Positions 1-64,000 of a stretch of DNA of 64,000 nucleotides are shown piece by piece. The notes beneath the pieces were generated by a model. The model saw only the letters and a program-made list of their open reading frames with translations, was not told the origin of the DNA and made no database searches. Both the position numbers and the translations under genes were made by a program. The stretch comes from Anaerolineales bacterium (GTDB lineage Bacteria; Chloroflexota; Anaerolineae; Anaerolineales; JBHHUI01): contig OZ252150.1 in assembly GCA_965248775.1 (NCBI GenBank), forward strand, positions 4,900,027-4,964,026, in the 5' to 3' direction. How positions within the stretch are numbered: the stretch's first letter is position 1; every line of letters begins with the position of its first letter.

Positions 1-1
1 C

Positions 2-985
2 ACGCCGCGGGGCGGGCCACGTTGGAATACGTCCACTATTCGTGGTATTCTGCGATCTCCAACTTATACGGGCACGGCTTATAGTGGCCGTACTCGTCCG
101 ATCCCCGCCCGCCAGCGCAAATCCGCCCTGTTGCCTGTTGGTCGGGGTGAAAGCATCCAGCCTGCGCCACCGGAAGAATGGATCGCTATCACTGTGCCCG
201 CTATCATTGACCAGGAAACATTCGATGCTGCCCAGGCGCGCCTGCAGAATAACAAAGCTTTGACACGTCGCAATAACAAGCGCCACGATTACCTGCTGCG
301 GGGCCTGGTCAGTTGCGGACAATGTCGCTTGTCTTCCACTGGACGTACGTGCGGAAAGTACCAGTATTACAAATGCCGGGGACGAACTGATTCCTTGCGG
401 GCTGCCAAAGGCGAACGTTGTACCGCTCGCTATCACGACCCTGTCGGGCGCGACAAGGGTGTGCCCGCCCGGCAACTCGATGAACTCGTTTGGGGAGACC
501 TGTGTGCAGTCCTGGCCGACCCAACTTTGATTACCCACGAACTGGAACGCGCTCGGGCCGGAGAATGGTTGCCACAAGCCTTGCAAGCACACCGCAAGAC
601 CGTCCGGCAAGCCCTGGCGCGGCTGGAACGGCAACAAGAACGCCTGTTGGAAGTGTATTTGGCTGAAACCATTGCGCGAGATGAATTCGAGCGCAAGCAC
701 CAAGAGCTGAACCAGATGCGCGATGGCCTCACCCAGCAATTGAGGCAACTCAACCTGCAGGCCCAACGGCAAGTTGATTTGCTTGGGCTGGCGAAAAACA
801 TCGAGGCGTTTTGTCAGCGAATCCACCCGACGCTGGATAGTCTGGATTTCTCCCAGCGCAGGCAATTGGTGGAATTGCTCGTCGACCGCGTGATCGTCGA
901 TGACGACAAAGTGGAAATCCGTTATGTTATCCCAACCAGTCCCAGCGGTGAAAACTCGCGCTTTTGTCATTTGCGTACAGACTAT
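2..985 (+). CDS. Large serine recombinase, C-terminal portion (5' end outside the window; 3' end abuts an IS remnant with no native stop)
   Basis: The frame is open from the window edge. It reads ...STIRGILRSPTYTGTAYSGR..., then a zinc-ribbon motif CGQC...YYKCRGR...C, then a coiled-coil-like region and ...VEIRYVIPTSP. Recombinase-like sequence stops near 985, where antisense transposase coding begins. A 27-nt in-frame insert lies at about 433-459. Confidence 0.75.
432..460 (+). repeat. Copy 1 of a 29-bp exact repeat with a hairpin core (ACCCTGTCG GGC GCGACAAGGGT), inside the recombinase CDS
   Basis: atcacgaccctgtcgggcgcgacaagggt is identical to 1238-1266. It adds 9 codons (HDPVGRDKG) between RY and VPARQLDELV. 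Confidence 0.9.
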
Positions 986-1938
986 TTCAATCCACATTCT
1001 CCGGCGATAACAGCGCAAGACAAGCTGCGGGTCGGCCAGGTTGGTTGCCAACAACCAGGGTACCTTTTCGCTGGCGCGCCAGTAGGCCAGCAGGTTGGCG
1101 TGATAGGCATACTTGGCTGTCAGGCGACAATACGGCAACCAGGCGCGCTGTCGCGGTTTACTGACCAGGCTGTCGAGGCGTTGCGACTTGTGCATGCCTT
1201 TGGGCTTGACCAGATAGCGACCTTTCTGACGCAAAACATCACGACCCTGTCGGGCGCGACAAGGGTATCGCCAGCGCCACGCTTTGAGCTGTTTCTGGAG
1301 AGGAATCTCGCCAAATTCAGCGTCGCCGACAAGGGTGACCGGCGTCCGCGGCGGCAACAGACCGCGCACGTAGGACAACAGAGCGACCTGCTTTTTGGTC
1401 GTGGAGTGTCCCCGGGAGTGCTGTACCCAGGTCCATGCCAGCGGGATTGTGCGACGCCGATAGGCAACCGCCACCATCAGCAACTGATGTCCGAAACCTA
1501 CCTTGCTCCCATCTACCACCAGATGCACCATACCGCCCGCCAAGCGATCCAGTATCCCGCGCGCAATTGGTCTGCACAGTCCAGCCCAGTACCGAACGAA
1601 CTGGGTCGGTATGTGGACTGCACTGGGTACCATGTGCGCACCTGGATCGCTGGATTATCCACCTCGCCCCGGCCGCGAGACGGGGGCAAGCGGCTCAACC
1701 GTCGCGCCCGGCTCGGCAAACAACTCAACCCTGGCATCTTCGCAGCAACTTTGCTCAGGTGCACCGCCTGTGCCGAATAAAGGCCTACCAGCAACCAGGT
1801 GAAATTCCGCAATCTGGTCACTCGCTCGCCGGGGTAAAGTTTGTCAAGTTTCCTCATCCAGATGTGATAAAGTTTCCATTGCGGCAGGGCGTCGCTCTCG
1901 GTAGTTGGTTTCGCAATCGCTACTTTAGCAGACGTCAT
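986..1938 (-). pseudogene. DDE transposase remnant (IS4/IS701-like superfamily), frameshifted and C-terminally truncated
   Basis: The N-terminal ORF 1513-1938 reads ...RLRNFTWLLVGLYSAQAVHLSKVAAKMPG...RARRLSRL...NPAIQVRTWY. It continues in another frame as RPIARGILDRLAGGMVHLVVDGSKVGFGHQLLMVAVAYRRRTIPLAWTWV...GDAEFGEIPLQ...LATNLADPQLVLRCYRRRMWIE and then breaks off at about 986. Confidence 0.65.
1238..1266 (+). repeat. Copy 2 of the 29-bp exact repeat, inside the transposase remnant (antisense to it)
   Basis: Identical to 432-460. On the minus strand it adds PCRARQGRD between WRWRY and VLRQKG. Confidence 0.9.
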
Positions 1939-1981
1939 GCCGCTTTCCTTAAACTGTCAGGTAGCTAGTAAAGCGAATGAG

Positions 1982-3583
1982 TTAATTCGCGATCAACTGA
2001 AGGTTGCGTACCTGGAAGTCGTCTCTATCGCCGACGAAATCAGGTTGGATTTCCACCTCCGCAGCGCAGATGGCGAGGATGTTATCGCCCGCTGCTAACC
2101 CTTCGATCGGGAGTTCGACGGTCCTGGGCGTAGTCCACTCGTTTGGCGCGGCCACACCTTGTGGTGGCAAGATAGCATCTTCGTGACCGTTAATGTAGAT
2201 GGTGTTGCGAGCCTCCGCGCCGAAGGTCTCCAGCGACAGGGTCAGGGCCGTCACGGGCAGCGCCGCCTGGAAGGTAACATCGAGACACTCGCCGTAGAGC
2301 GGATGCCAGTCTGCCAAATTCTCGTCGCCGATGTGATAGATATCGGGCAGCGCGAATAACACACTTGGGGCGGGGGTGGCCGTCGGAATGTTAGGTGTGC
2401 TGCTGGGAACTTGCGTTGGCGGCGCAGTTGTCGATATGGAGACCGCGGCGGCTACAGGTTCGGTCACCAACACTACTGCTACGGTCGGCGTCGCCGGCTC
2501 GGCAACATTGGTGCGACCGATAGCCAGCACCACGAGAGCAGCCACTGCGCCAACGGCCAGAACGATCGCCAGGCCGGCGGCCGGTATAAGCCACCATAGG
2601 TAGCTCCGGCGTGCGGGTGGGCGCCGCGCCCGGACCGCAGCTGCCTCGGGCGGTGCCGCGCTCGCAGGCGGTGGCGAGCGTTCTGCAGTGGGTTCGAGTG
2701 CAGCGGGCGGTGGCTCGATAACGGTTTTGCCGGCTTCTGAGCCACGTTCTGGGATTGCGAGCTGCAATGCCTGCACCATGTCCGCCGCATTCGCATAGCG
2801 TTCGTCCGCATGCTTTGCGAGCGCCCGTAATATCACACGCTCGACTGCTTCTGGGACGTCGGGGTTGGAGGCACGCGGCAGTGGCAGAGGGTCGTCGATG
2901 TGTTTAAAAAGCACTGCAATCGGCGTCTCAGCGTCATAAGGCACCCTCCCAACCGCAATCTCGTACAGCAGCACACCAAGCGAATAGATGTCGCTGCGCC
3001 CGTCGATCTCACTTTCGCCGCGGCCTTGTTCAGGAGACATGTAGGCGGGCGTGCCGATCACACCGCCGGTCTGGGTGAACTTGCTGGTAGCGGCGACGAT
3101 CTTAGCAATGCCAAAGTCGGTTAGCTGGCAATTGCCCCGTGCGTCAACGAGTACATTGCTCGGTTTGATATCGCGGTGGACCACGCCACGGGAGTGGGCG
3201 TAATCGAGGGCCTCCCCGATTTGGGAAACGATGCGCCGAATCTGCGGCAGCGCTAGCGGCCGACCCTGCATTAGATCGGCCAACGTGCCGCTCTCGACAA
3301 ACGGCATTACGAGATAGGTGTAACCGTCCGCCTCTCCGAAGTCAAATACAGGCAGAATATGCGGATGTTGGAGTTGGGCGATGACTTTGGCTTCCTGGTC
3401 AAAGCGTCCGATAAACTCAGGGCCCGACTTCGGATCGGTCGCGAATTGCCGCGGAAGAATCTTGAGAGCGACATGCCGGTCCATGGCCGGCTGATAGGCT
3501 TTGTATACCGAGGCCATGCCGCCTGCGCCGAGGGCCCCCGCGATCTGGTATTGGCCGAGCTGCTTGCCGATCAGGTCTTCCAT
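1982..3583 (-). CDS. Hanks-type Ser/Thr protein kinase with one TM helix and an extracytoplasmic C-terminal domain
   Basis: GAGGMASVYKA...VALK, HRDIKPSNVLV, DFGIAK and GTPAYMSPE motifs. These are followed by a Pro/Ala-rich linker, a hydrophobic segment (WWLIPAAGLAIVLAVGAVAALVVLAI) and a roughly 170-aa C-terminal domain. Confidence 0.95.
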   Translation of the reverse strand: MEDLIGKQLGQYQIAGALGAGGMASVYKAYQPAMDRHVALKILPRQFATDPKSGPEFIGRFDQEAKVIAQLQHPHILPVFDFGEADGYTYLVMPFVESGTLADLMQGRPLALPQIRRIVSQIGEALDYAHSRGVVHRDIKPSNVLVDARGNCQLTDFGIAKIVAATSKFTQTGGVIGTPAYMSPEQGRGESEIDGRSDIYSLGVLLYEIAVGRVPYDAETPIAVLFKHIDDPLPLPRASNPDVPEAVERVILRALAKHADERYANAADMVQALQLAIPERGSEAGKTVIEPPPAALEPTAERSPPPASAAPPEAAAVRARRPPARRSYLWWLIPAAGLAIVLAVGAVAALVVLAIGRTNVAEPATPTVAVVLVTEPVAAAVSISTTAPPTQVPSSTPNIPTATPAPSVLFALPDIYHIGDENLADWHPLYGECLDVTFQAALPVTALTLSLETFGAEARNTIYINGHEDAILPPQGVAAPNEWTTPRTVELPIEGLAAGDNILAICAAEVEIQPDFVGDRDDFQVRNLQLIAN

Positions 3584-3647
3584 AGCATGTCAGTTAACGA
3601 GTGGAGCTAGAGATTCCGGTCATTGGGAGTCAAGCTCCAGACCGTGC

Positions 3648-3833
3648 TCAGGACCAGGGTGCGTTGAGGATGAACGCGTTGGCCACGATCGCAGACGCGA
3701 TGATGCACCCGAGCGCCACAACAGCGCTGGCGATGATGGCTGCAATCATGACGGCGCTGCCACGCCGCGCTAAGTTGCTGCCGCCTGGCGGCGCGAGCTG
3801 AGCTTGTTCAGATTCTGATTCTTTATCGGTCAT
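3648..3833 (-). CDS. Small hypothetical membrane protein (61 aa) upstream of the kinase
   Basis: Acidic N-terminus followed by one long hydrophobic helix (VMIAAIIASAVVALGCIIASAIVANAFIL). It lies on the same strand as the kinase, 64 nt upstream, with a weak GAAAGG RBS. No family was recognised. Confidence 0.35.
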   Translation of the reverse strand: MTDKESESEQAQLAPPGGSNLARRGSAVMIAAIIASAVVALGCIIASAIVANAFILNAPWS

Positions 3834-4554
3834 TGGGAAAGCCTTTCTATGGGTTCATAGGTCGCAGAAGGGTACGGACCTTGGAGTGATAGACGAATCT
3901 ACACCTGTTTACGAAGGACGGAAAGGTTAAAAATCCGATCGTGTTAAGGTCAATGGCGTATCTGCAGTGCCATAGGGCGGACGGAATACGATATGGGTGA
4001 AGTGTGGAAGTCGCGTCATGTTTCACGCCATGCTCGTTTCCGGCAAGCTGAGTAGAGGCACGCTGAAAGTTTACAGTGGTTCAGTAAATTCTAATTAGAA
4101 AGAGATCTTCCGCCTGTCATCGGAAATCACAGATTAAATCTTGCAGTGCAGCACTCATCCGATAGATTTTTCATTCACTAAGAAATACTTAGGCCAACAC
4201 GGAGCAAAGTAGCTAACCTAGCGCTGCGGCAGCAGTTCGCAGAGCGAGGATTTCGCGCTGCGCTCATGCGGGGCGAGTACATTGCCTCCGAGCGCACGTA
4301 TAGTGATATGATGGCTGTAGTGATGGACTCAAAATCCAGGCAAGATAAATCAACCGCGTTCATCCACCTCGACTTACCTTCGAAAACTTTTAAAGAAGTT
4401 GGTGTTTCTGCTGCAGCATATATTTGCGCTAATCAGCGTTCTGATCCTCCGACCGTCGCGGCCGGGATCTTCTTCGCGCTGCGGCGGTCGTTGATGTGGC
4501 GTCATCCAGGGCAAATGATGAGCAGTGCTAAAGCGGAGACCACAGGGGGCTGAC

Positions 4555-7500
4555 ATGATCTGGAATTCTATTCCTCTAATGACTGCTATCGACATTCTCA
4601 TCATTCTGGTGGTCATCTATCTGGTTGCGAATTTGTTTAAGCATTACGAGGCGACAAAGCAACTCGGTCTGACCGTGGGCATGTATTTCATCATGTTTGG
4701 CCTCGTGGTGATGGCCGTATTTTATGCTACTGATCTGGCAGTCATGAACATCTTTACATTAAGCGGGTCACGATCCGAATCAATGGCAGTCATGACGAAC
4801 TTACATCTGAACTGGAGCTGGCTCGAAGCCCTGGTCGTAATCGGAATGATTGCTATTGGCCTCTCATACCTCCTTCGATCGCTGATTCCCTCGGCGATGC
4901 GCGACTTACAGGCATTGACGCTGAACCTGCAGCAGGCCGAAGAGAAATACCGTGAGCTCTTTGAGAACGCCGGCGATGGCATATTCCGACTGACACCGGA
5001 TGGCCTAAGACTCAGCCTCGCGAACCCTGCCATGGTGGGCATTCTTGGTTACGAGTCAGCCGATGACCTACTGGACGGCGTGAACGATATTGGTCATCAA
5101 ATATACGTTGATCCAGACCGTCACAAGCGGCGAATGGAATTGCTGCTCGAACCCGGCGCTGTGAATGGATTCGAATCTCAGGTGCATCGTAAAAACGGCG
5201 GCGTCAGAGTGCTTACCGAGAGTACGCGCGCGATTCGCGATGCTGAGAAGAAGCTTCAAGGCTTCGAAGGCATTGTGAAAGACATCACCGAACGTAAGCG
5301 GCGCGAGGAGGCCTTGCGGGAAAGCGAAGAACGCTTTAGGCAACTTGCAGAGGTGATTGATGATGTATTCGTCATAGCTGACTTGAAGAACAGCTCCCTC
5401 CTTTATGCCAGCCCGAATTATGAGAAGCTCGCGGGACGACCTGTGCAAGATCTCTACGAAAAGTTCGGGATTTGGGATGAGAGTGCTCACCCCGAAGATC
5501 TTCTGAATACCAGGGAAGCTTGGGCGCGAATGATAGAGCAGGGAAGCCCCTACGATGAAGAATACCGGATGATACGCCCGGACGGCTCCCTGATCTGGGT
5601 TCGGGATCGAGGCTACCCGGTCCGCGATGAGAGTGGGCAAATCTATCGCGCCGCGGGCATTGTCCAAGACATCACCGCGCGCAAGCAGCAAGAAGAAGAG
5701 CTGCACAAAACCCAGGCTCTCTATCGCCAGGCGGAACAAATGGGCCAATTGGGTCACTGGGAATGGGACAACTTGAATGACAAGCTGATTTCCTGCTCAG
5801 AGCAATTCGCGCAGATTTATGAGATGAGCGTGGATGAAGCGTTGGATTATTTCTCCAACATGGAGCCTGAATTCGGCGTAATTCATCCGGATGACCGCGA
5901 ACGCTACCGGCAACACAGAGATAATGCTGCTCAACAACGGGATGGGTTGGATATCGAATTCAGGATCATTACCCGCTCAGATGCCGTACGCTATATTTAT
6001 CTACAGGGTGATTTTGTGCTGGATGATCAAGATAGACTCATTAAATCTTTTGGGACGGTGCAGGACATCAGCGAACGCAGACAGGCGGAGGAAAAGATTG
6101 CCTTCCAGGCATCATTGCTCGAACAAGTTCATAATGCCGTTATCACCATTGATTTTGAGAATAAGATCCTATCTTGGAATAATCATGCAGAGGTGCTTTA
6201 TCAGTGGAAAAGCGAGGAAGCGATCGGTAAAGATATCATTGAACTATTGTCTCCCGAAGAACTGAAAAGCACTGTAGAAGAGAATTTTTCAGATCTGAAT
6301 AGAGACGGGCACTCGGAAGGGGAATTCAATGTTCTCAGAAAAGATGGCACTACGATTCCCGCCCATATCATCAATACATATTTGAAAGATCCGAATGAAA
6401 ATAACATTGGCTTTATTGGTATCAGTAATGACATCACTGCGAGCAAGCAAGCGCAGGATGCTCTGGCCCGTCACAACAGAGCGATGGAAGCGCTCTACCA
6501 GACCTCCTTGGAGATCAACGCTCAATCGGATCTCACGACCCTATTCCAATCGATCGTACAACGCGCAATGAGCTTATTACAAACGCCCCAGGGCGCCCTT
6601 TCCCTACTGCAGCCGGATGGTCGCACAGTAAAACGAGTAGCCCTCCAAAGTTATGATTCGCCCTCAGGTTTCACCGAGATTGCTCTCGGGGAGGGGTTGG
6701 CAGGCCGCGTAGTCCAGTCTGGCGAACCGCAGATGATCGGCGATTATGGCAGCTGGATAGGTCGATTGCCCGACTCGAGTTTTAAAGGTCGGACTCTTGG
6801 GGTTCCGCTCAAACGGGAGGAGCATGTCATCGGCGTGCTTCTAGTGGGCAACGCGGATGAGCTCGGCAAGTTTGACGAGGCAGAAGTCCAGCTGCTCAGT
6901 ATGTTTGCGAACCAGGCTGCGGGTGCCATTGAGAACGTGCGCTTGTTTGAAGCCGAACAAAAACAACACGCCCTGGCAGAAGTGCTGCGCGAGACGGCCG
7001 AGAAGCTCAGCCAATCCCTCAACCTGAACGTGGTGCTGGACTGCATCCTGGCCAACATGCATCGTATCATCCCGCACGAGGTCTCTGCTATCGCGTTAAT
7101 TAAAGCCGACGGTAGCTTGGAAGTGGCGCGCCACCGCGGTTTCGAAGAGCGCGGCCTGGCAGATTGGATGTCGCAGCGGCGATTTATGGTGGCCGAATTC
7201 CCGACTGATCGAGAACTCGCACAAAGGGAGACGTCGCTGATCATCTCCGATACGCGCAATTCCGATCTCTGGGTCGTAGTTCCGCAGATGGACTGGGTCA
7301 GATCATTTATGGCAATGCCCATTCGGGTGCGGGACGAACATGTCGGAAACATCAGTCTCATCAGCAGTGTGCCGTTTCACTTTCTCCCCGAGCATAGCCT
7401 GCCGTTGCAGGCGTTTGCCAATCAGGCGGCCGTGGCGATCGAGAACGTTCGCTTATTCGAAGGACTGCGGGAGAGCGAAGCGCGCTACCGTGCGATTGTT

Positions 7501-8463
7501 GAGGACCAGACTGAGTTTATCGTACGCTCGTTACCGGACGGGACGCGGTCTTTTGTCAACGAGGCGTATTCGCGCTACCTGGGGCAGCCAGCCGAGGCAT
7601 TGACTGGCCTAAATATTCACGACCAGGCAACAAATATGGAACGCCAGGATTTTGAAAACATACTTGCATTGCTAAAGCCAGTGAATCCGGCTGTGACCAA
7701 GGAATATCAGGTCTTGCTATCCAATGGAAACGAAGCCTGGATTCAATGGACTGATCGCGCCATTTTTGATGGAGACGACGAGCTGGTCGAAATACAATCT
7801 GTGGGGCTAGATATTTCTGTGCAGAAGCAAGCGCAACGGGCCGAGCACGCCGCAATTACGGCAGAGCGGAAGCGCTTAGCGCACGAGTTGCACGATGCAG
7901 TTACCCAGTCTTTGTATAGCCTGTTGTTTCTTGCAAAAGCAGCCGGGAACTTTGCCGCGTCCGGCAAGTGGGACCAGGCTCGAGACAATCTGGTGGCGGT
8001 GCAGGAATCTGCGCAAAAAGTACTCAAAGAAATGCGTTTGCTGGTTTATGAGTTGTTGCCCGCTTCGCTGCAGGAGCGCGGCCTGGTCGATGTTTTGGAA
8101 CACAGGCTCGGAGCTGTGGAGCAGCGTTCAGGCATGGAAACGCACTTCAACGCAGAAGGGAATATCGAATTGCCCACCGTGTTGCAATTTGGCATCTACC
8201 GCATCGCGCAGGAGGCGCTGAACAATGTGTTGAAACACGCGTCGGCAAGCGATGTAAACGTACATTTGTCGCGAGACGGCGAGCGGATAGAAATGAAGAT
8301 TGAGGACAACGGAATAGGCTTTGACCTGAATGATTCCAGCGCTGGCATCGGATTGCAGAGCATGCGCGAGCGCGCCGAAGCTATGGGAGGTGTGCTGCGC
8401 ATAACTTCCAAAATGGGAGCAGGCACAAGCGTGCGACTTGTAATCGAGGAGCTGGCAGCATGA
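4555..8463 (+). CDS. Multi-domain sensor histidine kinase (TM region, multiple PAS/PAC, 2 GAF, PAS, HisKA_3, HATPase_c), paralog 1
   Basis: N-terminal TM helices, repeated PAS/PAC-type blocks (..ITERKRREEAL.., ..ITARKQQEEEL.., ..ISERRQAEEKI..) and GAF-like segments. HisKA_3 H-box RLAHELHDAVTQSLYSL, plus HATPase N/G boxes (EALNNVLKHA, DNGIGF, GIGLQSMRERA). The ATG at 4555 is preferred over the GTG at 4525 because AGGGGG lies 6 nt upstream. Confidence 0.9.
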   Translation: MIWNSIPLMTAIDILIILVVIYLVANLFKHYEATKQLGLTVGMYFIMFGLVVMAVFYATDLAVMNIFTLSGSRSESMAVMTNLHLNWSWLEALVVIGMIAIGLSYLLRSLIPSAMRDLQALTLNLQQAEEKYRELFENAGDGIFRLTPDGLRLSLANPAMVGILGYESADDLLDGVNDIGHQIYVDPDRHKRRMELLLEPGAVNGFESQVHRKNGGVRVLTESTRAIRDAEKKLQGFEGIVKDITERKRREEALRESEERFRQLAEVIDDVFVIADLKNSSLLYASPNYEKLAGRPVQDLYEKFGIWDESAHPEDLLNTREAWARMIEQGSPYDEEYRMIRPDGSLIWVRDRGYPVRDESGQIYRAAGIVQDITARKQQEEELHKTQALYRQAEQMGQLGHWEWDNLNDKLISCSEQFAQIYEMSVDEALDYFSNMEPEFGVIHPDDRERYRQHRDNAAQQRDGLDIEFRIITRSDAVRYIYLQGDFVLDDQDRLIKSFGTVQDISERRQAEEKIAFQASLLEQVHNAVITIDFENKILSWNNHAEVLYQWKSEEAIGKDIIELLSPEELKSTVEENFSDLNRDGHSEGEFNVLRKDGTTIPAHIINTYLKDPNENNIGFIGISNDITASKQAQDALARHNRAMEALYQTSLEINAQSDLTTLFQSIVQRAMSLLQTPQGALSLLQPDGRTVKRVALQSYDSPSGFTEIALGEGLAGRVVQSGEPQMIGDYGSWIGRLPDSSFKGRTLGVPLKREEHVIGVLLVGNADELGKFDEAEVQLLSMFANQAAGAIENVRLFEAEQKQHALAEVLRETAEKLSQSLNLNVVLDCILANMHRIIPHEVSAIALIKADGSLEVARHRGFEERGLADWMSQRRFMVAEFPTDRELAQRETSLIISDTRNSDLWVVVPQMDWVRSFMAMPIRVRDEHVGNISLISSVPFHFLPEHSLPLQAFANQAAVAIENVRLFEGLRESEARYRAIVEDQTEFIVRSLPDGTRSFVNEAYSRYLGQPAEALTGLNIHDQATNMERQDFENILALLKPVNPAVTKEYQVLLSNGNEAWIQWTDRAIFDGDDELVEIQSVGLDISVQKQAQRAEHAAITAERKRLAHELHDAVTQSLYSLLFLAKAAGNFAASGKWDQARDNLVAVQESAQKVLKEMRLLVYELLPASLQERGLVDVLEHRLGAVEQRSGMETHFNAEGNIELPTVLQFGIYRIAQEALNNVLKHASASDVNVHLSRDGERIEMKIEDNGIGFDLNDSSAGIGLQSMRERAEAMGGVLRITSKMGAGTSVRLVIEELAA

Positions 8464-9107
8464 CAGAGAAAATAAAACTGTTGGTGATAGACGACCATGC
8501 AGTCGTGCGCACGGGCATCTCAGCCTGGGTGGCATCCGAACCCGATTTGGCGCTGGTCGGAGAAGCAGCCGATGGGGAGCAGGGCGTTGCCAGAGCGTTT
8601 GAACTCAAGCTGGATGTGATTCTGATGGACCTGATCATGCCCAAGAAAGACGGCATCGAGGCTATCCGGGAGATCGTGCGAGAAAATGCTGAGGCGCGCA
8701 TATTGATGATGACCAGTTTTTCCGAACAGGCCAGGTCCGTCGAAGCGATCCGGGCCGGAGCCATGGGCTTCATTCTGAAGGACACCTCACCCGAAGAAAT
8801 GCTGCGAGCGATCCGAGACGTGCATATGGGTAAACCGTGGCTATCTGCAGAGATCACGCGCGCGCTGATGCACGCAGGGCGGTTGGATGGAGAGGCCGCT
8901 CCTGAAAGCAAGCAGCTGACGAAACGAGAAGTCGAGGTGCTGAAACTCATCGCGCAGGGCATGTCAGATGCAGATATCGAAAGTGAACTCACGATCAGCA
9001 AAGCAACTGTACGCTTTCATGTGACGAACATTCTGGCCAAGTTACACTTAGAGAATCGTATGCAGGCCGCCTTATATGCCATCCGGCAAAGATACGTGAC
9101 TGTGTAG
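8460..9107 (+). CDS. NarL/LuxR-family response regulator (REC + LuxR HTH), paralog 1
   Basis: LLVIDDH...VILMDLIMPKKDG...KD receiver motifs. C-terminal LTKREVEVLKLIAQGMSDADIESELTISKATVRFHVTNILAKL. The start overlaps the kinase stop (ATGA). Confidence 0.95.
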   Translation: MTEKIKLLVIDDHAVVRTGISAWVASEPDLALVGEAADGEQGVARAFELKLDVILMDLIMPKKDGIEAIREIVRENAEARILMMTSFSEQARSVEAIRAGAMGFILKDTSPEEMLRAIRDVHMGKPWLSAEITRALMHAGRLDGEAAPESKQLTKREVEVLKLIAQGMSDADIESELTISKATVRFHVTNILAKLHLENRMQAALYAIRQRYVTV

Positions 9108-9140
9108 TGCAGCTGTAGCTCAAAGAGTTCATCTCGACAA

Positions 9141-9165
9141 GACGGTCTGCGCAGACCGTCTTTTT
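9141..9165 (+). terminator. Intrinsic terminator after response regulator 1
   Basis: gacggtc-tgcgca-gaccgtc followed by ttttt. Confidence 0.75.
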
Positions 9166-9324
9166 GATCATCGAGAAGCGCTGCAACATTCGTCGCGAAC
9201 CTGTCGTTTTCGTTGGGTGCTGCTCTGCGATTTAACCAGGAATTGATAGTTCGAAAAGACTGACATTATCGGTTAAGCAAGACTAGCGCTATGAGGGAAG
9301 AAGCCTTTCACATAATCCGATAGT

Positions 9325-9771
9325 ATGAGCGTGAATGAGGAATTGGAAGCAGTTATAAGCTGCGGAGATGAGATGAGCCAAGTTTTGATAGTAGAAGATA
9401 TGCCCGCCGACCAGGTGATCATGGCCAAGGCGCTGACCAAGGTTGGCGGTTACGAAGTGACGGCGACGGAAGATGTAGAGCAGGTATTGGCACTGACGCA
9501 TGCGGGCCGGGTGGCGCTGGTGGTGATGGACATAAACCTGAAAAACAGTTTCTATCAAGGGCGCGGCGTGGACGGCCTTGAGATTACCGGCATGCTGAAG
9601 AGCGACTCGATAACGCGTGACATTCCGGTCTTGCTCACATCAGCGCATGCCATTAACGGCGACGGGGCGAGGCTGTGCGCGCAATCTGGCGCTGATGGAT
9701 ATATCGGCAAACCGTTTGAATTTCACGCATTTGTAAACCGTGTACAACAGCTGATCGCTGAAGGCACGTAG
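9325..9771 (+). CDS. Single-domain CheY-like response regulator, paralog 1
   Basis: VLIVEDMPAD..., LVVMDINL...VDGLEI, LLTSAHA and GYIGKPF receiver signature, with an extended beta3-alpha3 loop. The true start may be the internal ATG at 9373 (MSQVLIVED), which is preceded by GGAGA. Confidence 0.85.
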   Translation: MSVNEELEAVISCGDEMSQVLIVEDMPADQVIMAKALTKVGGYEVTATEDVEQVLALTHAGRVALVVMDINLKNSFYQGRGVDGLEITGMLKSDSITRDIPVLLTSAHAINGDGARLCAQSGADGYIGKPFEFHAFVNRVQQLIAEGT

Positions 9772-12695
9772 TCGAATGCTATAGCGCTCTGCGCTGCCAA
9801 GTCCCCCAGTCTCGGCCTGCGGCGACGCTATCCCCGGTCTGCCGCTGCGCAGCGGCAATCAGATGCAGAGAGTAATAACGGTCGCTTTCACGCAGGTGCA
9901 CAACTTCATCGAAACCGAACTGCATATCTTGGAGTTGTTCGGCATCATAAGGACGCGCGTTCTCGATCTTCAAAGTTGCATTTGAGAGATAAATCCTAGT
10001 CGTGGGCGAGACCGCTGAGTAATATCGATGACGATGAGCGACGAATGATACGAAAAAGAGTGACAACTTATATTGTGCTCGCCGTGCTCCTCGCCGGCGG
10101 CTATGCAATGCTGCGGGTTTCCAGTTGGCAGGGGAGCACCCAACTGCACACGCTCATGGAAGTGATAGCCACCTTGCTGGCACTGTTCATCGGCGTCATG
10201 GCCTTGCTGCGATTCTACAGCAATAAGAACAACACCATCTTGTTTATCGGTACCGGATTTTTGGGAACCGGCCTGCTCGATGCCTATCACGCCATCGTCA
10301 CGTCCTCATTTTTCAATCAGTTCTTCCCTTCGCCTGCCCCGTCACTGATTCCCTGGAGCTGGAACGCCTCGCGCATTTTCTTATCCATCTTTCTCTACCT
10401 GAGTTGGCTGGCCTGGCGCAGGGAGGCGCGGCTGGGGGAGAACGGCAGAATTCGGGAGCGCGCGATTTACCTGACAGCTGCCGGGTTGACCCTGGCGAGT
10501 TTTCTCTTCTCTTCGATAGTGCCCTTGCCGCGCGCCTATTACCCGGAAATTATATTTCATCGTCCGGAGGAGTTCGTCTCCGCCGTTTTCTTCCTGCTGG
10601 CCCTGGTCGGCTTTTGGAGCAAGGGCCAATGGCGCGACGAGGCTCTTGAGCATTGGCTCGTGCTCTCGCTCATTGTCGCGTTCATAGGCCAGACGATGTT
10701 CATGTCATTTTCGGGCCAGCTCTTCGATATGATGTTTGATGCTGCCCATCTGCTCAAGAAGGTGAGTTACATCTTTGTTCTCATCGGACTTCTGATCAGT
10801 ATGTATCGCCTTTTCAAGGAGGCTGAGACAGGTGCGCTGCAGATCAAGCTGGCCAATGAAGAACTTCTGCGCGAGGTCGAAGAGCGCAGTCAGGCAGAAA
10901 CGGAAAGACGAAAGCTCGCGGAATACCTGGATACTATTCTTCTAAATTTGCCTACGGGTGTAGCCATTCTTGAAGGTCCGGATTTTCGATATTTTCGAAT
11001 CAATAACATGCTTGCCGAGATCAATGGTTTGTCTATTGAAGATCATCTCGGAAGGACCCTGGCGGAAGTTTTACCCGCGGCAGCCCCGGATATTCAGCCC
11101 GGTTTAAACAGAGTCTTGCAAAGCGGCAAGCCGGGTCAACCGCGCGAATTCAGCACACGGTTGCCGAAGGACCCCCAGAAAGATCGTCATTTCATCGATA
11201 CCTTTTTCCCTATCTTCGGAGAAGAGGGAAAGCCACGGGGGGTAGGCGCAGTTGTGGTTGACATCACCGAACGCAAGCGTGCCGAGCAGCACCTACGCGA
11301 GAGCGAAGATCGCTACCGTAGCCTGTTCGATAGCATGCCTGTGGGCCTCTTCCGAACTTCGCCCGCCGGGCAAATCATCGACGCAAACCAAGCCTTGATG
11401 TCGATGTTTGGCTATCCGAGCCGCGAGTCATTTTTGGAAGTTGCCATATCAGAATTTTACGTAGAGTCCGGGGGCCGCCGCCGGTTTCAAGCCCTGATGG
11501 ATAAGGAAGGCATCGTACAGAGGCTCGAAGAGCAACAACGGAAGCGCGATGGGACCATCATCTGGACGGAGGTCAACGCACGCGCGGTCACGGACGGTAA
11601 CGAGATCGTCTATTACGAAGGCAGCGAACAGGACATCACCGAACGCAAGAAGGTCGAGGAGCGTATGCGAACCCTATCTATGGCGGTCGAACAGAATCCC
11701 TCCTCGATCATGATCACCGACGCCGAGCGTCGCATCGAATACGTCAACCCGCAGTTTACCGAGACATCAGGTTATGTGCTCGCAGAGGTGATCGGAAAGA
11801 ACCCGAGTATCCTGAACTCGGGCTCCCATCCGCCGGAATTCATGCAACAACTGAGGGATACGATCGATTCCGGCCGCGTGTTCCAGGCCGACTTCTGTAA
11901 CAAGAAAAAGAACGGCGAGCTTTACTGGGTGTTGCAATCCATCTCGCCCATCATCGATGAGGCGGGTGTTGTCACTCATTTTGTCTCGGCCCAAATAGAC
12001 GACACCGAGCACAAGCGGGCGGTGGAGGCACTACAGGAGAGCGAAGAACGCTATCGCGCGGTCGTCGAGGATCAGACAGAATTAATCGCCCGTTGGCTTC
12101 CGGATGGAACCCGCACATTTATTAACGAGAGCTACTGCCGCTACTTCGACAGATCGTACGAAGACCTGATTGGAACGAGATCGCTCCCATTTGAGTTTGA
12201 GACAACTGGGGATCGGGAGGTCATAGAACGTAGAATTCAGGCGCTCACCCCGCGTATCCCGGCAGCGACGAGCGAATTTCAAGTGACTCTTTCCAATGGA
12301 GATGTGCGCTGGCAGCAGTGGACGGATAGGGCCATCTTTGATGAGCAAGATCGATTGATCGAAATGCAGTCTGTGGGCCGGGACATATCCGAACACAAGC
12401 GGGCGGAGGAAGAGATAATCCATCAGGCATCAATTCTTGAACAGGTCCATAATGCTGCTATCACAATCGATTTTGACAACAAAATCCTATCTTGGAATAA
12501 ACATGCCGAAATGCTTTATCAGTGGAAAAGTGAAGAAGCAATTGGCAGAGATATTATCGAAATATTGTCTCCTGAAGAATTGAAAAGCAGAGCAGCAGAG
12601 AATATCGCAGAACTTAATAGAGAAGGGCATTGGGAAGGCGAATTCAATGTGCTCAGAAAAGATGGCACCACGATCCCGGCCCACATCATCAATAC

Positions 12696-13514
12696 GGTAG
12701 TGGTTACATGGTAACTGATGGGGACCACGCTGTATTGTAGTAATGGAGATACAACTTGAGTACAGCTTCATGGTAAACGTCGGACTTGGAGAAAGAAAGA
12801 GTTTTGCGCACGAAGCGAGCCAGTCTCTGGCGCAAGGTGTTGTTCCAGCGTTCCACGTGAGATGTCTGGCCGCTTTCTTTGCCGACACTTTGGTGAGTGT
12901 CGTTTGGTAAAACCTTCTGGTAAGCGTGCCAGAAGTCGCTGAAGGAGCAACACGCTTTGTAGGATGCTGGGATGGATTTCCATAACGCGCGACAACTTTT
13001 TTCACTGCGGTCGCCAATAAAATAGGCCACCACTTGGCGCGTGCGCCGACACAGCGCGACCCATATCCAACGTTTATCGTTTTTTGTGCGTACAAATGAC
13101 CATAATTCATCCAATTCCAGCACATCATCCGTTTTTACGGTTTCTAAAGTGTCAGCCAGGTTCGGCATAGCGCCGGCCTTCTCCAGAATCCAGCGTGCTA
13201 ATGTCTGCCGCGCGATGCCAAAGATGCGCTCAATGCCGCGCATACTGGCTCGCTCTCGATAGGTGCGTAGGACAAATTCTCTGATGAACTCAGGATAAGA
13301 ACGGCTTTGCGGTTCCAACATTCCATAAGCGGCGCAATCGAGACAATGAAACTTCTGACCGCCTTTATAGTCTGTACCATTCTTGACAATGTTGAGGCTC
13401 CTGCACTTTGAACACTCATGCGTGATGACACTCTGGATCATTTTGGCGCTCCTCTGTTTGGCAGGCCAACAACTTACTTTTTCCAGACTCATCAGTCAAC
13501 ATGTAACCACTACC
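12696..13514 (-). mobile_element. IS1-family insertion sequence, copy 1 (819 bp)
   Basis: Terminal inverted repeats ggtagtggttacatg / catgtaaccactacc. 8-bp target duplication atcaatac at 12688-12695 and 13515-13522. Near-identical to 26077-26895. Confidence 0.9.
12704..13492 (-). CDS. IS1-family transposase (single-ORF type, 262 aa)
   Basis: N-terminal zinc finger CSKCRSLNIVKNG...HCLDC. InsB-like core DELWSFV...WIWVAL...DFWHAYQKV...HVERWNNTLRQRLARFVRKTLSFSKS. Confidence 0.9.
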   Translation of the reverse strand: MSLEKVSCWPAKQRSAKMIQSVITHECSKCRSLNIVKNGTDYKGGQKFHCLDCAAYGMLEPQSRSYPEFIREFVLRTYRERASMRGIERIFGIARQTLARWILEKAGAMPNLADTLETVKTDDVLELDELWSFVRTKNDKRWIWVALCRRTRQVVAYFIGDRSEKSCRALWKSIPASYKACCSFSDFWHAYQKVLPNDTHQSVGKESGQTSHVERWNNTLRQRLARFVRKTLSFSKSDVYHEAVLKLYLHYYNTAWSPSVTM

Positions 13515-13563
13515 ATCAATACATATTTGAAGGACGTAAACGGCAATAACATTGGGTTTATAG

Positions 13564-15114
13564 CAGTGGTTTGTTGACTCAAGATTATTGGGCATAAAGG
13601 CAGATGGCATTGCCCGCGAACACCCAGTCAAGCAGCGCCTGGAACGCAGGCGGTGGGGGCCGGTCCGACCACGCCCGCCAGAAGCGTTGCAACATGATCC
13701 ATGGCTCCAGCCAAGCGCGCACTTCTCGCAGCGCCGCCGGCCAACTGACGTTGGGACGCGGTTGTTTCGACCGCCGTATTTTTTTTTCCCGTCGCCCCCC
13801 AGTCTCGTCGACTGGACGAGGTCGTGCGCCGTTTGCTCTTGCGTCGTGCCGGTTGTTGCGTCTCATCGAGTTCGACCGTCTCGACCTCGCCGCGGGCCAA
13901 CGCCCACCAGCAAAAGGCGAAGGCGCAACACACCAGCTCCCAGTGGCGGCGGATGGCGTGGTCGGCGCGCACTTGATACTGGGCCCAGCCCAAGCTCTGC
14001 TTGACTTGCTTGTAGCTCTGCTCGACCCAGGCGCGCAGGCCGTACAGGCGCGTGACCTCGGCCAGGTTCGCCGCCGGCAGCGAGCTCTCTTGCGCACGAA
14101 GCGTGCGCGGGGATGGCAGGTTGGTCGCCAGATACCAGGTTGTCTGCTCGGGCAGCTGCACCGGGTCGGTGGTCACGACTACCAGGCGCTGCGCACGTTG
14201 CGGTCCGTACATCCGGCCGACGACTTCGAGCACCCACCTCGGCTCACGGTGTCCGTCTCGGAATTCTCGTACGACCTGGCGCCACTTGCCCAGCGCGTCC
14301 GGTTGCCACGGATAGCCCGCCACGAGCTCCGTGATCGAGCCCGGTTCCCCTTTGGGATGCCACCAGCTGAACGAGGGCGGCATCGCCACGACGTAGCCCA
14401 CCCCCAGCTTGTGCAGCCCGCCGATAAACTGGTCGTGCTTGCCGTAGAGGCTGTCCGCCACGACTGCCTTGAAGGGCACGCCCGCCTTGTGCGCACGCTC
14501 CACCAGCTCCAGCGCGAGCGCCAGCTTGGTGCGAAAGCCCGCATCTTTGTTGCCGCGCGCAAACCAGTGCGCTGGCGTGTACGGCTCGACTTCCAGCGGG
14601 TAGTAGAGCCGCTCGTCCGCCCAGAGCGCGTGCACCGACACCACACCGTTGTCGACCTTGCCGATACTGCCCAGATATTGGCGCCCAACATGCGCGGTGC
14701 TATTTCCCCACTTGCGGTCGCCGGTCTCATCGATGGCCAAAACACCAGCAGCAGTGGGCGCCAGCATCTCAAGCCGCTGCAGCAGCTCTCGCCGCAACTG
14801 ACCGACCGCCGCCGCATCCCAGTTCGACTCGGACAGGAACCACTGCAGGCGTTGCACCTGCGCCTGTTGCGCACCGGCCAGCGGCTCGGCGTTCGCCAGT
14901 GCGGTGAGCGTCTTGTTGCGCTCCGCAGGCAACAACAACCCTTCCAGATAGCGCCGGAACGCTTCGCGTTGGTTGCGTCGCGAAAACAAACCATCAAACT
15001 CCAGGGCGAAATCTTCCAGTGGACCGGGCGCGGGAGTGACATCCAGGCGTTTCGTCATGCTCCACCTCCACCACCTGTATACACCCGGTTTTTCCTTGAG
15101 TCAACAAACCACTG
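13564..15114 (-). mobile_element. IS701-family insertion sequence (1551 bp)
   Basis: Perfect 20-bp terminal inverted repeats: cagtggtttgttgactcaag at 13564-13583 and its reverse complement at 15095-15114. 4-bp target duplication atag at 13560-13563 and 15115-15118. Confidence 0.85.
13628..15058 (-). CDS. IS701-family DDE transposase (476 aa)
   Basis: ...FSRRNQREAFRRYLEGLLLPAERNKTL...AIDETGDRKWGNSTAHVGRQYLGSIGKVDNGVVSV...AVVADSLYG... is typical of IS701-like transposases. Confidence 0.8.
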   Translation of the reverse strand: MTKRLDVTPAPGPLEDFALEFDGLFSRRNQREAFRRYLEGLLLPAERNKTLTALANAEPLAGAQQAQVQRLQWFLSESNWDAAAVGQLRRELLQRLEMLAPTAAGVLAIDETGDRKWGNSTAHVGRQYLGSIGKVDNGVVSVHALWADERLYYPLEVEPYTPAHWFARGNKDAGFRTKLALALELVERAHKAGVPFKAVVADSLYGKHDQFIGGLHKLGVGYVVAMPPSFSWWHPKGEPGSITELVAGYPWQPDALGKWRQVVREFRDGHREPRWVLEVVGRMYGPQRAQRLVVVTTDPVQLPEQTTWYLATNLPSPRTLRAQESSLPAANLAEVTRLYGLRAWVEQSYKQVKQSLGWAQYQVRADHAIRRHWELVCCAFAFCWWALARGEVETVELDETQQPARRKSKRRTTSSSRRDWGATGKKNTAVETTASQRQLAGGAARSARLAGAMDHVATLLAGVVGPAPTACVPGAA

Positions 15115-17315
15115 ATAGGAATAAGTAATGACATCACTGAACGCAAGCAGGCAAAAGAGGCACTGCTCCGCTCAAACAGAGCGTTGCGTGTCTATAGCTC
15201 TTGCGGTCAGGCGCTAACGCGTGCAACAAATGAAATTGAGTTGCTGTATGAAATCTGCCGGCGGATTGTAGCTGATGGCGGCTACAAGCAGGCCTGGGTT
15301 GGCTTTGCGGGGCAAGACGAGCAAAAGACGGTGCGACCCGCAGGGCAGTATGGTTTCGAAGCTGGTTACCTGGACACACTCAACGTTGTCTGGTCGGATA
15401 CAGAGCACGGGCGCGGCCCCACAGGTACGGCCATCCGCACGGGGCAGCCAAGTGTGGCAAACCACATCCAGAGCGATCCTCGTTTCGAACCCCGGCGCGC
15501 GGCGGCGATCGAACAGGGCTACGCAGCTGCCCTAGCACTGCCGTTGATTTCAGGCGGCCAGACCCTTGGCGTGTTGATTATTCATGCCAGCGAGCCGGAT
15601 GCCTTCGACGCAGAGGAAGTTGCGCTGTTAGGCGAGGTTGCCGACGACCTGGCCTTTGGGGTTCTGGCGCTCCACGCCCTCGGTGAGGAATCCGAACAGC
15701 AGGCGCGGGCGCTCGCCGCCGAGCGGCGGCGACGGGAGCAACTGGAATTACTGGAGCAGGTGTCTTCGTCCTTGCGACAGGCGGAGAATATGGACGAGCT
15801 GTTCAGCGGCGTGGTAGAGGAAGTCCGAGCGTTGGTGCATATGGATGTCGAGGCGATTCTGTTGCTTCGGGGCGAACAATTGGAGTATGCGATCGTACGA
15901 GGGCCGCAGGAGTTGAAGGATTGGCTGCATAAAGATATCATCTCCAAAGATGAACTTGTGAAAATAGTGAAATCGGGCCAGGCCGAATTCAGGTCTGATT
16001 TGCCTTTTGATGTTCAAGGTTCCGCGGCAGTTTTGCCGCTCACATCTGGTCAGGGCGTTCATGGCGCGTTGATTTTGTATTGGTTTGAGCAGAAGGAATT
16101 TTCTGTGGATGAACAACGTCTGCTAGCTACCATTGTGGACATGGCCGGTATTGCGCTGGAAAGGATGCAGGTGTTCGAGACATTGGAACAGCAAGTTGCG
16201 GATCGCACCTTTGAACTTTCAACGCTATACGCAGTGACAACCCTGCTCGCTTCCGACGAGGACTTCTCAAGCATGCTCTCGGAGTCGCTTGAGAAGTTGT
16301 TGACTGCGATTGATGCAGAGGCGGGGGCGCTGCACCTGCTAGATGAGGAGCACACAAAATTAGAACTATTCGCACAGCATGGTCTGGACGTGGTGTTGGC
16401 CTCCGATCTCGATACCGTCGCGCTCGACAGTGAACTGTGGGGCCGGGTGATCATACAGGAGCAAGCGATGCTGCAAACGGGTCTGCAAGAAAATGGTCGT
16501 GTGCCGGCGGTGATTCGGGACACTGACCTGCAGGGCTTTGTTGGCGTGCCCATCCGGCCGAGTGATACGACACTCGGCGTCTTAGGTGTTTTTTATGCAC
16601 AGGGTCGAGAGCCATCTTCGGAACAGGTCGGCCTGATCAACCTGGTGGCCGAACAAATAGGGCTCGCTTTCGATCGTGCGCAGTTGCGCCAAAAGGCCGA
16701 GCTCGCCGCAATTACGGAAGAACGGCAACGCTTAGCGCGCGAGTTGCATGATGCAGTAATACAGTCTTTGTACAGCCTGTTGTTTCTTGCAAAAGCAGCC
16801 GGGAACTTTGCCGCGTCCGGCAAGTGGGGCCAGGCTAGACACAACCTGGTAGCGGTTCAGGAATCTGCGCAAAAAGTACTCAAAGAAATGCGCTTGCTGG
16901 TTTATGAATTGTTGCCCGCTTCGCTGCAGGAGCGTGGCCTGGTCGGCATTTTGCAACACAGGCTCAGAGCTGTGGAGCAGCGTTCAGGCATGGAAACCCA
17001 CTTTGGCGCGGAAGGGAATATCGAATTGCCCAGCGCGCTGCAATTAGGCATCTACCGCATCGCGCAGGAGGCGCTGAACAATGTGTTGAAACACGCGTCG
17101 GCAAGCGAAGTAAGCTTACACTTGTCGCGCGACGGCCAGCGAGTAGAAATGGAGATTGAGGACAACGGGAATGGCTTTAATGTGAATGATTCCAGCGCAG
17201 GCATGGGACTGCAAAGCATGCGCGAACGCGCCGAAGCTCTGGGAGGTGTGCTGCGCATAACTTCCAAAATAGGAGCAGGCACAAGCGTGCAACTTGTAAT
17301 CGAGGAGCTGGCGGC

Positions 17316-17963
17316 ATGACAGAGAAAATAAAACTTGTGGTGGTTGACGACCATGCAGTCGTGCGCACGGGCATCTCGGCCTGGGTGGCATCCGAGCCCG
17401 ATTTGGCGCTGGTCGGAGAAGCTGCCGATGGGAAGCAGGGCGTAGCCAAAGCGCTTGAACTCAAGCCGGACGTGATTCTGATGGACCTGGTCATGCCCAA
17501 GAAAGACGGCATCGAGGCCATCCGGGAGATCGTGCGAGAAAATGCAGAGGCGCGCATATTGATGATGACCAGCTTTTCCGAACAAGCCAAGTCCGTGGAA
17601 GCAATCCGAGCCGGTGCCATGGGCTTCATCCTGAAAGACACCTCACCCGAAGAAATGCTGCGGGCGATCCGAGACGTGCATGCGGGTAAACCGTGGCTAT
17701 CTGCAGAGATCACGCGTGCGCTGATGCACGCACGTCGCTTGCACAAAGAGGCCGCTCCTGAAAGCAAGCAGCTGACGAAACGCGAAGTCGAGGTGCTGAA
17801 ACTCATCGCGCAGGGAATGTCAGATGCGGAAATCAAGAGTGAACTCACGATCAGCAAAGCAACTGTACGCTTTCATGTGACGAACATTCTGGCCAAGTTA
17901 CACTTAGAGAACCGTACGCAAGCCGCCTTATATGCCATCCGGCAAAGATACGTGACTGTGTAG
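17316..17963 (+). CDS. NarL/LuxR-family response regulator, paralog 2
   Basis: Roughly 92-93% aa identity to 8460-9107 by eye. Same REC and LuxR HTH motifs, and an ATGA overlap with the kinase end. Confidence 0.95.
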   Translation: MTEKIKLVVVDDHAVVRTGISAWVASEPDLALVGEAADGKQGVAKALELKPDVILMDLVMPKKDGIEAIREIVRENAEARILMMTSFSEQAKSVEAIRAGAMGFILKDTSPEEMLRAIRDVHAGKPWLSAEITRALMHARRLHKEAAPESKQLTKREVEVLKLIAQGMSDAEIKSELTISKATVRFHVTNILAKLHLENRTQAALYAIRQRYVTV

Positions 17964-17996
17964 TGCAGCTGTACCTCAAACATTTCATCTCGATAA

Positions 17997-18021
17997 GACG
18001 GTCTTCTCAGACCGTCTTTTT
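17997..18021 (+). terminator. Intrinsic terminator after response regulator 2
   Basis: gacggtc-ttctca-gaccgtc followed by ttttt. Homologous to 9141-9165. Confidence 0.75.
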
Positions 18022-18193
18022 GATCATCTAGAAGCGTTGCCACACTTGTTACGCGCATACTTTGCGGGCCTAAAGTTTTCGTTGGGCGCTGCTCTGTATA
18101 TTAACCAGGATTTGAGAGATCGAAAAGACTGTCATTATCGGTTAAGCAAGACTAACGCTATGAGGGAAGAAATCTTTTACATAATCCGATAGT

Positions 18194-18640
18194 ATGAGCG
18201 TGAATGAGGAATTGGAAGCAGTTACAAACGAAGGGGATGAAATGAGCCAAGTTCTGATAGTAGAAGATATACCCGCCAACCAGATAATCATGAGCAAGGC
18301 ACTGACCAAGGTTGGCGGTTACGAAGTGATGGTGACGGAAGATGTAGAACAAGTATTGGCACTGACGCAGGCGGGCCAGGTAGGGTTGGTGGTGATGGAC
18401 ATAAACCTGAAAAACAGTTTCTACCAAGGGCGCGGCGTGGACGGCCTGGAGATTACCGGCATTCTGAAGAGCGACCCGATAACGCGTGACATTCCGGTAT
18501 TGCTCGCATCGGCGCACGCTGTGAACGGCAAAGGGGCAAGGCTGTGCGCGCAATCTGGCGCCGATGGATATATCGGCAAACCGTTTGAACTTCACGCATT
18601 TGTCGGCCATGTGCAGCAGCTGCTCGCAAAGTGCTCGTAG
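18194..18640 (+). CDS. Single-domain CheY-like response regulator, paralog 2
   Basis: Colinear with 9325-9771 (VLIVEDIPAN, VVMDINL, LLASAHA, GYIGKPF). The upstream ~100 bp are also conserved. Confidence 0.85.
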   Translation: MSVNEELEAVTNEGDEMSQVLIVEDIPANQIIMSKALTKVGGYEVMVTEDVEQVLALTQAGQVGLVVMDINLKNSFYQGRGVDGLEITGILKSDPITRDIPVLLASAHAVNGKGARLCAQSGADGYIGKPFELHAFVGHVQQLLAKCS

Positions 18641-19386
18641 CCGAATGCTGTAGTGACTGTTTTCGTTTTCCTCGCCAACACCGCTCGCTAACCGACATCC
18701 TCGCCACGCTGGACTCGTCATGGCACACCGCAACGGATAAAAAGTGTCACAACAACAGATATCGCAGCGCTACATGAGATTCTGGTTTTTTTGTTAGCGG
18801 AGATGACATGAATAAGACTACTTTGCGCCTCAGTGTGCCCATTCTAAGCCTTTGGGGGTTGCTCTTGAGTTCAACCGGAGCTTGGGTCGTGTTCGCTTTG
18901 CGCGGACCTATTGTTACTCAGCTTTATGGCGTGGACATCTTGGGATGCGTGAAATGGGTATTTCTAGTCGACCATCTTTGGCTGCGTATGTGTAAATAAG
19001 TGGGCGTTGCTGGGCTAACGCTAATCTCTCTGATCGCGAGGTCGGATTTAACGATTTTTTAGAACGTAAAGATCTAAATGAAATCGAAGATTATCGAACA
19101 CAATAGAGTAAAAATTTTCTATCTAGATGTCTTCAGCTTGGCCACTGTATGCGTAGACATCCTCTACAGACATGCGAGATCACGAAATGTATTCAGGTAA
19201 CGATGCGCAATCCCATCCAGCCCTACAGGACGGGGTGGACTGAACGCAACGACATGCTCGACATTTCGCCAGACGCTGTCCTGCGTATTAAGCAGAGATT
19301 GAGATATCGGAAAGACTTTCATTCTCGGCCAAGCAAAAATAGCACTATAAGGGAAGAAACCTTTCAGAAAATCCAACCGTTTCAGT

Positions 19387-19845
19387 GTGAATGATGAACT
19401 GAAATCAGCTACGAGTTGTGGAGATGAAATGAGCCAAGTTCTGATAATCATAGAAGATAGGCCCGCCAACCAGGTGATCATGAGCAAGGCGCCGAACAAG
19501 GTTGACGGTTACGAGGTGATGGTGACGGAAGATGTAGAGCAAGTATTGGCACTAACGCTGGCGGGCCAGGTAGCGTTGGTATTTATAGATATAACCCTGA
19601 AAAACAGTATCTATCAAGGACAAGGTGTGAACGGCCTGGAGATTACCCGCATGTTGAAGAGCGATCCGAGAACGCGTGACATTCCGGTATTGCTCACCTC
19701 GGTGCACGCTATGAACGGCGCTGGGGCCTGGCTGTACGCGCTTTCTGGGGCCGATGGCTATATCGGAAAGTCGTTTGAACTTCACGCATATGTAGACGGT
19801 GTGCAACCGTTGCTCCCTGAGCAGCCCCGTAGTCTAACGCTGTAG
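19387..19845 (+). CDS. Divergent third CheY-like paralog (GTG start; possibly decaying)
   Basis: LIIIEDRPAN, LVFIDITL, LLTSVHA and GYIGKSF (the usual K-P is K-S here). It has a different C-terminal extension. Its upstream region is a degraded copy of the conserved upstream region of the CheY-like genes. Confidence 0.6.
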   Translation: MNDELKSATSCGDEMSQVLIIIEDRPANQVIMSKAPNKVDGYEVMVTEDVEQVLALTLAGQVALVFIDITLKNSIYQGQGVNGLEITRMLKSDPRTRDIPVLLTSVHAMNGAGAWLYALSGADGYIGKSFELHAYVDGVQPLLPEQPRSLTL

Positions 19846-20350
19846 CGACTCCTTTCGCTTTCCTCCCCAACACCGCTCGCATTCCGGCAGCCTTGACACG
19901 CTGGATATTCTTCTGGTGGACTTGTGTAGGACGCCATAGGAAGAGCGCAAATACCTGCAAATGGCAATCAAGAATTCACACTTCGTTTACTGACAGAGCA
20001 TGTCAGATCAATAATAATGTTTGTTGTGCAAGAAATAATGTATGATATAAACACTATACATTTTACTAGGTGAAACCTAGTAAATTAATCAGGAGAAGAT
20101 AGTCTCAAAAGGCTATCCATTTCGATTGGATGACACTATCACTTTAAGGAGGATGCTGTGGAAGAAGAATCCGACACCAAAAGATTTTGGGAAGATGGCC
20201 ACATTCTCTCTCGCCGGCCAGCAACGATAAGAGGAAAGCTTATGACTAACTAGAAAGCCGCAGGTTCAATATCCATCGGCTGGGGATGGCGGTGCCGGAA
20301 GAAGTATTTTCACAGGAAAGACATAAGACACTATATAAGGAAATTTAGTC

Positions 20351-22951
20351 ATGAATATAAAAGCAAGTTTACGGGTCAAATTACTGGCGGCGTTTGTTAT
20401 TGTGTTGGTCGTCAGCAGCGCCGTGGCCGTCTTTGGCTACAAGACACAGGTGGATCGCAGCGAAACAATTGGGTGGATCGACCACACCAACGAAGTAATA
20501 ACAGCAGCAGATGCAACCCTGATCGGTCTGATCAACATGGAGACCGGTTTTCGCGGGTATATGGCCACCGGCGATGAGAACTTCCTCGAACCGTATCACG
20601 TCGGCGAGGTGGAGGTCGCTGAGACTCTCGCGGAATTGAAGGAACTCACCTCCGACAATCCGGCCCAGGTGGCTCGCTGGGAAGAGATTGAAGTCGCTTG
20701 GCATAGCTGGCAAGCAGAATGGATTGAACCGGGCATCGCGATTCGGGAACTGGCCAACAACGCCACCCATAGTGCAGATGCTCTCCACGATGTGATTGCC
20801 GAAGGGCGCGGCAAAGAATCCATGGACGAGTTGCGCGGCGTTCTGCACGAGCTGGAGAACGAGATGGTGTCCGAGGGTAATCTGGGGGCCACCGTTCTGG
20901 TCGCCCAGTTAACAGAAGACATCGTCAATCAAGAGACCGGCATGCGTGGCTTTATTGTGACGGGTGAAGAGGGCTTCCTGGATCCTTACACAGGCGGCCA
21001 AGCGGATTGGGTCAGTCTTATGGCTGCGCTACAACCTAGCCTGGCTGGCAGTGCTTCTGCCCAGGATCTGGCCGAGCGTACCGACGCACTATCCGCTCAG
21101 TGGCAGGAAGATGCGGCCGAGCCCTGGATCGCGGCCCGGCGCGGGGTGAATGAAAATCCCACGACGGTTGATGATGTCGCCGCTTATGTGGACAGCGGGG
21201 GCGGCAAGCAGTTTATGGATCTCATGCGATTGGATCTGGCCGAAGCGCGTGAGGTTGAGCACAACTTGCTTGTGGAGCGCGAGGAGGCAGATGCGACTGC
21301 CACCGCGCTGGCGAGTAGCGTGACGATCTTCGGCACTCTGGCGGCAATTGTCGCCGGCCTGTCAATCGCTTTCTTCCTCTCACACAACATTTCCAACGCC
21401 GTGAATGTCATCGCGAAAGCAGCAGCGGGCATCGCTGCCGGGGACCTCGACCAACAGGTACAGGTCGAGAGTAAAGATGAGTTGGGCGCGATGGCAACCA
21501 CATTCCAACAAATGATCGCCTACCTAAGAGAAATGTCCGCGGCAGCCAGGCTGCTCGCACAGGGCGACCTGACCGCCAAGGTAGCTCCGCAGTCCGAGAA
21601 GGACGAGCTGGGCAACGCCTTTGCACAGATGATCGCCAACCTGCGCGACATAATAGGTACGGTGTCCGACAACACCGCCAGTGTCGAGGGGGCGGCGAGC
21701 GGCCTGCTCCAAATTTCCGGACAAGCCGGGCAAGCGACCTCACAGATCGCCGGCACCATCCAACAAATCGCGCAGGGCACAGTGCAGCAATCTTCAGCTG
21801 TCACGGAAACTGCCGGAACTGTTGAGCAGGTGGGGCGTGCCATCGACGGTGTAGCGAAGGGTGCCCAGGAACAGGCAACTGCCGTCGCCAGTTCTTCCGA
21901 AATGACCGCACAGATCTCAACTGCCGTACAACAGGTGGCGGCCAATGCCCAGGCCGGCGCCAAAGGCGCGGCCGAGGAGGCCGAATCGGCTCGCGACGGC
22001 GCACAGAAAGTAGACGCCACGGTTGCCGGCATGGAATCCATCCGGGAGAAAGTTGGGCTCTCGGCCGAGAAGGTGCAGGAGATGGGGCAGCGACCCGAGG
22101 AAATCGGCGCCATTGTCGAGACTATCGACGACATCGCCTCGCAGACCAACCTGCTGGCGCTGAACGCGGCCATCGAAGCCGCCCGCGCCGGCGAACACGG
22201 CAAGGGCTTCGCGGTGGTGGCCGACGAAGTGCGCAAACTGGCCGAGCGCGCCAGCGGCGCCACGCGCGAGATCTCTGACCTAATCAAGAATATCCAGAAG
22301 ACGGTGGCCGAGGCCGTGACGGCCATGAACGACGGCGCCACCGAAGTGGAAGCAGGTGTGGAGCGCGCCAACGAATCGGGGCAAGCACTGGCAGATATCC
22401 TGGAGGGTGTCGAGCAGGTTACGCAGCAAGTGGAAGAGATTGCCTCCGCGGCGGAAGAGATGGAAAATTCGACCGATGAGTTGGTGAAATCGATTGACGG
22501 CGTCTCCGCTGTGGTGGAAGAGAATACGGCTGCCACCGAAGAAATGTCGGCCGGCTCCAGCGAGGTGACGCAGGCTATGGAGAATATCGCCAGCATTAGC
22601 GAGCAGAACAGCGCAGCGGCGGAGGAAGTGAGCGCCGCCACGGTGGAGATGACCGCCCAGGTAGATGAAGTGACCACCTCGGCCCAAATCCTAAGCGACC
22701 TGGCGAGTACGCTACAACAAGCCGTGTCGCAGTTCACGCTGTCGACAAATGGCGACGGTGAAGCGGCTTCGCGTCCTCGTCTAGTCGACGAGACTGGGCA
22801 GCACCCCGGCGGGGCGCCGACCCGACGTGGGGGACGTGGTGGCGCAACTGTCGGCGAGCAAGCCCAGGCTGAGCAGGGAGCGCTTGTGGCAAGCTCACCC
22901 GCGAGCAATGGGCGTCAGTATGAAAAGCTGCCGGTTGCCGGCGGCGACTAA
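20351..22951 (+). CDS. Methyl-accepting chemotaxis protein with CHASE3-type periplasmic domain, HAMP and MCP signalling domain
   Basis: N-terminal TM helix, CHASE3-like [20 protein letters not shown] and a second [20 protein letters not shown]. Second TM helix, HAMP ([16 protein letters not shown]). Highly conserved hairpin [40 protein letters not shown]. Confidence 0.95.
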
Positions 22952-22991
22952 ATGCCAGTCATCTGGCCATTCAGTTTATGGGAGCAATTTA

Positions 22992-23507
22992 ATGGAAGAT
23001 CAACTCGTTGTATTCGAGCTGGCTGATGAACATTACGGCGTGGACATCGCCGCCGTGGAGGGCATCATCAAGATGCAGTCCATCACATCCGTGCCGCACG
23101 CGCCGTCCTTCGTCGAGGGCGTCACCAACCTGCGCGGCAGCGTGCTACCAGTGCTCGATCTGCGTAAGCGTTTTGGCATGCCGCAAACGGACTATACGAA
23201 TGAAACGCGCATTGTCGTCATAGAGCTGGGCGGGAATTCGGTGGGCATGGGAGTGGACGGCGTCTCGGAAGTGTTGCGCGTGCCCGAGAACGCCATCGAA
23301 CCGCCTTCGCCGTTGGTAACGTCAGTGGACTCGGCTTTCATCACAGGAATTGCCAAGGTGGACGAGCGGCTGGTGATCCTGCTGGACCTGAGCAAAGTGC
23401 TCTCGATCAAAGAGAGTACTGAACTGCAGTCTGTGCAGAATGCCGATGAAAAGACATCAGATAAAGCTCCGGTCAAAGCTACCCAGCCCGTGCCGGTCGC
23501 GGCTTGA
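22992..23507 (+). CDS. cheW: CheW-like coupling protein
   Basis: LVVFELADEHYGVDIAAVEGII...VPHAPSFVEGVTNLRGSVLPVLDLRKRFG...VGMGVDGVSEVL. The ATG at 22992 with an upstream GGGAG is preferred over the longer ORF from 22827. Confidence 0.9.
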   Translation: MEDQLVVFELADEHYGVDIAAVEGIIKMQSITSVPHAPSFVEGVTNLRGSVLPVLDLRKRFGMPQTDYTNETRIVVIELGGNSVGMGVDGVSEVLRVPENAIEPPSPLVTSVDSAFITGIAKVDERLVILLDLSKVLSIKESTELQSVQNADEKTSDKAPVKATQPVPVAA

Positions 23508-23566
23508 CGCCCACAAAGAACTAACCTGGCTGAGAAAGCCACACACTGACGACGCAAGATCGAAAA

Positions 23567-23600
23567 GCGGCGTGCCCCATATGGAGCACGCCGCTTTTAT
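23567..23600. terminator. Intrinsic (potentially bidirectional) terminator after cheW
   Basis: aaaa-gcggcgtgc-cccatatgga-gcacgccgc-tttt. Confidence 0.75.
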
Positions 23601-24373
23601 TCCGTTAATGCGGATGTTTTCTGGCTGCGCATAGGAGAACTGTCACTGAAATAAGCGCTATATTTGATAGGTAATCGTTGAGCGCTACAGGTTGAGAAAG
23701 CTGTACTCAGTCCCGTCTAGTTGTCGACCTCGACAGGACGGCATTTTGCGGCGCCGCATTATTTGGCTCTGGGTTCACACGCGCCTTTACACCGCACATC
23801 AGGATGTAAACGGCTACTAATTTAGGGGCGCCATAGTCCTGATCGTATAGCCATATCTGGGTACGGTAACAACATGACACGGCTTTGATGGGTCAAGTTC
23901 AATCTTCTCGCGTAAGTTCTTTACATGCACACGCACGAGGTCCGACGACCCGGCGTCAAAGGGATAATCCCACACATCGTGCAGCAATTTCATAGGCGAA
24001 AAGACTTCATCCGGATGACTCATCAAGTAGTACAACAAGTCGAATTGCACCGGCGTGAGCGTCACCTCACCTTTTGGCGTTGTGGCCGTGAATGCCTTGC
24101 AATTGAGGTGTAGATCGTGGATGACGATCTTGTCGCGCCTCGTTGAGTTTTTTTCGACAGGCTTGTTTCGATTGCCTCGCCGTAAAATAGCCCGGATGCG
24201 TAACAATAATTCGTCGACGTTGAATGGCTTCGTCAAGTAATCATCGACGCCAGAACGGAACCCAGCAATTTTGTCTTCATTGCTCGATAGCGAAGTCAGG
24301 AACAGAATGGGTAAGTCAGCCAGTATCGGATCAGCGCGCAGCTGTCTGCAGACCTCATAGCCGTCCATGCCTA

Positions 24374-25702
24374 GGAACGAGAATTAAATAATTTGGGCAG
24401 TTGGTTCACAACGGATGCAAGCAGTGATATTCTCTTGGCTTCATCAGAACACTAGCCCGGAGGCCATGATGAAACCCTATGCGCCCGAACATGAAGAAAT
24501 GATGCGCCGCTTTTACAACAGCTTGAACGAGAAAGATGGGCGTCGCTTTGCTGGTTTCGAAGCCTTGAGATTTGGACACGGCGGACGGAGTTACATTGCG
24601 CGGGTGTTGGGGTGCAGTCGCAACACGGTGAGCAAAGGCGCCCGCGAAGTCAGTGGCTTGCCCAAGGGCGAAGTGGAGCAGCGCATTCGGAAGCCAGGCG
24701 GCGGACGCAAACCGTACTACGTCACATGGGGGGCGCAACTTGCTGAGAAGTTCCTGGCAGTGTTGCGCGAGCACACAGCCGGTGACCCGCTGGACGAGAG
24801 GGTGCGCTGGACGAACCTGACCCCGGGCGAGATTGTTGCGGCGTTGCGGGCCGAGCACGACATCGTGGTCAGCAAATATGTGGTGCGCAAGTTGCTGCAG
24901 AAGCACAACTATCGCCGCCGAAAAGCGCAAAAGAAACTCGGTTTGAAGGCCGAGATTGAAAACCGCAACGAGCAATTTGAGAACATCACGCGGCTCAAGA
25001 CCGAATTCGAAGCGGCGGGCAATCCCATTGTCAGCATGGACAGCAAGAAAAAGGAATATCTGGGCAATTTCTACCGAGACGGACATTTGTACACCCTGGA
25101 AGAACTGCAAACTTATGACCATGATTTCAACAGCTATGCTGCTGGGGTCAGCATTCCTCACAGTCTCTACGACTTGCGTCTCAATGTCGGCTACATCCAA
25201 CTCGGCGGCAGTCATGATACCAGTGAATTCGCTTGCGATAGCTTTCGCCATTGGTGGTACACATACGGCCACTACCACTATCCCAACGCCACTTCTATTC
25301 TCGTGCTTTGCGATGGCGGCGGGAGTAACAGTTCCCGCTACTACATCTTCAAGCAAGACTTGCAAGCACTGGCCGATGAAATCGGGGTCGAAATTCGCAT
25401 TGCTCACTATCCACCCTATTGCTCGAAATACAACCCCAGCGAACACCGTTTCTTCCCGCATGTTACCCGCGCTTGCCAAGGCGTGATCTTCACCAGCCGC
25501 AAACTCGTCAAAGAACTGATGGAAAAAACCAGCACCAAGACCGGACTGAAAGCTTTTGTCCATGTTATTGACCAGGTCTACGAAACCGGTCGTAAAGTAG
25601 CCACAGATTTCAGGGACAACATGCGCATTATCTTTGATGATTTCTTGCCCCAATGGAATTACCGCGCTCTCCCATTTGCACAAGTTATTTAATTCTCATT
25701 CC
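24374..25702 (+). mobile_element. ISAzo13-family insertion sequence, copy 1 (1329 bp)
   Basis: 18-bp inverted repeats, ggaacgagaattaaataa versus the reverse complement of ttatttaattctcattcc, with 1 mismatch. 3-bp target duplication cta at 24371-24373 and 25703-25705. Near-identical to 59902-61230. Confidence 0.85.
24415..25692 (+). CDS. ISAzo13-family DDE transposase (425 aa)
   Basis: ...RRFYNSLNEKDGRRFAGFEALRFGHGGRSYIARVLGCSRNTVSKGAREV...RIRKPGGGRKPY...SMDSKKKEYLGNF...VLCDGGGSNS...HYPPYCSKYNPSEHRFF..., the pattern I recognise for ISAzo13-like transposases. Confidence 0.75.
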   Translation: MQAVIFSWLHQNTSPEAMMKPYAPEHEEMMRRFYNSLNEKDGRRFAGFEALRFGHGGRSYIARVLGCSRNTVSKGAREVSGLPKGEVEQRIRKPGGGRKPYYVTWGAQLAEKFLAVLREHTAGDPLDERVRWTNLTPGEIVAALRAEHDIVVSKYVVRKLLQKHNYRRRKAQKKLGLKAEIENRNEQFENITRLKTEFEAAGNPIVSMDSKKKEYLGNFYRDGHLYTLEELQTYDHDFNSYAAGVSIPHSLYDLRLNVGYIQLGGSHDTSEFACDSFRHWWYTYGHYHYPNATSILVLCDGGGSNSSRYYIFKQDLQALADEIGVEIRIAHYPPYCSKYNPSEHRFFPHVTRACQGVIFTSRKLVKELMEKTSTKTGLKAFVHVIDQVYETGRKVATDFRDNMRIIFDDFLPQWNYRALPFAQVI

Positions 25703-26076
25703 CTAGCATCAGAATATCAAGGCACATCAAGTCAGGTCGGTGGCGGCGGGCTGCGTTGAGGGTCTCCACACCCGAATTGGCGACTGTTACGCCAAGACCG
25801 TCGATACGCAGAGAGCGTTCAATACTCCCGGCAACAAGCTTTTCGTCATCTACAACCAGAATTTGTGGCTTGTATGTGTTTATCATCTCAACCCCTTATT
25901 TTCACTTATACGTATTCCGCCTGCTCCCCGGCATGCTCGTTGCTGAGCTTCGTCGTGCGGCAATATCCATCCTGCAAATCCAATTTCACTGTATGCTGAT
26001 TGTCACGACGTCTCGATCGCTGCGACATTCTTAGCGATCTCCTCTACAAAACAACGTGGGGGTTCCGCTCTTCTAC

Positions 26077-26895
26077 GGTAGTGGTTACATGTTGACTGAT
26101 GAGTCTGGAAAAAGTAAGTTGTTGGCCTGCCAAACAGAAGAGCGCCAAAATGATCCAGAGTGTCATCACGCATGAGTGTTCAAAGTGCAGGAGCCTCAAC
26201 ATTGTCAAGAATGGTACAGACTATAAAGGCGGTCAGAAGTTTCATTGTCTCGATTGCGCCGCTTATGGAATGTTGGAACCGCAAAGCCGTTCTTATCCTG
26301 AGTTCATCAGAGAATTTGTCCTACGCACCTATCGAGAGCGAGCCAGTATGCGCGGCATTGAGCGCATCTTTGGCATCGCGCGGCAGACATTAGCACGCTG
26401 GATTCTGGAGAAGGCCGGCGCTATGCCGAACCTGGCTGACACTTTAGAAACCGTAAAAACGGATGATGTGCTGGAATTGGATGAATTATGGTCATTTGTA
26501 CGCACAAAAAACGATAAACGTTGGATATGGGTCGCGCTGTGTCGGCGCACGCGCCAAGTGGTGGCCTATTTTATTGGCGACCGCAGTGAAAAAAGTTGTC
26601 GCGCGTTATGGAAATCCATCCCAGCATCCTACAAAGCGTGTTGCTCCTTCAGCGACTTCTGGCACGCTTACCAGAAGGTTTTACCAAACGACACTCACCA
26701 AAGTGTCGGCAAAGAAAGCGGCCAGACATCTCACGTGGAACGCTGGAACAACACCTTGCGCCAGAGACTGGCTCGCTTCGTGCGCAAAACTCTTTCTTTC
26801 TCCAAGTCCGACGTTTACCATGAAGCTGTACTCAAGTTGTATCTCCATTACTACAATACAGCGTGGTCCCCATCAGTTACCATGTAACCACTACC
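26077..26895 (+). mobile_element. IS1-family insertion sequence, copy 2 (819 bp)
   Basis: Same inverted repeats as copy 1. 8-bp target duplication tcttctac at 26069-26076 and 26896-26903. Confidence 0.9.
26099..26887 (+). CDS. IS1-family transposase (262 aa), copy 2
   Basis: One aa difference from 12704-13492 (R to K at residue 14). Confidence 0.9.
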   Translation: MSLEKVSCWPAKQKSAKMIQSVITHECSKCRSLNIVKNGTDYKGGQKFHCLDCAAYGMLEPQSRSYPEFIREFVLRTYRERASMRGIERIFGIARQTLARWILEKAGAMPNLADTLETVKTDDVLELDELWSFVRTKNDKRWIWVALCRRTRQVVAYFIGDRSEKSCRALWKSIPASYKACCSFSDFWHAYQKVLPNDTHQSVGKESGQTSHVERWNNTLRQRLARFVRKTLSFSKSDVYHEAVLKLYLHYYNTAWSPSVTM

Positions 26896-27755
26896 TCTTC
26901 TACATATGGAAAGCATACAATTTATTTGTCGAAGCTCTGCCCCAGGAAACTCTGGAGTTGTCCCAAACAAAAGGATGGTCATTCCAGACTATCAGTAACT
27001 GGTTAAATTGCTAGGTTTTCTTCTCGAGAGAATTTGGGAGCGGCGTTTAGTTGGCCTGCCTATTGGATGTCAGGGATACGGTCGCTTGTAAGATCGACGA
27101 GGAAGGAAAAGTGTAAATAAATTGTATACCGCTGGTGATATACATTCTCACACGGAGAGCCACTATGTATCCTACTGCCGCCGTGAATGTTCGATGGAAA
27201 CCGGTGAAGTGGGGTAGGGAGAAAACTTTATATTGCCAAATTTGGTTGGAACGATCCTGATCGCGGTCTCGATACCCGCCCAGTCGTAGGCGACCAGTAC
27301 AGTCACTGGATTGCGCTGTACGCGGTCGGGAGTGCGATCGACTGCATCACATTAACAGCGCAGGATCGTGTAGCTTCGAGTGCTGCAATGTGATAATGAT
27401 ACTCGTTGGTATGTAAATTCGGGCGATAGTCATTGGGAGTTGCCGAAGGAGTGGAGGTCATGACAACCTAGGTCTACTAGGTTTTATGTAATTAGACCAA
27501 AAATTAATACCTCAGAGAGGAATCGAACCTTTAACTTGAGAATTGCTCCCTAATTCTTCAATATAAGCAAGGAGCTTTTGTCCGACAGAGTCAGTCAGGC
27601 GATCTTCAAAAGGCTTGCCAAGTTCGCCGTTACCCCGATCAGCTTAATCATCTGGGGTGTGTAGTGTATCCCTATCTACATTGGCAAGCGTTGGGAAGAC
27701 GGGCAAATTTATATCTGGTGGCTGCTGATTGTGACGATACGGTCCTCGCCGAATA

Positions 27756-28034
27756 TTATTCAAGTCCGATTGAAAACATGCGCTCCAGATCGTGGCGCGA
27801 GAAGACCCGGAACGCAATCAGCGTCTCAGTGTCTGAAATTCCATCGACAATCGTCATTTTGCTGGTGATCAGTTCGGCCAAGGCGTCATTGTCCGGGACG
27901 CGCAATATGGCGACAAGGTCATAACGCCCGGCGACTGAAAAAACCTCGGAGATGCCTTCAATGCCTGCAAGCTCTTCGGCGGCGCTGTTAATCATGTCCC
28001 GTTCGGCGTTAATTAATATAATCGCAGAGACCAT
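27756..28034 (-). CDS. Lrp/AsnC ligand-binding (RAM) domain protein, stand-alone
   Basis: MVSAIILINAERD...IEGISEVFSVAGRYDLVAILRVPDNDALAELITSKM...GISDTETLIAF. Confidence 0.8.
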   Translation of the reverse strand: MVSAIILINAERDMINSAAEELAGIEGISEVFSVAGRYDLVAILRVPDNDALAELITSKMTIVDGISDTETLIAFRVFSRHDLERMFSIGLE

Positions 28035-28050
28035 TCGTAGCTCCTTTCGG

Positions 28051-28527
28051 CTATATAGCCGTTTGTGTCGTACGTACTAATCGAGAGACTTGTGCAAGAT
28101 GGTGATCGTCGTGTTCGGCGATGAAATACGTGGGGTCGATCACCCGCATCGGTTTCTTTAAGCGCGGGTGGTGGGCGGTTTTCAATACCTCTCTCGTATC
28201 TAGGACATCCAATTGTTTTACAATTGCAAATCGTTCCGTATGGAAATCTGCAACGATTTGCAGCATCGAGCGCGCGTTGTGGTCGGCTTCGTGCGTTTTT
28301 CGATTCTCCAAATCTGCATTGCGCATCGTGTCCGCGCCGTTTAGGATATCGTCAAGTCGTCCGACCCACAACTCCTCCAGATCCCAGAGGTGACCAACTT
28401 CTTCCTGAATCGACCAGCGTTTGCCAACTTGTTGTGTGAGCATTTCCTCGGATAATCCGCGAACCAACTCTTCGGTTCGAACCTGTGTGCCACGCAGGCG
28501 CTCGACGATGTTTGGAAACATCCACAC
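28051..28527 (-). CDS. DinB-family protein
   Basis: Four-helix DinB-like pattern with conserved His residues (EEVGHLWD..., ...AEHDDHHLAQV). Confidence 0.7.
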   Translation of the reverse strand: MWMFPNIVERLRGTQVRTEELVRGLSEEMLTQQVGKRWSIQEEVGHLWDLEELWVGRLDDILNGADTMRNADLENRKTHEADHNARSMLQIVADFHTERFAIVKQLDVLDTREVLKTAHHPRLKKPMRVIDPTYFIAEHDDHHLAQVSRLVRTTQTAI

Positions 28528-28574
28528 GTCGAAATCGAATGAGAAGCGCCGCTCAAACCACGCGTATTCTTCGA

Positions 28575-30830
28575 TTATGGCCGGCCCTCTCTCGTTTGCG
28601 CGTCCATCATTGCTACCGCGGCCATATTCACAATATCTTCAACGGCATCCCCGGCCTGTAGGACATGCACAGGCCCGCCGAGCCCAAGCAATATCGGTCC
28701 GATGATGCGCGCGCCACCCAGCCGGTGCATCAGTTTGTAGGCAATGTTTGCCGAAGCGAGCGTTGGGAAGACGAGCACATTTGCATCGCTCACTTGGCTA
28801 AACGGATAGCGTTCCTCAATTAATTCCGGCACAACGGCAACATCGGCCTGCATTTCACCGTCCACAGCAAGGTCGGGGCGGCGTTCCCGCACGATTTTTA
28901 CCGCGTCTCGCACCTTGGCGGAATAAGTATGCCGCACACTACCAAAGTTCGAGAAACTGAGCATTGCCACGCGTGGATTGATCCCTAGCGTTTGAGCAAA
29001 GTCGGCGGCAAGAATAGCCGCTTCAGCCATCGTTTCCTTACTTTGCTCAATGTTAACCGTTGCATCGGTGAAAAGATATACACGCTCATGCACAAGGACC
29101 AGATAGATGCCGGTAACCCGGCTGGTTCTGGGACGGGGTTCAAAAATCTGCAACGCCGGACGGATGACCTCTGGGTATTCATAAGTCAGGCCGGAGAGGA
29201 ATGCGTCGGTGTCGCCCTCCTTCACCATCATCATTCCGTACAGATTCGGTTCGTAAAGTTTTTCGTGGGCCAGTTCGTTCGTGACGCCGTGCCGTTGGCG
29301 TAGTTGGTAATAGGCTTCGGCGTACACTGCTCGGCGTGGTGAGGTATTCGGGTCGATGATCTCCGGCGCGAAACGCAAACCCAGATCCGCAATCCGGCTT
29401 TCTATCCGGTCGGGCCGCCCGAGCAGTACCGGCGTGCCGATGCCCTGTTCGACCACCTGGGCAGCAGCCCGGATGATTTTAGTGTGCTCGCCTTCTGCCA
29501 AGACGATGCGCTTCGGGTTTGTGCGCGCTTTGTTGATGATGCGCCGTCGAACTTGTCGGCCACGACCCATACGGCCGGCGAGTTGTTCGCGGTATTCGTC
29601 CAGATCGATCTCACGGCGCGCCACGCCGGTTTCCATCGCGGCCTTCGCTACGGCAACACTCTCCCACAGCAGCACACGCGAATCGAACGGTTTCGGAATC
29701 AAGTAGTCCGGGCCGAATTTAAGGGCCTCGAGATTGTATGCGGTTATAACGCTGTCCGGTACATCTTCATGGGCCAAGGCTGCCAGCGCGTGCGCCGCAG
29801 CAATCTGCATCTCATTGTTTATCGCGCGCGCTCGTACATCCAACGCACCGCGAAAGATGAACGGAAAGCCGAGCACATTATTAATCTGGTTCGGATAGTC
29901 GCTCCGACCGGTAGCGACAATTGCATCCGGGCGCGCCTCACGCGCCAGCTCGTAGCGGATTTCCGGGTCCGGGTTTGACAGTGCAAAAATAATGGGCTGC
30001 TCCGCCATACTCTTGACCATCTCCGGGGTGAGTACATCTGCAATAGACAATCCCAAAAATAGGTCGGCGCCTGCGAGCGCATCTGCAAGTGTACGGCGCT
30101 CTGTCTGACGGGCGAAACGCAGCTTGTATTCATTCATGCCTTCTTCACGGCCGGCGTAGATGACCCCTTTTGAATCCAACAGCAATATGTTTTCTTTGTA
30201 GACACCCAGTTGTGTATATAAATTAGCTGAGGCAATCGCTGCCGAACCGGCACCGTTAACGACGACACGCAATTCTGTGATGTTCTTGCCGGTTAGCTCC
30301 AACGCGTTGAGTAGCGCAGCTCCCGAAATGATGGCAGTGCCGTGCTGGTCGTCATGAAAGACCGGGATATCGAGCTCGGCTTTGAGGCGTGTCTCGATTT
30401 CAAAACACTCGGGTGCTTTGATGTCTTCCAGGTTGATGCCGCCAAATGTAGGGGTGATGGCCTTTACAACTGCGATTAATTGCTCGACGTCTTCTGTGTC
30501 CACTTCGATATCGAAAACATCCACATCCGCAAACTGCTTGAACAGAACGCCCTTGCCTTCCATCACCGGTTTGGACGCCAGAGCACCCCGATTGCCCATG
30601 CCGAGGATCGCTGTGCCATTCGACACAACGGCGACAAGGTTTGATTTTGCTGTGAATTCGAAGGCGGCCTCAGAGTCTTCGTCGATAGCGCGAACAACTT
30701 CGGCTACGCCGGGCGTATAAGCCAGCGAGAGATCGCGTTGCGTGTCGAGTGGCTTTGTTGGCGTAACCGAAATTTTTCCCGGTCGCCCGCGACTGTGATA
30801 TTCAAAGACTTCCTTTGCAGTAACGCTCAT
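28575..30830 (-). CDS. maeB: NADP-dependent malic enzyme (malic enzyme domain fused to a phosphate-acetyltransferase-like domain)
   Basis: [22 protein letters not shown]...YTPGVA...[15 protein letters not shown]...FHDDQHGTA...NGAGSAAIA, then a PTA-like C-terminal half. Start placed at the MSVT ATG (30828-30830). Confidence 0.95.
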
Positions 30831-30991
30831 ATGATGTTCCTTGAAATGTGAATTGCGCAATTGTACTCGATAGGGATCTACCAAAAGTGCCAGCACTTGG
30901 ACACTCCGGGTGTCGGTTTATTGAAGAAGTGCCCGGTACCGCGTGCGGCGCCTTTGACTCCCTCCCCAAATACCGTTAAAGTGTTGCCACG

Positions 30992-31291
30992 ATGGACTTA
31001 AAAGAACTGACGACTGCCATGCACAAATTCGTGCGCTCGAAGGGCTGGTACGAACAGGACAGTGTGCGTCCACAAACGCCGCGCAACATCGCCACCTCGC
31101 TTGCTATTGAGGCAGCAGAAGTACTTGAGCACTTCCAATGGTCGGATGAAGAGCCAGATTCCGAGGCGCTCGCAGGGGAAATGGCGGATGTAGCGCTCTA
31201 TCTCCTGCAATTGGCCGGGTTGTGCGACATTGATCTCGAAAGAGCGATCCAGGATAAATTGGCGACGAACTATGAGCGCGACTGGGATTAA
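30992..31291 (+). CDS. MazG-like nucleotide pyrophosphohydrolase domain protein (99 aa)
   Basis: ...LAIEAAEVLEHFQW...EMADVALYLLQLAGLCDIDLERAIQDKL..., the small MazG/YpjD-type EExxE...D pattern. Confidence 0.8.
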   Translation: MDLKELTTAMHKFVRSKGWYEQDSVRPQTPRNIATSLAIEAAEVLEHFQWSDEEPDSEALAGEMADVALYLLQLAGLCDIDLERAIQDKLATNYERDWD

Positions 31292-31835
31292 GCCCTGGCA
31301 GGTGCTCGCTCGGCGCACTGTCTATGCCAGTGAGTGGATCAACATGGAGCAATGGGATGTGCGCCTGCCGGACGGCTCCCGGATTCCAGACCATCATGTG
31401 GTTACATTTCCGCGCGAAGCTGTAGGCATCGTTCCCGTGGGAGTCGACGGAAGATTGCTCCTGATCGATCATTATCGCTTTCAGACCGATTCGCGCGGCT
31501 GGGAGATCCCTGCCGGACAGATCGAATCTGGCGAGCAGGTGCTGGAGGCCGCCCGCCGCGAACTGTTGGAGGAGACTGGCCACACCGCAAAACGCTGGCA
31601 GCGTCTCGGCCACTACTACCCTTCCAATGGCTCCAGCAATCAAGTATTTCATGTGTACATCGGCTGGGATGTCTATCGAGTGGGCGCGGTGCATGATACC
31701 AATGAGACACTCGGCCTAAACTGGTTTGAGCCAGACGATGTGCGCGCACGTCTGCAGCGCAATGAAATACGCGATGGCTTTTCGATTACCGGACTACATT
31801 GGGCACTTGCGGGCGCGTTGGGCGACAAGCCTTGA
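31272..31835 (+). CDS. NUDIX hydrolase
   Basis: Nudix box GQIESGEQVLEAARRELLEETG. The ATG at 31272 overlaps the MazG-like gene by 20 nt. Confidence 0.9.
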   Translation: MSATGIKPWQVLARRTVYASEWINMEQWDVRLPDGSRIPDHHVVTFPREAVGIVPVGVDGRLLLIDHYRFQTDSRGWEIPAGQIESGEQVLEAARRELLEETGHTAKRWQRLGHYYPSNGSSNQVFHVYIGWDVYRVGAVHDTNETLGLNWFEPDDVRARLQRNEIRDGFSITGLHWALAGALGDKP

Positions 31836-32476
31836 AAATTCTGGCGATCAGCGACGAAGTCGTGCCGCATATTTATAGTGAAAGAATTCGTGCCCTCTAT
31901 GATGATGTGGACCTGGTGATCGGTTGTGGAGACGTTCCGTTCTACTATCTGGAATATGTTGTCTCCATGTTGCATGCCCCACTTTTTTACGTACATGGAA
32001 ATCACGATCACGCCAAGCAATATATGTCTGATGGGCGTGTCGCCACTTTTGCGGAGGGCTGCGTTTGCGTTGACGATGAAGTTTCAAACCTGGATGGGCT
32101 CACTGCAAAAAAAGGTGGGCTGCTACTGGCTGGGTTGGGAGGCAGCATGCGTTACCGGCCGGGCAAACATCAGTACACGAATAATCAGATGCGCAGGCGC
32201 ATATTTAGTTTGCTCCCCAATTTATTATTTAACCGGCTGCGTTTTGGCCGTTTTTTAGATATCTTGATAACCCACGCGCCGCCACTGGGCATCCACGACA
32301 AACCTGATCCGGCACATGTGGGGTTTCAGGTGTTTAACGACTTTATGCAACGCTTTCGACCACGCTATTTGTTACATGGGCATTCGCATGTGGTGCGCAA
32401 TAATGCCGCGACTCGTACGGAATATCTTTCGACTGAAGTCGTCAACGTCTACCCCTACCGCCTGATCGAGTTCTGA
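31799..32476 (+). CDS. Metallophosphoesterase (calcineurin-like)
   Basis: ILAISDE...GCGD...VHGNHD...HGHSH motifs. The start is either the ATG at 31799 or the TTG at 31832, which overlaps the NUDIX stop (TTGA). Confidence 0.85.
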   Translation: MGTCGRVGRQALKILAISDEVVPHIYSERIRALYDDVDLVIGCGDVPFYYLEYVVSMLHAPLFYVHGNHDHAKQYMSDGRVATFAEGCVCVDDEVSNLDGLTAKKGGLLLAGLGGSMRYRPGKHQYTNNQMRRRIFSLLPNLLFNRLRFGRFLDILITHAPPLGIHDKPDPAHVGFQVFNDFMQRFRPRYLLHGHSHVVRNNAATRTEYLSTEVVNVYPYRLIEF

Positions 32477-32481
32477 GTGAA

Positions 32482-33558
32482 GTGAACGAAGCTTTGATGG
32501 AGACGCGCTGGTCTGATTGGCCTTTCGGTCAGAGTGAATTGACTGCGGGCTTGCGCCGCCATTTGAAGCAGGCCGACCTGGTTGTGGCGCGCATTTGGGA
32601 AGAGCAGCTGCAGTCGCGGCCAGCGATGGGACATATCCGCGGTCTTGGGGTCGAAGTAGTTGCCGGCGGCGAGCAGCACAGATACACGTTCATGCTCAAA
32701 CAGCCGCAAGGCACTACTCGTGTTGGCCTAGCCGGGGTAGGCGTGCGCGAGATCGGTCTCTATAAGCGTCTGTCATCCGATGTGCCGGTCGCTATACCAA
32801 CAATGGTCGCCGCGGCCAAAGATGGGGGTTGGCTTGTTTTGGAAGCACTACCACCGGGACCGCCTCCCGAAACTTGGACTGCGCGAACGTATTCCCATGC
32901 CATTACCGAACTGGGTGTTGTTCACGATCGATTCTGGGAGCTGGCAGAGGACCTGGCTGCCTTTCCATGGCTGGGGCGACCACTCACCACCGATTACGAA
33001 GTCTATATCATGGCGGCCGCCAAGGCGTTTGAAAGCCTGGTGTTTGAAAATAAGTTGACGTTGATCATTTCGGATCCAAGTCAGATATCAGCTCTCTCAC
33101 AACTCATCTCTCAGGCGGATGTTATTGTGGCTGTTTTACGTCACGAGCCGCAAACTCTATTACATGGCGATTACTGGCCGGGCAACATTAGCGCTTCCAA
33201 TCCCGACGCGCATGTGATTTTCGACTGGCAACTTGTGGGTATTGGCCCGGGCATAAATGACCTCGTTTCGTTCCTCACAAAAAGTCAATGGTGGTTCGGT
33301 ACACTGCCGCTTGAACCGCATGAACTCGTGGAGAGATATCGGAACTTCATTGCCGAGCGCACTCACCATTCGTGGACTGACGACGAATGGGAGCGCTTGT
33401 GGGATTATGCGTTGATGTGGATTTTCACAACTGAGTGGCTCAATCTCTTGGCTGCCTCCCCTTCTGCATTGCTTCAGACTCGTCGCGCTGATATCGAAGC
33501 GATCTGGCTTCAGCCGGTCCTCGCGGCTATTGAAAGACAACTTGCCATTAGTGGCTAG
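32482..33558 (+). CDS. Phosphotransferase-family (APH/choline-kinase-like) kinase
   Basis: LLHGDYWPGNI (HxDxxxxN) and IFDWQLVGIGPGINDL. Lies 5 nt downstream of the preceding gene. Confidence 0.8.
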   Translation: MNEALMETRWSDWPFGQSELTAGLRRHLKQADLVVARIWEEQLQSRPAMGHIRGLGVEVVAGGEQHRYTFMLKQPQGTTRVGLAGVGVREIGLYKRLSSDVPVAIPTMVAAAKDGGWLVLEALPPGPPPETWTARTYSHAITELGVVHDRFWELAEDLAAFPWLGRPLTTDYEVYIMAAAKAFESLVFENKLTLIISDPSQISALSQLISQADVIVAVLRHEPQTLLHGDYWPGNISASNPDAHVIFDWQLVGIGPGINDLVSFLTKSQWWFGTLPLEPHELVERYRNFIAERTHHSWTDDEWERLWDYALMWIFTTEWLNLLAASPSALLQTRRADIEAIWLQPVLAAIERQLAISG

Positions 33559-33743
33559 TTGGACGCAGATGAGTATGGATTTACCTGATTAGTCCGAAAA
33601 TCACCTGCTAAGATCAATCTCATCTCTAAATTGTAAGCCAACAAGTGTCTCGCTGGAATTTACGCAGTGCTCGATATCCGACTTCATCCGGGCCGCAAAG
33701 ACTATAGGCTTTGTGATGAATGTCCTGTGGTAGACTTCCCGGC

Positions 33744-34301
33744 ATGTCAGTTCAGCCAGTTGTATCTGTATTTGGCGGTTCAATACCGGAGCCGGGCAGT
33801 GCTCATTATGAGCAAGCACAACGCCTTGGCAAACTGTTAGCGCAGGCCGGTTACATCGCAGCCACAGGGGGCTATACGGGCGTGATGGAGGCTGTCAGTC
33901 GGGGTGCAAACGAGGCGGGTGGGCATGTCATTGGTGTGACTTGCGACCGCATCGAGCAGACATACGACCGTCGTAAGAATCGCTGGGTGATCGAGCAGGT
34001 TCACTATAAGACACTCGGTGAGCGACTGCGCCATCTCGTCGAACAATGTGACGCTGCCATCGCCATGCCGGGCGGCACCGGCACCCTCAGTGAAGTTGCT
34101 TACACATGGAGCCTAATCCAGACAGGTGAGATCGATTCCAAGCCGCTTGTTGTTGTGGGGGAACGCTGGAGCGCTACGATTGCAGCTTTCCTTAACGAAA
34201 CTGACGGATACACTAACGAAAAAGACCGCAAGCTAATTCAACTGGCTCGTAATGCCGATGAAGCAGTAACGAAACTGGACACATTACAGATAACGATGTA
34301 A
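33744..34301 (+). CDS. LOG/TIGR00725-like Rossmann-fold nucleotide-binding protein
   Basis: VSVFGGS...ATGGYTGVMEAVSRGA...PGGTGTLSEV motifs. Start placed at the MSVQPVVSVFGG ATG. Confidence 0.8.
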   Translation: MSVQPVVSVFGGSIPEPGSAHYEQAQRLGKLLAQAGYIAATGGYTGVMEAVSRGANEAGGHVIGVTCDRIEQTYDRRKNRWVIEQVHYKTLGERLRHLVEQCDAAIAMPGGTGTLSEVAYTWSLIQTGEIDSKPLVVVGERWSATIAAFLNETDGYTNEKDRKLIQLARNADEAVTKLDTLQITM

Positions 34302-34379
34302 TTCCTTCGGGACTTCCCTCTCCGTGAGTGGTCGTCTCTCGAAATAAGCCAGATATTTTTCACTCAACAATTATAATAA

Positions 34380-35819
34380 ATGTCCGAACAAAAAATTCCC
34401 CCGCGCAGCGAAGATTTCAACGAGTGGTACAACACGCTTGTCCTGCGCGCCGACCTGGCAGATTACGGCCCGGCGCGCGGAACAATGATCATCAAACCCT
34501 ACGGTTGGACGTTGTGGGAGAACATTCAACAGGCACTCGACAAGCGCTTCAAGGCCACCGGGCATGTTAATGCCGGTTTCCCTATGCTCATTCCGCGTAG
34601 TTTTCTGGAGCGCGAGGCTGCGCATGTGGAGGGCTTTGCCCCGGAACTGGCAGTTGTCACTATCGGTGGCGGCAAAGAACTTGAAGAGCCACTGGTTGTG
34701 CGACCTACCTCCGAGACACTCATCGGGCACGCCTATGCCAAGTGGATCAAGTCGTACCGCGATCTGCCAGTGCTGATCAACCTGTGGAACAGCGTCGTAC
34801 GTTGGGAAATGCGCACGAAGCTGTTCTTGCGCACGCTGGAATTCTGGTGGCAGGAGGGCCATACCGCCCACGCCACGTATGATGAAGCACAGCATGAGAC
34901 GTTGCAAATGCTGGATGTCTATGTTGACTTCGCCGTCAACGAAGCGGCTATCCCGGCTTTTTACGGGCGTAAGAGCGAGAGCGAGCGCTTCCCTGGGGCG
35001 CAAGAAACTTATTCGCTGGAAGCGATGATGGGCGATAAAAAAGCCCTTCAATCCGCTACTTCGCATAATCTGGGCCAGAACTTTGCCAAAGCCTTCGAGA
35101 TTCAATACCTCGACCGTAATAATGAATTACAGTATTGCTGGACGACATCGTGGGGTCTTTCAAGCCGCATGGTGGGCGCTATCATCATGACGCATGGTGA
35201 CGATCAAGGGCTCATCCTGCCGCCTCGCCTGGCGCCCCATCAGGTTGTAATTGTGCCCATATTCAAGAATGAGGATGAGCAGAGCGCAGTGATGGAAGTT
35301 GTTACGCGTGTCTGTGCAGAATTGGTGGCGGCCGATGTGCGTGTGAAAGTGGATGAGCGTGATGGTCTGACCCCCGGCTTTAAGTTTAACGACTGGGAAA
35401 TGCGCGGTGTCCCGCTTCGTTTGGAGATTGGCCCGAAAGATGTTGCCAAGGGGAGCGTCGCACTCGCCCGGCGGGATGTGCCCGGCCGGGAGGGCAAGTC
35501 GTTCGTATCACAGGACGGTCTTCCCGAGCAGGTTCGCAAAACCCTCGATGATATCCAGGCAACATTATTGGCCCGCGCGACCGCGTTTCGCGATGAGAAC
35601 ACGCACAAGCCGGCCACATACGACGAATTCAAAGAGATCGTGCGTTCAGGGTTTGCCTATGCCTGGTGGTGTGAAGATGCGGATTGCGAAGCCAAAATCA
35701 AAGCTGAGACGAAAGCCACCACGCGTTGCATCCCGTTCGATCAGTCCGATGAGAGCGGTCAGTGCATCTATTGCGGAAAGCCAGCCGATACTAGAATTTA
35801 CTTCGCGCGCACGTATTAA
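34380..35819 (+). CDS. proS: Prolyl-tRNA synthetase (archaeal/eukaryote-like type)
   Basis: ...FNEWYNTLVLRADLADYGPARGTMIIKPYGWTLWE...RPTSETLI...WNSVVRWEMRTKLFLRTLEFWWQEGHTAH...C-terminal zinc-type CEDADCE...CIYCG. Confidence 0.95.
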   Translation: MSEQKIPPRSEDFNEWYNTLVLRADLADYGPARGTMIIKPYGWTLWENIQQALDKRFKATGHVNAGFPMLIPRSFLEREAAHVEGFAPELAVVTIGGGKELEEPLVVRPTSETLIGHAYAKWIKSYRDLPVLINLWNSVVRWEMRTKLFLRTLEFWWQEGHTAHATYDEAQHETLQMLDVYVDFAVNEAAIPAFYGRKSESERFPGAQETYSLEAMMGDKKALQSATSHNLGQNFAKAFEIQYLDRNNELQYCWTTSWGLSSRMVGAIIMTHGDDQGLILPPRLAPHQVVIVPIFKNEDEQSAVMEVVTRVCAELVAADVRVKVDERDGLTPGFKFNDWEMRGVPLRLEIGPKDVAKGSVALARRDVPGREGKSFVSQDGLPEQVRKTLDDIQATLLARATAFRDENTHKPATYDEFKEIVRSGFAYAWWCEDADCEAKIKAETKATTRCIPFDQSDESGQCIYCGKPADTRIYFARTY

Positions 35820-35849
35820 TTTCACTAATTGACCGGTCGCCAAACACAA

Positions 35850-36440
35850 ATGAATCCCGGACCGGTTACGCTCACCGGCCAATATATCCGTCTCGAACCG
35901 CTCTCGAAAGATCATGCTCCCGGTCTTTTTGAAGCTGGGCGGTATCCACAAGTATGGGAGTTCATGGCCCGCGGATCCGCGCCCTTTGTTGCTCTTGCAG
36001 ATGCCGAGCAATGGGTAGACGATGCACTCCGACAAGTGGAAAACGACCAGATACCTTTTGCCTATGTTCATTTGGCAAGTGAGACAGCAATCGGAACCAC
36101 ACGCTATCTGGATATTCACCGCATGGATCGGGCAATCGAAGTGGGCTGGACCTGGCTTCATCCGGATTACTGGCGTACGGCTGTCAATACAGAAGCCAAA
36201 TATCTGCTCTTGAATCACGCGTTTGAGACCCTTGGCGCGGTACGGGTGCAACTCAAGACCGATGTTCTCAACGTGCGCTCCCGGCGAGCCATCGAACGGA
36301 TCGGTGGGGTGCAAGAAGGCATTCTGCGCTCGCACCTGTTGCGCGATGATGGGCGCTGGCGCGATTCGGTCTATTACAGTCTTCTCAACAGCGAGTGGCC
36401 TGCCGCCAAAGCCCGGCTGAAATCGTTCCTGGTACGCTGA
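35850..36440 (+). CDS. GNAT-family N-acetyltransferase (RimJ/RimL-like)
   Basis: VTLTGQYIRLEPLSKDHAPGLFEA...TAVNTEAKYLLLNHAFETLGAVRVQLKTDVLNVRSRRAIERIG. The ATG at 35850 is preferred over the TTG at 35829. Confidence 0.85.
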   Translation: MNPGPVTLTGQYIRLEPLSKDHAPGLFEAGRYPQVWEFMARGSAPFVALADAEQWVDDALRQVENDQIPFAYVHLASETAIGTTRYLDIHRMDRAIEVGWTWLHPDYWRTAVNTEAKYLLLNHAFETLGAVRVQLKTDVLNVRSRRAIERIGGVQEGILRSHLLRDDGRWRDSVYYSLLNSEWPAAKARLKSFLVR

Positions 36441-36506
36441 TTGCACTATTGGAAGCGCCGATCGTACCGATACTATATAATCAAATTGTCGACTAGATGA
36501 CATAAT

Positions 36507-37307
36507 ATGCCCGCGATAGATAATACCCTTGTTCGAGAGCAGGCCGCTGAGTTGGCGGAACTTTACAATTCCCCACAGGAATTGATCCGGCCATTGGGCA
36601 AGGTCCTCGAACAGCATGCTGATCCCACTCTGAGGCAGAGCCTGGTTGTTTCCATCAATGCGCCTCTCTCAGGCTACGGTACGCCGCGGCCTGTATTGCG
36701 TGCGATCCTGGGGCAACTTCGCAAACCGGTCCGCAAAAACCCGGACTGCGCTTTTGAGTTGTCTGAGGTGCTCTGGGCCTCGGGTTCCCGAGAGGAGCGC
36801 TGGCTGGCCGGGGAGTTGCTCAGTCTTTGCACATCCACCGACCCTGGTCTCGCTGAGGAGATGTTGAATCGCTGGCGGCTCGATCTGCATGACGCCGGGA
36901 TGGCAGATGCACTGGGCCTCTCGGCGGGCGCGGCTGTTCTGCGTCTCAATACTCGGGAACATCTCTCTGATGTACGCGTGTGGCTCCATGCTGGGCATCG
37001 CTGGACACGCCGCTTTGGCCTCGCTGCTCTGGTCGGATTGGTGCAATCCGGGGATTTCCGAGATGGGGCCGCTATTCTGGAGACTATCAAGACCTCCATG
37101 TCCGAATCGGATACGGAAGTGCGCTCCGCGGTTGCGTGGCTGCTGCGCGAGTTGACGCCCATCAGTCCACTGGACGTTGTCCGCTTCCTGCGCGATTGGG
37201 CGAACAGTATGAACCGCCAGGCTCACTGGATCATCCGGCATAGCCTGGACATGCTGGATACCCAAGCCCGCAGCGAGATTCAGCTTGCGCTGCGCGGTAG
37301 CGGCTAG
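36507..37307 (+). CDS. DNA alkylation repair (AlkD-like HEAT-repeat) family protein
   Basis: Helical-repeat protein with ...RWTRRFGLAALVGLV... and ...VRSAVAWLLRELTPISPLDVVRFLRDW... The family call is from pattern memory only. Confidence 0.55.
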   Translation: MPAIDNTLVREQAAELAELYNSPQELIRPLGKVLEQHADPTLRQSLVVSINAPLSGYGTPRPVLRAILGQLRKPVRKNPDCAFELSEVLWASGSREERWLAGELLSLCTSTDPGLAEEMLNRWRLDLHDAGMADALGLSAGAAVLRLNTREHLSDVRVWLHAGHRWTRRFGLAALVGLVQSGDFRDGAAILETIKTSMSESDTEVRSAVAWLLRELTPISPLDVVRFLRDWANSMNRQAHWIIRHSLDMLDTQARSEIQLALRGSG

Positions 37308-37343
37308 CGCGAAACCTGTCGCAGCAACATCCTCTCAAACCTA

Positions 37344-37370
37344 TTCACACCGTCCCGTCCTTGGTATAAT
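37344..37370 (+). promoter_or_regulatory. Candidate promoter of rpsO (TTCACA, 15 nt, extended -10 TGgTATAAT)
   Basis: ttcaca at 37344-37349 and tggtataat at 37362-37370, about 80 nt upstream of the rpsO ATG. The intervening leader is GC-rich and foldable. Confidence 0.4.
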
Positions 37371-37452
37371 CCGCACGTTGACTTGACCCTTAGGGTGGCG
37401 GCACCTGCAATTATTGCGACCCGGCGGGCGACTTGCTAAGGAGGCAGATGTC

Positions 37453-37734
37453 ATGCCATTAGATAAATCTATAAAAACCGAAGTTATCAAAGAGTTCCAA
37501 CGCGAGTCGAATGACACTGGCTCGCCCGAAGTTCAGATCGCAATTCTCTCAAAGCGGATTGAACAGCTAACCGAGCATTTGCGCGAGCACAAGAAAGACG
37601 AACATTCGCGGCGCGGATTGCTCAAGTTGGTCGGGAAACGCCGGCGGCACCTGAAATACCTAAGCCGCCACGATCCCGGATCGTTCGAGCGTATCACATC
37701 CCAACTGGGCATCCGAACGCGACGAACTGCGTAA
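37453..37734 (+). CDS. rpsO: 30S ribosomal protein S15
   Basis: [80 protein letters not shown]. Confidence 0.97.
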
Positions 37735-38049
37735 GTGACTTTTATTCGCGCGTAAATGACGAGTACATTAGTCGTTTACTCGCTTTGTCCTAAATAGCCA
37801 GTTTTTTGCCTAAGTGACGGTGACGTATCGTTCGACGATACGCGCGAACATATTGAAGGTTGAAATTTAGCCCCACAAGGGTAAAAACTGGGTAAATAAA
37901 TCGAATCGCCGGTGCATCGGCTGTTGGGAATTGGAAAGAGGGCAGTGAGCCACTTCTGAATTCTTTCCAGTCCCTAACCCTTGTGCCCGGCAAAAAATTA
38001 TGCCAGACCCTCCCCGTATGTGACGGGCTGGGCACGGAGGTACTTTCAC

Positions 38050-40302
38050 ATGTCTGAAGCAAAACAATATAATGCCGTTGTCGGCGGAGATCTGATCACC
38101 GTCGAGACTGGCAAACTCGCGCGCCTGGCAGGCGGCGCTGTTACGATCCGTCAGGGCGATACCGTCCTGCTCGTAACAGCCACTATGTCCAAAAAGCCAC
38201 GCGACGGGATTTCTTTTCTCCCGCTCAGCGTTGACTATGAGGAACGCCTTTATGCAGCCGGGCGCATTCCCGGCTCGTTCTTCCGGCGCGAAGGTCGCCC
38301 GAGCGAAGGCGGCATTCTAACGTGCCGTCTGACGGACCGGCCACTGCGACCACTTTTCCCCAAAGATTTCCGCAACGAAGTCCAGATCATCATCACAGCG
38401 CTCTCGATCGACCAGACCTATCAGCCGGACATTCTTGCTGTGGTTGGTGCGAGCATGGCTCTTACACTGTCTGATATTCCATTCGGTGTCGCCCCCTACA
38501 ATGGGCCCATTGGTGCTGTGCGCGTCGGTCTGATCGACGGCGAATTCGTTGCCAATCCCACTTTCGACCAAATGTTCGAGACAACGCTCGACCTGCGCGT
38601 CGCCGGGACACGCGACGGTATAGGGATGGTGGAATGCGGTGCACAGGAAGTGTCCGAAGATACCATGGTAGCCGCGCTCGACTTCGCACACGAGCAATAT
38701 CAACCGTTGATCGATCTGCAGGTGCAGCTTGCCGAGGAAGCCGGGAAACCGAAGATCACTGATTACACTCGCTTTGCGCTGGATGAGAATATCAAGAGCG
38801 AAGTGTCTAATGCAATGCGCGAGCGAGTTGTCGGCGTGTTGGGCGAAGAACTGGACAAGGATGCTCGTGATGAGCAGTTGCGCACGCTCGAAGATGAACT
38901 CGTTGATTCCTATGATGGTCGCGACGATATTAATCTTTCCGATGTTCGCGATGCCTTCCACAGCATCGTCAAGACGGAAACGCGCCGCCGCATTGTCGAG
39001 GATCACGTTCGACCGGATGGTCGCGGTCTAACTGAGATTCGCCCGCTGGAGGCAGAGACCGGCCTTAGCCCGCGTGCACACGGCTCCGGCTTGTTCACAC
39101 GCGGCGAGACCCAGGTTCTCAGCCTGGCGACGCTAGGCACACCGCGTGATGCTCAGAGACTGGATACACTCTCTCCGGTGGACGAGAAGCGCTATATGCA
39201 TCACTATAATTTCCCGCCCTACAGCACCGGCGAGACCTGGTTCCTGCGGGGACCCAAACGCCGCGAAATTGGGCACGGCGCGCTCGCCGAGACCGCCCTG
39301 CGTTACGTACTGCCGTCTGTGGATGAGTTTCCCTACACCTTGCGGGTCGTCTCGGAATCTCTGGCTTCAAACGGCTCGACGTCAATGGCCTCAGTCTGCG
39401 GTTCCACGCTGGCATTGATGGATGCCGGTGTACCCATTCGAAAGCCCGTCGGCGGTATCGCCATGGGGCTCGTCAAAGAGGGTGAAAAATATGTAGTGCT
39501 GACGGATATCCAAGGTATGGAAGACCATATCGGGGATATGGACTTCAAAGTGGCCGGAACCGAAGATGGTATCACGGCCCTGCAAATGGATATCAAGATC
39601 ACCGGCATTACGCATGAGATCATGGCGCAGGCACTCTCGCAGGCGAAGGATGCTCGCGTTGCAATCTTGAAAACGATCACGGATCATATACCGGAAGCGC
39701 GCGCAGAGATGTCTCCGTTTGCGCCACGTATGACCATCGTGCAGGTGCCGATTGAGAAGATTGGTGCCATCATCGGGCCGGGGGGCAAGACAATCCGCGC
39801 GATTCAAGAAGATACCGGTGCGAAGATCGATATTGAGGATGATGGTCGTGTCTTCATCGCGGCTTCGGAAGGCCCGGCTGCGGATAAGGCCCGCGATCTA
39901 ATCGAAGCGCTCACGCAGTCCGCTGAGATCGGTACGATCTACACGGGCAAGGTTGTGCGCGTAACCGACTTTGGCGCGTTTGTCGAGGTGTTCCCTGGAA
40001 CGGAAGGACTGGTGCACATCAGCCAGCTTGCCGACTATCGTGTTGAACGCGTGGAAGATATCGCGCGTGAAGGCGATGAACTCACCGTGATGGTGACGGA
40101 TATCCGCAATGATGGCAAAATCCGTCTCTCGCGGCAGGCGGTTCTCGAGGGATGGACTGCCGAGGAAGCCCGTGAAAAGGATCGTCCTTCAGGCGGCCGG
40201 GGTGGAAATCGTGGCGGTGGTCGCGATAACCGTGGCGGTGGCCGTGGTCGCGGCGGCCAGCGTGGTGGACGGGATAACCGTGGTGGTGGTCAGCGCAGGT
40301 AG
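38050..40302 (+). CDS. pnp: Polyribonucleotide nucleotidyltransferase (PNPase) with an RGG-rich C-terminal tail
   Basis: Two RNase PH domains, KH (IGAIIGPGGKTIRAIQEDTGAKIDI) and S1 (GTIYTGKVVRVTDFGAFVEV), then GGRGGNRGGGRDNRGGGRGRGGQRGGRDNRGGGQRR. Start placed at the MSEAKQYNAV ATG. Confidence 0.97.
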   Translation: MSEAKQYNAVVGGDLITVETGKLARLAGGAVTIRQGDTVLLVTATMSKKPRDGISFLPLSVDYEERLYAAGRIPGSFFRREGRPSEGGILTCRLTDRPLRPLFPKDFRNEVQIIITALSIDQTYQPDILAVVGASMALTLSDIPFGVAPYNGPIGAVRVGLIDGEFVANPTFDQMFETTLDLRVAGTRDGIGMVECGAQEVSEDTMVAALDFAHEQYQPLIDLQVQLAEEAGKPKITDYTRFALDENIKSEVSNAMRERVVGVLGEELDKDARDEQLRTLEDELVDSYDGRDDINLSDVRDAFHSIVKTETRRRIVEDHVRPDGRGLTEIRPLEAETGLSPRAHGSGLFTRGETQVLSLATLGTPRDAQRLDTLSPVDEKRYMHHYNFPPYSTGETWFLRGPKRREIGHGALAETALRYVLPSVDEFPYTLRVVSESLASNGSTSMASVCGSTLALMDAGVPIRKPVGGIAMGLVKEGEKYVVLTDIQGMEDHIGDMDFKVAGTEDGITALQMDIKITGITHEIMAQALSQAKDARVAILKTITDHIPEARAEMSPFAPRMTIVQVPIEKIGAIIGPGGKTIRAIQEDTGAKIDIEDDGRVFIAASEGPAADKARDLIEALTQSAEIGTIYTGKVVRVTDFGAFVEVFPGTEGLVHISQLADYRVERVEDIAREGDELTVMVTDIRNDGKIRLSRQAVLEGWTAEEAREKDRPSGGRGGNRGGGRDNRGGGRGRGGQRGGRDNRGGGQRR

Positions 40303-40326
40303 CTCCACGCCTTAAACAAGCTTTAC

Positions 40327-40372
40327 AACACGGATTACCCGGGCGAAACGAGACCGCGTAATCCGTGTTTAA
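40327..40372 (+). terminator. Hairpin terminator-like element after pnp
   Basis: aacacggattac pairs with gtaatccgtgtt at 40358-40369 across a 19-nt loop, followed by an A/T-rich tail. Confidence 0.5.
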
Positions 40373-40481
40373 TTAACAGGAGTGGCAGTGCAGGCCCGCT
40401 GCACCACCGAGTGATGATAATTCAAGGGCTTTTTTAAAATACTGAAAATTTCCATCGCCATTACGAGAAAGTTGCGTTAGC

Positions 40482-41723
40482 GTGTCCGAAGACCAGAAAT
40501 CACCCGTCTGGAGTAATTCCACCAAAGTCGTCGTAACGGTCGTTTCCCTGATTCTGATCGGGGCTGTGCTGTGGCGTTTTCAACAACTGATCGGCCCACT
40601 GGTCATCGCGGGCATGATTGCTTACCTCTTGAATCCACCGGTTGTCTGGCTCGATGTGCGCACTCCGTTAAGCCGGGGCTTGATCATCGGCATTGTCTAT
40701 CTCATCTTCGTCGGCATCGTGTTAAGCGTGCTAACAGTCGTTGGAGTAAATGCCTATCAGGAAACTATATTGCTTGTGCGAACTGCGCCAAGCATTATCG
40801 AAAACATACCGCAGGAGATCGATGCGATACTCGACCAGAGTTTTGTTATTGGTCCCTGGACTTTAGACTTGCGGTCCCTGAATTTTGATTTCGAGCGCAT
40901 AACCGAACAGTTGCTCACAGCAATCCAGCCGCTCCTAAGTCGAAGTGGTCAATTCTTAGGCGCGGCAGCCTCCGCAACAGCAGGTTGGCTGGGCTGGGCT
41001 GTCATTGTGTTGGTGCTTTCTTTCTATGCAACGAAGGACCTGCCTCGTTTTGGCGAGCGCATCGGCGAGATCGCGCATGGACCCGGTTACCGTCAGGATG
41101 TGGAGCGTTTGTTGCGCGAATTTGGCCGCATCTGGAATGCGTATTTACGCGGCCAGGTTGTGCTCGGCACTATCATGGCCATCGTCGTGAGTGTTATTAT
41201 GCTCATCCTGGGGGTGCGCTTTGCATTGGTTCTGGGGCTGTTGGCCGGGCTGATGGAATTCATTCCCGTTGTCGGCCCGTTTATTGCCGTGATCGTCTCA
41301 GTAATGGTGGCGCTTTTCCAGGATAGCAACTGGCTGGCACTCGACCCGTTCTGGTATGCAGTTGTGGTGCTGGGAGTGGGGATAGTGATTCAGCAGATCG
41401 AAAACAATGTCCTCGTCCCGCGCATCGTGGGTGAAGCACTCGATCTCCATCCCATCGCAGTGATGGTAGGCGCTATCATGGGAGGATCGGTAGCCGGTAT
41501 CCTGGGCATCATGCTCTCGGCACCGGTGCTCGCGTCGCTCAAGATGATCATGAGTTATGCGTGGCGCAAACTGCTCGACTTGGAGCCCTTCCCCGAACCG
41601 GAAATATCTTTACCTGAGTCGGCGTTCCTCGGGCGCACGCGCAGGTTGATCGGTTGGTTTCGGAGTCGCACTGCGGGAAACGACAACAGCGATACTTTCG
41701 TCACGGAGAAGCCCAATGACTGA
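40482..41723 (+). CDS. AI-2E family (PerM/UPF0118) transporter
   Basis: Multi-TM protein with the characteristic ...LLAGLMEFIPVVGPFIAVI...QQIENNVLVPRIVG...HPIAVMVGAIMGG... GTG start. Confidence 0.85.
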   Translation: MSEDQKSPVWSNSTKVVVTVVSLILIGAVLWRFQQLIGPLVIAGMIAYLLNPPVVWLDVRTPLSRGLIIGIVYLIFVGIVLSVLTVVGVNAYQETILLVRTAPSIIENIPQEIDAILDQSFVIGPWTLDLRSLNFDFERITEQLLTAIQPLLSRSGQFLGAAASATAGWLGWAVIVLVLSFYATKDLPRFGERIGEIAHGPGYRQDVERLLREFGRIWNAYLRGQVVLGTIMAIVVSVIMLILGVRFALVLGLLAGLMEFIPVVGPFIAVIVSVMVALFQDSNWLALDPFWYAVVVLGVGIVIQQIENNVLVPRIVGEALDLHPIAVMVGAIMGGSVAGILGIMLSAPVLASLKMIMSYAWRKLLDLEPFPEPEISLPESAFLGRTRRLIGWFRSRTAGNDNSDTFVTEKPND

Positions 41724-41901
41724 CCCGACGAATGAAATGCCAACAGAGTTGCTTGGCGAGACAGAGAACTTCAGTGCTTGGCAGGTGGAAGAACCAGATG
41801 GTGAGACCACATACCATCTGGAATTGAATCAGGTCACACTACATTTCTTCAACGAAGAATGGAATGAGTTCCTTGTGCTTGCTCGAGAGTTGCTAAAGTA
41901 A
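41716..41901 (+). CDS. Small acidic hypothetical protein (61 aa)
   Basis: The start overlaps the upstream gene's end (ATGACTGA context). No recognised family. Confidence 0.4.
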   Translation: MTDPTNEMPTELLGETENFSAWQVEEPDGETTYHLELNQVTLHFFNEEWNEFLVLARELLK

Positions 41902-42062
41902 ATCTATCCAGCTTCCACTCACTTCTTTCGTATAAGGGTCAGGCGGCGCTTGCCGCTGCACACGCACTTGATCCCACTCCGGAATCGTTTCTATCCCATC
42001 TGCGACCGCTTCAAAAACAATATGGCTCAGAATTAGCGAAGGCCGCACTCGATACAGCCATC

Positions 42063-43070
42063 TTGCGGAATCGGGCGAGGACGAAATTTTCCCGCGCCGA
42101 TCAGATGTATTTCACTCGCGAGGCCCTTGAGCAATCATCTAGTGAAGTCGTAAGCAATTATCGCGCGCAACGGTTTGCCGCTTTTGCTCGTGTGGCTGAT
42201 CTGGGCTGCGGGATCGGCGGCGATCTGCTCGGGCTGGCCACCCGCTGCGAAGTGGTGGCCGTAGACCATGATCCTTTGCGTTTGGCCATGGCGGCGGAAA
42301 ATGTCTCGGTGTACCATCTAAGCGAAAAGGTCGAGTTGCTGACAGCCGATCTACTTAAAGAAAGTCCGCCGCCTGCACCTGCTCTCTGGTTTGATCCTGC
42401 TCGGCGGGATCAGGGACGCCGAATATTTTCGGTGCGTGGTTACAAACCACCATTGTCAAGTATCGAGGCTTGGTTAGAGCAATCTCCTGCCATTGGCGTC
42501 AAATTGTCTCCCGGCGTGCGACTAACTGAGATTAAATCGTACGAGGCAGAGCAAGAGTTTATTTCTGTGGGCGGCGAACTTAAAGAGGCCGTGCTCTGGT
42601 TTGGGCCGCTGCGAGCGGGGACACGTCGCGCAACTCTGCTGCCTTCTGGCGAGAGTCTCGTGCCCATACCCGGTGACCCCGTGCCGGTTCGGAGACCGCA
42701 GACTGTGCTTTACGAACCAGACCCGGCAGTATTGCGCGCCGGGTTGGTGCAAGACCTTGCCAGAACGCTTGGCGCTGCCATGATCGACCCCCAGATCGCA
42801 TATCTTACTGCCAATGAAATCAAACCGACTCCCTTTGCTCGTGCATTTTCCATCGAAGCAGAGATGCCCTTCTCCATGAAGCGCGTACGGGCAGCATTAC
42901 GCGAGCGTGGGGTGGGGCGTATTACTGTGAAAAAGCGTGGCTCACCTCTAGATGTTGATGACTTTATCCGCAAGATGAAGCTCCAAGGCGATCCAGACAT
43001 CGAGCGGGTCGTCTTCCTGACGCATGTTCAGGGACGTCACGCAGTCATCATCGGCCAGCAATTGGTATAA
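42063..43070 (+). CDS. Class I SAM-dependent methyltransferase with a THUMP-like C-terminal domain
   Basis: SAM motif I VADLGCGIGGDLLGLA. The TTG at 42063 is the first canonical start, but the frame is open and protein-like back to 41868 (see findings). Confidence 0.7.
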   Translation: MRNRARTKFSRADQMYFTREALEQSSSEVVSNYRAQRFAAFARVADLGCGIGGDLLGLATRCEVVAVDHDPLRLAMAAENVSVYHLSEKVELLTADLLKESPPPAPALWFDPARRDQGRRIFSVRGYKPPLSSIEAWLEQSPAIGVKLSPGVRLTEIKSYEAEQEFISVGGELKEAVLWFGPLRAGTRRATLLPSGESLVPIPGDPVPVRRPQTVLYEPDPAVLRAGLVQDLARTLGAAMIDPQIAYLTANEIKPTPFARAFSIEAEMPFSMKRVRAALRERGVGRITVKKRGSPLDVDDFIRKMKLQGDPDIERVVFLTHVQGRHAVIIGQQLV

Positions 43071-43186
43071 TGCGGCGCGCAATCTCTTGTGCGCATGTAA
43101 ATATATAAATCGATCATACCGTAATGGAGGGTTAGAGCCCATAACCGTTGCGGCATTGTGAATTTAGTGAAAGTTGAACAAGAAAG

Positions 43187-44035
43187 ATGCTTGCTCTCAC
43201 CAGCGATTACGTCACCGAGGAAGGCACGCCGGAGCCGTATCTGCCGCCCTTGGCGGCGGCCGGATTTTCACATCTACATTGGTGTCACGAATGGGGTAGC
43301 GACTATCTCTACTCTGATGATGAGATCCGCATGGCAAAGCAGTGGCTGCATGAAAATGCTCTCGGCCTGATCGATTTGCATGCCTCTGCCGGTAAGGAGA
43401 AAGACTGGACCTCCGGGGACGAGGATGTGCGCCGCGCGGGGGTCGAACTCGTCAAGAACCGCATGCGGATGACTGCGCGGCTTGGGGGGGAGGTCATTAT
43501 TCTACATCTACGTGCAGAACCACAGGACGGGTCAGCGCGTGATGTGTTCTGGTCGCAGCTGCGCAAATCGCTGGATGAATTGGAATCCTATTCTCGGGAC
43601 CAATGGGTGCGGATTGCTCTGGAAAACTTGCTCGATGATAACTACGCAACCCTTGAGACTGTTTTTAAGCATTACAGCCCGGATTCCATCGGTTTGTGTT
43701 ATGACTCCGGGCACGGGCAAATTGTAAAGGGAGGACTGGACTTTCTCGAACGCACTCAGGAGCGGCTGATCTCACTCCACTTGAACGATAACGATAGCGA
43801 ATCCGATCTCCACAAATTGCCTTTTAGCGGGCATGTGGAGTGGAGGCGACTTACAAAGCTGATCGCTTCTTCCGGCTACAACGGGCCGATCACTCTCGAA
43901 TCTGCCATAGTGCATACAGGCTTCAGGGAAGCAGACTCATTTATTCAACAGGCTAGTTTGAAGGCGAAGATATTGGCGAGCATGATTAAAGCCCATCATG
44001 AAGAGATTGAAAAAGACGCCGAACAGAACTCTTGA
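43187..44035 (+). CDS. Sugar phosphate isomerase/epimerase (xylose-isomerase-like TIM barrel)
   Basis: ...IILHL...RIALENL...GLCYDSGHG...SLHLNDN...ITLE pattern of the AP endonuclease 2/xylose isomerase-like fold. Confidence 0.75.
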   Translation: MLALTSDYVTEEGTPEPYLPPLAAAGFSHLHWCHEWGSDYLYSDDEIRMAKQWLHENALGLIDLHASAGKEKDWTSGDEDVRRAGVELVKNRMRMTARLGGEVIILHLRAEPQDGSARDVFWSQLRKSLDELESYSRDQWVRIALENLLDDNYATLETVFKHYSPDSIGLCYDSGHGQIVKGGLDFLERTQERLISLHLNDNDSESDLHKLPFSGHVEWRRLTKLIASSGYNGPITLESAIVHTGFREADSFIQQASLKAKILASMIKAHHEEIEKDAEQNS

Positions 44036-44064
44036 ACTTTGTTATTTCGAGTACTGAAATCGTA

Positions 44065-44508
44065 CTATTTGTAACGACCCGCCGCAACGGTGCGCAAAAT
44101 TTCTTTTTCGCGTTTTTTGCGATACCGGGTCGCTGCCTCAAATGCTTCGTCACGGGATTTGAAGTCGTGGTGATAAAAGCGCTTGGTGCGAATTACATTG
44201 GGGCGCGGACACCAAGTGACATGGAAGCAGCGGCGGCGAGAGCCATCGCGCCTGCGTTCGTAAGTTTCTGAAACGCCAACGACCCCCGATGTATTGTTTT
44301 TAGGTAATTTGGTAAAGAAAGGGCTGATTACTTTCGGCGCCTGATGGCGGATATAGTCAACTCTGTGCTGCTTCGCGACTTTAAGGGCGGCTCGTTTACC
44401 CCCGTGGACTCCGTCGCTAAAAAACTTTGAGTGCACGTTGCCATGATAATACACGCGGGTTAACCAACCGTGCGTACTCTTTGAATCTATCCGTGAGACA
44501 CCCTTCAT
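44065..44508 (-). CDS. Stand-alone protein with two AP2-like DNA-binding repeats
   Basis: Repeat 1 is KGVSRIDSKSTHGWLTRVYYHGNVHSKFFSD...AALKVAKQHR. Repeat 2 is SGVVGVSETYERRRDGSRRRCFHVTWCP...IRTKRFYHHDFKSRDEAFEAATRYR. This is the GV(S/Y)...W.A.. three-strand plus helix AP2 pattern. Confidence 0.7.
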   Translation of the reverse strand: MKGVSRIDSKSTHGWLTRVYYHGNVHSKFFSDGVHGGKRAALKVAKQHRVDYIRHQAPKVISPFFTKLPKNNTSGVVGVSETYERRRDGSRRRCFHVTWCPRPNVIRTKRFYHHDFKSRDEAFEAATRYRKKREKEILRTVAAGRYK

Positions 44509-44908
44509 CTGACGAACTCCTGAAGAAAATATTGTCAGGAAATATTGTATCCGCTTCTCAGAGACAATATAGAACCATGAAAAATTTAAGTGATCTCAAT
44601 TTGTTTTGTTTGAAGAAAAGCTGACGTTGCAGGATGAAATTGGTTCAATAACTTTGAATATTTCTCAGCATTGCCCTGGAGAATACGCCAGCGGCTGGGC
44701 GCAAGGCCGTCCGGATGGGAGCGGAAGGCCGGGACCTAGATGTCTTCGGAGCTACATCAATGTACAAAGCATGCCGATGGAAACCTTCCCTTTGGAGTAA
44801 GAGCAGTCGAAATAATTTCTGAAATGAAGATATCAGCTTACCACCAGATTCTCTTGTAAGTGCTCACGGACGTGAGTCGATAAGAGAAGAGCTGCCTTTC
44901 TCCAGCCT

Positions 44909-45895
44909 TTGAAAAACTTTATGCTTCCAATACTTGTCGCCAGCGCGCTCCTGTTCGATTTCCTGAATGGTTTCAAGGACAGTGCCAACATGGTGGCGAC
45001 TGTCATTGCCTCCCGCGCACTTGCCCCCCGAGTCACCCTGACGCTGACTGCGATCTCTGAATTTATTGGGCCGTTTTTGTTTGGTTTGGCCGTCGCCCGT
45101 ACCGTCGGCGCGGGACTGATCGATACGGAGGTCGTGTCGTTAACCGTTGTTCTCGGGGCTGTCTGGGCTGCCATCGCATGGAATCTCCTAACGTGGTATC
45201 TCGGGCTGCCTACGTCATCTTCACACGCGCTTGTAGGAGGCTTGATCGGTGCGGCCGTGATGAGTGCTGGCTGGTCAGTTGTGCAAATCGGTGGGGTGGT
45301 CAAAGTTCTGATTGCACTCTTTATCTCACCGCCGCTCGGGTTTTTATTGGGCGGTTTGTTTGTACGGTTGGCGTTGTTTTTCGGACGGGCGGCGTCTCCA
45401 CGTATCAACGTTTTCTTCAAACGTGCCCAAGTGGTAACATCCGTTGCACAGGCGTTGAGTCATGGAACGAATAGCGCCCAGAAAACAATGGGCATCATTA
45501 CTCTTGGGCTGCTCGTCTCCGGGGAGATCGACTCGTTCGTTGTGCCATCGTGGGTTATTGTCACCAGCGCGAGTGCGATTGCTATCGGCATTAGTAGTGG
45601 CGGCTGGCGATTAATCCGTACGCTGGGCGGACGTATCTACAAAGTGCGACCCTTGCATGGCTTCACGAGTCAGCTTGCTTCCGCGAGCGTTATTCTTGGA
45701 GCAGCATTGGCGGGTGGACCAGTGAGTACGACGCATGTGGTGAGTTCGGCCATCATGGGAGCCGGCGCAGCAGAACGACTGAGCAAGGTGCGCTGGCAAG
45801 TTGCTCAGGAAATGGTCTGGGCTTGGATATTAACAATTCCGCTCACCATCGGTGCCGGGGCGCTTGCATTCTGGTTGTTAAATACGTTCATTTAG
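44909..45895 (+). CDS. Inorganic phosphate transporter, PiT family
   Basis: FDFLNGFKDSANMVATVIASRAL...SSSHALVGGLIGA...HGTNSAQKTMGII...VSTTHVVSSAIMGAG. The start is either the TTG at 44909 or the ATG at 44921. Confidence 0.92.
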   Translation: MKNFMLPILVASALLFDFLNGFKDSANMVATVIASRALAPRVTLTLTAISEFIGPFLFGLAVARTVGAGLIDTEVVSLTVVLGAVWAAIAWNLLTWYLGLPTSSSHALVGGLIGAAVMSAGWSVVQIGGVVKVLIALFISPPLGFLLGGLFVRLALFFGRAASPRINVFFKRAQVVTSVAQALSHGTNSAQKTMGIITLGLLVSGEIDSFVVPSWVIVTSASAIAIGISSGGWRLIRTLGGRIYKVRPLHGFTSQLASASVILGAALAGGPVSTTHVVSSAIMGAGAAERLSKVRWQVAQEMVWAWILTIPLTIGAGALAFWLLNTFI

Positions 45896-45908
45896 AAAGG
45901 AGGTCACG

Positions 45909-46538
45909 ATGCGATGGTTTGATCGTTTTCGCGGAAAAAAGCAGCACAATATGGTGACGATGCTCATTCGTCAAGCTGATCTGACATTGGAAGGCCTTTT
46001 GCAATTGCAAATCTATATGCGCGAACCGAGCCTCGAGATCGCTGAGACGGTTCGCAAATTGGAAAAAGATGCCGACGAAGTGCGTCGGATTCTGATCGAT
46101 GAATTGAATCATAACTTCGTGACACCATTCGACCGGGAAGATATTTTTGCTCTCTCCCGCAACATCGATGACGTGATGGATTATGCCTATTCAACTGTGG
46201 ATGAGATGGACATCCTGGACGTGGCGCCGAATCCGTTTCTGGAACGTATGGTTTCATTGCTCACGGACGCCGCCGCTGAAATCCAGCGTGGTGTGATGCG
46301 TTTGCAGGAGCGTCCAAGTGTGGCAAACGAACATGCTATGCGGGCCAAAGCGCTGGAGAACCGCGTCGAACGAGTCTATCGGGAGGCGATTGCCGATTTA
46401 TTTAACAGCCCGCATGACCTGGATCATGTGGTCGAAATGTTGAAGTTGCGCGAAATCTACCGTCATCTCTCCAATGCAGCTGACCGTGGCGACGAGGCAG
46501 CCAATGTCATCGCCGATATCGTTGTCAAGCGTGTGTAG
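45909..46538 (+). CDS. DUF47-family (PhoU-like) protein, usual partner of PiT
   Basis: ...EKDADEVRRILIDELNHNFVTPFDREDIFALSRNIDDVMDYA...EMLKLREIYRHLSNAADRGDEAANVI. Strong GGAGG RBS. Confidence 0.88.
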   Translation: MRWFDRFRGKKQHNMVTMLIRQADLTLEGLLQLQIYMREPSLEIAETVRKLEKDADEVRRILIDELNHNFVTPFDREDIFALSRNIDDVMDYAYSTVDEMDILDVAPNPFLERMVSLLTDAAAEIQRGVMRLQERPSVANEHAMRAKALENRVERVYREAIADLFNSPHDLDHVVEMLKLREIYRHLSNAADRGDEAANVIADIVVKRV

Positions 46539-46599
46539 ATAGACATCAAGCGTCCTGACAATAAGGTCGCTCTGATCAGCGCTGCGCGTAGCGGTTTAT

Positions 46600-47913
46600 G
46601 TGACCCATGAATATGCCACTGCCTTGGTAGGTAAAACTTTGAGAGCGCGGTCCCCGTCCACGGCTAAACATTATCGCCCATGGCGGGTGATGATCCCGGT
46701 CGGACTTGCTACCAGCCTTTCGCTCCTCGGCGATGCATCGCTCTATACCGTTCTGCCCACGCACACAGATGCGGCCGGTGTTGCCGTGATGAGCGTGGGC
46801 ATTTTGCTGTCTGCTAACCGCTGGATTCGCTTGTTGCTCAATGGTCCGATCGGTATCCTTTATGAACGCTGGCCGCGCCGGCGTCTCTTCGTCCCTGCGC
46901 TTTTTATCGGCGCGTTCTCCACCGCCATCTATGCAGCCGCAGACAGTTTTTGGCCTTTGCTTATCGGTCGATTATTGTGGGGTCTCGCCTGGGTTGGTAT
47001 CTGGATCGGCGGCAATGCAATCATCATAGACATGACGCATGCGGGCAACCTCGGCCGCTGGATCGGTCTGTTACAAACATCGTTCTTTTTAGGGGCCTCA
47101 GGAGGTTCGCTCCTGGGTGGAGTTCTTACGGATGTCCTTGGCTACAACGCAGCAATGGGGATCAATGCCGGGGCGGCTTTCCTCGGCGCAGCCATTGCCT
47201 TTCTCTTCCTGCCAGAGACACGCCCGGATAAGAACACAACCGAGATGGAGTATAAGACTCCCGTTACGCCCCAAGTTGTCAATCCGACAAGAACACACTC
47301 CCGGAGGGAGTATGTCTCTGCCATTGCGCTCCTGGCTGTCAATCGCTTGGTCGTTGCTGGGATTCTGATTTCGACCTTCGGCCTATTCGTTGTGGAGAGT
47401 TTCGGAGACCCGGCAATATTGATCGGACGTACGTTCGGCGTCGCAACCTTGACCGGAATCGCCTTGGGTGCGAATTCTCTAACATCTATGGTCGTAGCTC
47501 CAATTGCCGGACGGATCTCAGATGGGCTGCGCAATCGCTGGATCGTTGCCGCTGTGGGATTAGTGATTGGCTTGGTAGGCTACGTTTTGTTCGTCATTGC
47601 TCCAGCAGCGGTTGCATTGTTAGGAATCCCACTTGTTGCGGTGGCGGGGGCCAGTAATCAATCGATGGCAGTTGCTCTCAATGGAGAAATGGCCGGCGCG
47701 GGGCAGCATGGCCGTCGGTTGGGAATTCTCTTCACGGCGGGAGACCTGGCAAGTGCAATCGGACCACCACTTGCTTTCGCGTTGATCCCCTTGATCAAAA
47801 TTCGTGGCATTTATGCGCTGAGCGGATCATTACTTGCACTGCTTCTACTTGTGAGCCTCTACCATTCAGCGAAACAAACCCACCAACTTTCGGGACGTGG
47901 CAGCTCAATATAA
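46600..47913 (+). CDS. MFS transporter
   Basis: About 12 predicted TM segments with an MFS loop motif (..NGPIGILYERWPRRRL..). The start is uncertain (GTG at 46600). Confidence 0.8.
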   Translation: MTHEYATALVGKTLRARSPSTAKHYRPWRVMIPVGLATSLSLLGDASLYTVLPTHTDAAGVAVMSVGILLSANRWIRLLLNGPIGILYERWPRRRLFVPALFIGAFSTAIYAAADSFWPLLIGRLLWGLAWVGIWIGGNAIIIDMTHAGNLGRWIGLLQTSFFLGASGGSLLGGVLTDVLGYNAAMGINAGAAFLGAAIAFLFLPETRPDKNTTEMEYKTPVTPQVVNPTRTHSRREYVSAIALLAVNRLVVAGILISTFGLFVVESFGDPAILIGRTFGVATLTGIALGANSLTSMVVAPIAGRISDGLRNRWIVAAVGLVIGLVGYVLFVIAPAAVALLGIPLVAVAGASNQSMAVALNGEMAGAGQHGRRLGILFTAGDLASAIGPPLAFALIPLIKIRGIYALSGSLLALLLLVSLYHSAKQTHQLSGRGSSI

Positions 47914-47970
47914 TTGTTGACTGTTGCGACATACGCAGTGTAGACTAGCTGACTGTTTTGATTTGATAGG

Positions 47971-48501
47971 ATGCGACCGGAGACTGCGATGACGGGACCA
48001 CTACGTAGGGAAATGCTGACTTGGAGCGATGTCGATAAGCTCATCGATGTACTTGTTCCCCAATTTGCCGGCGAATTCGATGCCATGGTCGTAATTACAC
48101 GTGGTGGCATTGTCCCCGGCGGTATGCTGGCTGAAGCGCTCAATCTGAAAGAGATCTTCCTTGCAGCGGTGAGTTTCCCGCTCATGGATGCGGAATATCG
48201 TCTACTCGCCTGGCCGGAGTTCCTTCAATTTCCTCGAGCGCACTTGCTTAGAGGGCGCCGAATATTGGTTGTGGACGATGTGTGGGGTTCCGGACGTACG
48301 ATGATTTCTGTCAAAGATGGTATCGAGGCCGCCAATGGCAATCCGCAGACCTGCGTCCTGCACTTCAACCCGTATCGTTCGCTGTTCCGCGAAGCGAAAC
48401 CGGATTATTATGGCGCCAGCACAGATGCCCACATCGTTTACCCCTGGGAAATTGACCGAGGCGGAGAGTACTCGAATTTAGAGCCGGGTTTCTCCAACTG
48501 A
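47971..48501 (+). CDS. Phosphoribosyltransferase (purine PRT-like)
   Basis: PRPP-binding motif RILVVDDVWGSGRT. Small size and N-terminal layout resemble xanthine-guanine PRTs. Confidence 0.8.
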   Translation: MRPETAMTGPLRREMLTWSDVDKLIDVLVPQFAGEFDAMVVITRGGIVPGGMLAEALNLKEIFLAAVSFPLMDAEYRLLAWPEFLQFPRAHLLRGRRILVVDDVWGSGRTMISVKDGIEAANGNPQTCVLHFNPYRSLFREAKPDYYGASTDAHIVYPWEIDRGGEYSNLEPGFSN

Positions 48502-48579
48502 GTGAATCCCACCGCTCTATATCCCGGCCAATATTTCAACTTTAAAAACACGATCTTATGTAAAAAAATCCGCCTCTCG

Positions 48580-48608
48580 TTGACTCTGAACTTTCAGCGC
48601 GGTATAAT
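48580..48608 (+). promoter_or_regulatory. Consensus sigma70-type promoter (TTGACT, 17 nt, TATAAT)
   Basis: ttgact at 48580-48585, a 17-nt spacer, and tataat at 48603-48608. Confidence 0.7.
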
Positions 48609-48613
48609 GCGGT

Positions 48614-48838
48614 CAAGTCCGGCAGTAGCTTATGTTAATTACGGCGAGGGGATTGGTGGTCCGGGCTCATACAACCAGGGAAAACCGGAACCACGGACAG
48701 GTTGTACGACCCTCGTATTTTAGGTCGGACTTGTAGCAACATCGCGGGGTATTGCCTAAGAGTAAACTCACGGACAATAACCAGGTAAGACCCGACGCAG
48801 TGTGGCACCTGTCCCGTTTGGTGACGGTGCCATTTTTT
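48614..48838 (+). ncRNA. Candidate structured RNA of unknown class (stand-alone sRNA or cis-regulatory leader of rpsA)
   Basis: Lies between the consensus promoter and an intrinsic terminator. Nested helices are 48614-23/48724-33 (10 bp), 48645-50/48710-15 and 48671-76/48700-05. A second domain has 48743-48/48791-97, 48752-57/48783-88 and a GAG-uaaa-CUC hairpin. There is no credible sense ORF. Confidence 0.55.
48804..48838 (+). terminator. Intrinsic terminator (end of the candidate RNA, or an attenuator before rpsA)
   Basis: ggcacc(t)gtc-ccgtttggt-gacggtgcc followed by a-tttttt-at, 40 nt upstream of the rpsA ATG. Confidence 0.8.
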
Positions 48839-48877
48839 ATTGCATCTCGCTGAGTTGCGAAGGATTGCGCTGCCGAC

Positions 48878-50140
48878 ATGGACGAAACGCCGGACGACGA
48901 AAACTTAAGCCCCGAAGACGATTTCGCCTTACTGATGGAAGCCGTCGACGATATTTCGATGCCAAAAGTCGGCGAATTACTTCAGGGCACTGTGATCAGC
49001 GTTGACACCGATGGTGCTGTGCTCGGCCTCGGCCAGAAGCGAGATGGCTTCGTTCCGCGTGCTGATTTAGATCGTGCGGACAAAGATTTATCTCCTGGTG
49101 ATAGCGTATCGGCAGTGCTCGTCTCGGTTAGAGGCCGCGATGGGCACCTCGAACTATCGGTCTATCAAGCTCGTCAAAACGAAGATTGGTTGCGTGCCGA
49201 AGCTTTGCTCGAATCTGGCGAGCTTTGGGTGACGAAAGTAAATGGATATAACCGTGGCGGCCTGATTGTTCCGTTTGGCGGTCTGCGCGGCTTTGTGCCT
49301 GCTTCGCACATCGCCGATCTGCCACGCGGTATTTCTGAAAATGATCGTCACAACCGTCTGATCGCTATGGTCGATGAAGAATTAGGCCTGAAAGTGATCG
49401 AGGTCGATCGTCTCCGTCACCGGCTTGTACTTTCGCAACGCGAAGCTCAGCGTGAATGGCGTGCTCGCCGGAAAGCAGAACTACTTGATTCATTAGAAGA
49501 AGGGCAAGTCCTCAAAGGCCTGGTTAGCGGACTACGGGAATTTGGGGCCTTCATCGATTTGGGTGGCGCGGATGGTCTGGTGCACGTTTCTGAACTGGCT
49601 TGGCAACGTGTGGAACATCCCCGCGAAGTTGTCCAAATTGGGGATGAGATTGATGTCATGGTCATCCGGGTTGACATCGAACGAAATCGCATTGGCCTGA
49701 GTCGCAAGAGGTTGCAGGCCGACCCCTGGGAGGGCGTCGAAGAGCAATACGTCGTCGGCCAAGAGTTGAACGGAACGGTCACTCGCCTTGCCCCATTCGG
49801 TGCATTTGTGGAACTGGGCGATGGCATCGAAGGTCTTTTACATAGTAGTGAAATCCCGGAAGATTTGACCCATGTGGTTCAACTTGGCGTCGAACTTCGA
49901 TTGCGAATTGGGAATGTAGATGCAAATCGACAGCGCATCGGTCTGAGCCTGCAGGGAATGGGCGAGTCGGAAGCGGGGGAAGATAGCTCCGAGACCGAAA
50001 GCTCGGATAGTGACGAGTCAGCGCTGCAGTCTGAAACCTCCGACGCCGTTCCGGAGGCGGGGGGTGAGAATGCCCCTCACTGGGAAAGGTATGCAGAAGA
50101 ATATGAAGAATCTAATGAAGATGATTGGGAAGGGGGGTGA
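48878..50140 (+). CDS. rpsA: 30S ribosomal protein S1 (four S1 domains, acidic C-terminal tail)
   Basis: Repeated S1 motifs (GELLQGTVISV..., GELWVTKVNGYNRGGLIV..., GQVLKGLVSGLREFGAFIDL..., GQELNGTVTRLAPFGAFVEL...). Confidence 0.9.
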   Translation: MDETPDDENLSPEDDFALLMEAVDDISMPKVGELLQGTVISVDTDGAVLGLGQKRDGFVPRADLDRADKDLSPGDSVSAVLVSVRGRDGHLELSVYQARQNEDWLRAEALLESGELWVTKVNGYNRGGLIVPFGGLRGFVPASHIADLPRGISENDRHNRLIAMVDEELGLKVIEVDRLRHRLVLSQREAQREWRARRKAELLDSLEEGQVLKGLVSGLREFGAFIDLGGADGLVHVSELAWQRVEHPREVVQIGDEIDVMVIRVDIERNRIGLSRKRLQADPWEGVEEQYVVGQELNGTVTRLAPFGAFVELGDGIEGLLHSSEIPEDLTHVVQLGVELRLRIGNVDANRQRIGLSLQGMGESEAGEDSSETESSDSDESALQSETSDAVPEAGGENAPHWERYAEEYEESNEDDWEGG

Positions 50141-50146
50141 TATTGT

Positions 50147-50341
50147 ATGGCGACTGTAAAACTACAGCCTAACGAATCACAGGAACAGTTGCTCAAACGC
50201 TTTCGCAAGAAAGTAGTGAAGAGTGGCATTCTGAGCACGGTACGACGCAAGCGTTGGTTTATTTCCAAGAGCGAATTACGCCGTATCCAGAAAAAGAAAG
50301 CTATTCGGCGCATCAAGCGCCGCACAAGGCGCTTTAATTGA
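50147..50341 (+). CDS. rpsU: 30S ribosomal protein S21
   Basis: MATVKLQPNESQEQLLKRFRKKVVKSGILSTVRRKRWFISKSELRRIQKKKAIRR. Confidence 0.92.
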   Translation: MATVKLQPNESQEQLLKRFRKKVVKSGILSTVRRKRWFISKSELRRIQKKKAIRRIKRRTRRFN

Positions 50342-50381
50342 TATGAGCCGGTTGAAAATATCAATCGGGCGGAGAGAATGA

Positions 50382-50636
50382 ATGGCTAAGGAAGAAAAAA
50401 TCGAAATGGAGGGCAAAGTCATTGAGGCTTTGCCGGCAACTCAATTCAAGGTGGAATTGGACAATGGGCATGAGGTACTGGCGTATCTTTCTGGCAAGAT
50501 GCGAAAGTATTACATCCGTATCTTATTGGGCGATCGGGTAAAAGTTGAAATTTCGCCTTACGATCTGACACGCGGTCGCATCACGTTTCGCTACCGAAAA
50601 GATCAACACCAGCAACCTGCCAGTCCTACCAAATAG
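50382..50636 (+). CDS. infA: Translation initiation factor IF-1
   Basis: [71 protein letters not shown]. Confidence 0.97.
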
Positions 50637-50701
50637 GGTCGCTTATACCAATTCGATCTTCCGTATCCGTGCCTCAGGCGGACTACAAATACACTCTCAT
50701 C

Positions 50702-50734
50702 AGGCTGCTCCAAACTCTGGAGCAGCCTTTTTTT
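50702..50734 (+). terminator. Intrinsic terminator after infA
   Basis: aggctgctcc-aaactct-ggagcagcct followed by a T7 run. Confidence 0.85.
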
Positions 50735-50742
50735 AAAGCTAG

Positions 50743-52328
50743 CAGTTTGTCGGAGAGCAACCTGAGATAGCGAAATCGGTGATAATCTACGGGCATGGCT
50801 AGAAAATTCAAGAAACCCAATTACGAAGTGATGCTCAAACAGACAATCAGTCTGGAAGAAGCCCTGCCATCCAATCATTTGGCACGATTTGTGGTGGATG
50901 TTATCGCCCAGTTGGATTTGGGTATGATCTATGCACAATATGCACCGACGGGTGGTCAACCTATTGCGCCAGAGATCCTGTTGGGATTGCTCTTCTATGG
51001 TTATGCCAACGGGGTGTTCAGTTCTCGTAAGATTGAGAAAGCCACCTATGAGAGTATCCCATTCCGCTATATTGCCAGTGGGCTGCATCCTGACCACGAC
51101 ACAATTGCCAACTTTCGCAAAACCTTTCTGGCTGCGATCCAAGAGTTATTTGTGCAGATCTTGCTCCTGGCCCAAGTTGCTGAGGTGCTGAAGTTGGGTA
51201 ATATCAGTCTGGATGGTAGCAAGGTGCATGCTGATGCATCCAAGAGCAAAGCGGTCAGTTACAAGCGTCTGATAAAACTAGAGACCCAACTGCGCCAGGA
51301 AGTGAACAAACTCTTCGAACTCGGTGAGCAAGCTGATCAGGGTGATCTCCAGTTGCCGGAAGGGCTCGTCATTGAAGACGAAATTGCCATTCGCAAGAAA
51401 CGTTTGGCAAATCTGGCAGAAGCCAAAGCCGTCTTAGAAGCCCGTGCGCAGGAACGATATGAAGCCGAGAGGGCTGAATACGAAGCCAAACAGCGTGAGC
51501 GGGAAGAAAAGTCTCGCAAAACTGGGCATAAACCCCGAGGTCGCAAACCGAAACCACCGCAGCCGGGACCACGGGACAAAGATCAGTACAACTTCACTGA
51601 TCCGGACTCTCGCATCATGAAAAACAGCACCAATAATGGCTTCGACCAGCATTACAACGTTCAAGTTGCTGTGGAGCAGGAGAGCCTCTTGATTGTGGCG
51701 CCTTCACTTTCGAACCATCCGAATGACAAAAAAGAAGCTGAGCCAACCCTGGATGCCATCTCTCCAAAAGTAGGCAAACCAAAGGCTGCCGCTTTGGATT
51801 ATGGATATTTCAGCAAAGCGAACATCGCAGCACTTGAGAAGCTTGGCATTGATCCTTACATTGCTACCGGTCGCGAACCTCACCACAAAAGCTGGCGTAC
51901 CTTCTTTGAACAAATGCCTGCTCCGCCACCGGAAGATGCCAGTCCGAAAGTCAAGATGGCTTACAAACTACAAACCGAAATCGGCAAAGCCAGCTACCGT
52001 TTACGCAAATGCACAGTGGAACCCGTCATTGGTATCATCAAGGAAGTCCTGGGCTTCCGCCAGTTTTCTCTGCGCGGCCTGCTGGCAGCAGCCGGGGAAT
52101 GGTGTCTGGTCTGCCTAGCGTTCAACCTCAAACGCATGCACACCCTCTACCAAGCAAAGGGTTTGCTTTAGCCGGGGCTGCTTTGGCGCGCCTGCTACTC
52201 GCTGAGAGAAGGTGGTTTGCCCTCCATGAAATGCACACTGTTTTACGCTTGTTTTGTCGCAATCAACTGCTCATTTTGCCCTGTAGGGCTATTCATGTTG
52301 TAAAAGTACTTGTCTCTCCGACAAACTG
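50743..52328 (+). mobile_element. IS1182-family insertion sequence, copy A (1586 bp)
   Basis: The ends are cagtttgtcggagag... and ...ctctccgacaaactg. Flanked by ctag at 50739-50742 and 52329-52332. Confidence 0.85.
50795..52171 (+). CDS. IS1182-family (IS5-like) transposase (458 aa), copy A
   Basis: InsH-type N-terminus LPSNHLARFVVDVIAQLDL...PEILLGLLFYGYANGVFSSRKIE...DHDTIANFRK, a coiled-coil middle, and C-terminal ...CTVEPVIGIIKEVLGFRQFSLRGL...NLKRM. Confidence 0.8.
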   Translation: MARKFKKPNYEVMLKQTISLEEALPSNHLARFVVDVIAQLDLGMIYAQYAPTGGQPIAPEILLGLLFYGYANGVFSSRKIEKATYESIPFRYIASGLHPDHDTIANFRKTFLAAIQELFVQILLLAQVAEVLKLGNISLDGSKVHADASKSKAVSYKRLIKLETQLRQEVNKLFELGEQADQGDLQLPEGLVIEDEIAIRKKRLANLAEAKAVLEARAQERYEAERAEYEAKQREREEKSRKTGHKPRGRKPKPPQPGPRDKDQYNFTDPDSRIMKNSTNNGFDQHYNVQVAVEQESLLIVAPSLSNHPNDKKEAEPTLDAISPKVGKPKAAALDYGYFSKANIAALEKLGIDPYIATGREPHHKSWRTFFEQMPAPPPEDASPKVKMAYKLQTEIGKASYRLRKCTVEPVIGIIKEVLGFRQFSLRGLLAAAGEWCLVCLAFNLKRMHTLYQAKGLL

Positions 52329-52335
52329 CTAGGGG

Positions 52336-53310
52336 TTGAAAATGAACCAATTATCAACCCAAATTCGATTTGCGATCTTCGCCTTGCTTTGCAGCGCGTT
52401 AGCCTATAATTTGCCTTCTCAAGCTCAGTCAACCGAGATTCCGGCCTCGCCGGCCACAGAAGTTCCCGTCGAGTCTGAGCCATCCGAGACGTCCAATCCC
52501 ACTGCGACCGCCGATCCGACGGAACCCGTATCCCAGCCAACAGAAACCCAATCAGAAGAACGTGATCTTCGACAGTTCGGAGTCATATTGGTTACCGAGG
52601 ATGATGTTTTAAACGTTCGGAGCGGTGCAGGTGTGGAGAATGAAATTGTAGATACCCTAGAGCCACGAGCGACCGGTATCAAGCAGTCTGGAAATCAGGA
52701 GCGGGTTGGTGATTCCCTTTGGGTGGAGGTAAATCTCGCGGGTGGCGAAACGGGCTGGGTCAATAGTCGTTTTCTGACCAGACAGGTTTCTGAAGATATC
52801 TTTTGCAATGAACCGGCTGTTCGAGAGCTATTGCAGAACTTTGTCCTAGCAGTTCGTGCTGAGGATGGCGATGCTATGCAAGAACTTGTCAGCCCCAAAA
52901 CAGGTTTGCTCGTCAGACTCGCATGGTGGAATAGCGAAGTCGCCTTCTTAGAACCGGGCGTGCGCGGGAATATAATCGAGCAGGAGAGATCCCATGATTG
53001 GGGAGTGCAATCCGGTAGTGGCGCTCCGCTGATAGGTTCATTCTCTGAAAGAGCTTTGCCCGACCTGCATGACGTATTGGATGGAGACTTCAGCCGCAAT
53101 TGCAATACGCTTGAGCATGGGGTTGCGTCTGGGAATACAGCGGGTCTTGTGATCTGGCCTTTCGAATATACAAATGTGAATTATATTGCGCTTTATCGCG
53201 AAGCTGCTTCGGGAGACGAGTTCAACTGGCGCACGTGGGCGGTGGGTATCGAATACCTGCGTGGAGAACCGTTCATTGCCATGCTTGTGCAGTATCAGTG
53301 GGAGCCATAA
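52336..53310 (+). CDS. Secreted protein with a bacterial SH3-like domain
   Basis: Signal peptide MNQLSTQIRFAIFALLCSALAYNLPSQA and a low-complexity linker. SH3b-like VTEDDVLNVRSGAGVENEIVDTL...GDSLWVEVNLAGGETGWVNSRFL. The likely start is the ATG at 52342. Confidence 0.65.
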   Translation: MKMNQLSTQIRFAIFALLCSALAYNLPSQAQSTEIPASPATEVPVESEPSETSNPTATADPTEPVSQPTETQSEERDLRQFGVILVTEDDVLNVRSGAGVENEIVDTLEPRATGIKQSGNQERVGDSLWVEVNLAGGETGWVNSRFLTRQVSEDIFCNEPAVRELLQNFVLAVRAEDGDAMQELVSPKTGLLVRLAWWNSEVAFLEPGVRGNIIEQERSHDWGVQSGSGAPLIGSFSERALPDLHDVLDGDFSRNCNTLEHGVASGNTAGLVIWPFEYTNVNYIALYREAASGDEFNWRTWAVGIEYLRGEPFIAMLVQYQWEP

Positions 53311-53339
53311 CTCTATATATGGCTATATTCATGTTAATT

Positions 53340-53372
53340 AAAACAGCCGCCCATTTTGAGGCGGCTGTTTTG
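53340..53372. terminator. Bidirectional intrinsic terminator between convergent genes
   Basis: aaa-acagccgcc-cattttga-ggcggctgt-ttt. Confidence 0.8.
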
Positions 53373-53389
53373 ATTTAGAAGGTTATACG

Positions 53390-54004
53390 TCAGTGTGAAA
53401 GTTCAACCGCTGCGACGATGTTTTCAAACGATCCACTCGATTCGTCAAACAACTTCTCATCCGCACTCAATGTTAAGACCCAATATTGTGTCGGCGTGTA
53501 GATAATATACTCCAGCGTATGTACCACCACCGGCAACGATGCGCGGAAAGGCTCGTCGATTGGATTTATTACATAGGCGTATTCGAGCACGGCTGTGTCC
53601 GCGCCCTGAATTGTTCGATTATCCAATGCAAGTAATTGAAAGCTGGTCAGGTTTTCTGTGTAATTTTCTATGAGCCGGTCAACGACGGAACTAAGGGCTA
53701 CAGGATTATCTGGGTCGAGCAACCGCGAGTATAGCCCCAGGCGAGATTTGTAAGCTGAATCCGCGCGCGAGTCGATTGCTGCCAGGTCAATAGCAGTGTC
53801 CTCTTCCAATGCCGGAATCCACGTCGCTGGTATTTCGAGCTGCAGGCCGGAAATATCATCCGAAAGCGTTTGTTTCTCATTGAGCAGCGTCCCACGGTAT
53901 ATCCATCCGCTGACGAGTGCGACAAGGACGACCAGGAGCACCAATCCATCAGAGCGACGGTCCTGCCAGACTGCAGAGCGCTGCGTATCCACATTTGCAG
54001 TCAT
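53390..54004 (-). CDS. Hypothetical membrane-anchored protein (204 aa)
   Basis: Start chosen at the ATG that overlaps the PrsW-like stop (ATGA). One N-terminal TM helix (GLVLLVVLVALVSGWIY). No recognised family. Confidence 0.5.
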   Translation of the reverse strand: MTANVDTQRSAVWQDRRSDGLVLLVVLVALVSGWIYRGTLLNEKQTLSDDISGLQLEIPATWIPALEEDTAIDLAAIDSRADSAYKSRLGLYSRLLDPDNPVALSSVVDRLIENYTENLTSFQLLALDNRTIQGADTAVLEYAYVINPIDEPFRASLPVVVHTLEYIIYTPTQYWVLTLSADEKLFDESSGSFENIVAAVELSH

Positions 54005-54945
54005 GGCTGGGCTCCTTCCGCTGCAGCTGCATCGGCCGCGAGGGTGCGGGTGATGGCACGGCGCATCAGCCAGATCAAGGCGCCAAATGTAATTGCCGAG
54101 ATCACGAAGGCGAAGATGAGCCCGCGCACTGGCTCCACATCTAAGCCTGCTGCGTTTATCTCGCCGACTAGCCAGAGGAACAATCCATTGAGCACCGCCG
54201 ATAAACTCAGCCCCGCAGGCATCCACCAATGTGGTTCATCAACAAACTTCATCTCGCCGAGGAAATAGCCCGTCAATCCGCCGAAGGTGCCTTGTGCGAG
54301 CGCCGTGACGACGACATGAATAACGCCAAGGCCAAGATCGGCACCGCCTGAATCGATGATGAAGCGCAGATTGAGCATGGTTGCAACTCCAAGCCCGGCA
54401 GCGGTTCCATAGACGATACCGTCCAAACGTTCATCGAATTCGTCCGTTGGATAGATGGTAGTGCGTACCGAAATGTATTTGATAAATTCGAGGGTGAAGC
54501 CGATTACAAGAATGGATCCCACCAGTGCACTCAAGTTGTTGATAGGCAACCATGCTTCGATGTCAAACAAGTCCAGGAGCAAACGACGGCCGACCACATC
54601 GGTGAGTAGCGCGCTCAAGACGAAGACCGCACCCACGTAGTGGTGTGGCCCTGGTTCCAGTCGATCCTGGAAGTAGAAGAATCCCAACCAGAGAAACGCG
54701 GGGATGATGGCCAGCAATAAGCCGAGCATGATGAGCGCCGACTCAGATAAATCAGACGGTATTGAGTTCGCTCCCAGCGCGACGATGACTGTAAATGCAA
54801 CCAACGCAATCAAGTTTATGATGCCCGTGCGCCAAAGACCACGGTTCGTGCGTGTCGCGTGTTCGAAGTGATCATCACAATATGGACGGGCGCCGAGGTG
54901 ATGCCGGGCCGGTTTTTCGCAGACACAGCAGATCTCGTCAGCCAT
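54001..54945 (-). CDS. PrsW-family intramembrane protease with an N-terminal Cys-rich zinc-ribbon-like segment
   Basis: MADEICCVCEKPARHHLGARPYCDDHF, then multi-TM with ...FLWLGFFYFQDRLEPGPHH...DEFDERLDGIVYGTAAGLGVA... The family call is from pattern memory only. Confidence 0.6.
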   Translation of the reverse strand: MADEICCVCEKPARHHLGARPYCDDHFEHATRTNRGLWRTGIINLIALVAFTVIVALGANSIPSDLSESALIMLGLLLAIIPAFLWLGFFYFQDRLEPGPHHYVGAVFVLSALLTDVVGRRLLLDLFDIEAWLPINNLSALVGSILVIGFTLEFIKYISVRTTIYPTDEFDERLDGIVYGTAAGLGVATMLNLRFIIDSGGADLGLGVIHVVVTALAQGTFGGLTGYFLGEMKFVDEPHWWMPAGLSLSAVLNGLFLWLVGEINAAGLDVEPVRGLIFAFVISAITFGALIWLMRRAITRTLAADAAAAEGAQP

Positions 54946-54976
54946 GCAGTGTTCTCCGTATCACTAAGCTTCCTAG

Positions 54977-55186
54977 CAGTTTGTCGGAGAGACAAGTACT
55001 TTTACAACATGAATAGCCCTACAGGGCAAAATGAGCAGTTGATTGCGACAAAACAAGCGTAAAACAGTGTGCATTTCATGGAGGGCAAACCACCTTCTCT
55101 CAGCGAGTAGCAGGCGCGCCAAAGCAGCCCCGGCTAAAGCACACCCTTTGCTTGGTAGAGGGTGTGCATGCGTTTGAGGTTGAACG
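54977..55186 (-). mobile_element. 210-bp fragment of the IS1182-family element (right end only), abutting copy B
   Basis: Identical by eye to the first 210 nt of copy C as read on the + strand (57692-57901), including the copy-C-type variant (gcacaccc). It ends at the element's internal ctag, where copy B begins. Confidence 0.85.
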
Positions 55187-55190
55187 CTAG

Positions 55191-56776
55191 CAGTTTGTCG
55201 GAGAGCAACCTGAGATAGCGAAATCGGTGATAATCTACGGGCATGGCTAGAAAATTCAAGAAACCCAATTACGAAGTGATGCTCAAACAGACAATCAGTC
55301 TGGAAGAAGCCCTGCCATCCAATCATTTGGCACGATTTGTGGTGGATGTTATCGCCCAGTTGGATTTGGGTATGATCTATGCACAATATGCACCGACGGG
55401 TGGTCAACCTATTGCGCCAGAGATCCTGTTGGGATTGCTCTTCTATGGTTATGCCAACGGGGTGTTCAGTTCTCGTAAGATTGAGAAAGCCACCTATGAG
55501 AGTATCCCATTCCGCTATATTGCCAGTGGGCTGCATCCTGACCACGACACAATTGCCAACTTTCGCAAAACCTTTCTGGCTGCGATCCAAGAGTTATTTG
55601 TGCAGATCTTGCTCCTGGCCCAAGTTGCTGAGGTGCTGAAGTTGGGTAATATCAGTCTGGATGGTAGCAAGGTGCATGCTGATGCATCCAAGAGCAAAGC
55701 GGTCAGTTACAAGCGTCTGATAAAACTAGAGACCCAACTGCGCCAGGAAGTGAACAAACTCTTCGAACTCGGTGAGCAAGCTGATCAGGGTGATCTCCAG
55801 TTGCCGGAAGGGCTCGTCATTGAAGACGAAATTGCCATTCGCAAGAAACGTTTGGCAAATCTGGCAGAAGCCAAAGCCGTCTTAGAAGCCCGTGCGCAGG
55901 AACGATATGAAGCCGAGAGGGCTGAATACGAAGCCAAACAGCGTGAGCGGGAAGAAAAGTCTCGCAAAACTGGGCATAAACCCCGAGGTCGCAAACCGAA
56001 ACCACCGCAGCCGGGACCACGGGACAAAGATCAGTACAACTTCACTGATCCGGACTCTCGCATCATGAAAAACAGCACCAATAATGGCTTCGACCAGCAT
56101 TACAACGTTCAAGTTGCTGTGGAGCAGGAGAGCCTCTTGATTGTGGCGCCTTCACTTTCGAACCATCCGAATGACAAAAAAGAAGCTGAGCCAACCCTGG
56201 ATGCCATCTCTCCAAAAGTAGGCAAACCAAAGGCTGCCGCTTTGGATTATGGATATTTCAGCAAAGCGAACATCGCAGCACTTGAGAAGCTTGGCATTGA
56301 TCCTTACATTGCTACCGGTCGCGAACCTCACCACAAAAGCTGGCGTACCTTCTTTGAACAAATGCCTGCTCCGCCACCGGAAGATGCCAGTCCGAAAGTC
56401 AAGATGGCTTACAAACTACAAACCGAAATCGGCAAAGCCAGCTACCGTTTACGCAAATGCACAGTGGAACCCGTCATTGGTATCATCAAGGAAGTCCTGG
56501 GCTTCCGCCAGTTTTCTCTGCGCGGCCTGCTGGCAGCAGCCGGGGAATGGTGTCTGGTCTGCCTAGCGTTCAACCTCAAACGCATGCACACCCTCTACCA
56601 AGCAAAGGGTTTGCTTTAGCCGGGGCTGCTTTGGCGCGCCTGCTACTCGCTGAGAGAAGGTGGTTTGCCCTCCATGAAATGCACACTGTTTTACGCTTGT
56701 TTTGTCGCAATCAACTGCTCATTTTGCCCTGTAGGGCTATTCATGTTGTAAAAGTACTTGTCTCTCCGACAAACTG
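55191..56776 (+). mobile_element. IS1182-family insertion sequence, copy B (1586 bp)
   Basis: Same ends as copy A. ctag at 55187-55190 and 56777-56780. Confidence 0.85.
55243..56619 (+). CDS. IS1182-family transposase, copy B
   Basis: Protein identical to copy A. Confidence 0.8.
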   Translation: MARKFKKPNYEVMLKQTISLEEALPSNHLARFVVDVIAQLDLGMIYAQYAPTGGQPIAPEILLGLLFYGYANGVFSSRKIEKATYESIPFRYIASGLHPDHDTIANFRKTFLAAIQELFVQILLLAQVAEVLKLGNISLDGSKVHADASKSKAVSYKRLIKLETQLRQEVNKLFELGEQADQGDLQLPEGLVIEDEIAIRKKRLANLAEAKAVLEARAQERYEAERAEYEAKQREREEKSRKTGHKPRGRKPKPPQPGPRDKDQYNFTDPDSRIMKNSTNNGFDQHYNVQVAVEQESLLIVAPSLSNHPNDKKEAEPTLDAISPKVGKPKAAALDYGYFSKANIAALEKLGIDPYIATGREPHHKSWRTFFEQMPAPPPEDASPKVKMAYKLQTEIGKASYRLRKCTVEPVIGIIKEVLGFRQFSLRGLLAAAGEWCLVCLAFNLKRMHTLYQAKGLL

Positions 56777-56780
56777 CTAG

Positions 56781-57223
56781 ATCTCAAGTTTCTCAAGGCG
56801 GAGTATAATTTCACGCACGGCTTTGCTAACTTTGTCGCACTCAAAGCCCTTCGATCTGATGCTTCTTCTTTCGTTCCCGACGACTTGGTTGCCGTCCAAT
56901 ACTCAAAGGGTAAAGAAAATCTGAAACCCATTTACGATCTTCTCATCCAAGAAGTCAGCAAGTTTGGTGGAGATGTAGAAATTGTGCCCAAGAAATCCAA
57001 TGTGAGCGTTCGGCGTAATAAGCAGTTCGCACTCATCCAACCATCCACCAAAACCAGAATTGATTTAGGTCTCAAGCTCAAGGGCAAAGAGATGACAGAG
57101 AGACTTGAAGGTTCAGGTATCTTTGGTTCAATCTGTACACATCGTATTCGCCTGACAGAAATCGATCAAATCGACACAGAACTCGCGAATTGGCTACAGG
57201 AAGCCTATGAAGCTGCCGGATAG
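56781..57223 (+). pseudogene. 5'-truncated DUF4287/DUF5655-like gene
   Basis: The reading frame runs straight out of the IS boundary (..DLKFLKAEYNFTHGFANFVALKAL...) into ...VEIVPKKSNVSVRRNKQFALIQPSTKTRIDLGLKLKG...ICTHRIRLT... No start codon or N-terminal ~40 aa is present. Confidence 0.6.
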
Positions 57224-57307
57224 GTTTTCAGGTACTCTCTGAGAGTTGAAGTGAATGTTATTCTCTTTCCAGGGCGATCAATGTGCCCAATAAGCCGAGA
57301 GGAATTT

Positions 57308-57691
57308 ATGAAGATTAAACTTACAAACGTCTTTGTGGATGATCAGGACGCGGCTTTCAAGTTCTATACGGAAATCCTGGGCTTCGAGAAGAAGCAGGAC
57401 TTTCCGGTTGGGCAATTTAAGTGGTTGACAGTTGTATCACCCGAAGAACCCGAAGGTACTGAGTTGCTCCTTGAGCCGAGTGAGAACTCCGCTGCCAGGA
57501 AATTCAAGAAGTCGATATTCGATCAAGGGATCGCCGCAGCTGCATTTTCCGTAGACTATATTCAAGCGGAGTATGAAAGACTGAAGCAGCTTGGCGTCGA
57601 ATTCAGCATGGAACCTACTGAGATGGGATCAGCAACGGTCGCCTTATTTGATGATACCTGCGGAAATCTCTTGCAAATTTATCAGGTCTAG
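57308..57691 (+). CDS. VOC-family (glyoxalase/bleomycin-resistance fold) protein
   Basis: MKIKLTNVFVDDQDAAFKFYTEILGFEKK...FSVDYIQAEYERLKQLGVEF...ALFDDTCGNLLQIYQ. Its TAG stop lies inside the ctag flanking IS copy C. Confidence 0.8.
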   Translation: MKIKLTNVFVDDQDAAFKFYTEILGFEKKQDFPVGQFKWLTVVSPEEPEGTELLLEPSENSAARKFKKSIFDQGIAAAAFSVDYIQAEYERLKQLGVEFSMEPTEMGSATVALFDDTCGNLLQIYQV

Positions 57692-59277
57692 CAGTTTGTC
57701 GGAGAGACAAGTACTTTTACAACATGAATAGCCCTACAGGGCAAAATGAGCAGTTGATTGCGACAAAACAAGCGTAAAACAGTGTGCATTTCATGGAGGG
57801 CAAACCACCTTCTCTCAGCGAGTAGCAGGCGCGCCAAAGCAGCCCCGGCTAAAGCACACCCTTTGCTTGGTAGAGGGTGTGCATGCGTTTGAGGTTGAAC
57901 GCTAGGCAGACCAGACACCATTCCCCGGCTGCTGCCGGCAGGCCGCGCAGAGAAAACTGGCGGAAGCCCAGGACTTCCTTGATGATACCAATGACGGGTT
58001 CCACTGTGCATTTGCGTAAACGGTAGCTGGCTTTGCCGATTTCGGTTTGTAGTTTGTAAGCCATCTTGACTTTCGGACTGGCATCTTCCGGTGGCGGAGC
58101 AGGCATTTGTTCAAAGAAGGTACGCCAGCTTTTGTGGTGAGGTTCGCGACCGGTAGCAATGTAAGGATCAATGCCAAGCTTCTCAAGTGCTGCGATGTTC
58201 GCTTTGCTGAAATATCCATAATCCAAAGCGGCAGCCTTTGGTTTGCCTACTTTTGGAGAGATGGCATCCAGGGTTGGCTCAGCTTCTTTTTTGTCATTCG
58301 GATGGTTCGAAAGTGAAGGCGCCACAATCAAGAGGCTCTCCTGCTCCACAGCAACTTGAACGTTGTAATGCTGGTCGAAGCCATTATTGGTGCTGTTTTT
58401 CATGATGCGAGAGTCCGGATCAGTGAAGTTGTACTGATCTTTGTCCCGTGGTCCCGGCTGCGGTGGTTTCGGTTTGCGACCTCGGGGTTTATGCCCAGTT
58501 TTGCGAGACTTTTCTTCCCGCTCACGCTGTTTGGCTTCGTATTCAGCCCTCTCGGCTGCATATCGTTCCTGCGCACGGGCTTCTAAGACGGCTTTGGCTT
58601 CTGCCAGATTTGCCAAACGTTTCTTGCGAATGGCAATTTCGTCTTCAATGACGAGCCCTTCCGGCAACTGGAGATCACCCTGATCAGCTTGCTCACCGAG
58701 TTCGAAGAGTTTGTTCACTTCCTGGCGCAGTTGGGTCTCTAGTTTTATCAGACGCTTGTAACTGACCGCTTTGCTCTTGGATGCATCAGCATGCACCTTG
58801 CTACCATCCAGACTGATATTACCCAACTTCAGCACCTCAGCAACTTGGGCCAGGAGCAAGATCTGCACAAATAACTCTTGGATCTCAGCCAGAAAGGTTT
58901 TGCGAAAGTTGGCAATTGTGTCGTGGTCAGGATGCAGCCCACTGGCAATATAGCGGAATGGGATACTCTCATAGGTGGCTTTCTCAATCTTACGAGAACT
59001 GAACACCCCGTTGGCATAACCATAGAAGAGCAATCCCAACAGGATCTCTGGCGCAATAGGTTGACCACCCGTCGGTGCATATTGTGCATAGATCATACCC
59101 AAATCCAACTGGGCGATAACATCCACCACAAATCGTGCCAAATGATTGGATGGCAGGGCTTCTTCCAGACTGATTGTCTGTTTGAGCATCACTTCGTAAT
59201 TGGGTTTCTTGAATTTTCTAGCCATGCCCGTAGATTATCACCGATTTCGCTATCTCAGGTTGCTCTCCGACAAACTG
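57692..59277 (-). mobile_element. IS1182-family insertion sequence, copy C (1586 bp, inverted relative to A and B)
   Basis: ctag at 57688-57691 and 59278-59281. Confidence 0.85.
57849..59225 (-). CDS. IS1182-family transposase, copy C
   Basis: Four aa differences from copies A and B (A to E, E to A, L to P, L to V). Confidence 0.8.
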   Translation of the reverse strand: MARKFKKPNYEVMLKQTISLEEALPSNHLARFVVDVIAQLDLGMIYAQYAPTGGQPIAPEILLGLLFYGYANGVFSSRKIEKATYESIPFRYIASGLHPDHDTIANFRKTFLAEIQELFVQILLLAQVAEVLKLGNISLDGSKVHADASKSKAVSYKRLIKLETQLRQEVNKLFELGEQADQGDLQLPEGLVIEDEIAIRKKRLANLAEAKAVLEARAQERYAAERAEYEAKQREREEKSRKTGHKPRGRKPKPPQPGPRDKDQYNFTDPDSRIMKNSTNNGFDQHYNVQVAVEQESLLIVAPSLSNHPNDKKEAEPTLDAISPKVGKPKAAALDYGYFSKANIAALEKLGIDPYIATGREPHHKSWRTFFEQMPAPPPEDASPKVKMAYKLQTEIGKASYRLRKCTVEPVIGIIKEVLGFRQFSLRGLPAAAGEWCLVCLAFNLKRMHTLYQAKGVL

Positions 59278-59901
59278 CTAGGGCTAAATTTCAATATGTC
59301 ACGCAAATTGGGCCAAAACTGGGCCATTAGAATCTCTTCTGCATTTCCACTTCGAGTTCGAGCGGGTCTTGTGTACGCGTTGTGATGCGCAGCACATTGT
59401 TCGCGACAATATTCTTGTAACCGGATGCAACGACGATTGCGCTATATGTTGAGCCGTGTTCAAGTCGTTCCGGTAACTTGAAGAAACCGCGTTTATCGGA
59501 GGTGGCAAAGGTCAATACTTCGTTCCGCGAGAGTTCGTCGTCGGCCGCAGCCTCATCGGCAGAGACACCCGGCTGCATGACATAGAACGTTGCGCCCGCT
59601 ATTGCTTTTCCTGTCCGGCTGTCAGTCACTACGCCACTCACTTGCACGCTGTCAGGGTCGGGTGCGCCTGTGTCGACTGGATTGTCTCCCGTTGTGCAAC
59701 TGAGCAAGCTCACATCATCTAAAAAGAAATTCCTCGGGTTCGTCTTTCCGATGGAGGCAGCATAGATCAACAACACCGAATCGCCGGCAAAATCACTCGC
59801 GTCGAAGGCATCCTGGACCCATTCTTCAGCAGCTTACGAGGCTATGTGCTCTGTGAATTCATGCAGGATGTTGCCATCTTCATCCGCAAATCCAACTGTA
59901 A

Positions 59902-61230
59902 GGAACGAGAATTAAATAATTTGGGCAGTTGGTTCACAACGGATGCAAGCAGTGATATTCTCTTGGCTTCATCAGAACACTAGCCAGGAGGCCATGATGA
60001 AACCCTATGCGCCCGAACATGAAGAAATGATGCGCCGCTTTTACAACAGCTTGAACGAGAAAGATGGGCGTCGCTTTGCTGGTTTCGAAGCCTTGAGATT
60101 TGGACACGGCGGACGGAGTTACATTGCGCGGGTGTTGGGGTGCAGTCGCAACACGGTGAGCAAAGGCGCCCGCGAAGTCAGTGGCTTGCCCAAGGGCGAA
60201 GTGGAGCAGCGCATTCGGAAGCCAGGCGGCGGACGCAAACCGTACTACGTCACATGGGGGGCGCAACTTGCTGAGAAGTTCCTGGCAGTGTTGCGCGAGC
60301 ACACAGCCGGTGACCCGATGGACGAGAGGGTGCGCTGGACGAACTTGACCCCGGGCGAGATTGTTGCGGCGTTGCGGGCCGAGCACGACATCGTGGTCAG
60401 CAAATATGTGGTGCGCAAGTTGCTGCAGAAGCACAACTATCGCCGCCGAAAAGCGCAAAAGAAACTCGGTTTGAAGGCCGAGATTGAAAACCGCAACGAG
60501 CAATTTGAGAACATCACGCGGCTCAAGACCGAATTCGAAGCGGCGGGCAATCCCATTGTCAGCATGGACAGCAAGAAAAAGGAATATCTGGGCAATTTCT
60601 ACCGAGACGGACATTTGTACACCCTGGAAGAACTGCAAACTTATGACCATGATTTCAACAGCTATGCTGCTGGGGTCAGCATTCCTCACAGTCTCTACGA
60701 CTTGCGTCTCAATGTCGGCTACATCCAACTCGGCGGCAGTCATGATACCAGTGAATTCGCTTGCGATAGCTTTCGCCATTGGTGGTACACATACGGCCAC
60801 TACCACTATCCCAACGCCACTTCTATTCTCGTGCTTTGCGATGGCGGCGGGAGTAACAGTTCCCGCTACTACATCTTCAAGCAAGACTTGCAAGCACTGG
60901 CCGATGAAATCGGGGTCGAAATTCGCATTGCTCACTATCCACCCTATTGCTCGAAATACAACCCCAGCGAACACCGTTTCTTCCCGCATGTTACCCGCGC
61001 TTGCCAAGGCGTGATCTTCACCAGCCGCAAACTCGTCAAAGAACTGATGGAAAAAACCAGCACCAAGACCGGACTGAAAGCTTTTGTCCATGTTATTGAC
61101 CAGGTCTACGAAACCGGTCGTAAAGTAGCCACAGATTTCAGGGACAACATGCGCATTATCTTTGATGATTTCTTGCCCCAATGGAATTACCGCGCTCTCC
61201 CATTTGCACAAGTTATTTAATTCTCATTCC
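59902..61230 (+). mobile_element. ISAzo13-family insertion sequence, copy 2 (1329 bp)
   Basis: Same inverted repeats as copy 1. 3-bp target duplication taa at 59899-59901 and 61231-61233. Confidence 0.85.
59943..61220 (+). CDS. ISAzo13-family transposase, copy 2
   Basis: Two aa differences from 24415-25692 (P to Q, L to M). Confidence 0.75.
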   Translation: MQAVIFSWLHQNTSQEAMMKPYAPEHEEMMRRFYNSLNEKDGRRFAGFEALRFGHGGRSYIARVLGCSRNTVSKGAREVSGLPKGEVEQRIRKPGGGRKPYYVTWGAQLAEKFLAVLREHTAGDPMDERVRWTNLTPGEIVAALRAEHDIVVSKYVVRKLLQKHNYRRRKAQKKLGLKAEIENRNEQFENITRLKTEFEAAGNPIVSMDSKKKEYLGNFYRDGHLYTLEELQTYDHDFNSYAAGVSIPHSLYDLRLNVGYIQLGGSHDTSEFACDSFRHWWYTYGHYHYPNATSILVLCDGGGSNSSRYYIFKQDLQALADEIGVEIRIAHYPPYCSKYNPSEHRFFPHVTRACQGVIFTSRKLVKELMEKTSTKTGLKAFVHVIDQVYETGRKVATDFRDNMRIIFDDFLPQWNYRALPFAQVI

Positions 61231-63344
61231 TAAAGGAAGTTTCCGGACTGGAGGACGATTGAGCAGCATCTTCAACCAAATACCAATAACTCAGCGCAAC
61301 CGAGCGTGCATTTGCCGGGATGGTCACTGCTTGCAGAATAAACTGGGCTGATTCTTCATCTGTGCCGCCCAGCCACGCGCTTTTGCTGCCCGTAAATGGG
61401 AAGTCGGAACTCACAATGGGGTAGCCAATATTGGTCACTTCCACCCACGGATCGACATTGCGTCCTTCAAAGCCGCCGTTCCCGATCAACTCCTCACAGC
61501 CGGCGGCTGCGGGTACTTGTGGCGTTGCGACGGGGGTCTGCCGTGGGCTGGTGGTGGGCACCGGCGTTGGCACCTGGGCCGAGCCGGAGGCCATGCCCTG
61601 TTGATCAAGCGCCTGCTCCACGGCACGGAGTTCGGCACCCTCGCCATACAGGTCCTGCGTAGATTGGCTCAGTCCAGCTGCGAAATCCCCAAAATCGGAA
61701 GAGCGTGTACTTGACACGCTCAACACCCGATACCAAATTTGCTCCGTCTGGTTGCGCCCAATCGCCTCCGCAACCAGATACATCAAATGGTTGGGGATAC
61801 CGCTATTGATATGCACGCCGCCCCAATCGCTATCGCGCGTTACTTGCAGGTTGGCGAACTCGTCCATCTCGGTGGGCTGTCCCCAACTTTGAAGCGGATT
61901 CTGCGGATTGTAGTCGCCGCCCAGACTCGGATCGATCATGTCGCGTAGCCAGGGCTTGGGTATGGGTAGTGATAGAGAATTGTCCTCGAAGAGCTGATAA
62001 TCTTCGCGGTCGATCATCACGGCAAAGGCGTCAGAGAAGTGTTCATTGAGTGCTCCTGATTGCCCTTCGTAAATAAGACCGGCGGTGTACTGCGTGACGG
62101 CATGAACAAATTCGTGGGCGGCAATATCGTCAACAAGCGCATCTGATTTGTCCGTCATGAAGTCATCCTGATCGCCGAACACGAGCAATTCCCCGTTCCA
62201 ATAGGAGTTGCCTAGTGTCGCTGAGTGGACGACAGTGACAATTTGAGCACCGCGATTGTCAAATGAGTCGCGGCCATGCACATCCGAGAAGTATTTGTAA
62301 ATTTCCCCCATAAACTGGTACACAGATTGCCCGGCGGCATCGCGGGGCACTTCACCCTCGACGGCGATGAGTCGACCTGGCAGACTCTCTTTCAATTCGG
62401 CATCGTATACAAAGCGCTCAAGTCGATGCGCACTGAGTGGCGTCACATGTGAAACGGTACCCCTTTGGGCATCAATGAAGTAGCCCAAGCGTTCGCCGGT
62501 TACGATTGTAATTGGAATAAACCAGGTCAAGAGCTCCTGGGCATGCTCGCCAATATATATTTTCAATTCTGGAGCGGCATCGAGTCTCGGATTTTCCGTT
62601 GCGAGTTCGTCCAATGCCGTGCCGGTTGCAGTGGAGGCTGCAATCCGAGGAATGGTGGAGATGTCCAGCCCAGGAGCATATTCTCCGGAGAACCCGAGCA
62701 GACCATCTTGGGCATCAAAATGCACAACCATGTCGCGCGCCCAAACAGGAACACCCCGATGGATTTGGTCCAAGCGGACATGTATCTGACCGAGCTTGTC
62801 TTCTTCTACCAATCGGAAGCTGAACTCTCGTTCTGCTGCAACGATCTGGAAGATATCGTCATAAGCGTCGAGAGCCGAAATCGCTGCAACCATTGGATTG
62901 GCGCTCCCAACCGAGGTCTGTTCCGGGAGGGAACCGACCAGGAAATCCGGTACTCCGGAAGTTTCATTCCAGTGCACGCGTAGCTCACCGCCTGTTTCGA
63001 ATTGCCAGTTCCTGCAACATTGTTGTACACGGCCAAGAGTGTCAGACCCGCCAGAAGAATGCCGCCAATGACAAACCAAAATAAGGGTCTTCGGAATTGC
63101 ATGGATAGGTCCTTTTTGCGGTGGAGCATCCGGAGAACAGCCGTTTGGTCGAGTCCCCGAATGTGTAGGAATTATAAGGAGGTAGAGATAGACATGCAAG
63201 CAATTGGAATCGAATGTACGGAAGGGGAGATTTGGAATGCCTGCGTTTGTCCTGGCTTGGTTCTGTAGCTAAAATACGTGCAACTCTATAGAAATGAACT
63301 AATCTTATCGTGAATGAAAACGTCTGATCAGCAAGGAGAAGCAA

Positions 63345-64000
63345 ATGGCATCAATTAAAGGCAAGGTCGTTATTGTCACGGGCGCTTCCTCTGGTATTGG
63401 CGCTGCCACGGCAAGGCACTTTGGTCATGCGGGTGCACGGATTGCCCTGGTCGCGCGGCGCGTGGAAAAACTCGAGGCGCTTGAGAATGAGATCAACGCG
63501 CTCGGTAACGGCGCAGAGGCGGAGTCGATTCCCGCCGACCTAAGTGATCTGGCTGCGATTCAATCGATGGTGGGAAAGACAATCGATCGTTTTGGCCACA
63601 TTGATGTGTTGCTCAATAATGCGGGCTTCGGACGGCTCAAATGGCTCGAAGAGTTCGACCCGGTTAAAGATATTGAGGCCCAGATACGCGTGAATGTGCT
63701 CGGTGTGATCCAGACCACCCGGCAGGTGTTGCCGCATTTCATCGAACAGAAGTCGGGCCACATCATCAATATGTGTTCGATAGCCGGAAAAGTCGCTACG
63801 CCCACCTACACAATCTATGCCGCCTGCAAACATGCAGTGCACGGTTTTACGGAAGCCCTGCGGCGTGAAGTCGGGGTTTGGGGGATCAAAGTAGGCGCAA
63901 TCTATCCCGGCGGCGTTGCAACTGAATTTAGCTCCCATACCTCTGCGCAGCGCAAGACCGGCATCAGCACGCCAAAATGGATGCTGCTCACGGCCGACGA
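63345..64000 (+). CDS. Short-chain dehydrogenase/reductase (SDR), 3' end outside the window
   Basis: AAGGAGA RBS. MASIKGKVVIVTGASSGIGAATA (TGxxxGxG), NNAG, and the catalytic S...YAACK. The frame is open to the window end, which is why it is absent from the ORF track. Confidence 0.9.
   Translation, partial: MASIKGKVVIVTGASSGIGAATARHFGHAGARIALVARRVEKLEALENEINALGNGAEAESIPADLSDLAAIQSMVGKTIDRFGHIDVLLNNAGFGRLKWLEEFDPVKDIEAQIRVNVLGVIQTTRQVLPHFIEQKSGHIINMCSIAGKVATPTYTIYAACKHAVHGFTEALRREVGVWGIKVGAIYPGGVATEFSSHTSAQRKTGISTPKWMLLTAD

Follow-up and report, generated by a model that had tools for sequence, protein, structure and literature searches.

A 27-nt hairpin inserted in transposase and recombinase genes is a probable REP-like mobile DNA unit of very small size

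Two identical copies of a 27-nt hairpin, located in two unrelated mobile-element genes, were found to be recent insertions. We interpret them as copies of a very small non-autonomous mobile DNA unit, related in kind to bacterial REP elements, that enters genes (mostly those of other mobile elements) without a scar and is then amplified passively by its hosts. We put the probability of this reading at about 0.7. The first-pass annotation of the window (the whole stretch of 64,000 nucleotides analyzed here) had reported a perfect 29-nt repeat, with an imperfect palindrome as its core, that adds nine codons in frame to both genes. This observation is confirmed. Its interpretation as a tiny mobile or copied hairpin, rather than a trace of shared ancestry, is supported, with two corrections given below.

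The sequence ATCACGACCCTGTCGGGCGCGACAAGGGT occurs at positions 432-460 and 1238-1266, both on the + strand, with 29/29 identity. No match was found in any of 100 dinucleotide-preserving shuffles, even with 3 mismatches allowed, and thus the repeat is not due to chance. The inserted unit itself is 27 nt (433-459 and 1239-1265, with 1 nt of positional ambiguity). The two additional identical flanking bases are coincidental, since a third copy (locus L010) has a different 5' neighbour. The core folds as a 9-10-bp imperfect stem with one bulged A and a 4-nt loop, with a free energy of -8.0 kcal/mol alone and -8 to -9.6 kcal/mol in context. The z-scores are only -1 to -1.7; the hairpin is, therefore, not exceptional by energy alone. 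The unit as a whole consists of a 5-6-nt single-stranded tag (TCACGA) followed by this imperfect, GC-rich hairpin. The + strand reads ...CTARY-HDPVGRDKG-VPARQLDELVW in a large serine recombinase, and the - strand reads ...WRWRY-PCRARQGRD-VLRQKGRY in an IS4-family transposase remnant, as had been annotated. The two copies, their hosts and the related units located in the course of this work are as follows.

1..987 (+): host 1, the 3' part of a large serine recombinase gene that runs off the window start, has lost its last ~10 codons and its stop (by C-terminal comparison) and is fused to the IS4 remnant; it matches Pfam Recombinase and Zn_ribbon_recom and has homologs 65-78% identical.
433..459 (+): 27-nt unit D, copy 1 (TCACGA tag followed by CCCTGTCG/GGCG/CGACAAGGG), adding HDPVGRDKG to the recombinase.
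985..1968 (-): host 2, an IS4-family insertion-sequence remnant (NF033591) with one IS end at 1951-1968; by alignment with intact relatives, the transposase is truncated after ...RRRMWIE and frameshifted.
1239..1265 (+): 27-nt unit D, copy 2, antisense to its host gene, adding PCRARQGRD to the IS4 transposase.
1573..1625 (-): 26-nt palindromic unit B (CAGTGCAGTCCACA|CTGGACTGTGCA), defined by DNA alignment with intact relatives, which breaks the transposase reading frame and is split here by the nested unit B'.
1585..1611 (-): 27-nt unit B' (TACCGACCCAGTTCGTTCGGTACTGGG), nested in the loop of unit B.
1662..1685 (-): 24-nt unit A (CCCCGTCTCGCGGCCGGGGCGAGG), adding PPSRGRGEV to the N-terminal part of the IS4 transposase; covariance-model hit at 35.3 bits.
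13798..13821 (-): 24-nt unit (CCTCGTCCAGTCGACGAGACTGGG) encoding SSSRRDWG in the C-terminal tail of an IS701-family transposase (NF033540; ORF 13628-15058, - strand), present in all 12 protein variants of this IS; covariance-model hit at 38 bits.
22775..22798 (+): 24-nt unit (CCTCGTCTAGTCGACGAGACTGGG) in the C-terminal tail of a CHASE3-HAMP-MCP chemoreceptor gene (20351-22951), the only unit of the window in an ordinary gene; covariance-model hit at 36 bits.

To determine whether the nine residues are an insertion or a family feature, we compared both host proteins with their homologs. Absence of the residues from orthologs and existence of further copies had been set as tests beforehand, and both came out in favour of the annotation. 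All 119 serine-recombinase homologs lack the nine residues, which are the only window-specific residues in the recombinase alignment, and the Zn-ribbon profile match stops at the insert. Of 120 IS4-transposase homologs, 119 lack the residues; the single exception is a second copy of the same IS elsewhere in the same genome. At the DNA level, copy 2 forms a clean 27-nt gap against two intact relatives (P0256 and P0257) and against a further IS type (L020-type). The alignment of the recombinase with a solved serine-integrase structure ends before the insert.

Next, we searched for the unit elsewhere. An unbiased metagenome scan found the identical 27 nt in an unrelated IS982 transposase of marine metagenomes, in a third reading frame (TLVAPDRVV). 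The insert is present in JGI, ENA and Logan assemblies, and the insert-bearing IS982 lies at two or more different flanks in several of them. A 99.5%-identical empty-site allele is also on record: filled and empty alleles differ by 5 mismatches in 1017 nt plus one 27-nt indel, with 0-1 nt of junction ambiguity and no target duplication. Thus, shared ancestry and a purely local copying accident are excluded. The apparent copy number is, however, low. The JGI metagenome scan gave one hit, and a scan of 185,579 representative genomes gave six singleton hits with other loops in unrelated phyla, which is chance level. Scans of viral contigs returned only a chance hit for the 27-mer and none for the 24-mer. 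In a local test a perfect 9-mer reached only E of about 200-800 at the size of a 5.8-billion-protein collection, which ruled out the use of the unit's six-frame peptides to find more hosts.

The insertion contexts correct the annotation in two respects. The R-Y|V codon context shared by the two window copies is a coincidence, since other sites are GD|K, LD|L, RL|LD and so on. One of the 9-residue inserts lies next to the catalytic GD|K motif. Likewise, a length that is a multiple of three is not a rule of the family, since unit B is 26 nt and breaks the reading frame of its host.

The 27-mer belongs to a wider set of 21-27-nt units (21, 24, 26 and 27 nt were observed) that share a layout: a tag with the consensus YNNCGW (TCACGA, TACCGA or CCNCGT) and a stem starting with CC and ending with GG. 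The 24-mers occur in IS982, IS4, ISKra4, ISNCY and IS701 transposases and in one chemoreceptor. Seven units lie within this 64-kb part of the 6.37-Mb source genome, all intragenic and six of them in mobile-element genes; one intergenic cluster was found in a relative. A perfect-stem 'CACG + hairpin' scan and a generic 'tag + CC...GG hairpin' scan of the window showed no hidden swarm of further units, and no Rfam family matched in the window. For six distinct 24-mers, 100% of cells pair, four pairs change on both sides, none of 500 shuffles reaches the observed covariation, and slid controls pair at 24-52%. The 24-mers keep two interleaved helices compatible with a compact pseudoknot, while the 27-mer lacks the second helix.

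Comparison of related IS copies revealed precise turnover of the units. Unit A is present or absent at the same site among near-identical IS copies of the related genome in ERZ28669063/ERZ21829562: six copies of one IS are identical except for 1 SNP and the presence or absence of this unit. The same chromosomal locus in two samples of this close relative differs by 1 mismatch in 13.5 kb plus the 24-nt unit. Units A and B are 49/50 identical in IS lineages that are themselves 82% identical, and are absent from the intermediate lineage; unit A is absent from P0256 and P0257. Unit B' is present in the window copy and absent from the L020-type IS, which has unit B alone.

We also examined the insertion points. 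They lie in loops of inverted repeats more often than random positions do, with a mean flanking arm of 4.56 bp compared to 3.33 bp (P = 0.00075). Sites A, B and B' have arms of 6-7 bp (the target of unit B lies in the loop of a 7-bp inverted repeat), but the three sites of the 27-mer itself have arms of only 2-4 bp. No conserved flanking 4-5-mer was found among ten sites.

To look for a mobilizing enzyme, the 27 larger unique ORFs of the window were scanned, and no Y1/HUH gene was detected among them. A close relative encodes a RAYT-like protein with HUH and Tyr motifs at L031 18514-19113, which scores 68.1 bits against NF047646 (below the equivalog cut-off of 80) and 27.5 bits against PF01797 (above the threshold of 23). 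This gene is flanked by GTAG-type REPs that differ from the units, and no enzyme could be linked to the latter.

Taken together, the analysis shows that the 27-mer is an insertion rather than a family feature, that it inserts without target duplication or scar, and that the identical unit sits in three unrelated genes in at least two kinds of sample. It also shows that members of the wider set with the same layout are gained or lost precisely at a fixed chromosomal locus, recur at the same sites in diverged IS lineages, nest in each other's loops, keep their helices through compensatory changes and are copied passively whenever their host IS transposes. The mechanism, in contrast, is inferred. 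The units would move as folded single-stranded DNA, would be cut and rejoined next to the tag by an HUH (Y1) tyrosine transposase of the REP-associated/IS200 type ('peel and paste'), and would land preferentially in single-stranded loops of other hairpins. This inference is consistent with the fact that TnpA_REP requires an imperfect palindrome with a bulge preceded by a conserved motif (PMC8266576) and that intragenic in-frame REPs are documented (PMC3733652). In this view, a 27-nt unit with five of six frames open would usually just add nine residues, and copies would survive where these are tolerated, above all in transposase and recombinase genes. The concentration in mobile-element genes could be explained by tolerance alone.

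Other explanations appear less likely. Enzyme-independent insertion, by replication template switching between hairpin-prone sequences or capture of filler DNA during break repair, followed by gene conversion among IS copies, is the strongest rival but remains unlikely. It would account for the preference for loops of inverted repeats, where replication stalls and template switching occurs, for the filled/empty polymorphism among identical IS copies, and for the fact that no dedicated enzyme was tied to the units. However, the identical 27 nt occur in three genes with unrelated flanks and no microhomology beyond 0-1 nt, the same unit recurs at the same site in IS lineages from different genomes, and a conserved tag next to variable, covarying stems is the signature of protein recognition (PMC8266576). 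It is doubtful that the units are a functional module selected to tune transposase expression or activity. They do concentrate in transposase genes, the 24-mers could form a pseudoknot, and unit B splits the transposase into two ORFs, as in frameshift-regulated IS families, yet that IS has six fresh copies. On the other hand, the units occur in both orientations relative to transcription, at unrelated positions of unrelated proteins, and also in a chemoreceptor tail and an intergenic cluster; near-identical IS copies with and without unit A both proliferate, and no slippery sequence was seen on reading the aligned DNA just upstream of unit B, without a formal search.

Scars of nearly precise excision of a larger transposon are similarly improbable. 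The sequences are palindromic, as joined inverted-repeat ends would be, and sit in IS-rich DNA, but the unit is asymmetric, with a tag on one side only and an off-centre palindrome, empty sites are perfectly clean without target duplication, and no longer element carrying these ends was seen in 332 kb. Furthermore, the identical 27 nt occur at three unrelated sites, units nest inside each other, and a scar would not need compensatory changes that keep its helices. A local accident or artefact (gene conversion between neighbouring genes, ancestral residues, an assembly or adapter artefact) could be suggested by the 806-bp distance and same orientation of the two window copies and by 11/21 matches in the upstream 21 nt. 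It is refuted by the third host gene in independent assemblies, the fourth copy elsewhere in the source genome, the homolog comparisons and the presence of the units in both short-read and long-read assemblies. A CRISPR repeat, a dif/att recombination site, a target-site duplication, a sequencing adapter and an archaeal bulge-helix-bulge intron were also considered; none fits the spacing, the sequence or the clean empty sites.

A bolder possibility, which we regard as tentative, is that the units represent a previously undescribed superfamily of 21-27-nt structure-guided mobile hairpins outside the cyanobacteria. Such units would be parasites of parasites that home scarlessly and recurrently into hairpin loops of insertion-sequence DNA and into each other, excise precisely, and use IS transposition and horizontal transfer as their vehicle. 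They would be among the smallest mobile DNAs known, and the two covarying, interleaved helices of the 24-mers would be the recognition code for an unidentified HUH-type enzyme.

If the main reading holds, this is mobile DNA near the lower size limit, one tag plus one hairpin, with unusually clean natural evidence of activity in the form of filled and empty alleles at one chromosomal locus, recurrence at identical sites and nesting. It offers a tractable system for the long-standing question of how REP-like sequences actually disseminate, and the defined target sites (hairpin loops A and B) and the candidate Y1 enzyme make the mechanism directly testable. It also shows that transposase genes themselves accumulate such passengers, which matters for IS annotation (split or lengthened transposases), for the use of IS sequences as evolutionary clocks and for understanding how short peptides are added to proteins.

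Among known systems, MITEs are likewise non-autonomous and palindromic and are sometimes fused in frame to ORFs (PMC3184786), but they are 100-400 bp long with terminal inverted repeats and target-site duplications, neither of which is present here. Elements of the IS200/IS605 family and their hairpin-only derivatives (PATEs) insert and excise seamlessly without target duplication, as the units do, and their hairpins are recognized together with adjacent short motifs by a Y1 HUH transposase acting on single strands (PMC8266576). Those elements need a hairpin at each end and insert 3' of a fixed tetra- or pentanucleotide, whereas each unit here is a single 21-27-nt module without a conserved flanking target. 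Rickettsia palindromic elements are also inserted in frame in protein-coding genes and add a short peptide. The analogy drawn with them in the first-pass annotation is apt, since the short RPE-4 and RPE-6 are classed as CGTC-tagged REPs (PMC3733652). However, RPE-1 is about 100-150 bp, RPEs are found in housekeeping genes of an obligate intracellular lineage, their tag is different, and no association with insertion sequences has been reported.

The small dispersed repeats SDR1-8 of heterocystous cyanobacteria (Elhai et al. 2008, Genome Res 18:1484; PMC2527708) match the units in their very small size of 21-27 nt and proposed mobility. SDR5 inserts precisely inside a palindromic target, between the 3rd and 4th base of HIP1 (as cited in PMC4390886 and PMC5861425), and SDRs reportedly form hairpin families and nest within other mobile elements. 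They were reported only in Nostocaceae (PMC5861425), while the present host is non-cyanobacterial and inferred to be probably Chloroflexota-like, and the sequences and tags appear to be different. Presence or absence at one chromosomal locus, recurrence at identical sites and concentration in transposase genes are documented here for the present units.

Finally, in REP/REPIN elements and their RAYT (TnpA_REP) tyrosine transposases the conserved unpaired tetranucleotide is GTAG or CGTC, which the YNNCGW tag is not, although the 24-mers contain CGTC across the tag/stem junction (the 27-mer has CGAC). REPs number tens to hundreds per genome, mostly extragenic and downstream of ORFs, whereas the units seen here are overwhelmingly intragenic, in mobile-element genes and of low apparent copy number, and no REPIN-type dimers of the 27-mer were seen. 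A cognate RAYT gene is typically flanked by its own REPs, while the RAYT-like gene of the close relative is flanked by a different, GTAG-type REP. At the same time, a 20-40-bp GC-rich imperfect palindrome with a bulge in the stem, preceded by a short conserved unpaired motif, is common to REPs and the units (PMC8266576; PMC3733652), single REP units encoding about 9-10 residues occur inside ORFs (PMC3733652), and some REPs, such as T. roseum GTAG-23, sit inside small host palindromes.

The 29-nt string ATCACGACCCTGTCGGGCGCGACAAGGGT occurs twice in the window, and the two copies are identical at 29 of 29 positions. None of 100 dinucleotide-preserving shuffles of the sequence yielded a match, even when three mismatches were allowed. 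The copies are located as follows:

432-460, + strand: copy 1, in the 3' part of a large serine recombinase gene
1238-1266, + strand: copy 2, antisense within a frameshifted, truncated IS4-family transposase (NF033591)

The core folds into a 9-10-bp imperfect stem with one bulged A and a GGCG loop. The calculated energy is -8.0 kcal/mol for the core alone and -8 to -9.6 kcal/mol in context, with z-scores of only -1 to -1.7, so the hairpin is not remarkable by energy alone. The recombinase was identified by matches to Pfam Recombinase and Zn_ribbon_recom, the zinc-ribbon match stopping at the insert. Copy 1 is read as CTARY-HDPVGRDKG-VPARQLDELVW and copy 2 as WRWRY-PCRARQGRD-VLRQKGRY. At a junction near position 985 the recombinase gene, which has lost its last ~10 codons and its stop, is fused to the truncated IS4 remnant. 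The deposited genome annotates here a 528-aa chimeric ORF (P0121; ORF 131-1780, + strand) that reads on through the antisense of the IS4 remnant.

To determine whether the nine extra residues are a family feature, both host proteins were aligned with their homologs. All 119 recombinase homologs, at 65-78% identity, read CTARY|VP... with no residues in the nine columns, and these nine residues are the only window-specific insertion in the recombinase alignment. Of 120 IS4 transposase homologs, 119 lack the nine residues, and a DNA alignment with two intact 356-aa relatives (P0256 on contig L029 and P0257 on contig L030) revealed a clean 27-nt gap. The single homolog with the insert, P0255, differs from the window copy at three residues, has an intact C-terminus, is not encoded in the window and lies on the same 6,366,660-bp contig. 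It is, therefore, a second copy of this IS elsewhere in the source genome, and the unit travels with the IS. P0255 also carries near its C-terminus a 22-residue insertion (...FASAPRRDAPSPGCTGPGDPTWA...) that looks like further hairpin units.

Next, the JGI metagenome collection was scanned for the stem arms with any loop. Of six hits, five had other loops, as chance predicts, while one (contig L010, Ga0066383_10074062) contained the identical 28 nt, including the GGCG loop. L010 is a complete 1,044-bp IS982-family element bounded by inverted repeats. Its transposase reads ...ALGD-TLVAPDRVV-KAYIS..., a third reading frame of the unit, placed right at the conserved GDK motif. None of its best 120 homologs has the 310-aa length of the insert-bearing allele: nearly all are 301 aa and five are 302-316 aa. 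An empty allele, P0001 (contig L014), is the same IS with 5 mismatches in 1,017 nt and a single 27-nt indel. The empty site is GGCGAC|AAAGCC, with a junction ambiguity of one base and no target duplication. The insert-bearing allele was found in JGI, Logan and several ENA assemblies and with two different sets of flanks (contig L015 against contigs L016 and L017), so this IS kept moving after it acquired the unit. In contrast, a scan of the contigs of sequenced representative genomes gave only six chance-level singletons in unrelated phyla. The unit is therefore rare among those genomes.

The 27-mer is not the only unit of this kind. The same IS982 cluster contains an allele (P0249, contig L019) with a different 24-nt insert at another site, again against a 99%-identical empty allele and with no duplication. 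An IS4 relative (P0259) has further inserts of about 27 and 24 nt, and its 24-mer matches the L019 24-mer at 20/24 positions, with a compensatory stem change. A fuzzy scan of all 332 kb of collected sequence, followed by a covariance model, revealed more 24-mers in ISKra4 and ISNCY transposases (contig L024), in an IS701-type gene (contig L020, a 21-nt variant) and in the window itself:

1662-1685: in the IS4 remnant
13798-13821: in the tail of an IS701 transposase
22775-22798: in the C-terminal tail of a CHASE3-HAMP-MCP chemoreceptor

Written tag-first, all units read YNNCGW followed by a stem that starts CC and ends GG:

TCACGA-CCCTGTCG-GGCG-CGACAAGGG, the 27-mer of the two window copies
TACCGA-CCCAGT-...-ACTGGG
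CCNCGT-CCAGYC-...-GRCTGG-G

On six distinct 24-mers, two interleaved helices (2-5:15-18 and 7-11:19-23) pair in 100% of cells. Four pairs change on both sides, 0 of 500 shuffles reach the observed covariation and slid controls pair at 24-52%, although only six sequences were used and the helices were read off the same sequences. Units occur in both orientations relative to the host gene, which points to a DNA-level element and not an mRNA signal. No Rfam family, not even a tRNA, reaches its gathering score anywhere in the 64 kb.

Evidence of recent, scarless turnover came from sample ERZ28669063. This sample yielded a contig (L031) syntenic with window 27.7-39.7 kb at 91-94% nucleotide identity and so contains a close relative of the source organism. 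That the IS loci L020-L025 from this sample belong to the same organism is inferred from the shared sample. In the sample an IS4-type IS occurs at six loci, each with its own 9-bp target duplication. The six copies are identical except for one SNP and the presence (3 copies) or absence (3 copies) of exactly CCCCGTCTCGCGGCCGGGGCGAGG, hereafter unit A, the empty site being CCGGTTGC|TGGATAATCC. L024 and L026 are the same chromosomal locus from two samples, and over 13.5 kb they differ by one mismatch, two single-base gaps and this 24-nt unit. The IS4 remnant of the window is only 82% identical to that IS, yet it carries the identical unit A at the same site and a 26-nt unit, B, at the same site (49/50 unit bases identical), while P0256, which is 90% identical to the L020-type IS, lacks both. 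Under equal divergence, 49/50 identity has a probability of about 6e-4. Either the units were inserted recurrently at the same sites after the lineages split, or they were ancestral, strongly conserved and precisely lost. Both alternatives imply real, seamless mobility, though conversion between IS copies could contribute within a genome.

Unit length is not always a multiple of three. The 26-nt unit B (10009-10034 in L020-L025; window 1573-1625) shifts the reading frame and splits the IS4-type transposase into two ORFs, and yet this IS has six near-identical copies with fresh 9-bp target duplications. It must be mobilised in trans, use an internal start, or be recoded.

Against the intact relatives, the IS4 lineage shows six insert sites (A to E plus B'). 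In the window copy the 27-nt unit B' lies nested in the loop of unit B. An intergenic cluster of nested hairpin units, arranged as in a Russian doll, is found in the relative (L025 3235-3345). It includes an inner insert that starts with the TCACGA tag, and separate C/G-tract hairpins (CCCCTCCCC...GGGGAGGGG) lie just upstream of the cluster (L025 3081-3181). Across nine sites, the insertion point lies within the loop of a pre-existing inverted repeat more often than random positions of the same genes do (mean arm 4.56 against 3.33 bp, resampling P = 0.00075). Sites A, B and B' have 6-7-bp arms, whereas the three sites of the 27-mer have only 2-4 bp. No conserved flanking sequence was found.

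The window is unusually IS-dense. The recombinase remnant, the IS4 remnant, the IS701 element and the following IS-like ORFs make up about 18% of the 64 kb:

12704-13492 (- strand) and 26099-26887 (+ strand): two copies of an IS1-like 262-aa ORF
24415-25692 and 59943-61220: two copies of an ISAzo13-like 425-aa ORF
50795-52171 (+ strand), 55243-56619 (+ strand) and 57849-59225 (- strand): three copies of an IS5/IS1182-like 458-aa transposase ORF

None of these seven ORFs carries a detected hairpin unit. One of the IS1-like elements begins exactly where a MASE3-PAS sensor gene (10045-12714, + strand) ends. The sensor gene lacks an output domain and may have been truncated by the IS insertion. 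Six of the seven units in the window lie in the 18% (binomial P about 2e-4). In the flanks from the relative, all three strong model hits outside the IS4-type IS lie in transposase genes, which make up about 11% of the DNA. In 11.1 kb of syntenic ordinary genes there is no indel longer than a few bases, whereas between the same two genomes the ~1-kb IS4-type element differs by four whole units. This concentration may reflect tolerance, nine extra residues being purged from housekeeping genes, and with a generous estimate of tolerant DNA the excess is only marginal. It may alternatively reflect real targeting. All 12 protein variants of the IS701 carry its 24-mer, so hitch-hiking on proliferating IS elements is a major route of amplification. 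The IS701 transposase variants of the source genome (window 13628-15058, - strand, and its paralogs P0399-P0410) also differ by a 6-nt (Leu-Glu) indel, ALALELVERAH against ALALVERAH, which is probably due to slippage in a short tandem repeat.

The anatomy of the units, an imperfect palindrome with a bulge preceded by a short conserved motif, and their behaviour, that is insertion with no duplication, seamless presence or absence and a preference for hairpin loops, are those of DNA processed as a folded single strand by HUH (Y1) tyrosine transposases. TnpA_REP is reported to require exactly such a bulged palindrome preceded by a conserved motif (PMC8266576). IS200/IS605 elements insert and excise seamlessly. 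The genome of the relative encodes a RAYT-like protein (L031 18514-19113), which scores 68.1 bits against NF047646, 'REP-associated tyrosine transposase', below the 80-bit cut-off, and 27.5 bits against PF01797, above the threshold of 23. The HUH motif NHIHG and the Tyr motif RNYYEH are both present. The gene sits between hsdS and hsdM fragments of a type I restriction-modification locus and is surrounded by GTAG-type REPs (GTARGGGCACGGCGRGAT; region 16987-18845), one inverted pair of which lies in frame inside the RAYT gene itself. These REPs, however, are unlike the units and are absent from the window and the other loci. The enzyme assignment is therefore an inference.

We conclude that the repeat is a tiny mobile hairpin inserted in frame into unrelated mobile-element genes, and that it reflects neither shared ancestry nor a local accident. 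The repeat described in the first-pass annotation is real, and its suggestion of a tiny mobile hairpin element is supported by our data. Beyond that suggestion, the analysis itself shows a diverse family of related units with covarying helices, natural filled and empty alleles at one locus, recurrence at identical sites, nesting and a strong association with insertion sequences, whereas processing by an HUH-type enzyme is only inferred. That the 27-mer is an inserted, dispersed mini-element we regard as all but secure. The full statement we put at roughly 70%, and within it the assignment of the enzyme remains tentative.

The closest known kinds are tagged REPs, 20-40-bp stem-loops with an unpaired GTAG or CGTC tag. 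They are usually extragenic, but in-frame intragenic copies are documented, including Rickettsia RPE-4 and RPE-6 (PMC3733652). The small dispersed repeats of cyanobacteria are 21-27 nt long, and SDR5 is reported to insert precisely inside the HIP1 palindrome. The present units do not carry the REP tag, their own tag being YNNCGW, and in what could be examined they are not extragenic. They are not MITEs, since they have no terminal repeats of a parent IS and no duplication, and they are not IS200/IS605 derivatives in the strict sense, since they have one hairpin and no fixed target. We therefore describe them beside these systems, as units with a tag of their own, and not as a member of any named family.

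Follow-up and report, generated by a model that had tools for sequence, protein, structure and literature searches.

The region immediately upstream of the ribosomal protein S1 gene (rpsA) in the 64-kb stretch of Anaerolineales DNA analyzed here (the window) encodes an RNA of ~224 nucleotides (nt) that we interpret, with a probability of roughly 0.6, as the 5′ leader of the rpsA-rpsU-infA operon, specific to its lineage and acting as a transcription attenuator, with domains that sense a signal and with feedback by S1 as the likeliest form of control. The element is real and conserved. According to the proposed mechanism, a strong sigma-70-type promoter would start transcription near position 48615, and the nascent RNA would fold into a first domain closed by helix P1 (~48614 to 48733) and a second domain (~48744 to 48798). 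RNA polymerase would then encounter an intrinsic terminator (48804 to 48838), and only read-through transcripts would reach rpsA, 39 nt on, so that the read-through fraction would set the expression of the operon. The structured domains would act as a sensor that biases terminator formation, and binding of free S1, or of another product of the operon, to the leader would provide negative feedback.

Promoter, terminator, and operon context

All features described here lie on the plus strand unless stated otherwise. The promoter consists of a −35 hexamer, TTGACT (48580 to 48585), which is TTGACA or TTGACT in all relatives, and a −10 hexamer, TATAAT (48603 to 48608), which is invariant in alignment A4 and is followed by a G+C-rich discriminator (GCGGTC). 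With its 17-nt spacing, the promoter that the first-pass annotation had proposed at 48580 to 48608 matches 11 of the 12 consensus positions, and only two sites in the window reach at least 11 matches when both strands are scanned. The other such site (TTCACA-17-TATAAT, 11 matches) is at 38045 to 38073, also on the plus strand.

We placed the start of the leader 7 nt past the −10 hexamer and its 3′ end at the end of the U-tract, which gives an RNA of ~224 nt (48615 to 48838) that is matched in relatives by both nhmmer and a covariance model (R2). This agrees with the earlier description of an RNA of ~225 nt that ends in a strong terminator just before the S1 start, as the U-tract ends 39 nt from the ATG. 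The terminator (48804 to 48838) is formed by a stem-loop at 48804 to 48831 and a run of six U residues at 48833 to 48838. Its hairpin, GGCACC-u-GUCCC-guuu-GG-u-GAC-GGUGCC, has 12 bp, is G+C rich, and has a folding energy of −18 kcal/mol. Thus, a G+C-rich hairpin with a U-tract separates the leader domains from rpsA, the first gene of the operon.

The terminator is followed by a 39-nt spacer (48839 to 48877) with a weak Shine-Dalgarno (SD)-like sequence, GAAGGA. A scan of this spacer found no second promoter or promoter-like site between the terminator and rpsA, and there is no room for one either. The ATG at 48878 is the earliest start possible for the S1 open reading frame (ORF). Pfam confirmed the three downstream genes as initially named: rpsA (48878 to 50140; S1, 420 amino acids with four S1 domains), rpsU (50147 to 50341; S21), and infA (50382 to 50636; IF1). 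Upstream of the leader, a phosphoribosyltransferase (PRTase) gene ends at 48501. The leader therefore sits 5′ of a ribosomal protein operon on the same strand without an intervening promoter, and because rpsA is transcribed only through the terminator, the element is most likely an attenuator. Directly 3′ of infA, the window carries an IS5-like transposase gene (DUF772 and DDE_Tnp_1 domains; 50795 to 52171), whereas relatives have a gene with an SH3_3 domain at this position.

Conservation and folding of the leader

The leader did not match any known RNA family. At the gathering score, Rfam 15 matched no family in the whole window or in 20 related loci, and at an E value of ≤10 the sole match in the interval from 48450 to 48950 was a chance CRISPR repeat, with no known riboswitch aptamer class among the results. 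ARAGORN found no tRNA or tmRNA genes in the window. The first-pass annotation had called the RNA unclassified, and the cmscan comparison with Rfam is in agreement, as it gave no confident match that would assign the leader to a known family. The resemblances of short stretches to the RNase P P4 region, the M-box (ykoK), and the T-box are unsupported, because the respective covariance models did not match between 48450 and 48950 even at E ≤ 10. The window-type leader is an RNA absent from Rfam and is best read as a ribosomal protein operon leader or attenuator of narrow distribution.

Comparison of the regions upstream of rpsA, which had been suggested as a check, recovered the leader from all close relatives retrieved, where it immediately precedes rpsA-rpsU-infA. 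The window-type set comprises five distinct sequences, four of them close, from loci whose S1 is 66 to 98% identical to that of the window. By its S1 protein, the window belongs to the Anaerolineae (Chloroflexota). The S1 protein of the window is 97.6% identical to that of L092, 96.2% identical to those of L089, L090, and L091, 92% identical to those of L081 and L082, and 62 to 66% identical (global alignment) to those of L001 and L093 to L095; for L001, identity reaches 68% in the best tblastn segment. Leader matches by nhmmer and model R2 were found in L001, L081 and L082, and L089 to L095, always on the strand of rpsA and with the 3′ end ~40 nt before it. When the leader was compared by nhmmer with 85 loci, only close relatives matched, and model R2 likewise had no match at ~75 other Anaerolineae rpsA loci, recovering only the lineage on which it was trained. 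The window has a single copy, and no leader was found away from rpsA in the rpsA loci retrieved and the window. We also scanned metagenomes with two patterns. The first, CGGACTTGTAGCAACANCGCGG, gave 0 matches, and this stretch was later seen to vary in L089 and L090; the second, GGACAGGNTGTACN{10,40}TTGTAGCAAC, gave 2 chance matches, both within ORFs and without a match to model R2. The distribution of the window-type RNA is limited to one narrow lineage of uncultured bacteria.

In L081 and L082, an insertion sequence (IS) element has entered between the PRTase gene and the promoter, and the unit of promoter, RNA, and rpsA has remained intact. The transposase of this IS element has HTH_23/28/29/32 domains. 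The element is on the minus strand at L081:1266-2591 and L082:1392-2591, and it was inserted just 5′ of an A-rich stretch located before the −35 hexamer. Three assemblies, independent of one another and including a JGI metagenome, carry a variant leader (L090:308-542, L089:1-220, and L091:1-220) in which four substitutions break pairs and the U-tract is interrupted to UUUAUUGUUG. This variant may represent a leader in decay or one that is tuned differently.

Between the window and L001, the leader is 69% identical, compared with 68 to 71% for the coding DNA of rpsA, 41% for the spacer upstream of the promoter, and 59% for the spacer after the terminator. The ~190 nt of the leader 5′ of the terminator are thus conserved at a level similar to that of coding sequence, which suggests that these nucleotides are probably a sensor. 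The aligned leaders differ by indels of 2, 1, 6, and 1 nt, so the leader has no conserved reading frame. Together with G-U pairs that are possible only on the plus strand, these indels argue for constraint at the level of RNA. A protein-coding reading of the region was rejected for the same reason, as larger ORFs overlap it but the indels keep no frame.

A short ORF of 34 codons (48632 to 48736) nevertheless deserves mention, because its translation, as opposed to its peptide product, could couple ribosome availability to the formation of the terminator. Its AUG is conserved within the invariant UAUGUUAAU, and the ORF is open in 5 of 5 distinct sequences, even in L001, where it is frame-shifted relative to the nucleotide alignment. 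We estimate the probability of its staying open by chance at ~0.05 to 0.2, however, and the ORF has no SD sequence. Changes among close relatives are mostly non-synonymous (~4 to 1) and give no indication of purifying selection, L001 encodes an unrelated central segment of the peptide, and in L090 the ORF stops elsewhere. Moreover, the stop lies ~65 nt before the terminator, and the leader family that is widespread in other Anaerolineae (model R1; see below) has no ORF that conserves its frame. We therefore consider control by translation of this ORF to be highly improbable. The stop codon of the ORF falls in the conserved junction past P1.

The secondary structure of domain 1 is closed by P1, whose 5′ strand (48614 to 48623) pairs with 48724 to 48733; the 3′ strand is followed by a nearly invariant junction, UAGCAACA. 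This helix, caagtccggc/gtcggacttg in the first-pass annotation, is kept in relatives, with 9 to 10 of its 10 pairs retained in the five distinct sequences through one-sided G-U/A-U changes. Also retained is P2, which pairs CGAGGG (48645 to 48650) with CCCUCG (48710 to 48715): two compensatory pairs occur in L001 (A-U to G-C and G-C to C-G), along with one mismatch in L001 and one in L090. The proposed acaacc/ggttgt helix, in contrast, is broken by substitutions in relatives. In its place we recognize P3 (48683 to 48703), a hairpin chosen post hoc that pairs AACC (48683 to 48686) with GGUU (48700 to 48703) and has one compensatory pair in L001 (A-U to G-C).

For domain 2 (48744 to 48798), RNAalifold predicted a base helix (GCG-GGG/CCC-ga-CGC), a UAUUGCC/GG-a-CAAUA helix, and a GAG-uaaa-CUC hairpin, and all pairs are kept except in L090. 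The base helix (first described as cgcggg/cccg(a)cg) and the GAG/CUC pairing of the hairpin had been proposed earlier and are conserved in relatives. Substitutions break the uugccu/agguaa helix of the same proposal; the alternative UAUUGCC/GG-a-CAAUA helix has the one compensatory pair of domain 2. The terminator stem keeps all of its pairs in each of the five distinct sequences; one C-G pair has become U-G in L001. Pairing of the window start region with P1 was also considered, and it is not conserved.

Altogether, the leader has four compensatory pairs. With five distinct sequences, four of which are close, this covariation is not statistically robust, and as the refined structure was also chosen on these sequences, the comparative support is suggestive rather than proof. 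Predicted paired sites have 2 to 5 times fewer substitutions in three of four comparisons (L092, L081, and L001), but not in L090. The folding energy of the leader is barely better than that of shuffled sequences (window, z = −2.0; L001, z = −1.4), and the reverse strand does equally well (z = −2.1). The earlier description of the RNA as highly structured thus holds with respect to conservation but draws nothing from folding energy.

Terminator-containing leaders across the Anaerolineae

A perfect TTGACA-17-TATAAT promoter lies 170 to 310 nt upstream of rpsA at nearly all of the ~75 other Anaerolineae loci. At ~60 of them, a G+C-rich hairpin with a UUUUAUUUU-type run behind it is found ~100 nt past the start. 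Across these loci, the interval from the hairpin to rpsA almost never includes a further promoter-like site. We aligned 44 of these leaders as a 113-nt family (model R1, alignment A2), which has, in order, GAUUUUUGGUGAGG, a short P1 helix, UCCGAGCCUGG, the terminator hairpin, and UUUUAUUUUGCC; the terminator covaries. Model R1 matched 60 loci (within L011 to L075) with E values from 1e-2 to 5e-27, always at the position of the rpsA leader (for instance, L014:2734-2846 and L018:2828-2945) and always behind a perfect TTGACA-17-TATAAT promoter, and the family is absent from Rfam 15.

The R1 and window-type leaders are not detectably related in sequence. Even at E ≤ 10, model R1 failed to match the window, L001, or L081, and R2 had no match at R1 loci; we therefore dropped the idea that the window leader is homologous to the widespread R1 leader. 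The shared layout despite unrelated sequences indicates that a terminator-containing rpsA leader is a class-wide feature of the Anaerolineae, of which the window carries a long, lineage-restricted version. Like the window leader, the R1 leader (of Aggregatilineales/Phototrophicaceae-type Anaerolineae) lies before an rpsA(-rpsU)-infA operon and combines a consensus promoter with a hairpin and a U-rich tract, with no second promoter. The window leader is twice as long, however, and 39 nt, rather than ~60 to 180 nt, separate its terminator from the start codon. Still other leaders, both equipped with a promoter and a terminator, occur at two further loci with S1 proteins 54 to 56% identical to that of the window (L083:2788-3000 and L084:1966-2123). 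In L083, ~150 nt precede the terminator, and in L084 a bare terminator hairpin begins ~15 nt past the −10 hexamer. The operons of both loci are rpsA-infA without rpsU.

The class-wide layout bears on whether the RNA could instead be a stand-alone small RNA (sRNA), acting in trans or by binding a protein, with rpsA expressed through incidental read-through. The RNA has its own consensus promoter and its own strong, fully conserved terminator, it is better conserved than the 39-nt spacer after it, and premature termination would in any case yield an abundant, discrete RNA of ~224 nt. Against this, rpsA has no other promoter, so its transcription unit is not separable from that of the RNA. The RNA always adjoins rpsA in the loci retrieved and the window, where a free-standing sRNA might show variable context, and no target or partner is evident. 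Moreover, unrelated leaders with the same layout and position in other Anaerolineae fit a function in cis. The first-pass annotation had offered both roles. We regard the independent sRNA as unlikely and favor the terminator-based leader of rpsA-rpsU-infA, for which the evidence is the lack of a separate rpsA promoter, the linkage kept despite the upstream IS insertion, and the recurrence of the layout across the class. In particular, the layout of a leader with a terminator and no second promoter, found throughout the class, makes an rpsA leader the best reading of the window RNA.

For this attenuator, we infer that termination is regulated. A candidate anti-terminator strand, GGACAGGU (48695 to 48702), is complementary to ACCUGUCC at 48807 to 48814 in the 5′ arm of the terminator. 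The pairing has 8 of 8 positions in three sequences and 7 of 8 in L090 and L001, with no covariation, and it is present in the minimum-energy fold of L081 when the sequence is truncated before the 3′ arm of the terminator. We estimate the chance expectation of such an 8-mer complementary to the terminator arm at ~0.04. GGACAGGU lies apically in domain 1 and could serve as the strand that keeps the terminator from forming. In the R1 family, the search for an anti-terminator gave only weak, non-covarying candidates of 4 to 5 bp. As no convincing alternative structure emerged, termination may be constitutive or dependent on a factor rather than sensed by the leader.

Alternatively, the hairpin and U-tract could simply damp or stabilize the output of a very strong promoter, as an unregulated attenuator or 5′ untranslated region (UTR) module in which nothing is sensed. 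Neither the window type nor the 44-sequence R1 family has a convincing anti-terminator, L084 has a bare terminator directly past its promoter, and the U-tract is degraded in L015, L022, L072, and L090. A passive damper, however, would have no need for ~190 conserved nt with structure-preserving changes, and we consider this explanation rather improbable.

The sensor could also be an aptamer for a small molecule, for instance a signal of growth rate or the stringent response, that controls the terminator as a transcriptional riboswitch does. The size of the leader, its multi-helix architecture, and a terminator in the place of an expression platform are all riboswitch-like, and the leader has the invariant single-stranded stretches UAUGUUAAU, UGGUGG, and UAGCAACA. 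Yet no riboswitch in Rfam matched, the RNA is seen only upstream of rpsA at the loci of one narrow lineage, and the candidate anti-terminator shows no covariation. Moreover, sister lineages have unrelated leaders for the same gene, which is unusual for aptamers and typical of protein-binding leaders. A riboswitch is thus improbable, and we retain the attenuator with feedback by an operon product as the preferred reading.

Comparison with known ribosomal protein leaders

S1 is essential for translation initiation. In gamma-proteobacteria, S1 acts on the 5′ UTR of its own mRNA to repress its synthesis (PMC10931766, PMC3616713), and S1 feedback has been verified only in this group and only at the level of translation (PMC3616713, PMC10931766). 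Like the Escherichia coli and other gamma-proteobacterial rpsA operators, the window leader is an rpsA 5′ UTR with AU-rich single-stranded stretches, and it has a weak SD or none at the start (GAAGGA in the window and none in L001). By analogy with the gamma-proteobacterial operator, we presume S1 feedback for the window leader, and S1 is the most likely effector. S21, IF1, or a metabolite could serve as the effector just as well, with S21 a less consistent candidate because rpsU is missing from the operons of L083 and L084. The E. coli operator differs in that it comprises ~90 nt, with three hairpins and AU-rich linkers that include the start region, and acts on translation initiation, whereas the window leader is ~224 nt long, has a terminator 39 nt before the ATG, and belongs to a different phylum. 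Neither in sequence nor in architecture do the two evidently resemble each other. In the window, the rpsA start region lies outside the conserved fold, and of the features of an E. coli-type S1 operator at the start, only the weak SD is shared.

A cyanobacterial motif upstream of rpsA (cyano-30S/Cyano-S1; Weinberg 2007, cited in PMC3616713) is still a candidate. This motif and the window leader are both lineage-specific candidate structured RNAs before rpsA found by comparative genomics, but they differ in size, phylum, and expression platform, and the window leader has no Rfam match. The cyanobacterial rpsA motif has an Rfam entry. In the literature that we searched, no rpsA leader is described in Chloroflexota.

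At the E. coli S10 leader (L4 with NusA) and the Bacillus subtilis L20 leader (infC operon), control by ribosomal proteins through transcription attenuation is established. The B. subtilis L10 leader is likewise a case of transcription attenuation by a ribosomal protein (PMC10931766). These three systems share with the window a strong promoter, a structured leader, and a terminator shortly before the first ribosomal protein gene, and read-through sets the output of their operons, as we propose here. The L20 operon also includes a gene for an initiation factor, as rpsA-rpsU-infA does. The window leader is, however, unrelated to the L10 and L20 leaders in sequence and structure, with no match to their Rfam models. 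Further, the sensed protein would be S1, unlike in the S10, L20, and L10 systems, and the anti-terminator is only a candidate. We know of no rRNA site of S1 that a leader could mimic.

A more specific version of the attenuator reading is that the leader is a new class of sensor of free S1 or of translation-initiation capacity that acts through termination ahead of rpsA-rpsU-infA and is one of several unrelated, fast-evolving leaders that would lie between a consensus promoter and rpsA in all Anaerolineae. We advance this version tentatively, as possible rather than probable. If true, the leader would represent two firsts: a transcription attenuator that responds to S1, and an S1 feedback element characterized outside the gamma-proteobacteria. 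The class-wide architecture, together with the R1 family, is the more notable by-product of the analysis: a terminator leader before rpsA throughout this class of Chloroflexota points to a transcriptional route to S1 homeostasis. Neither the window-type nor the R1-type leader is cataloged in Rfam, and models R1 and R2 could be used to annotate rpsA leaders in Anaerolineae genomes. The leaders also provide concrete RNAs for asking how S1, a protein of low sequence specificity, recognizes its own message.

Several short motifs recur in the leaders. At the 5′ end of almost every Anaerolineae rpsA leader is a U-rich stretch and then an SD-like motif (GGGAGA, GGAGG, or GGUGAGG), behind which there is no start codon. 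The U-rich/SD-like start falls within the first ~25 nt past the −10 hexamer in L004 to L012, L024, L030, L046, L051, L065, L076, and L077, and it is also found in leaders without an R1 match or a terminator. It might be a 5′ stabilizer or a decoy ribosome-binding site. In the window-type leader, GAGGGGAUUGGUGG occurs ~35 nt in. Pairing of the 5′ motif GGUGAG of R1 leaders with a downstream CUCACC was considered and is not conserved. Many R1-type loci (e.g., L014, L026, and L069) have AAUCGUUCGGGGAGA at the rpsA ribosome-binding site, ~20 nt before the start. Because this sequence repeats AUCGUUCG of the 5′ strand of the R1 P1 helix, the 3′ strand of that helix (GACGAAC) could pair with either copy; alternatively, one factor could bind both the AAUCGUUCGGGGAGA and AUCGUUCG sites.
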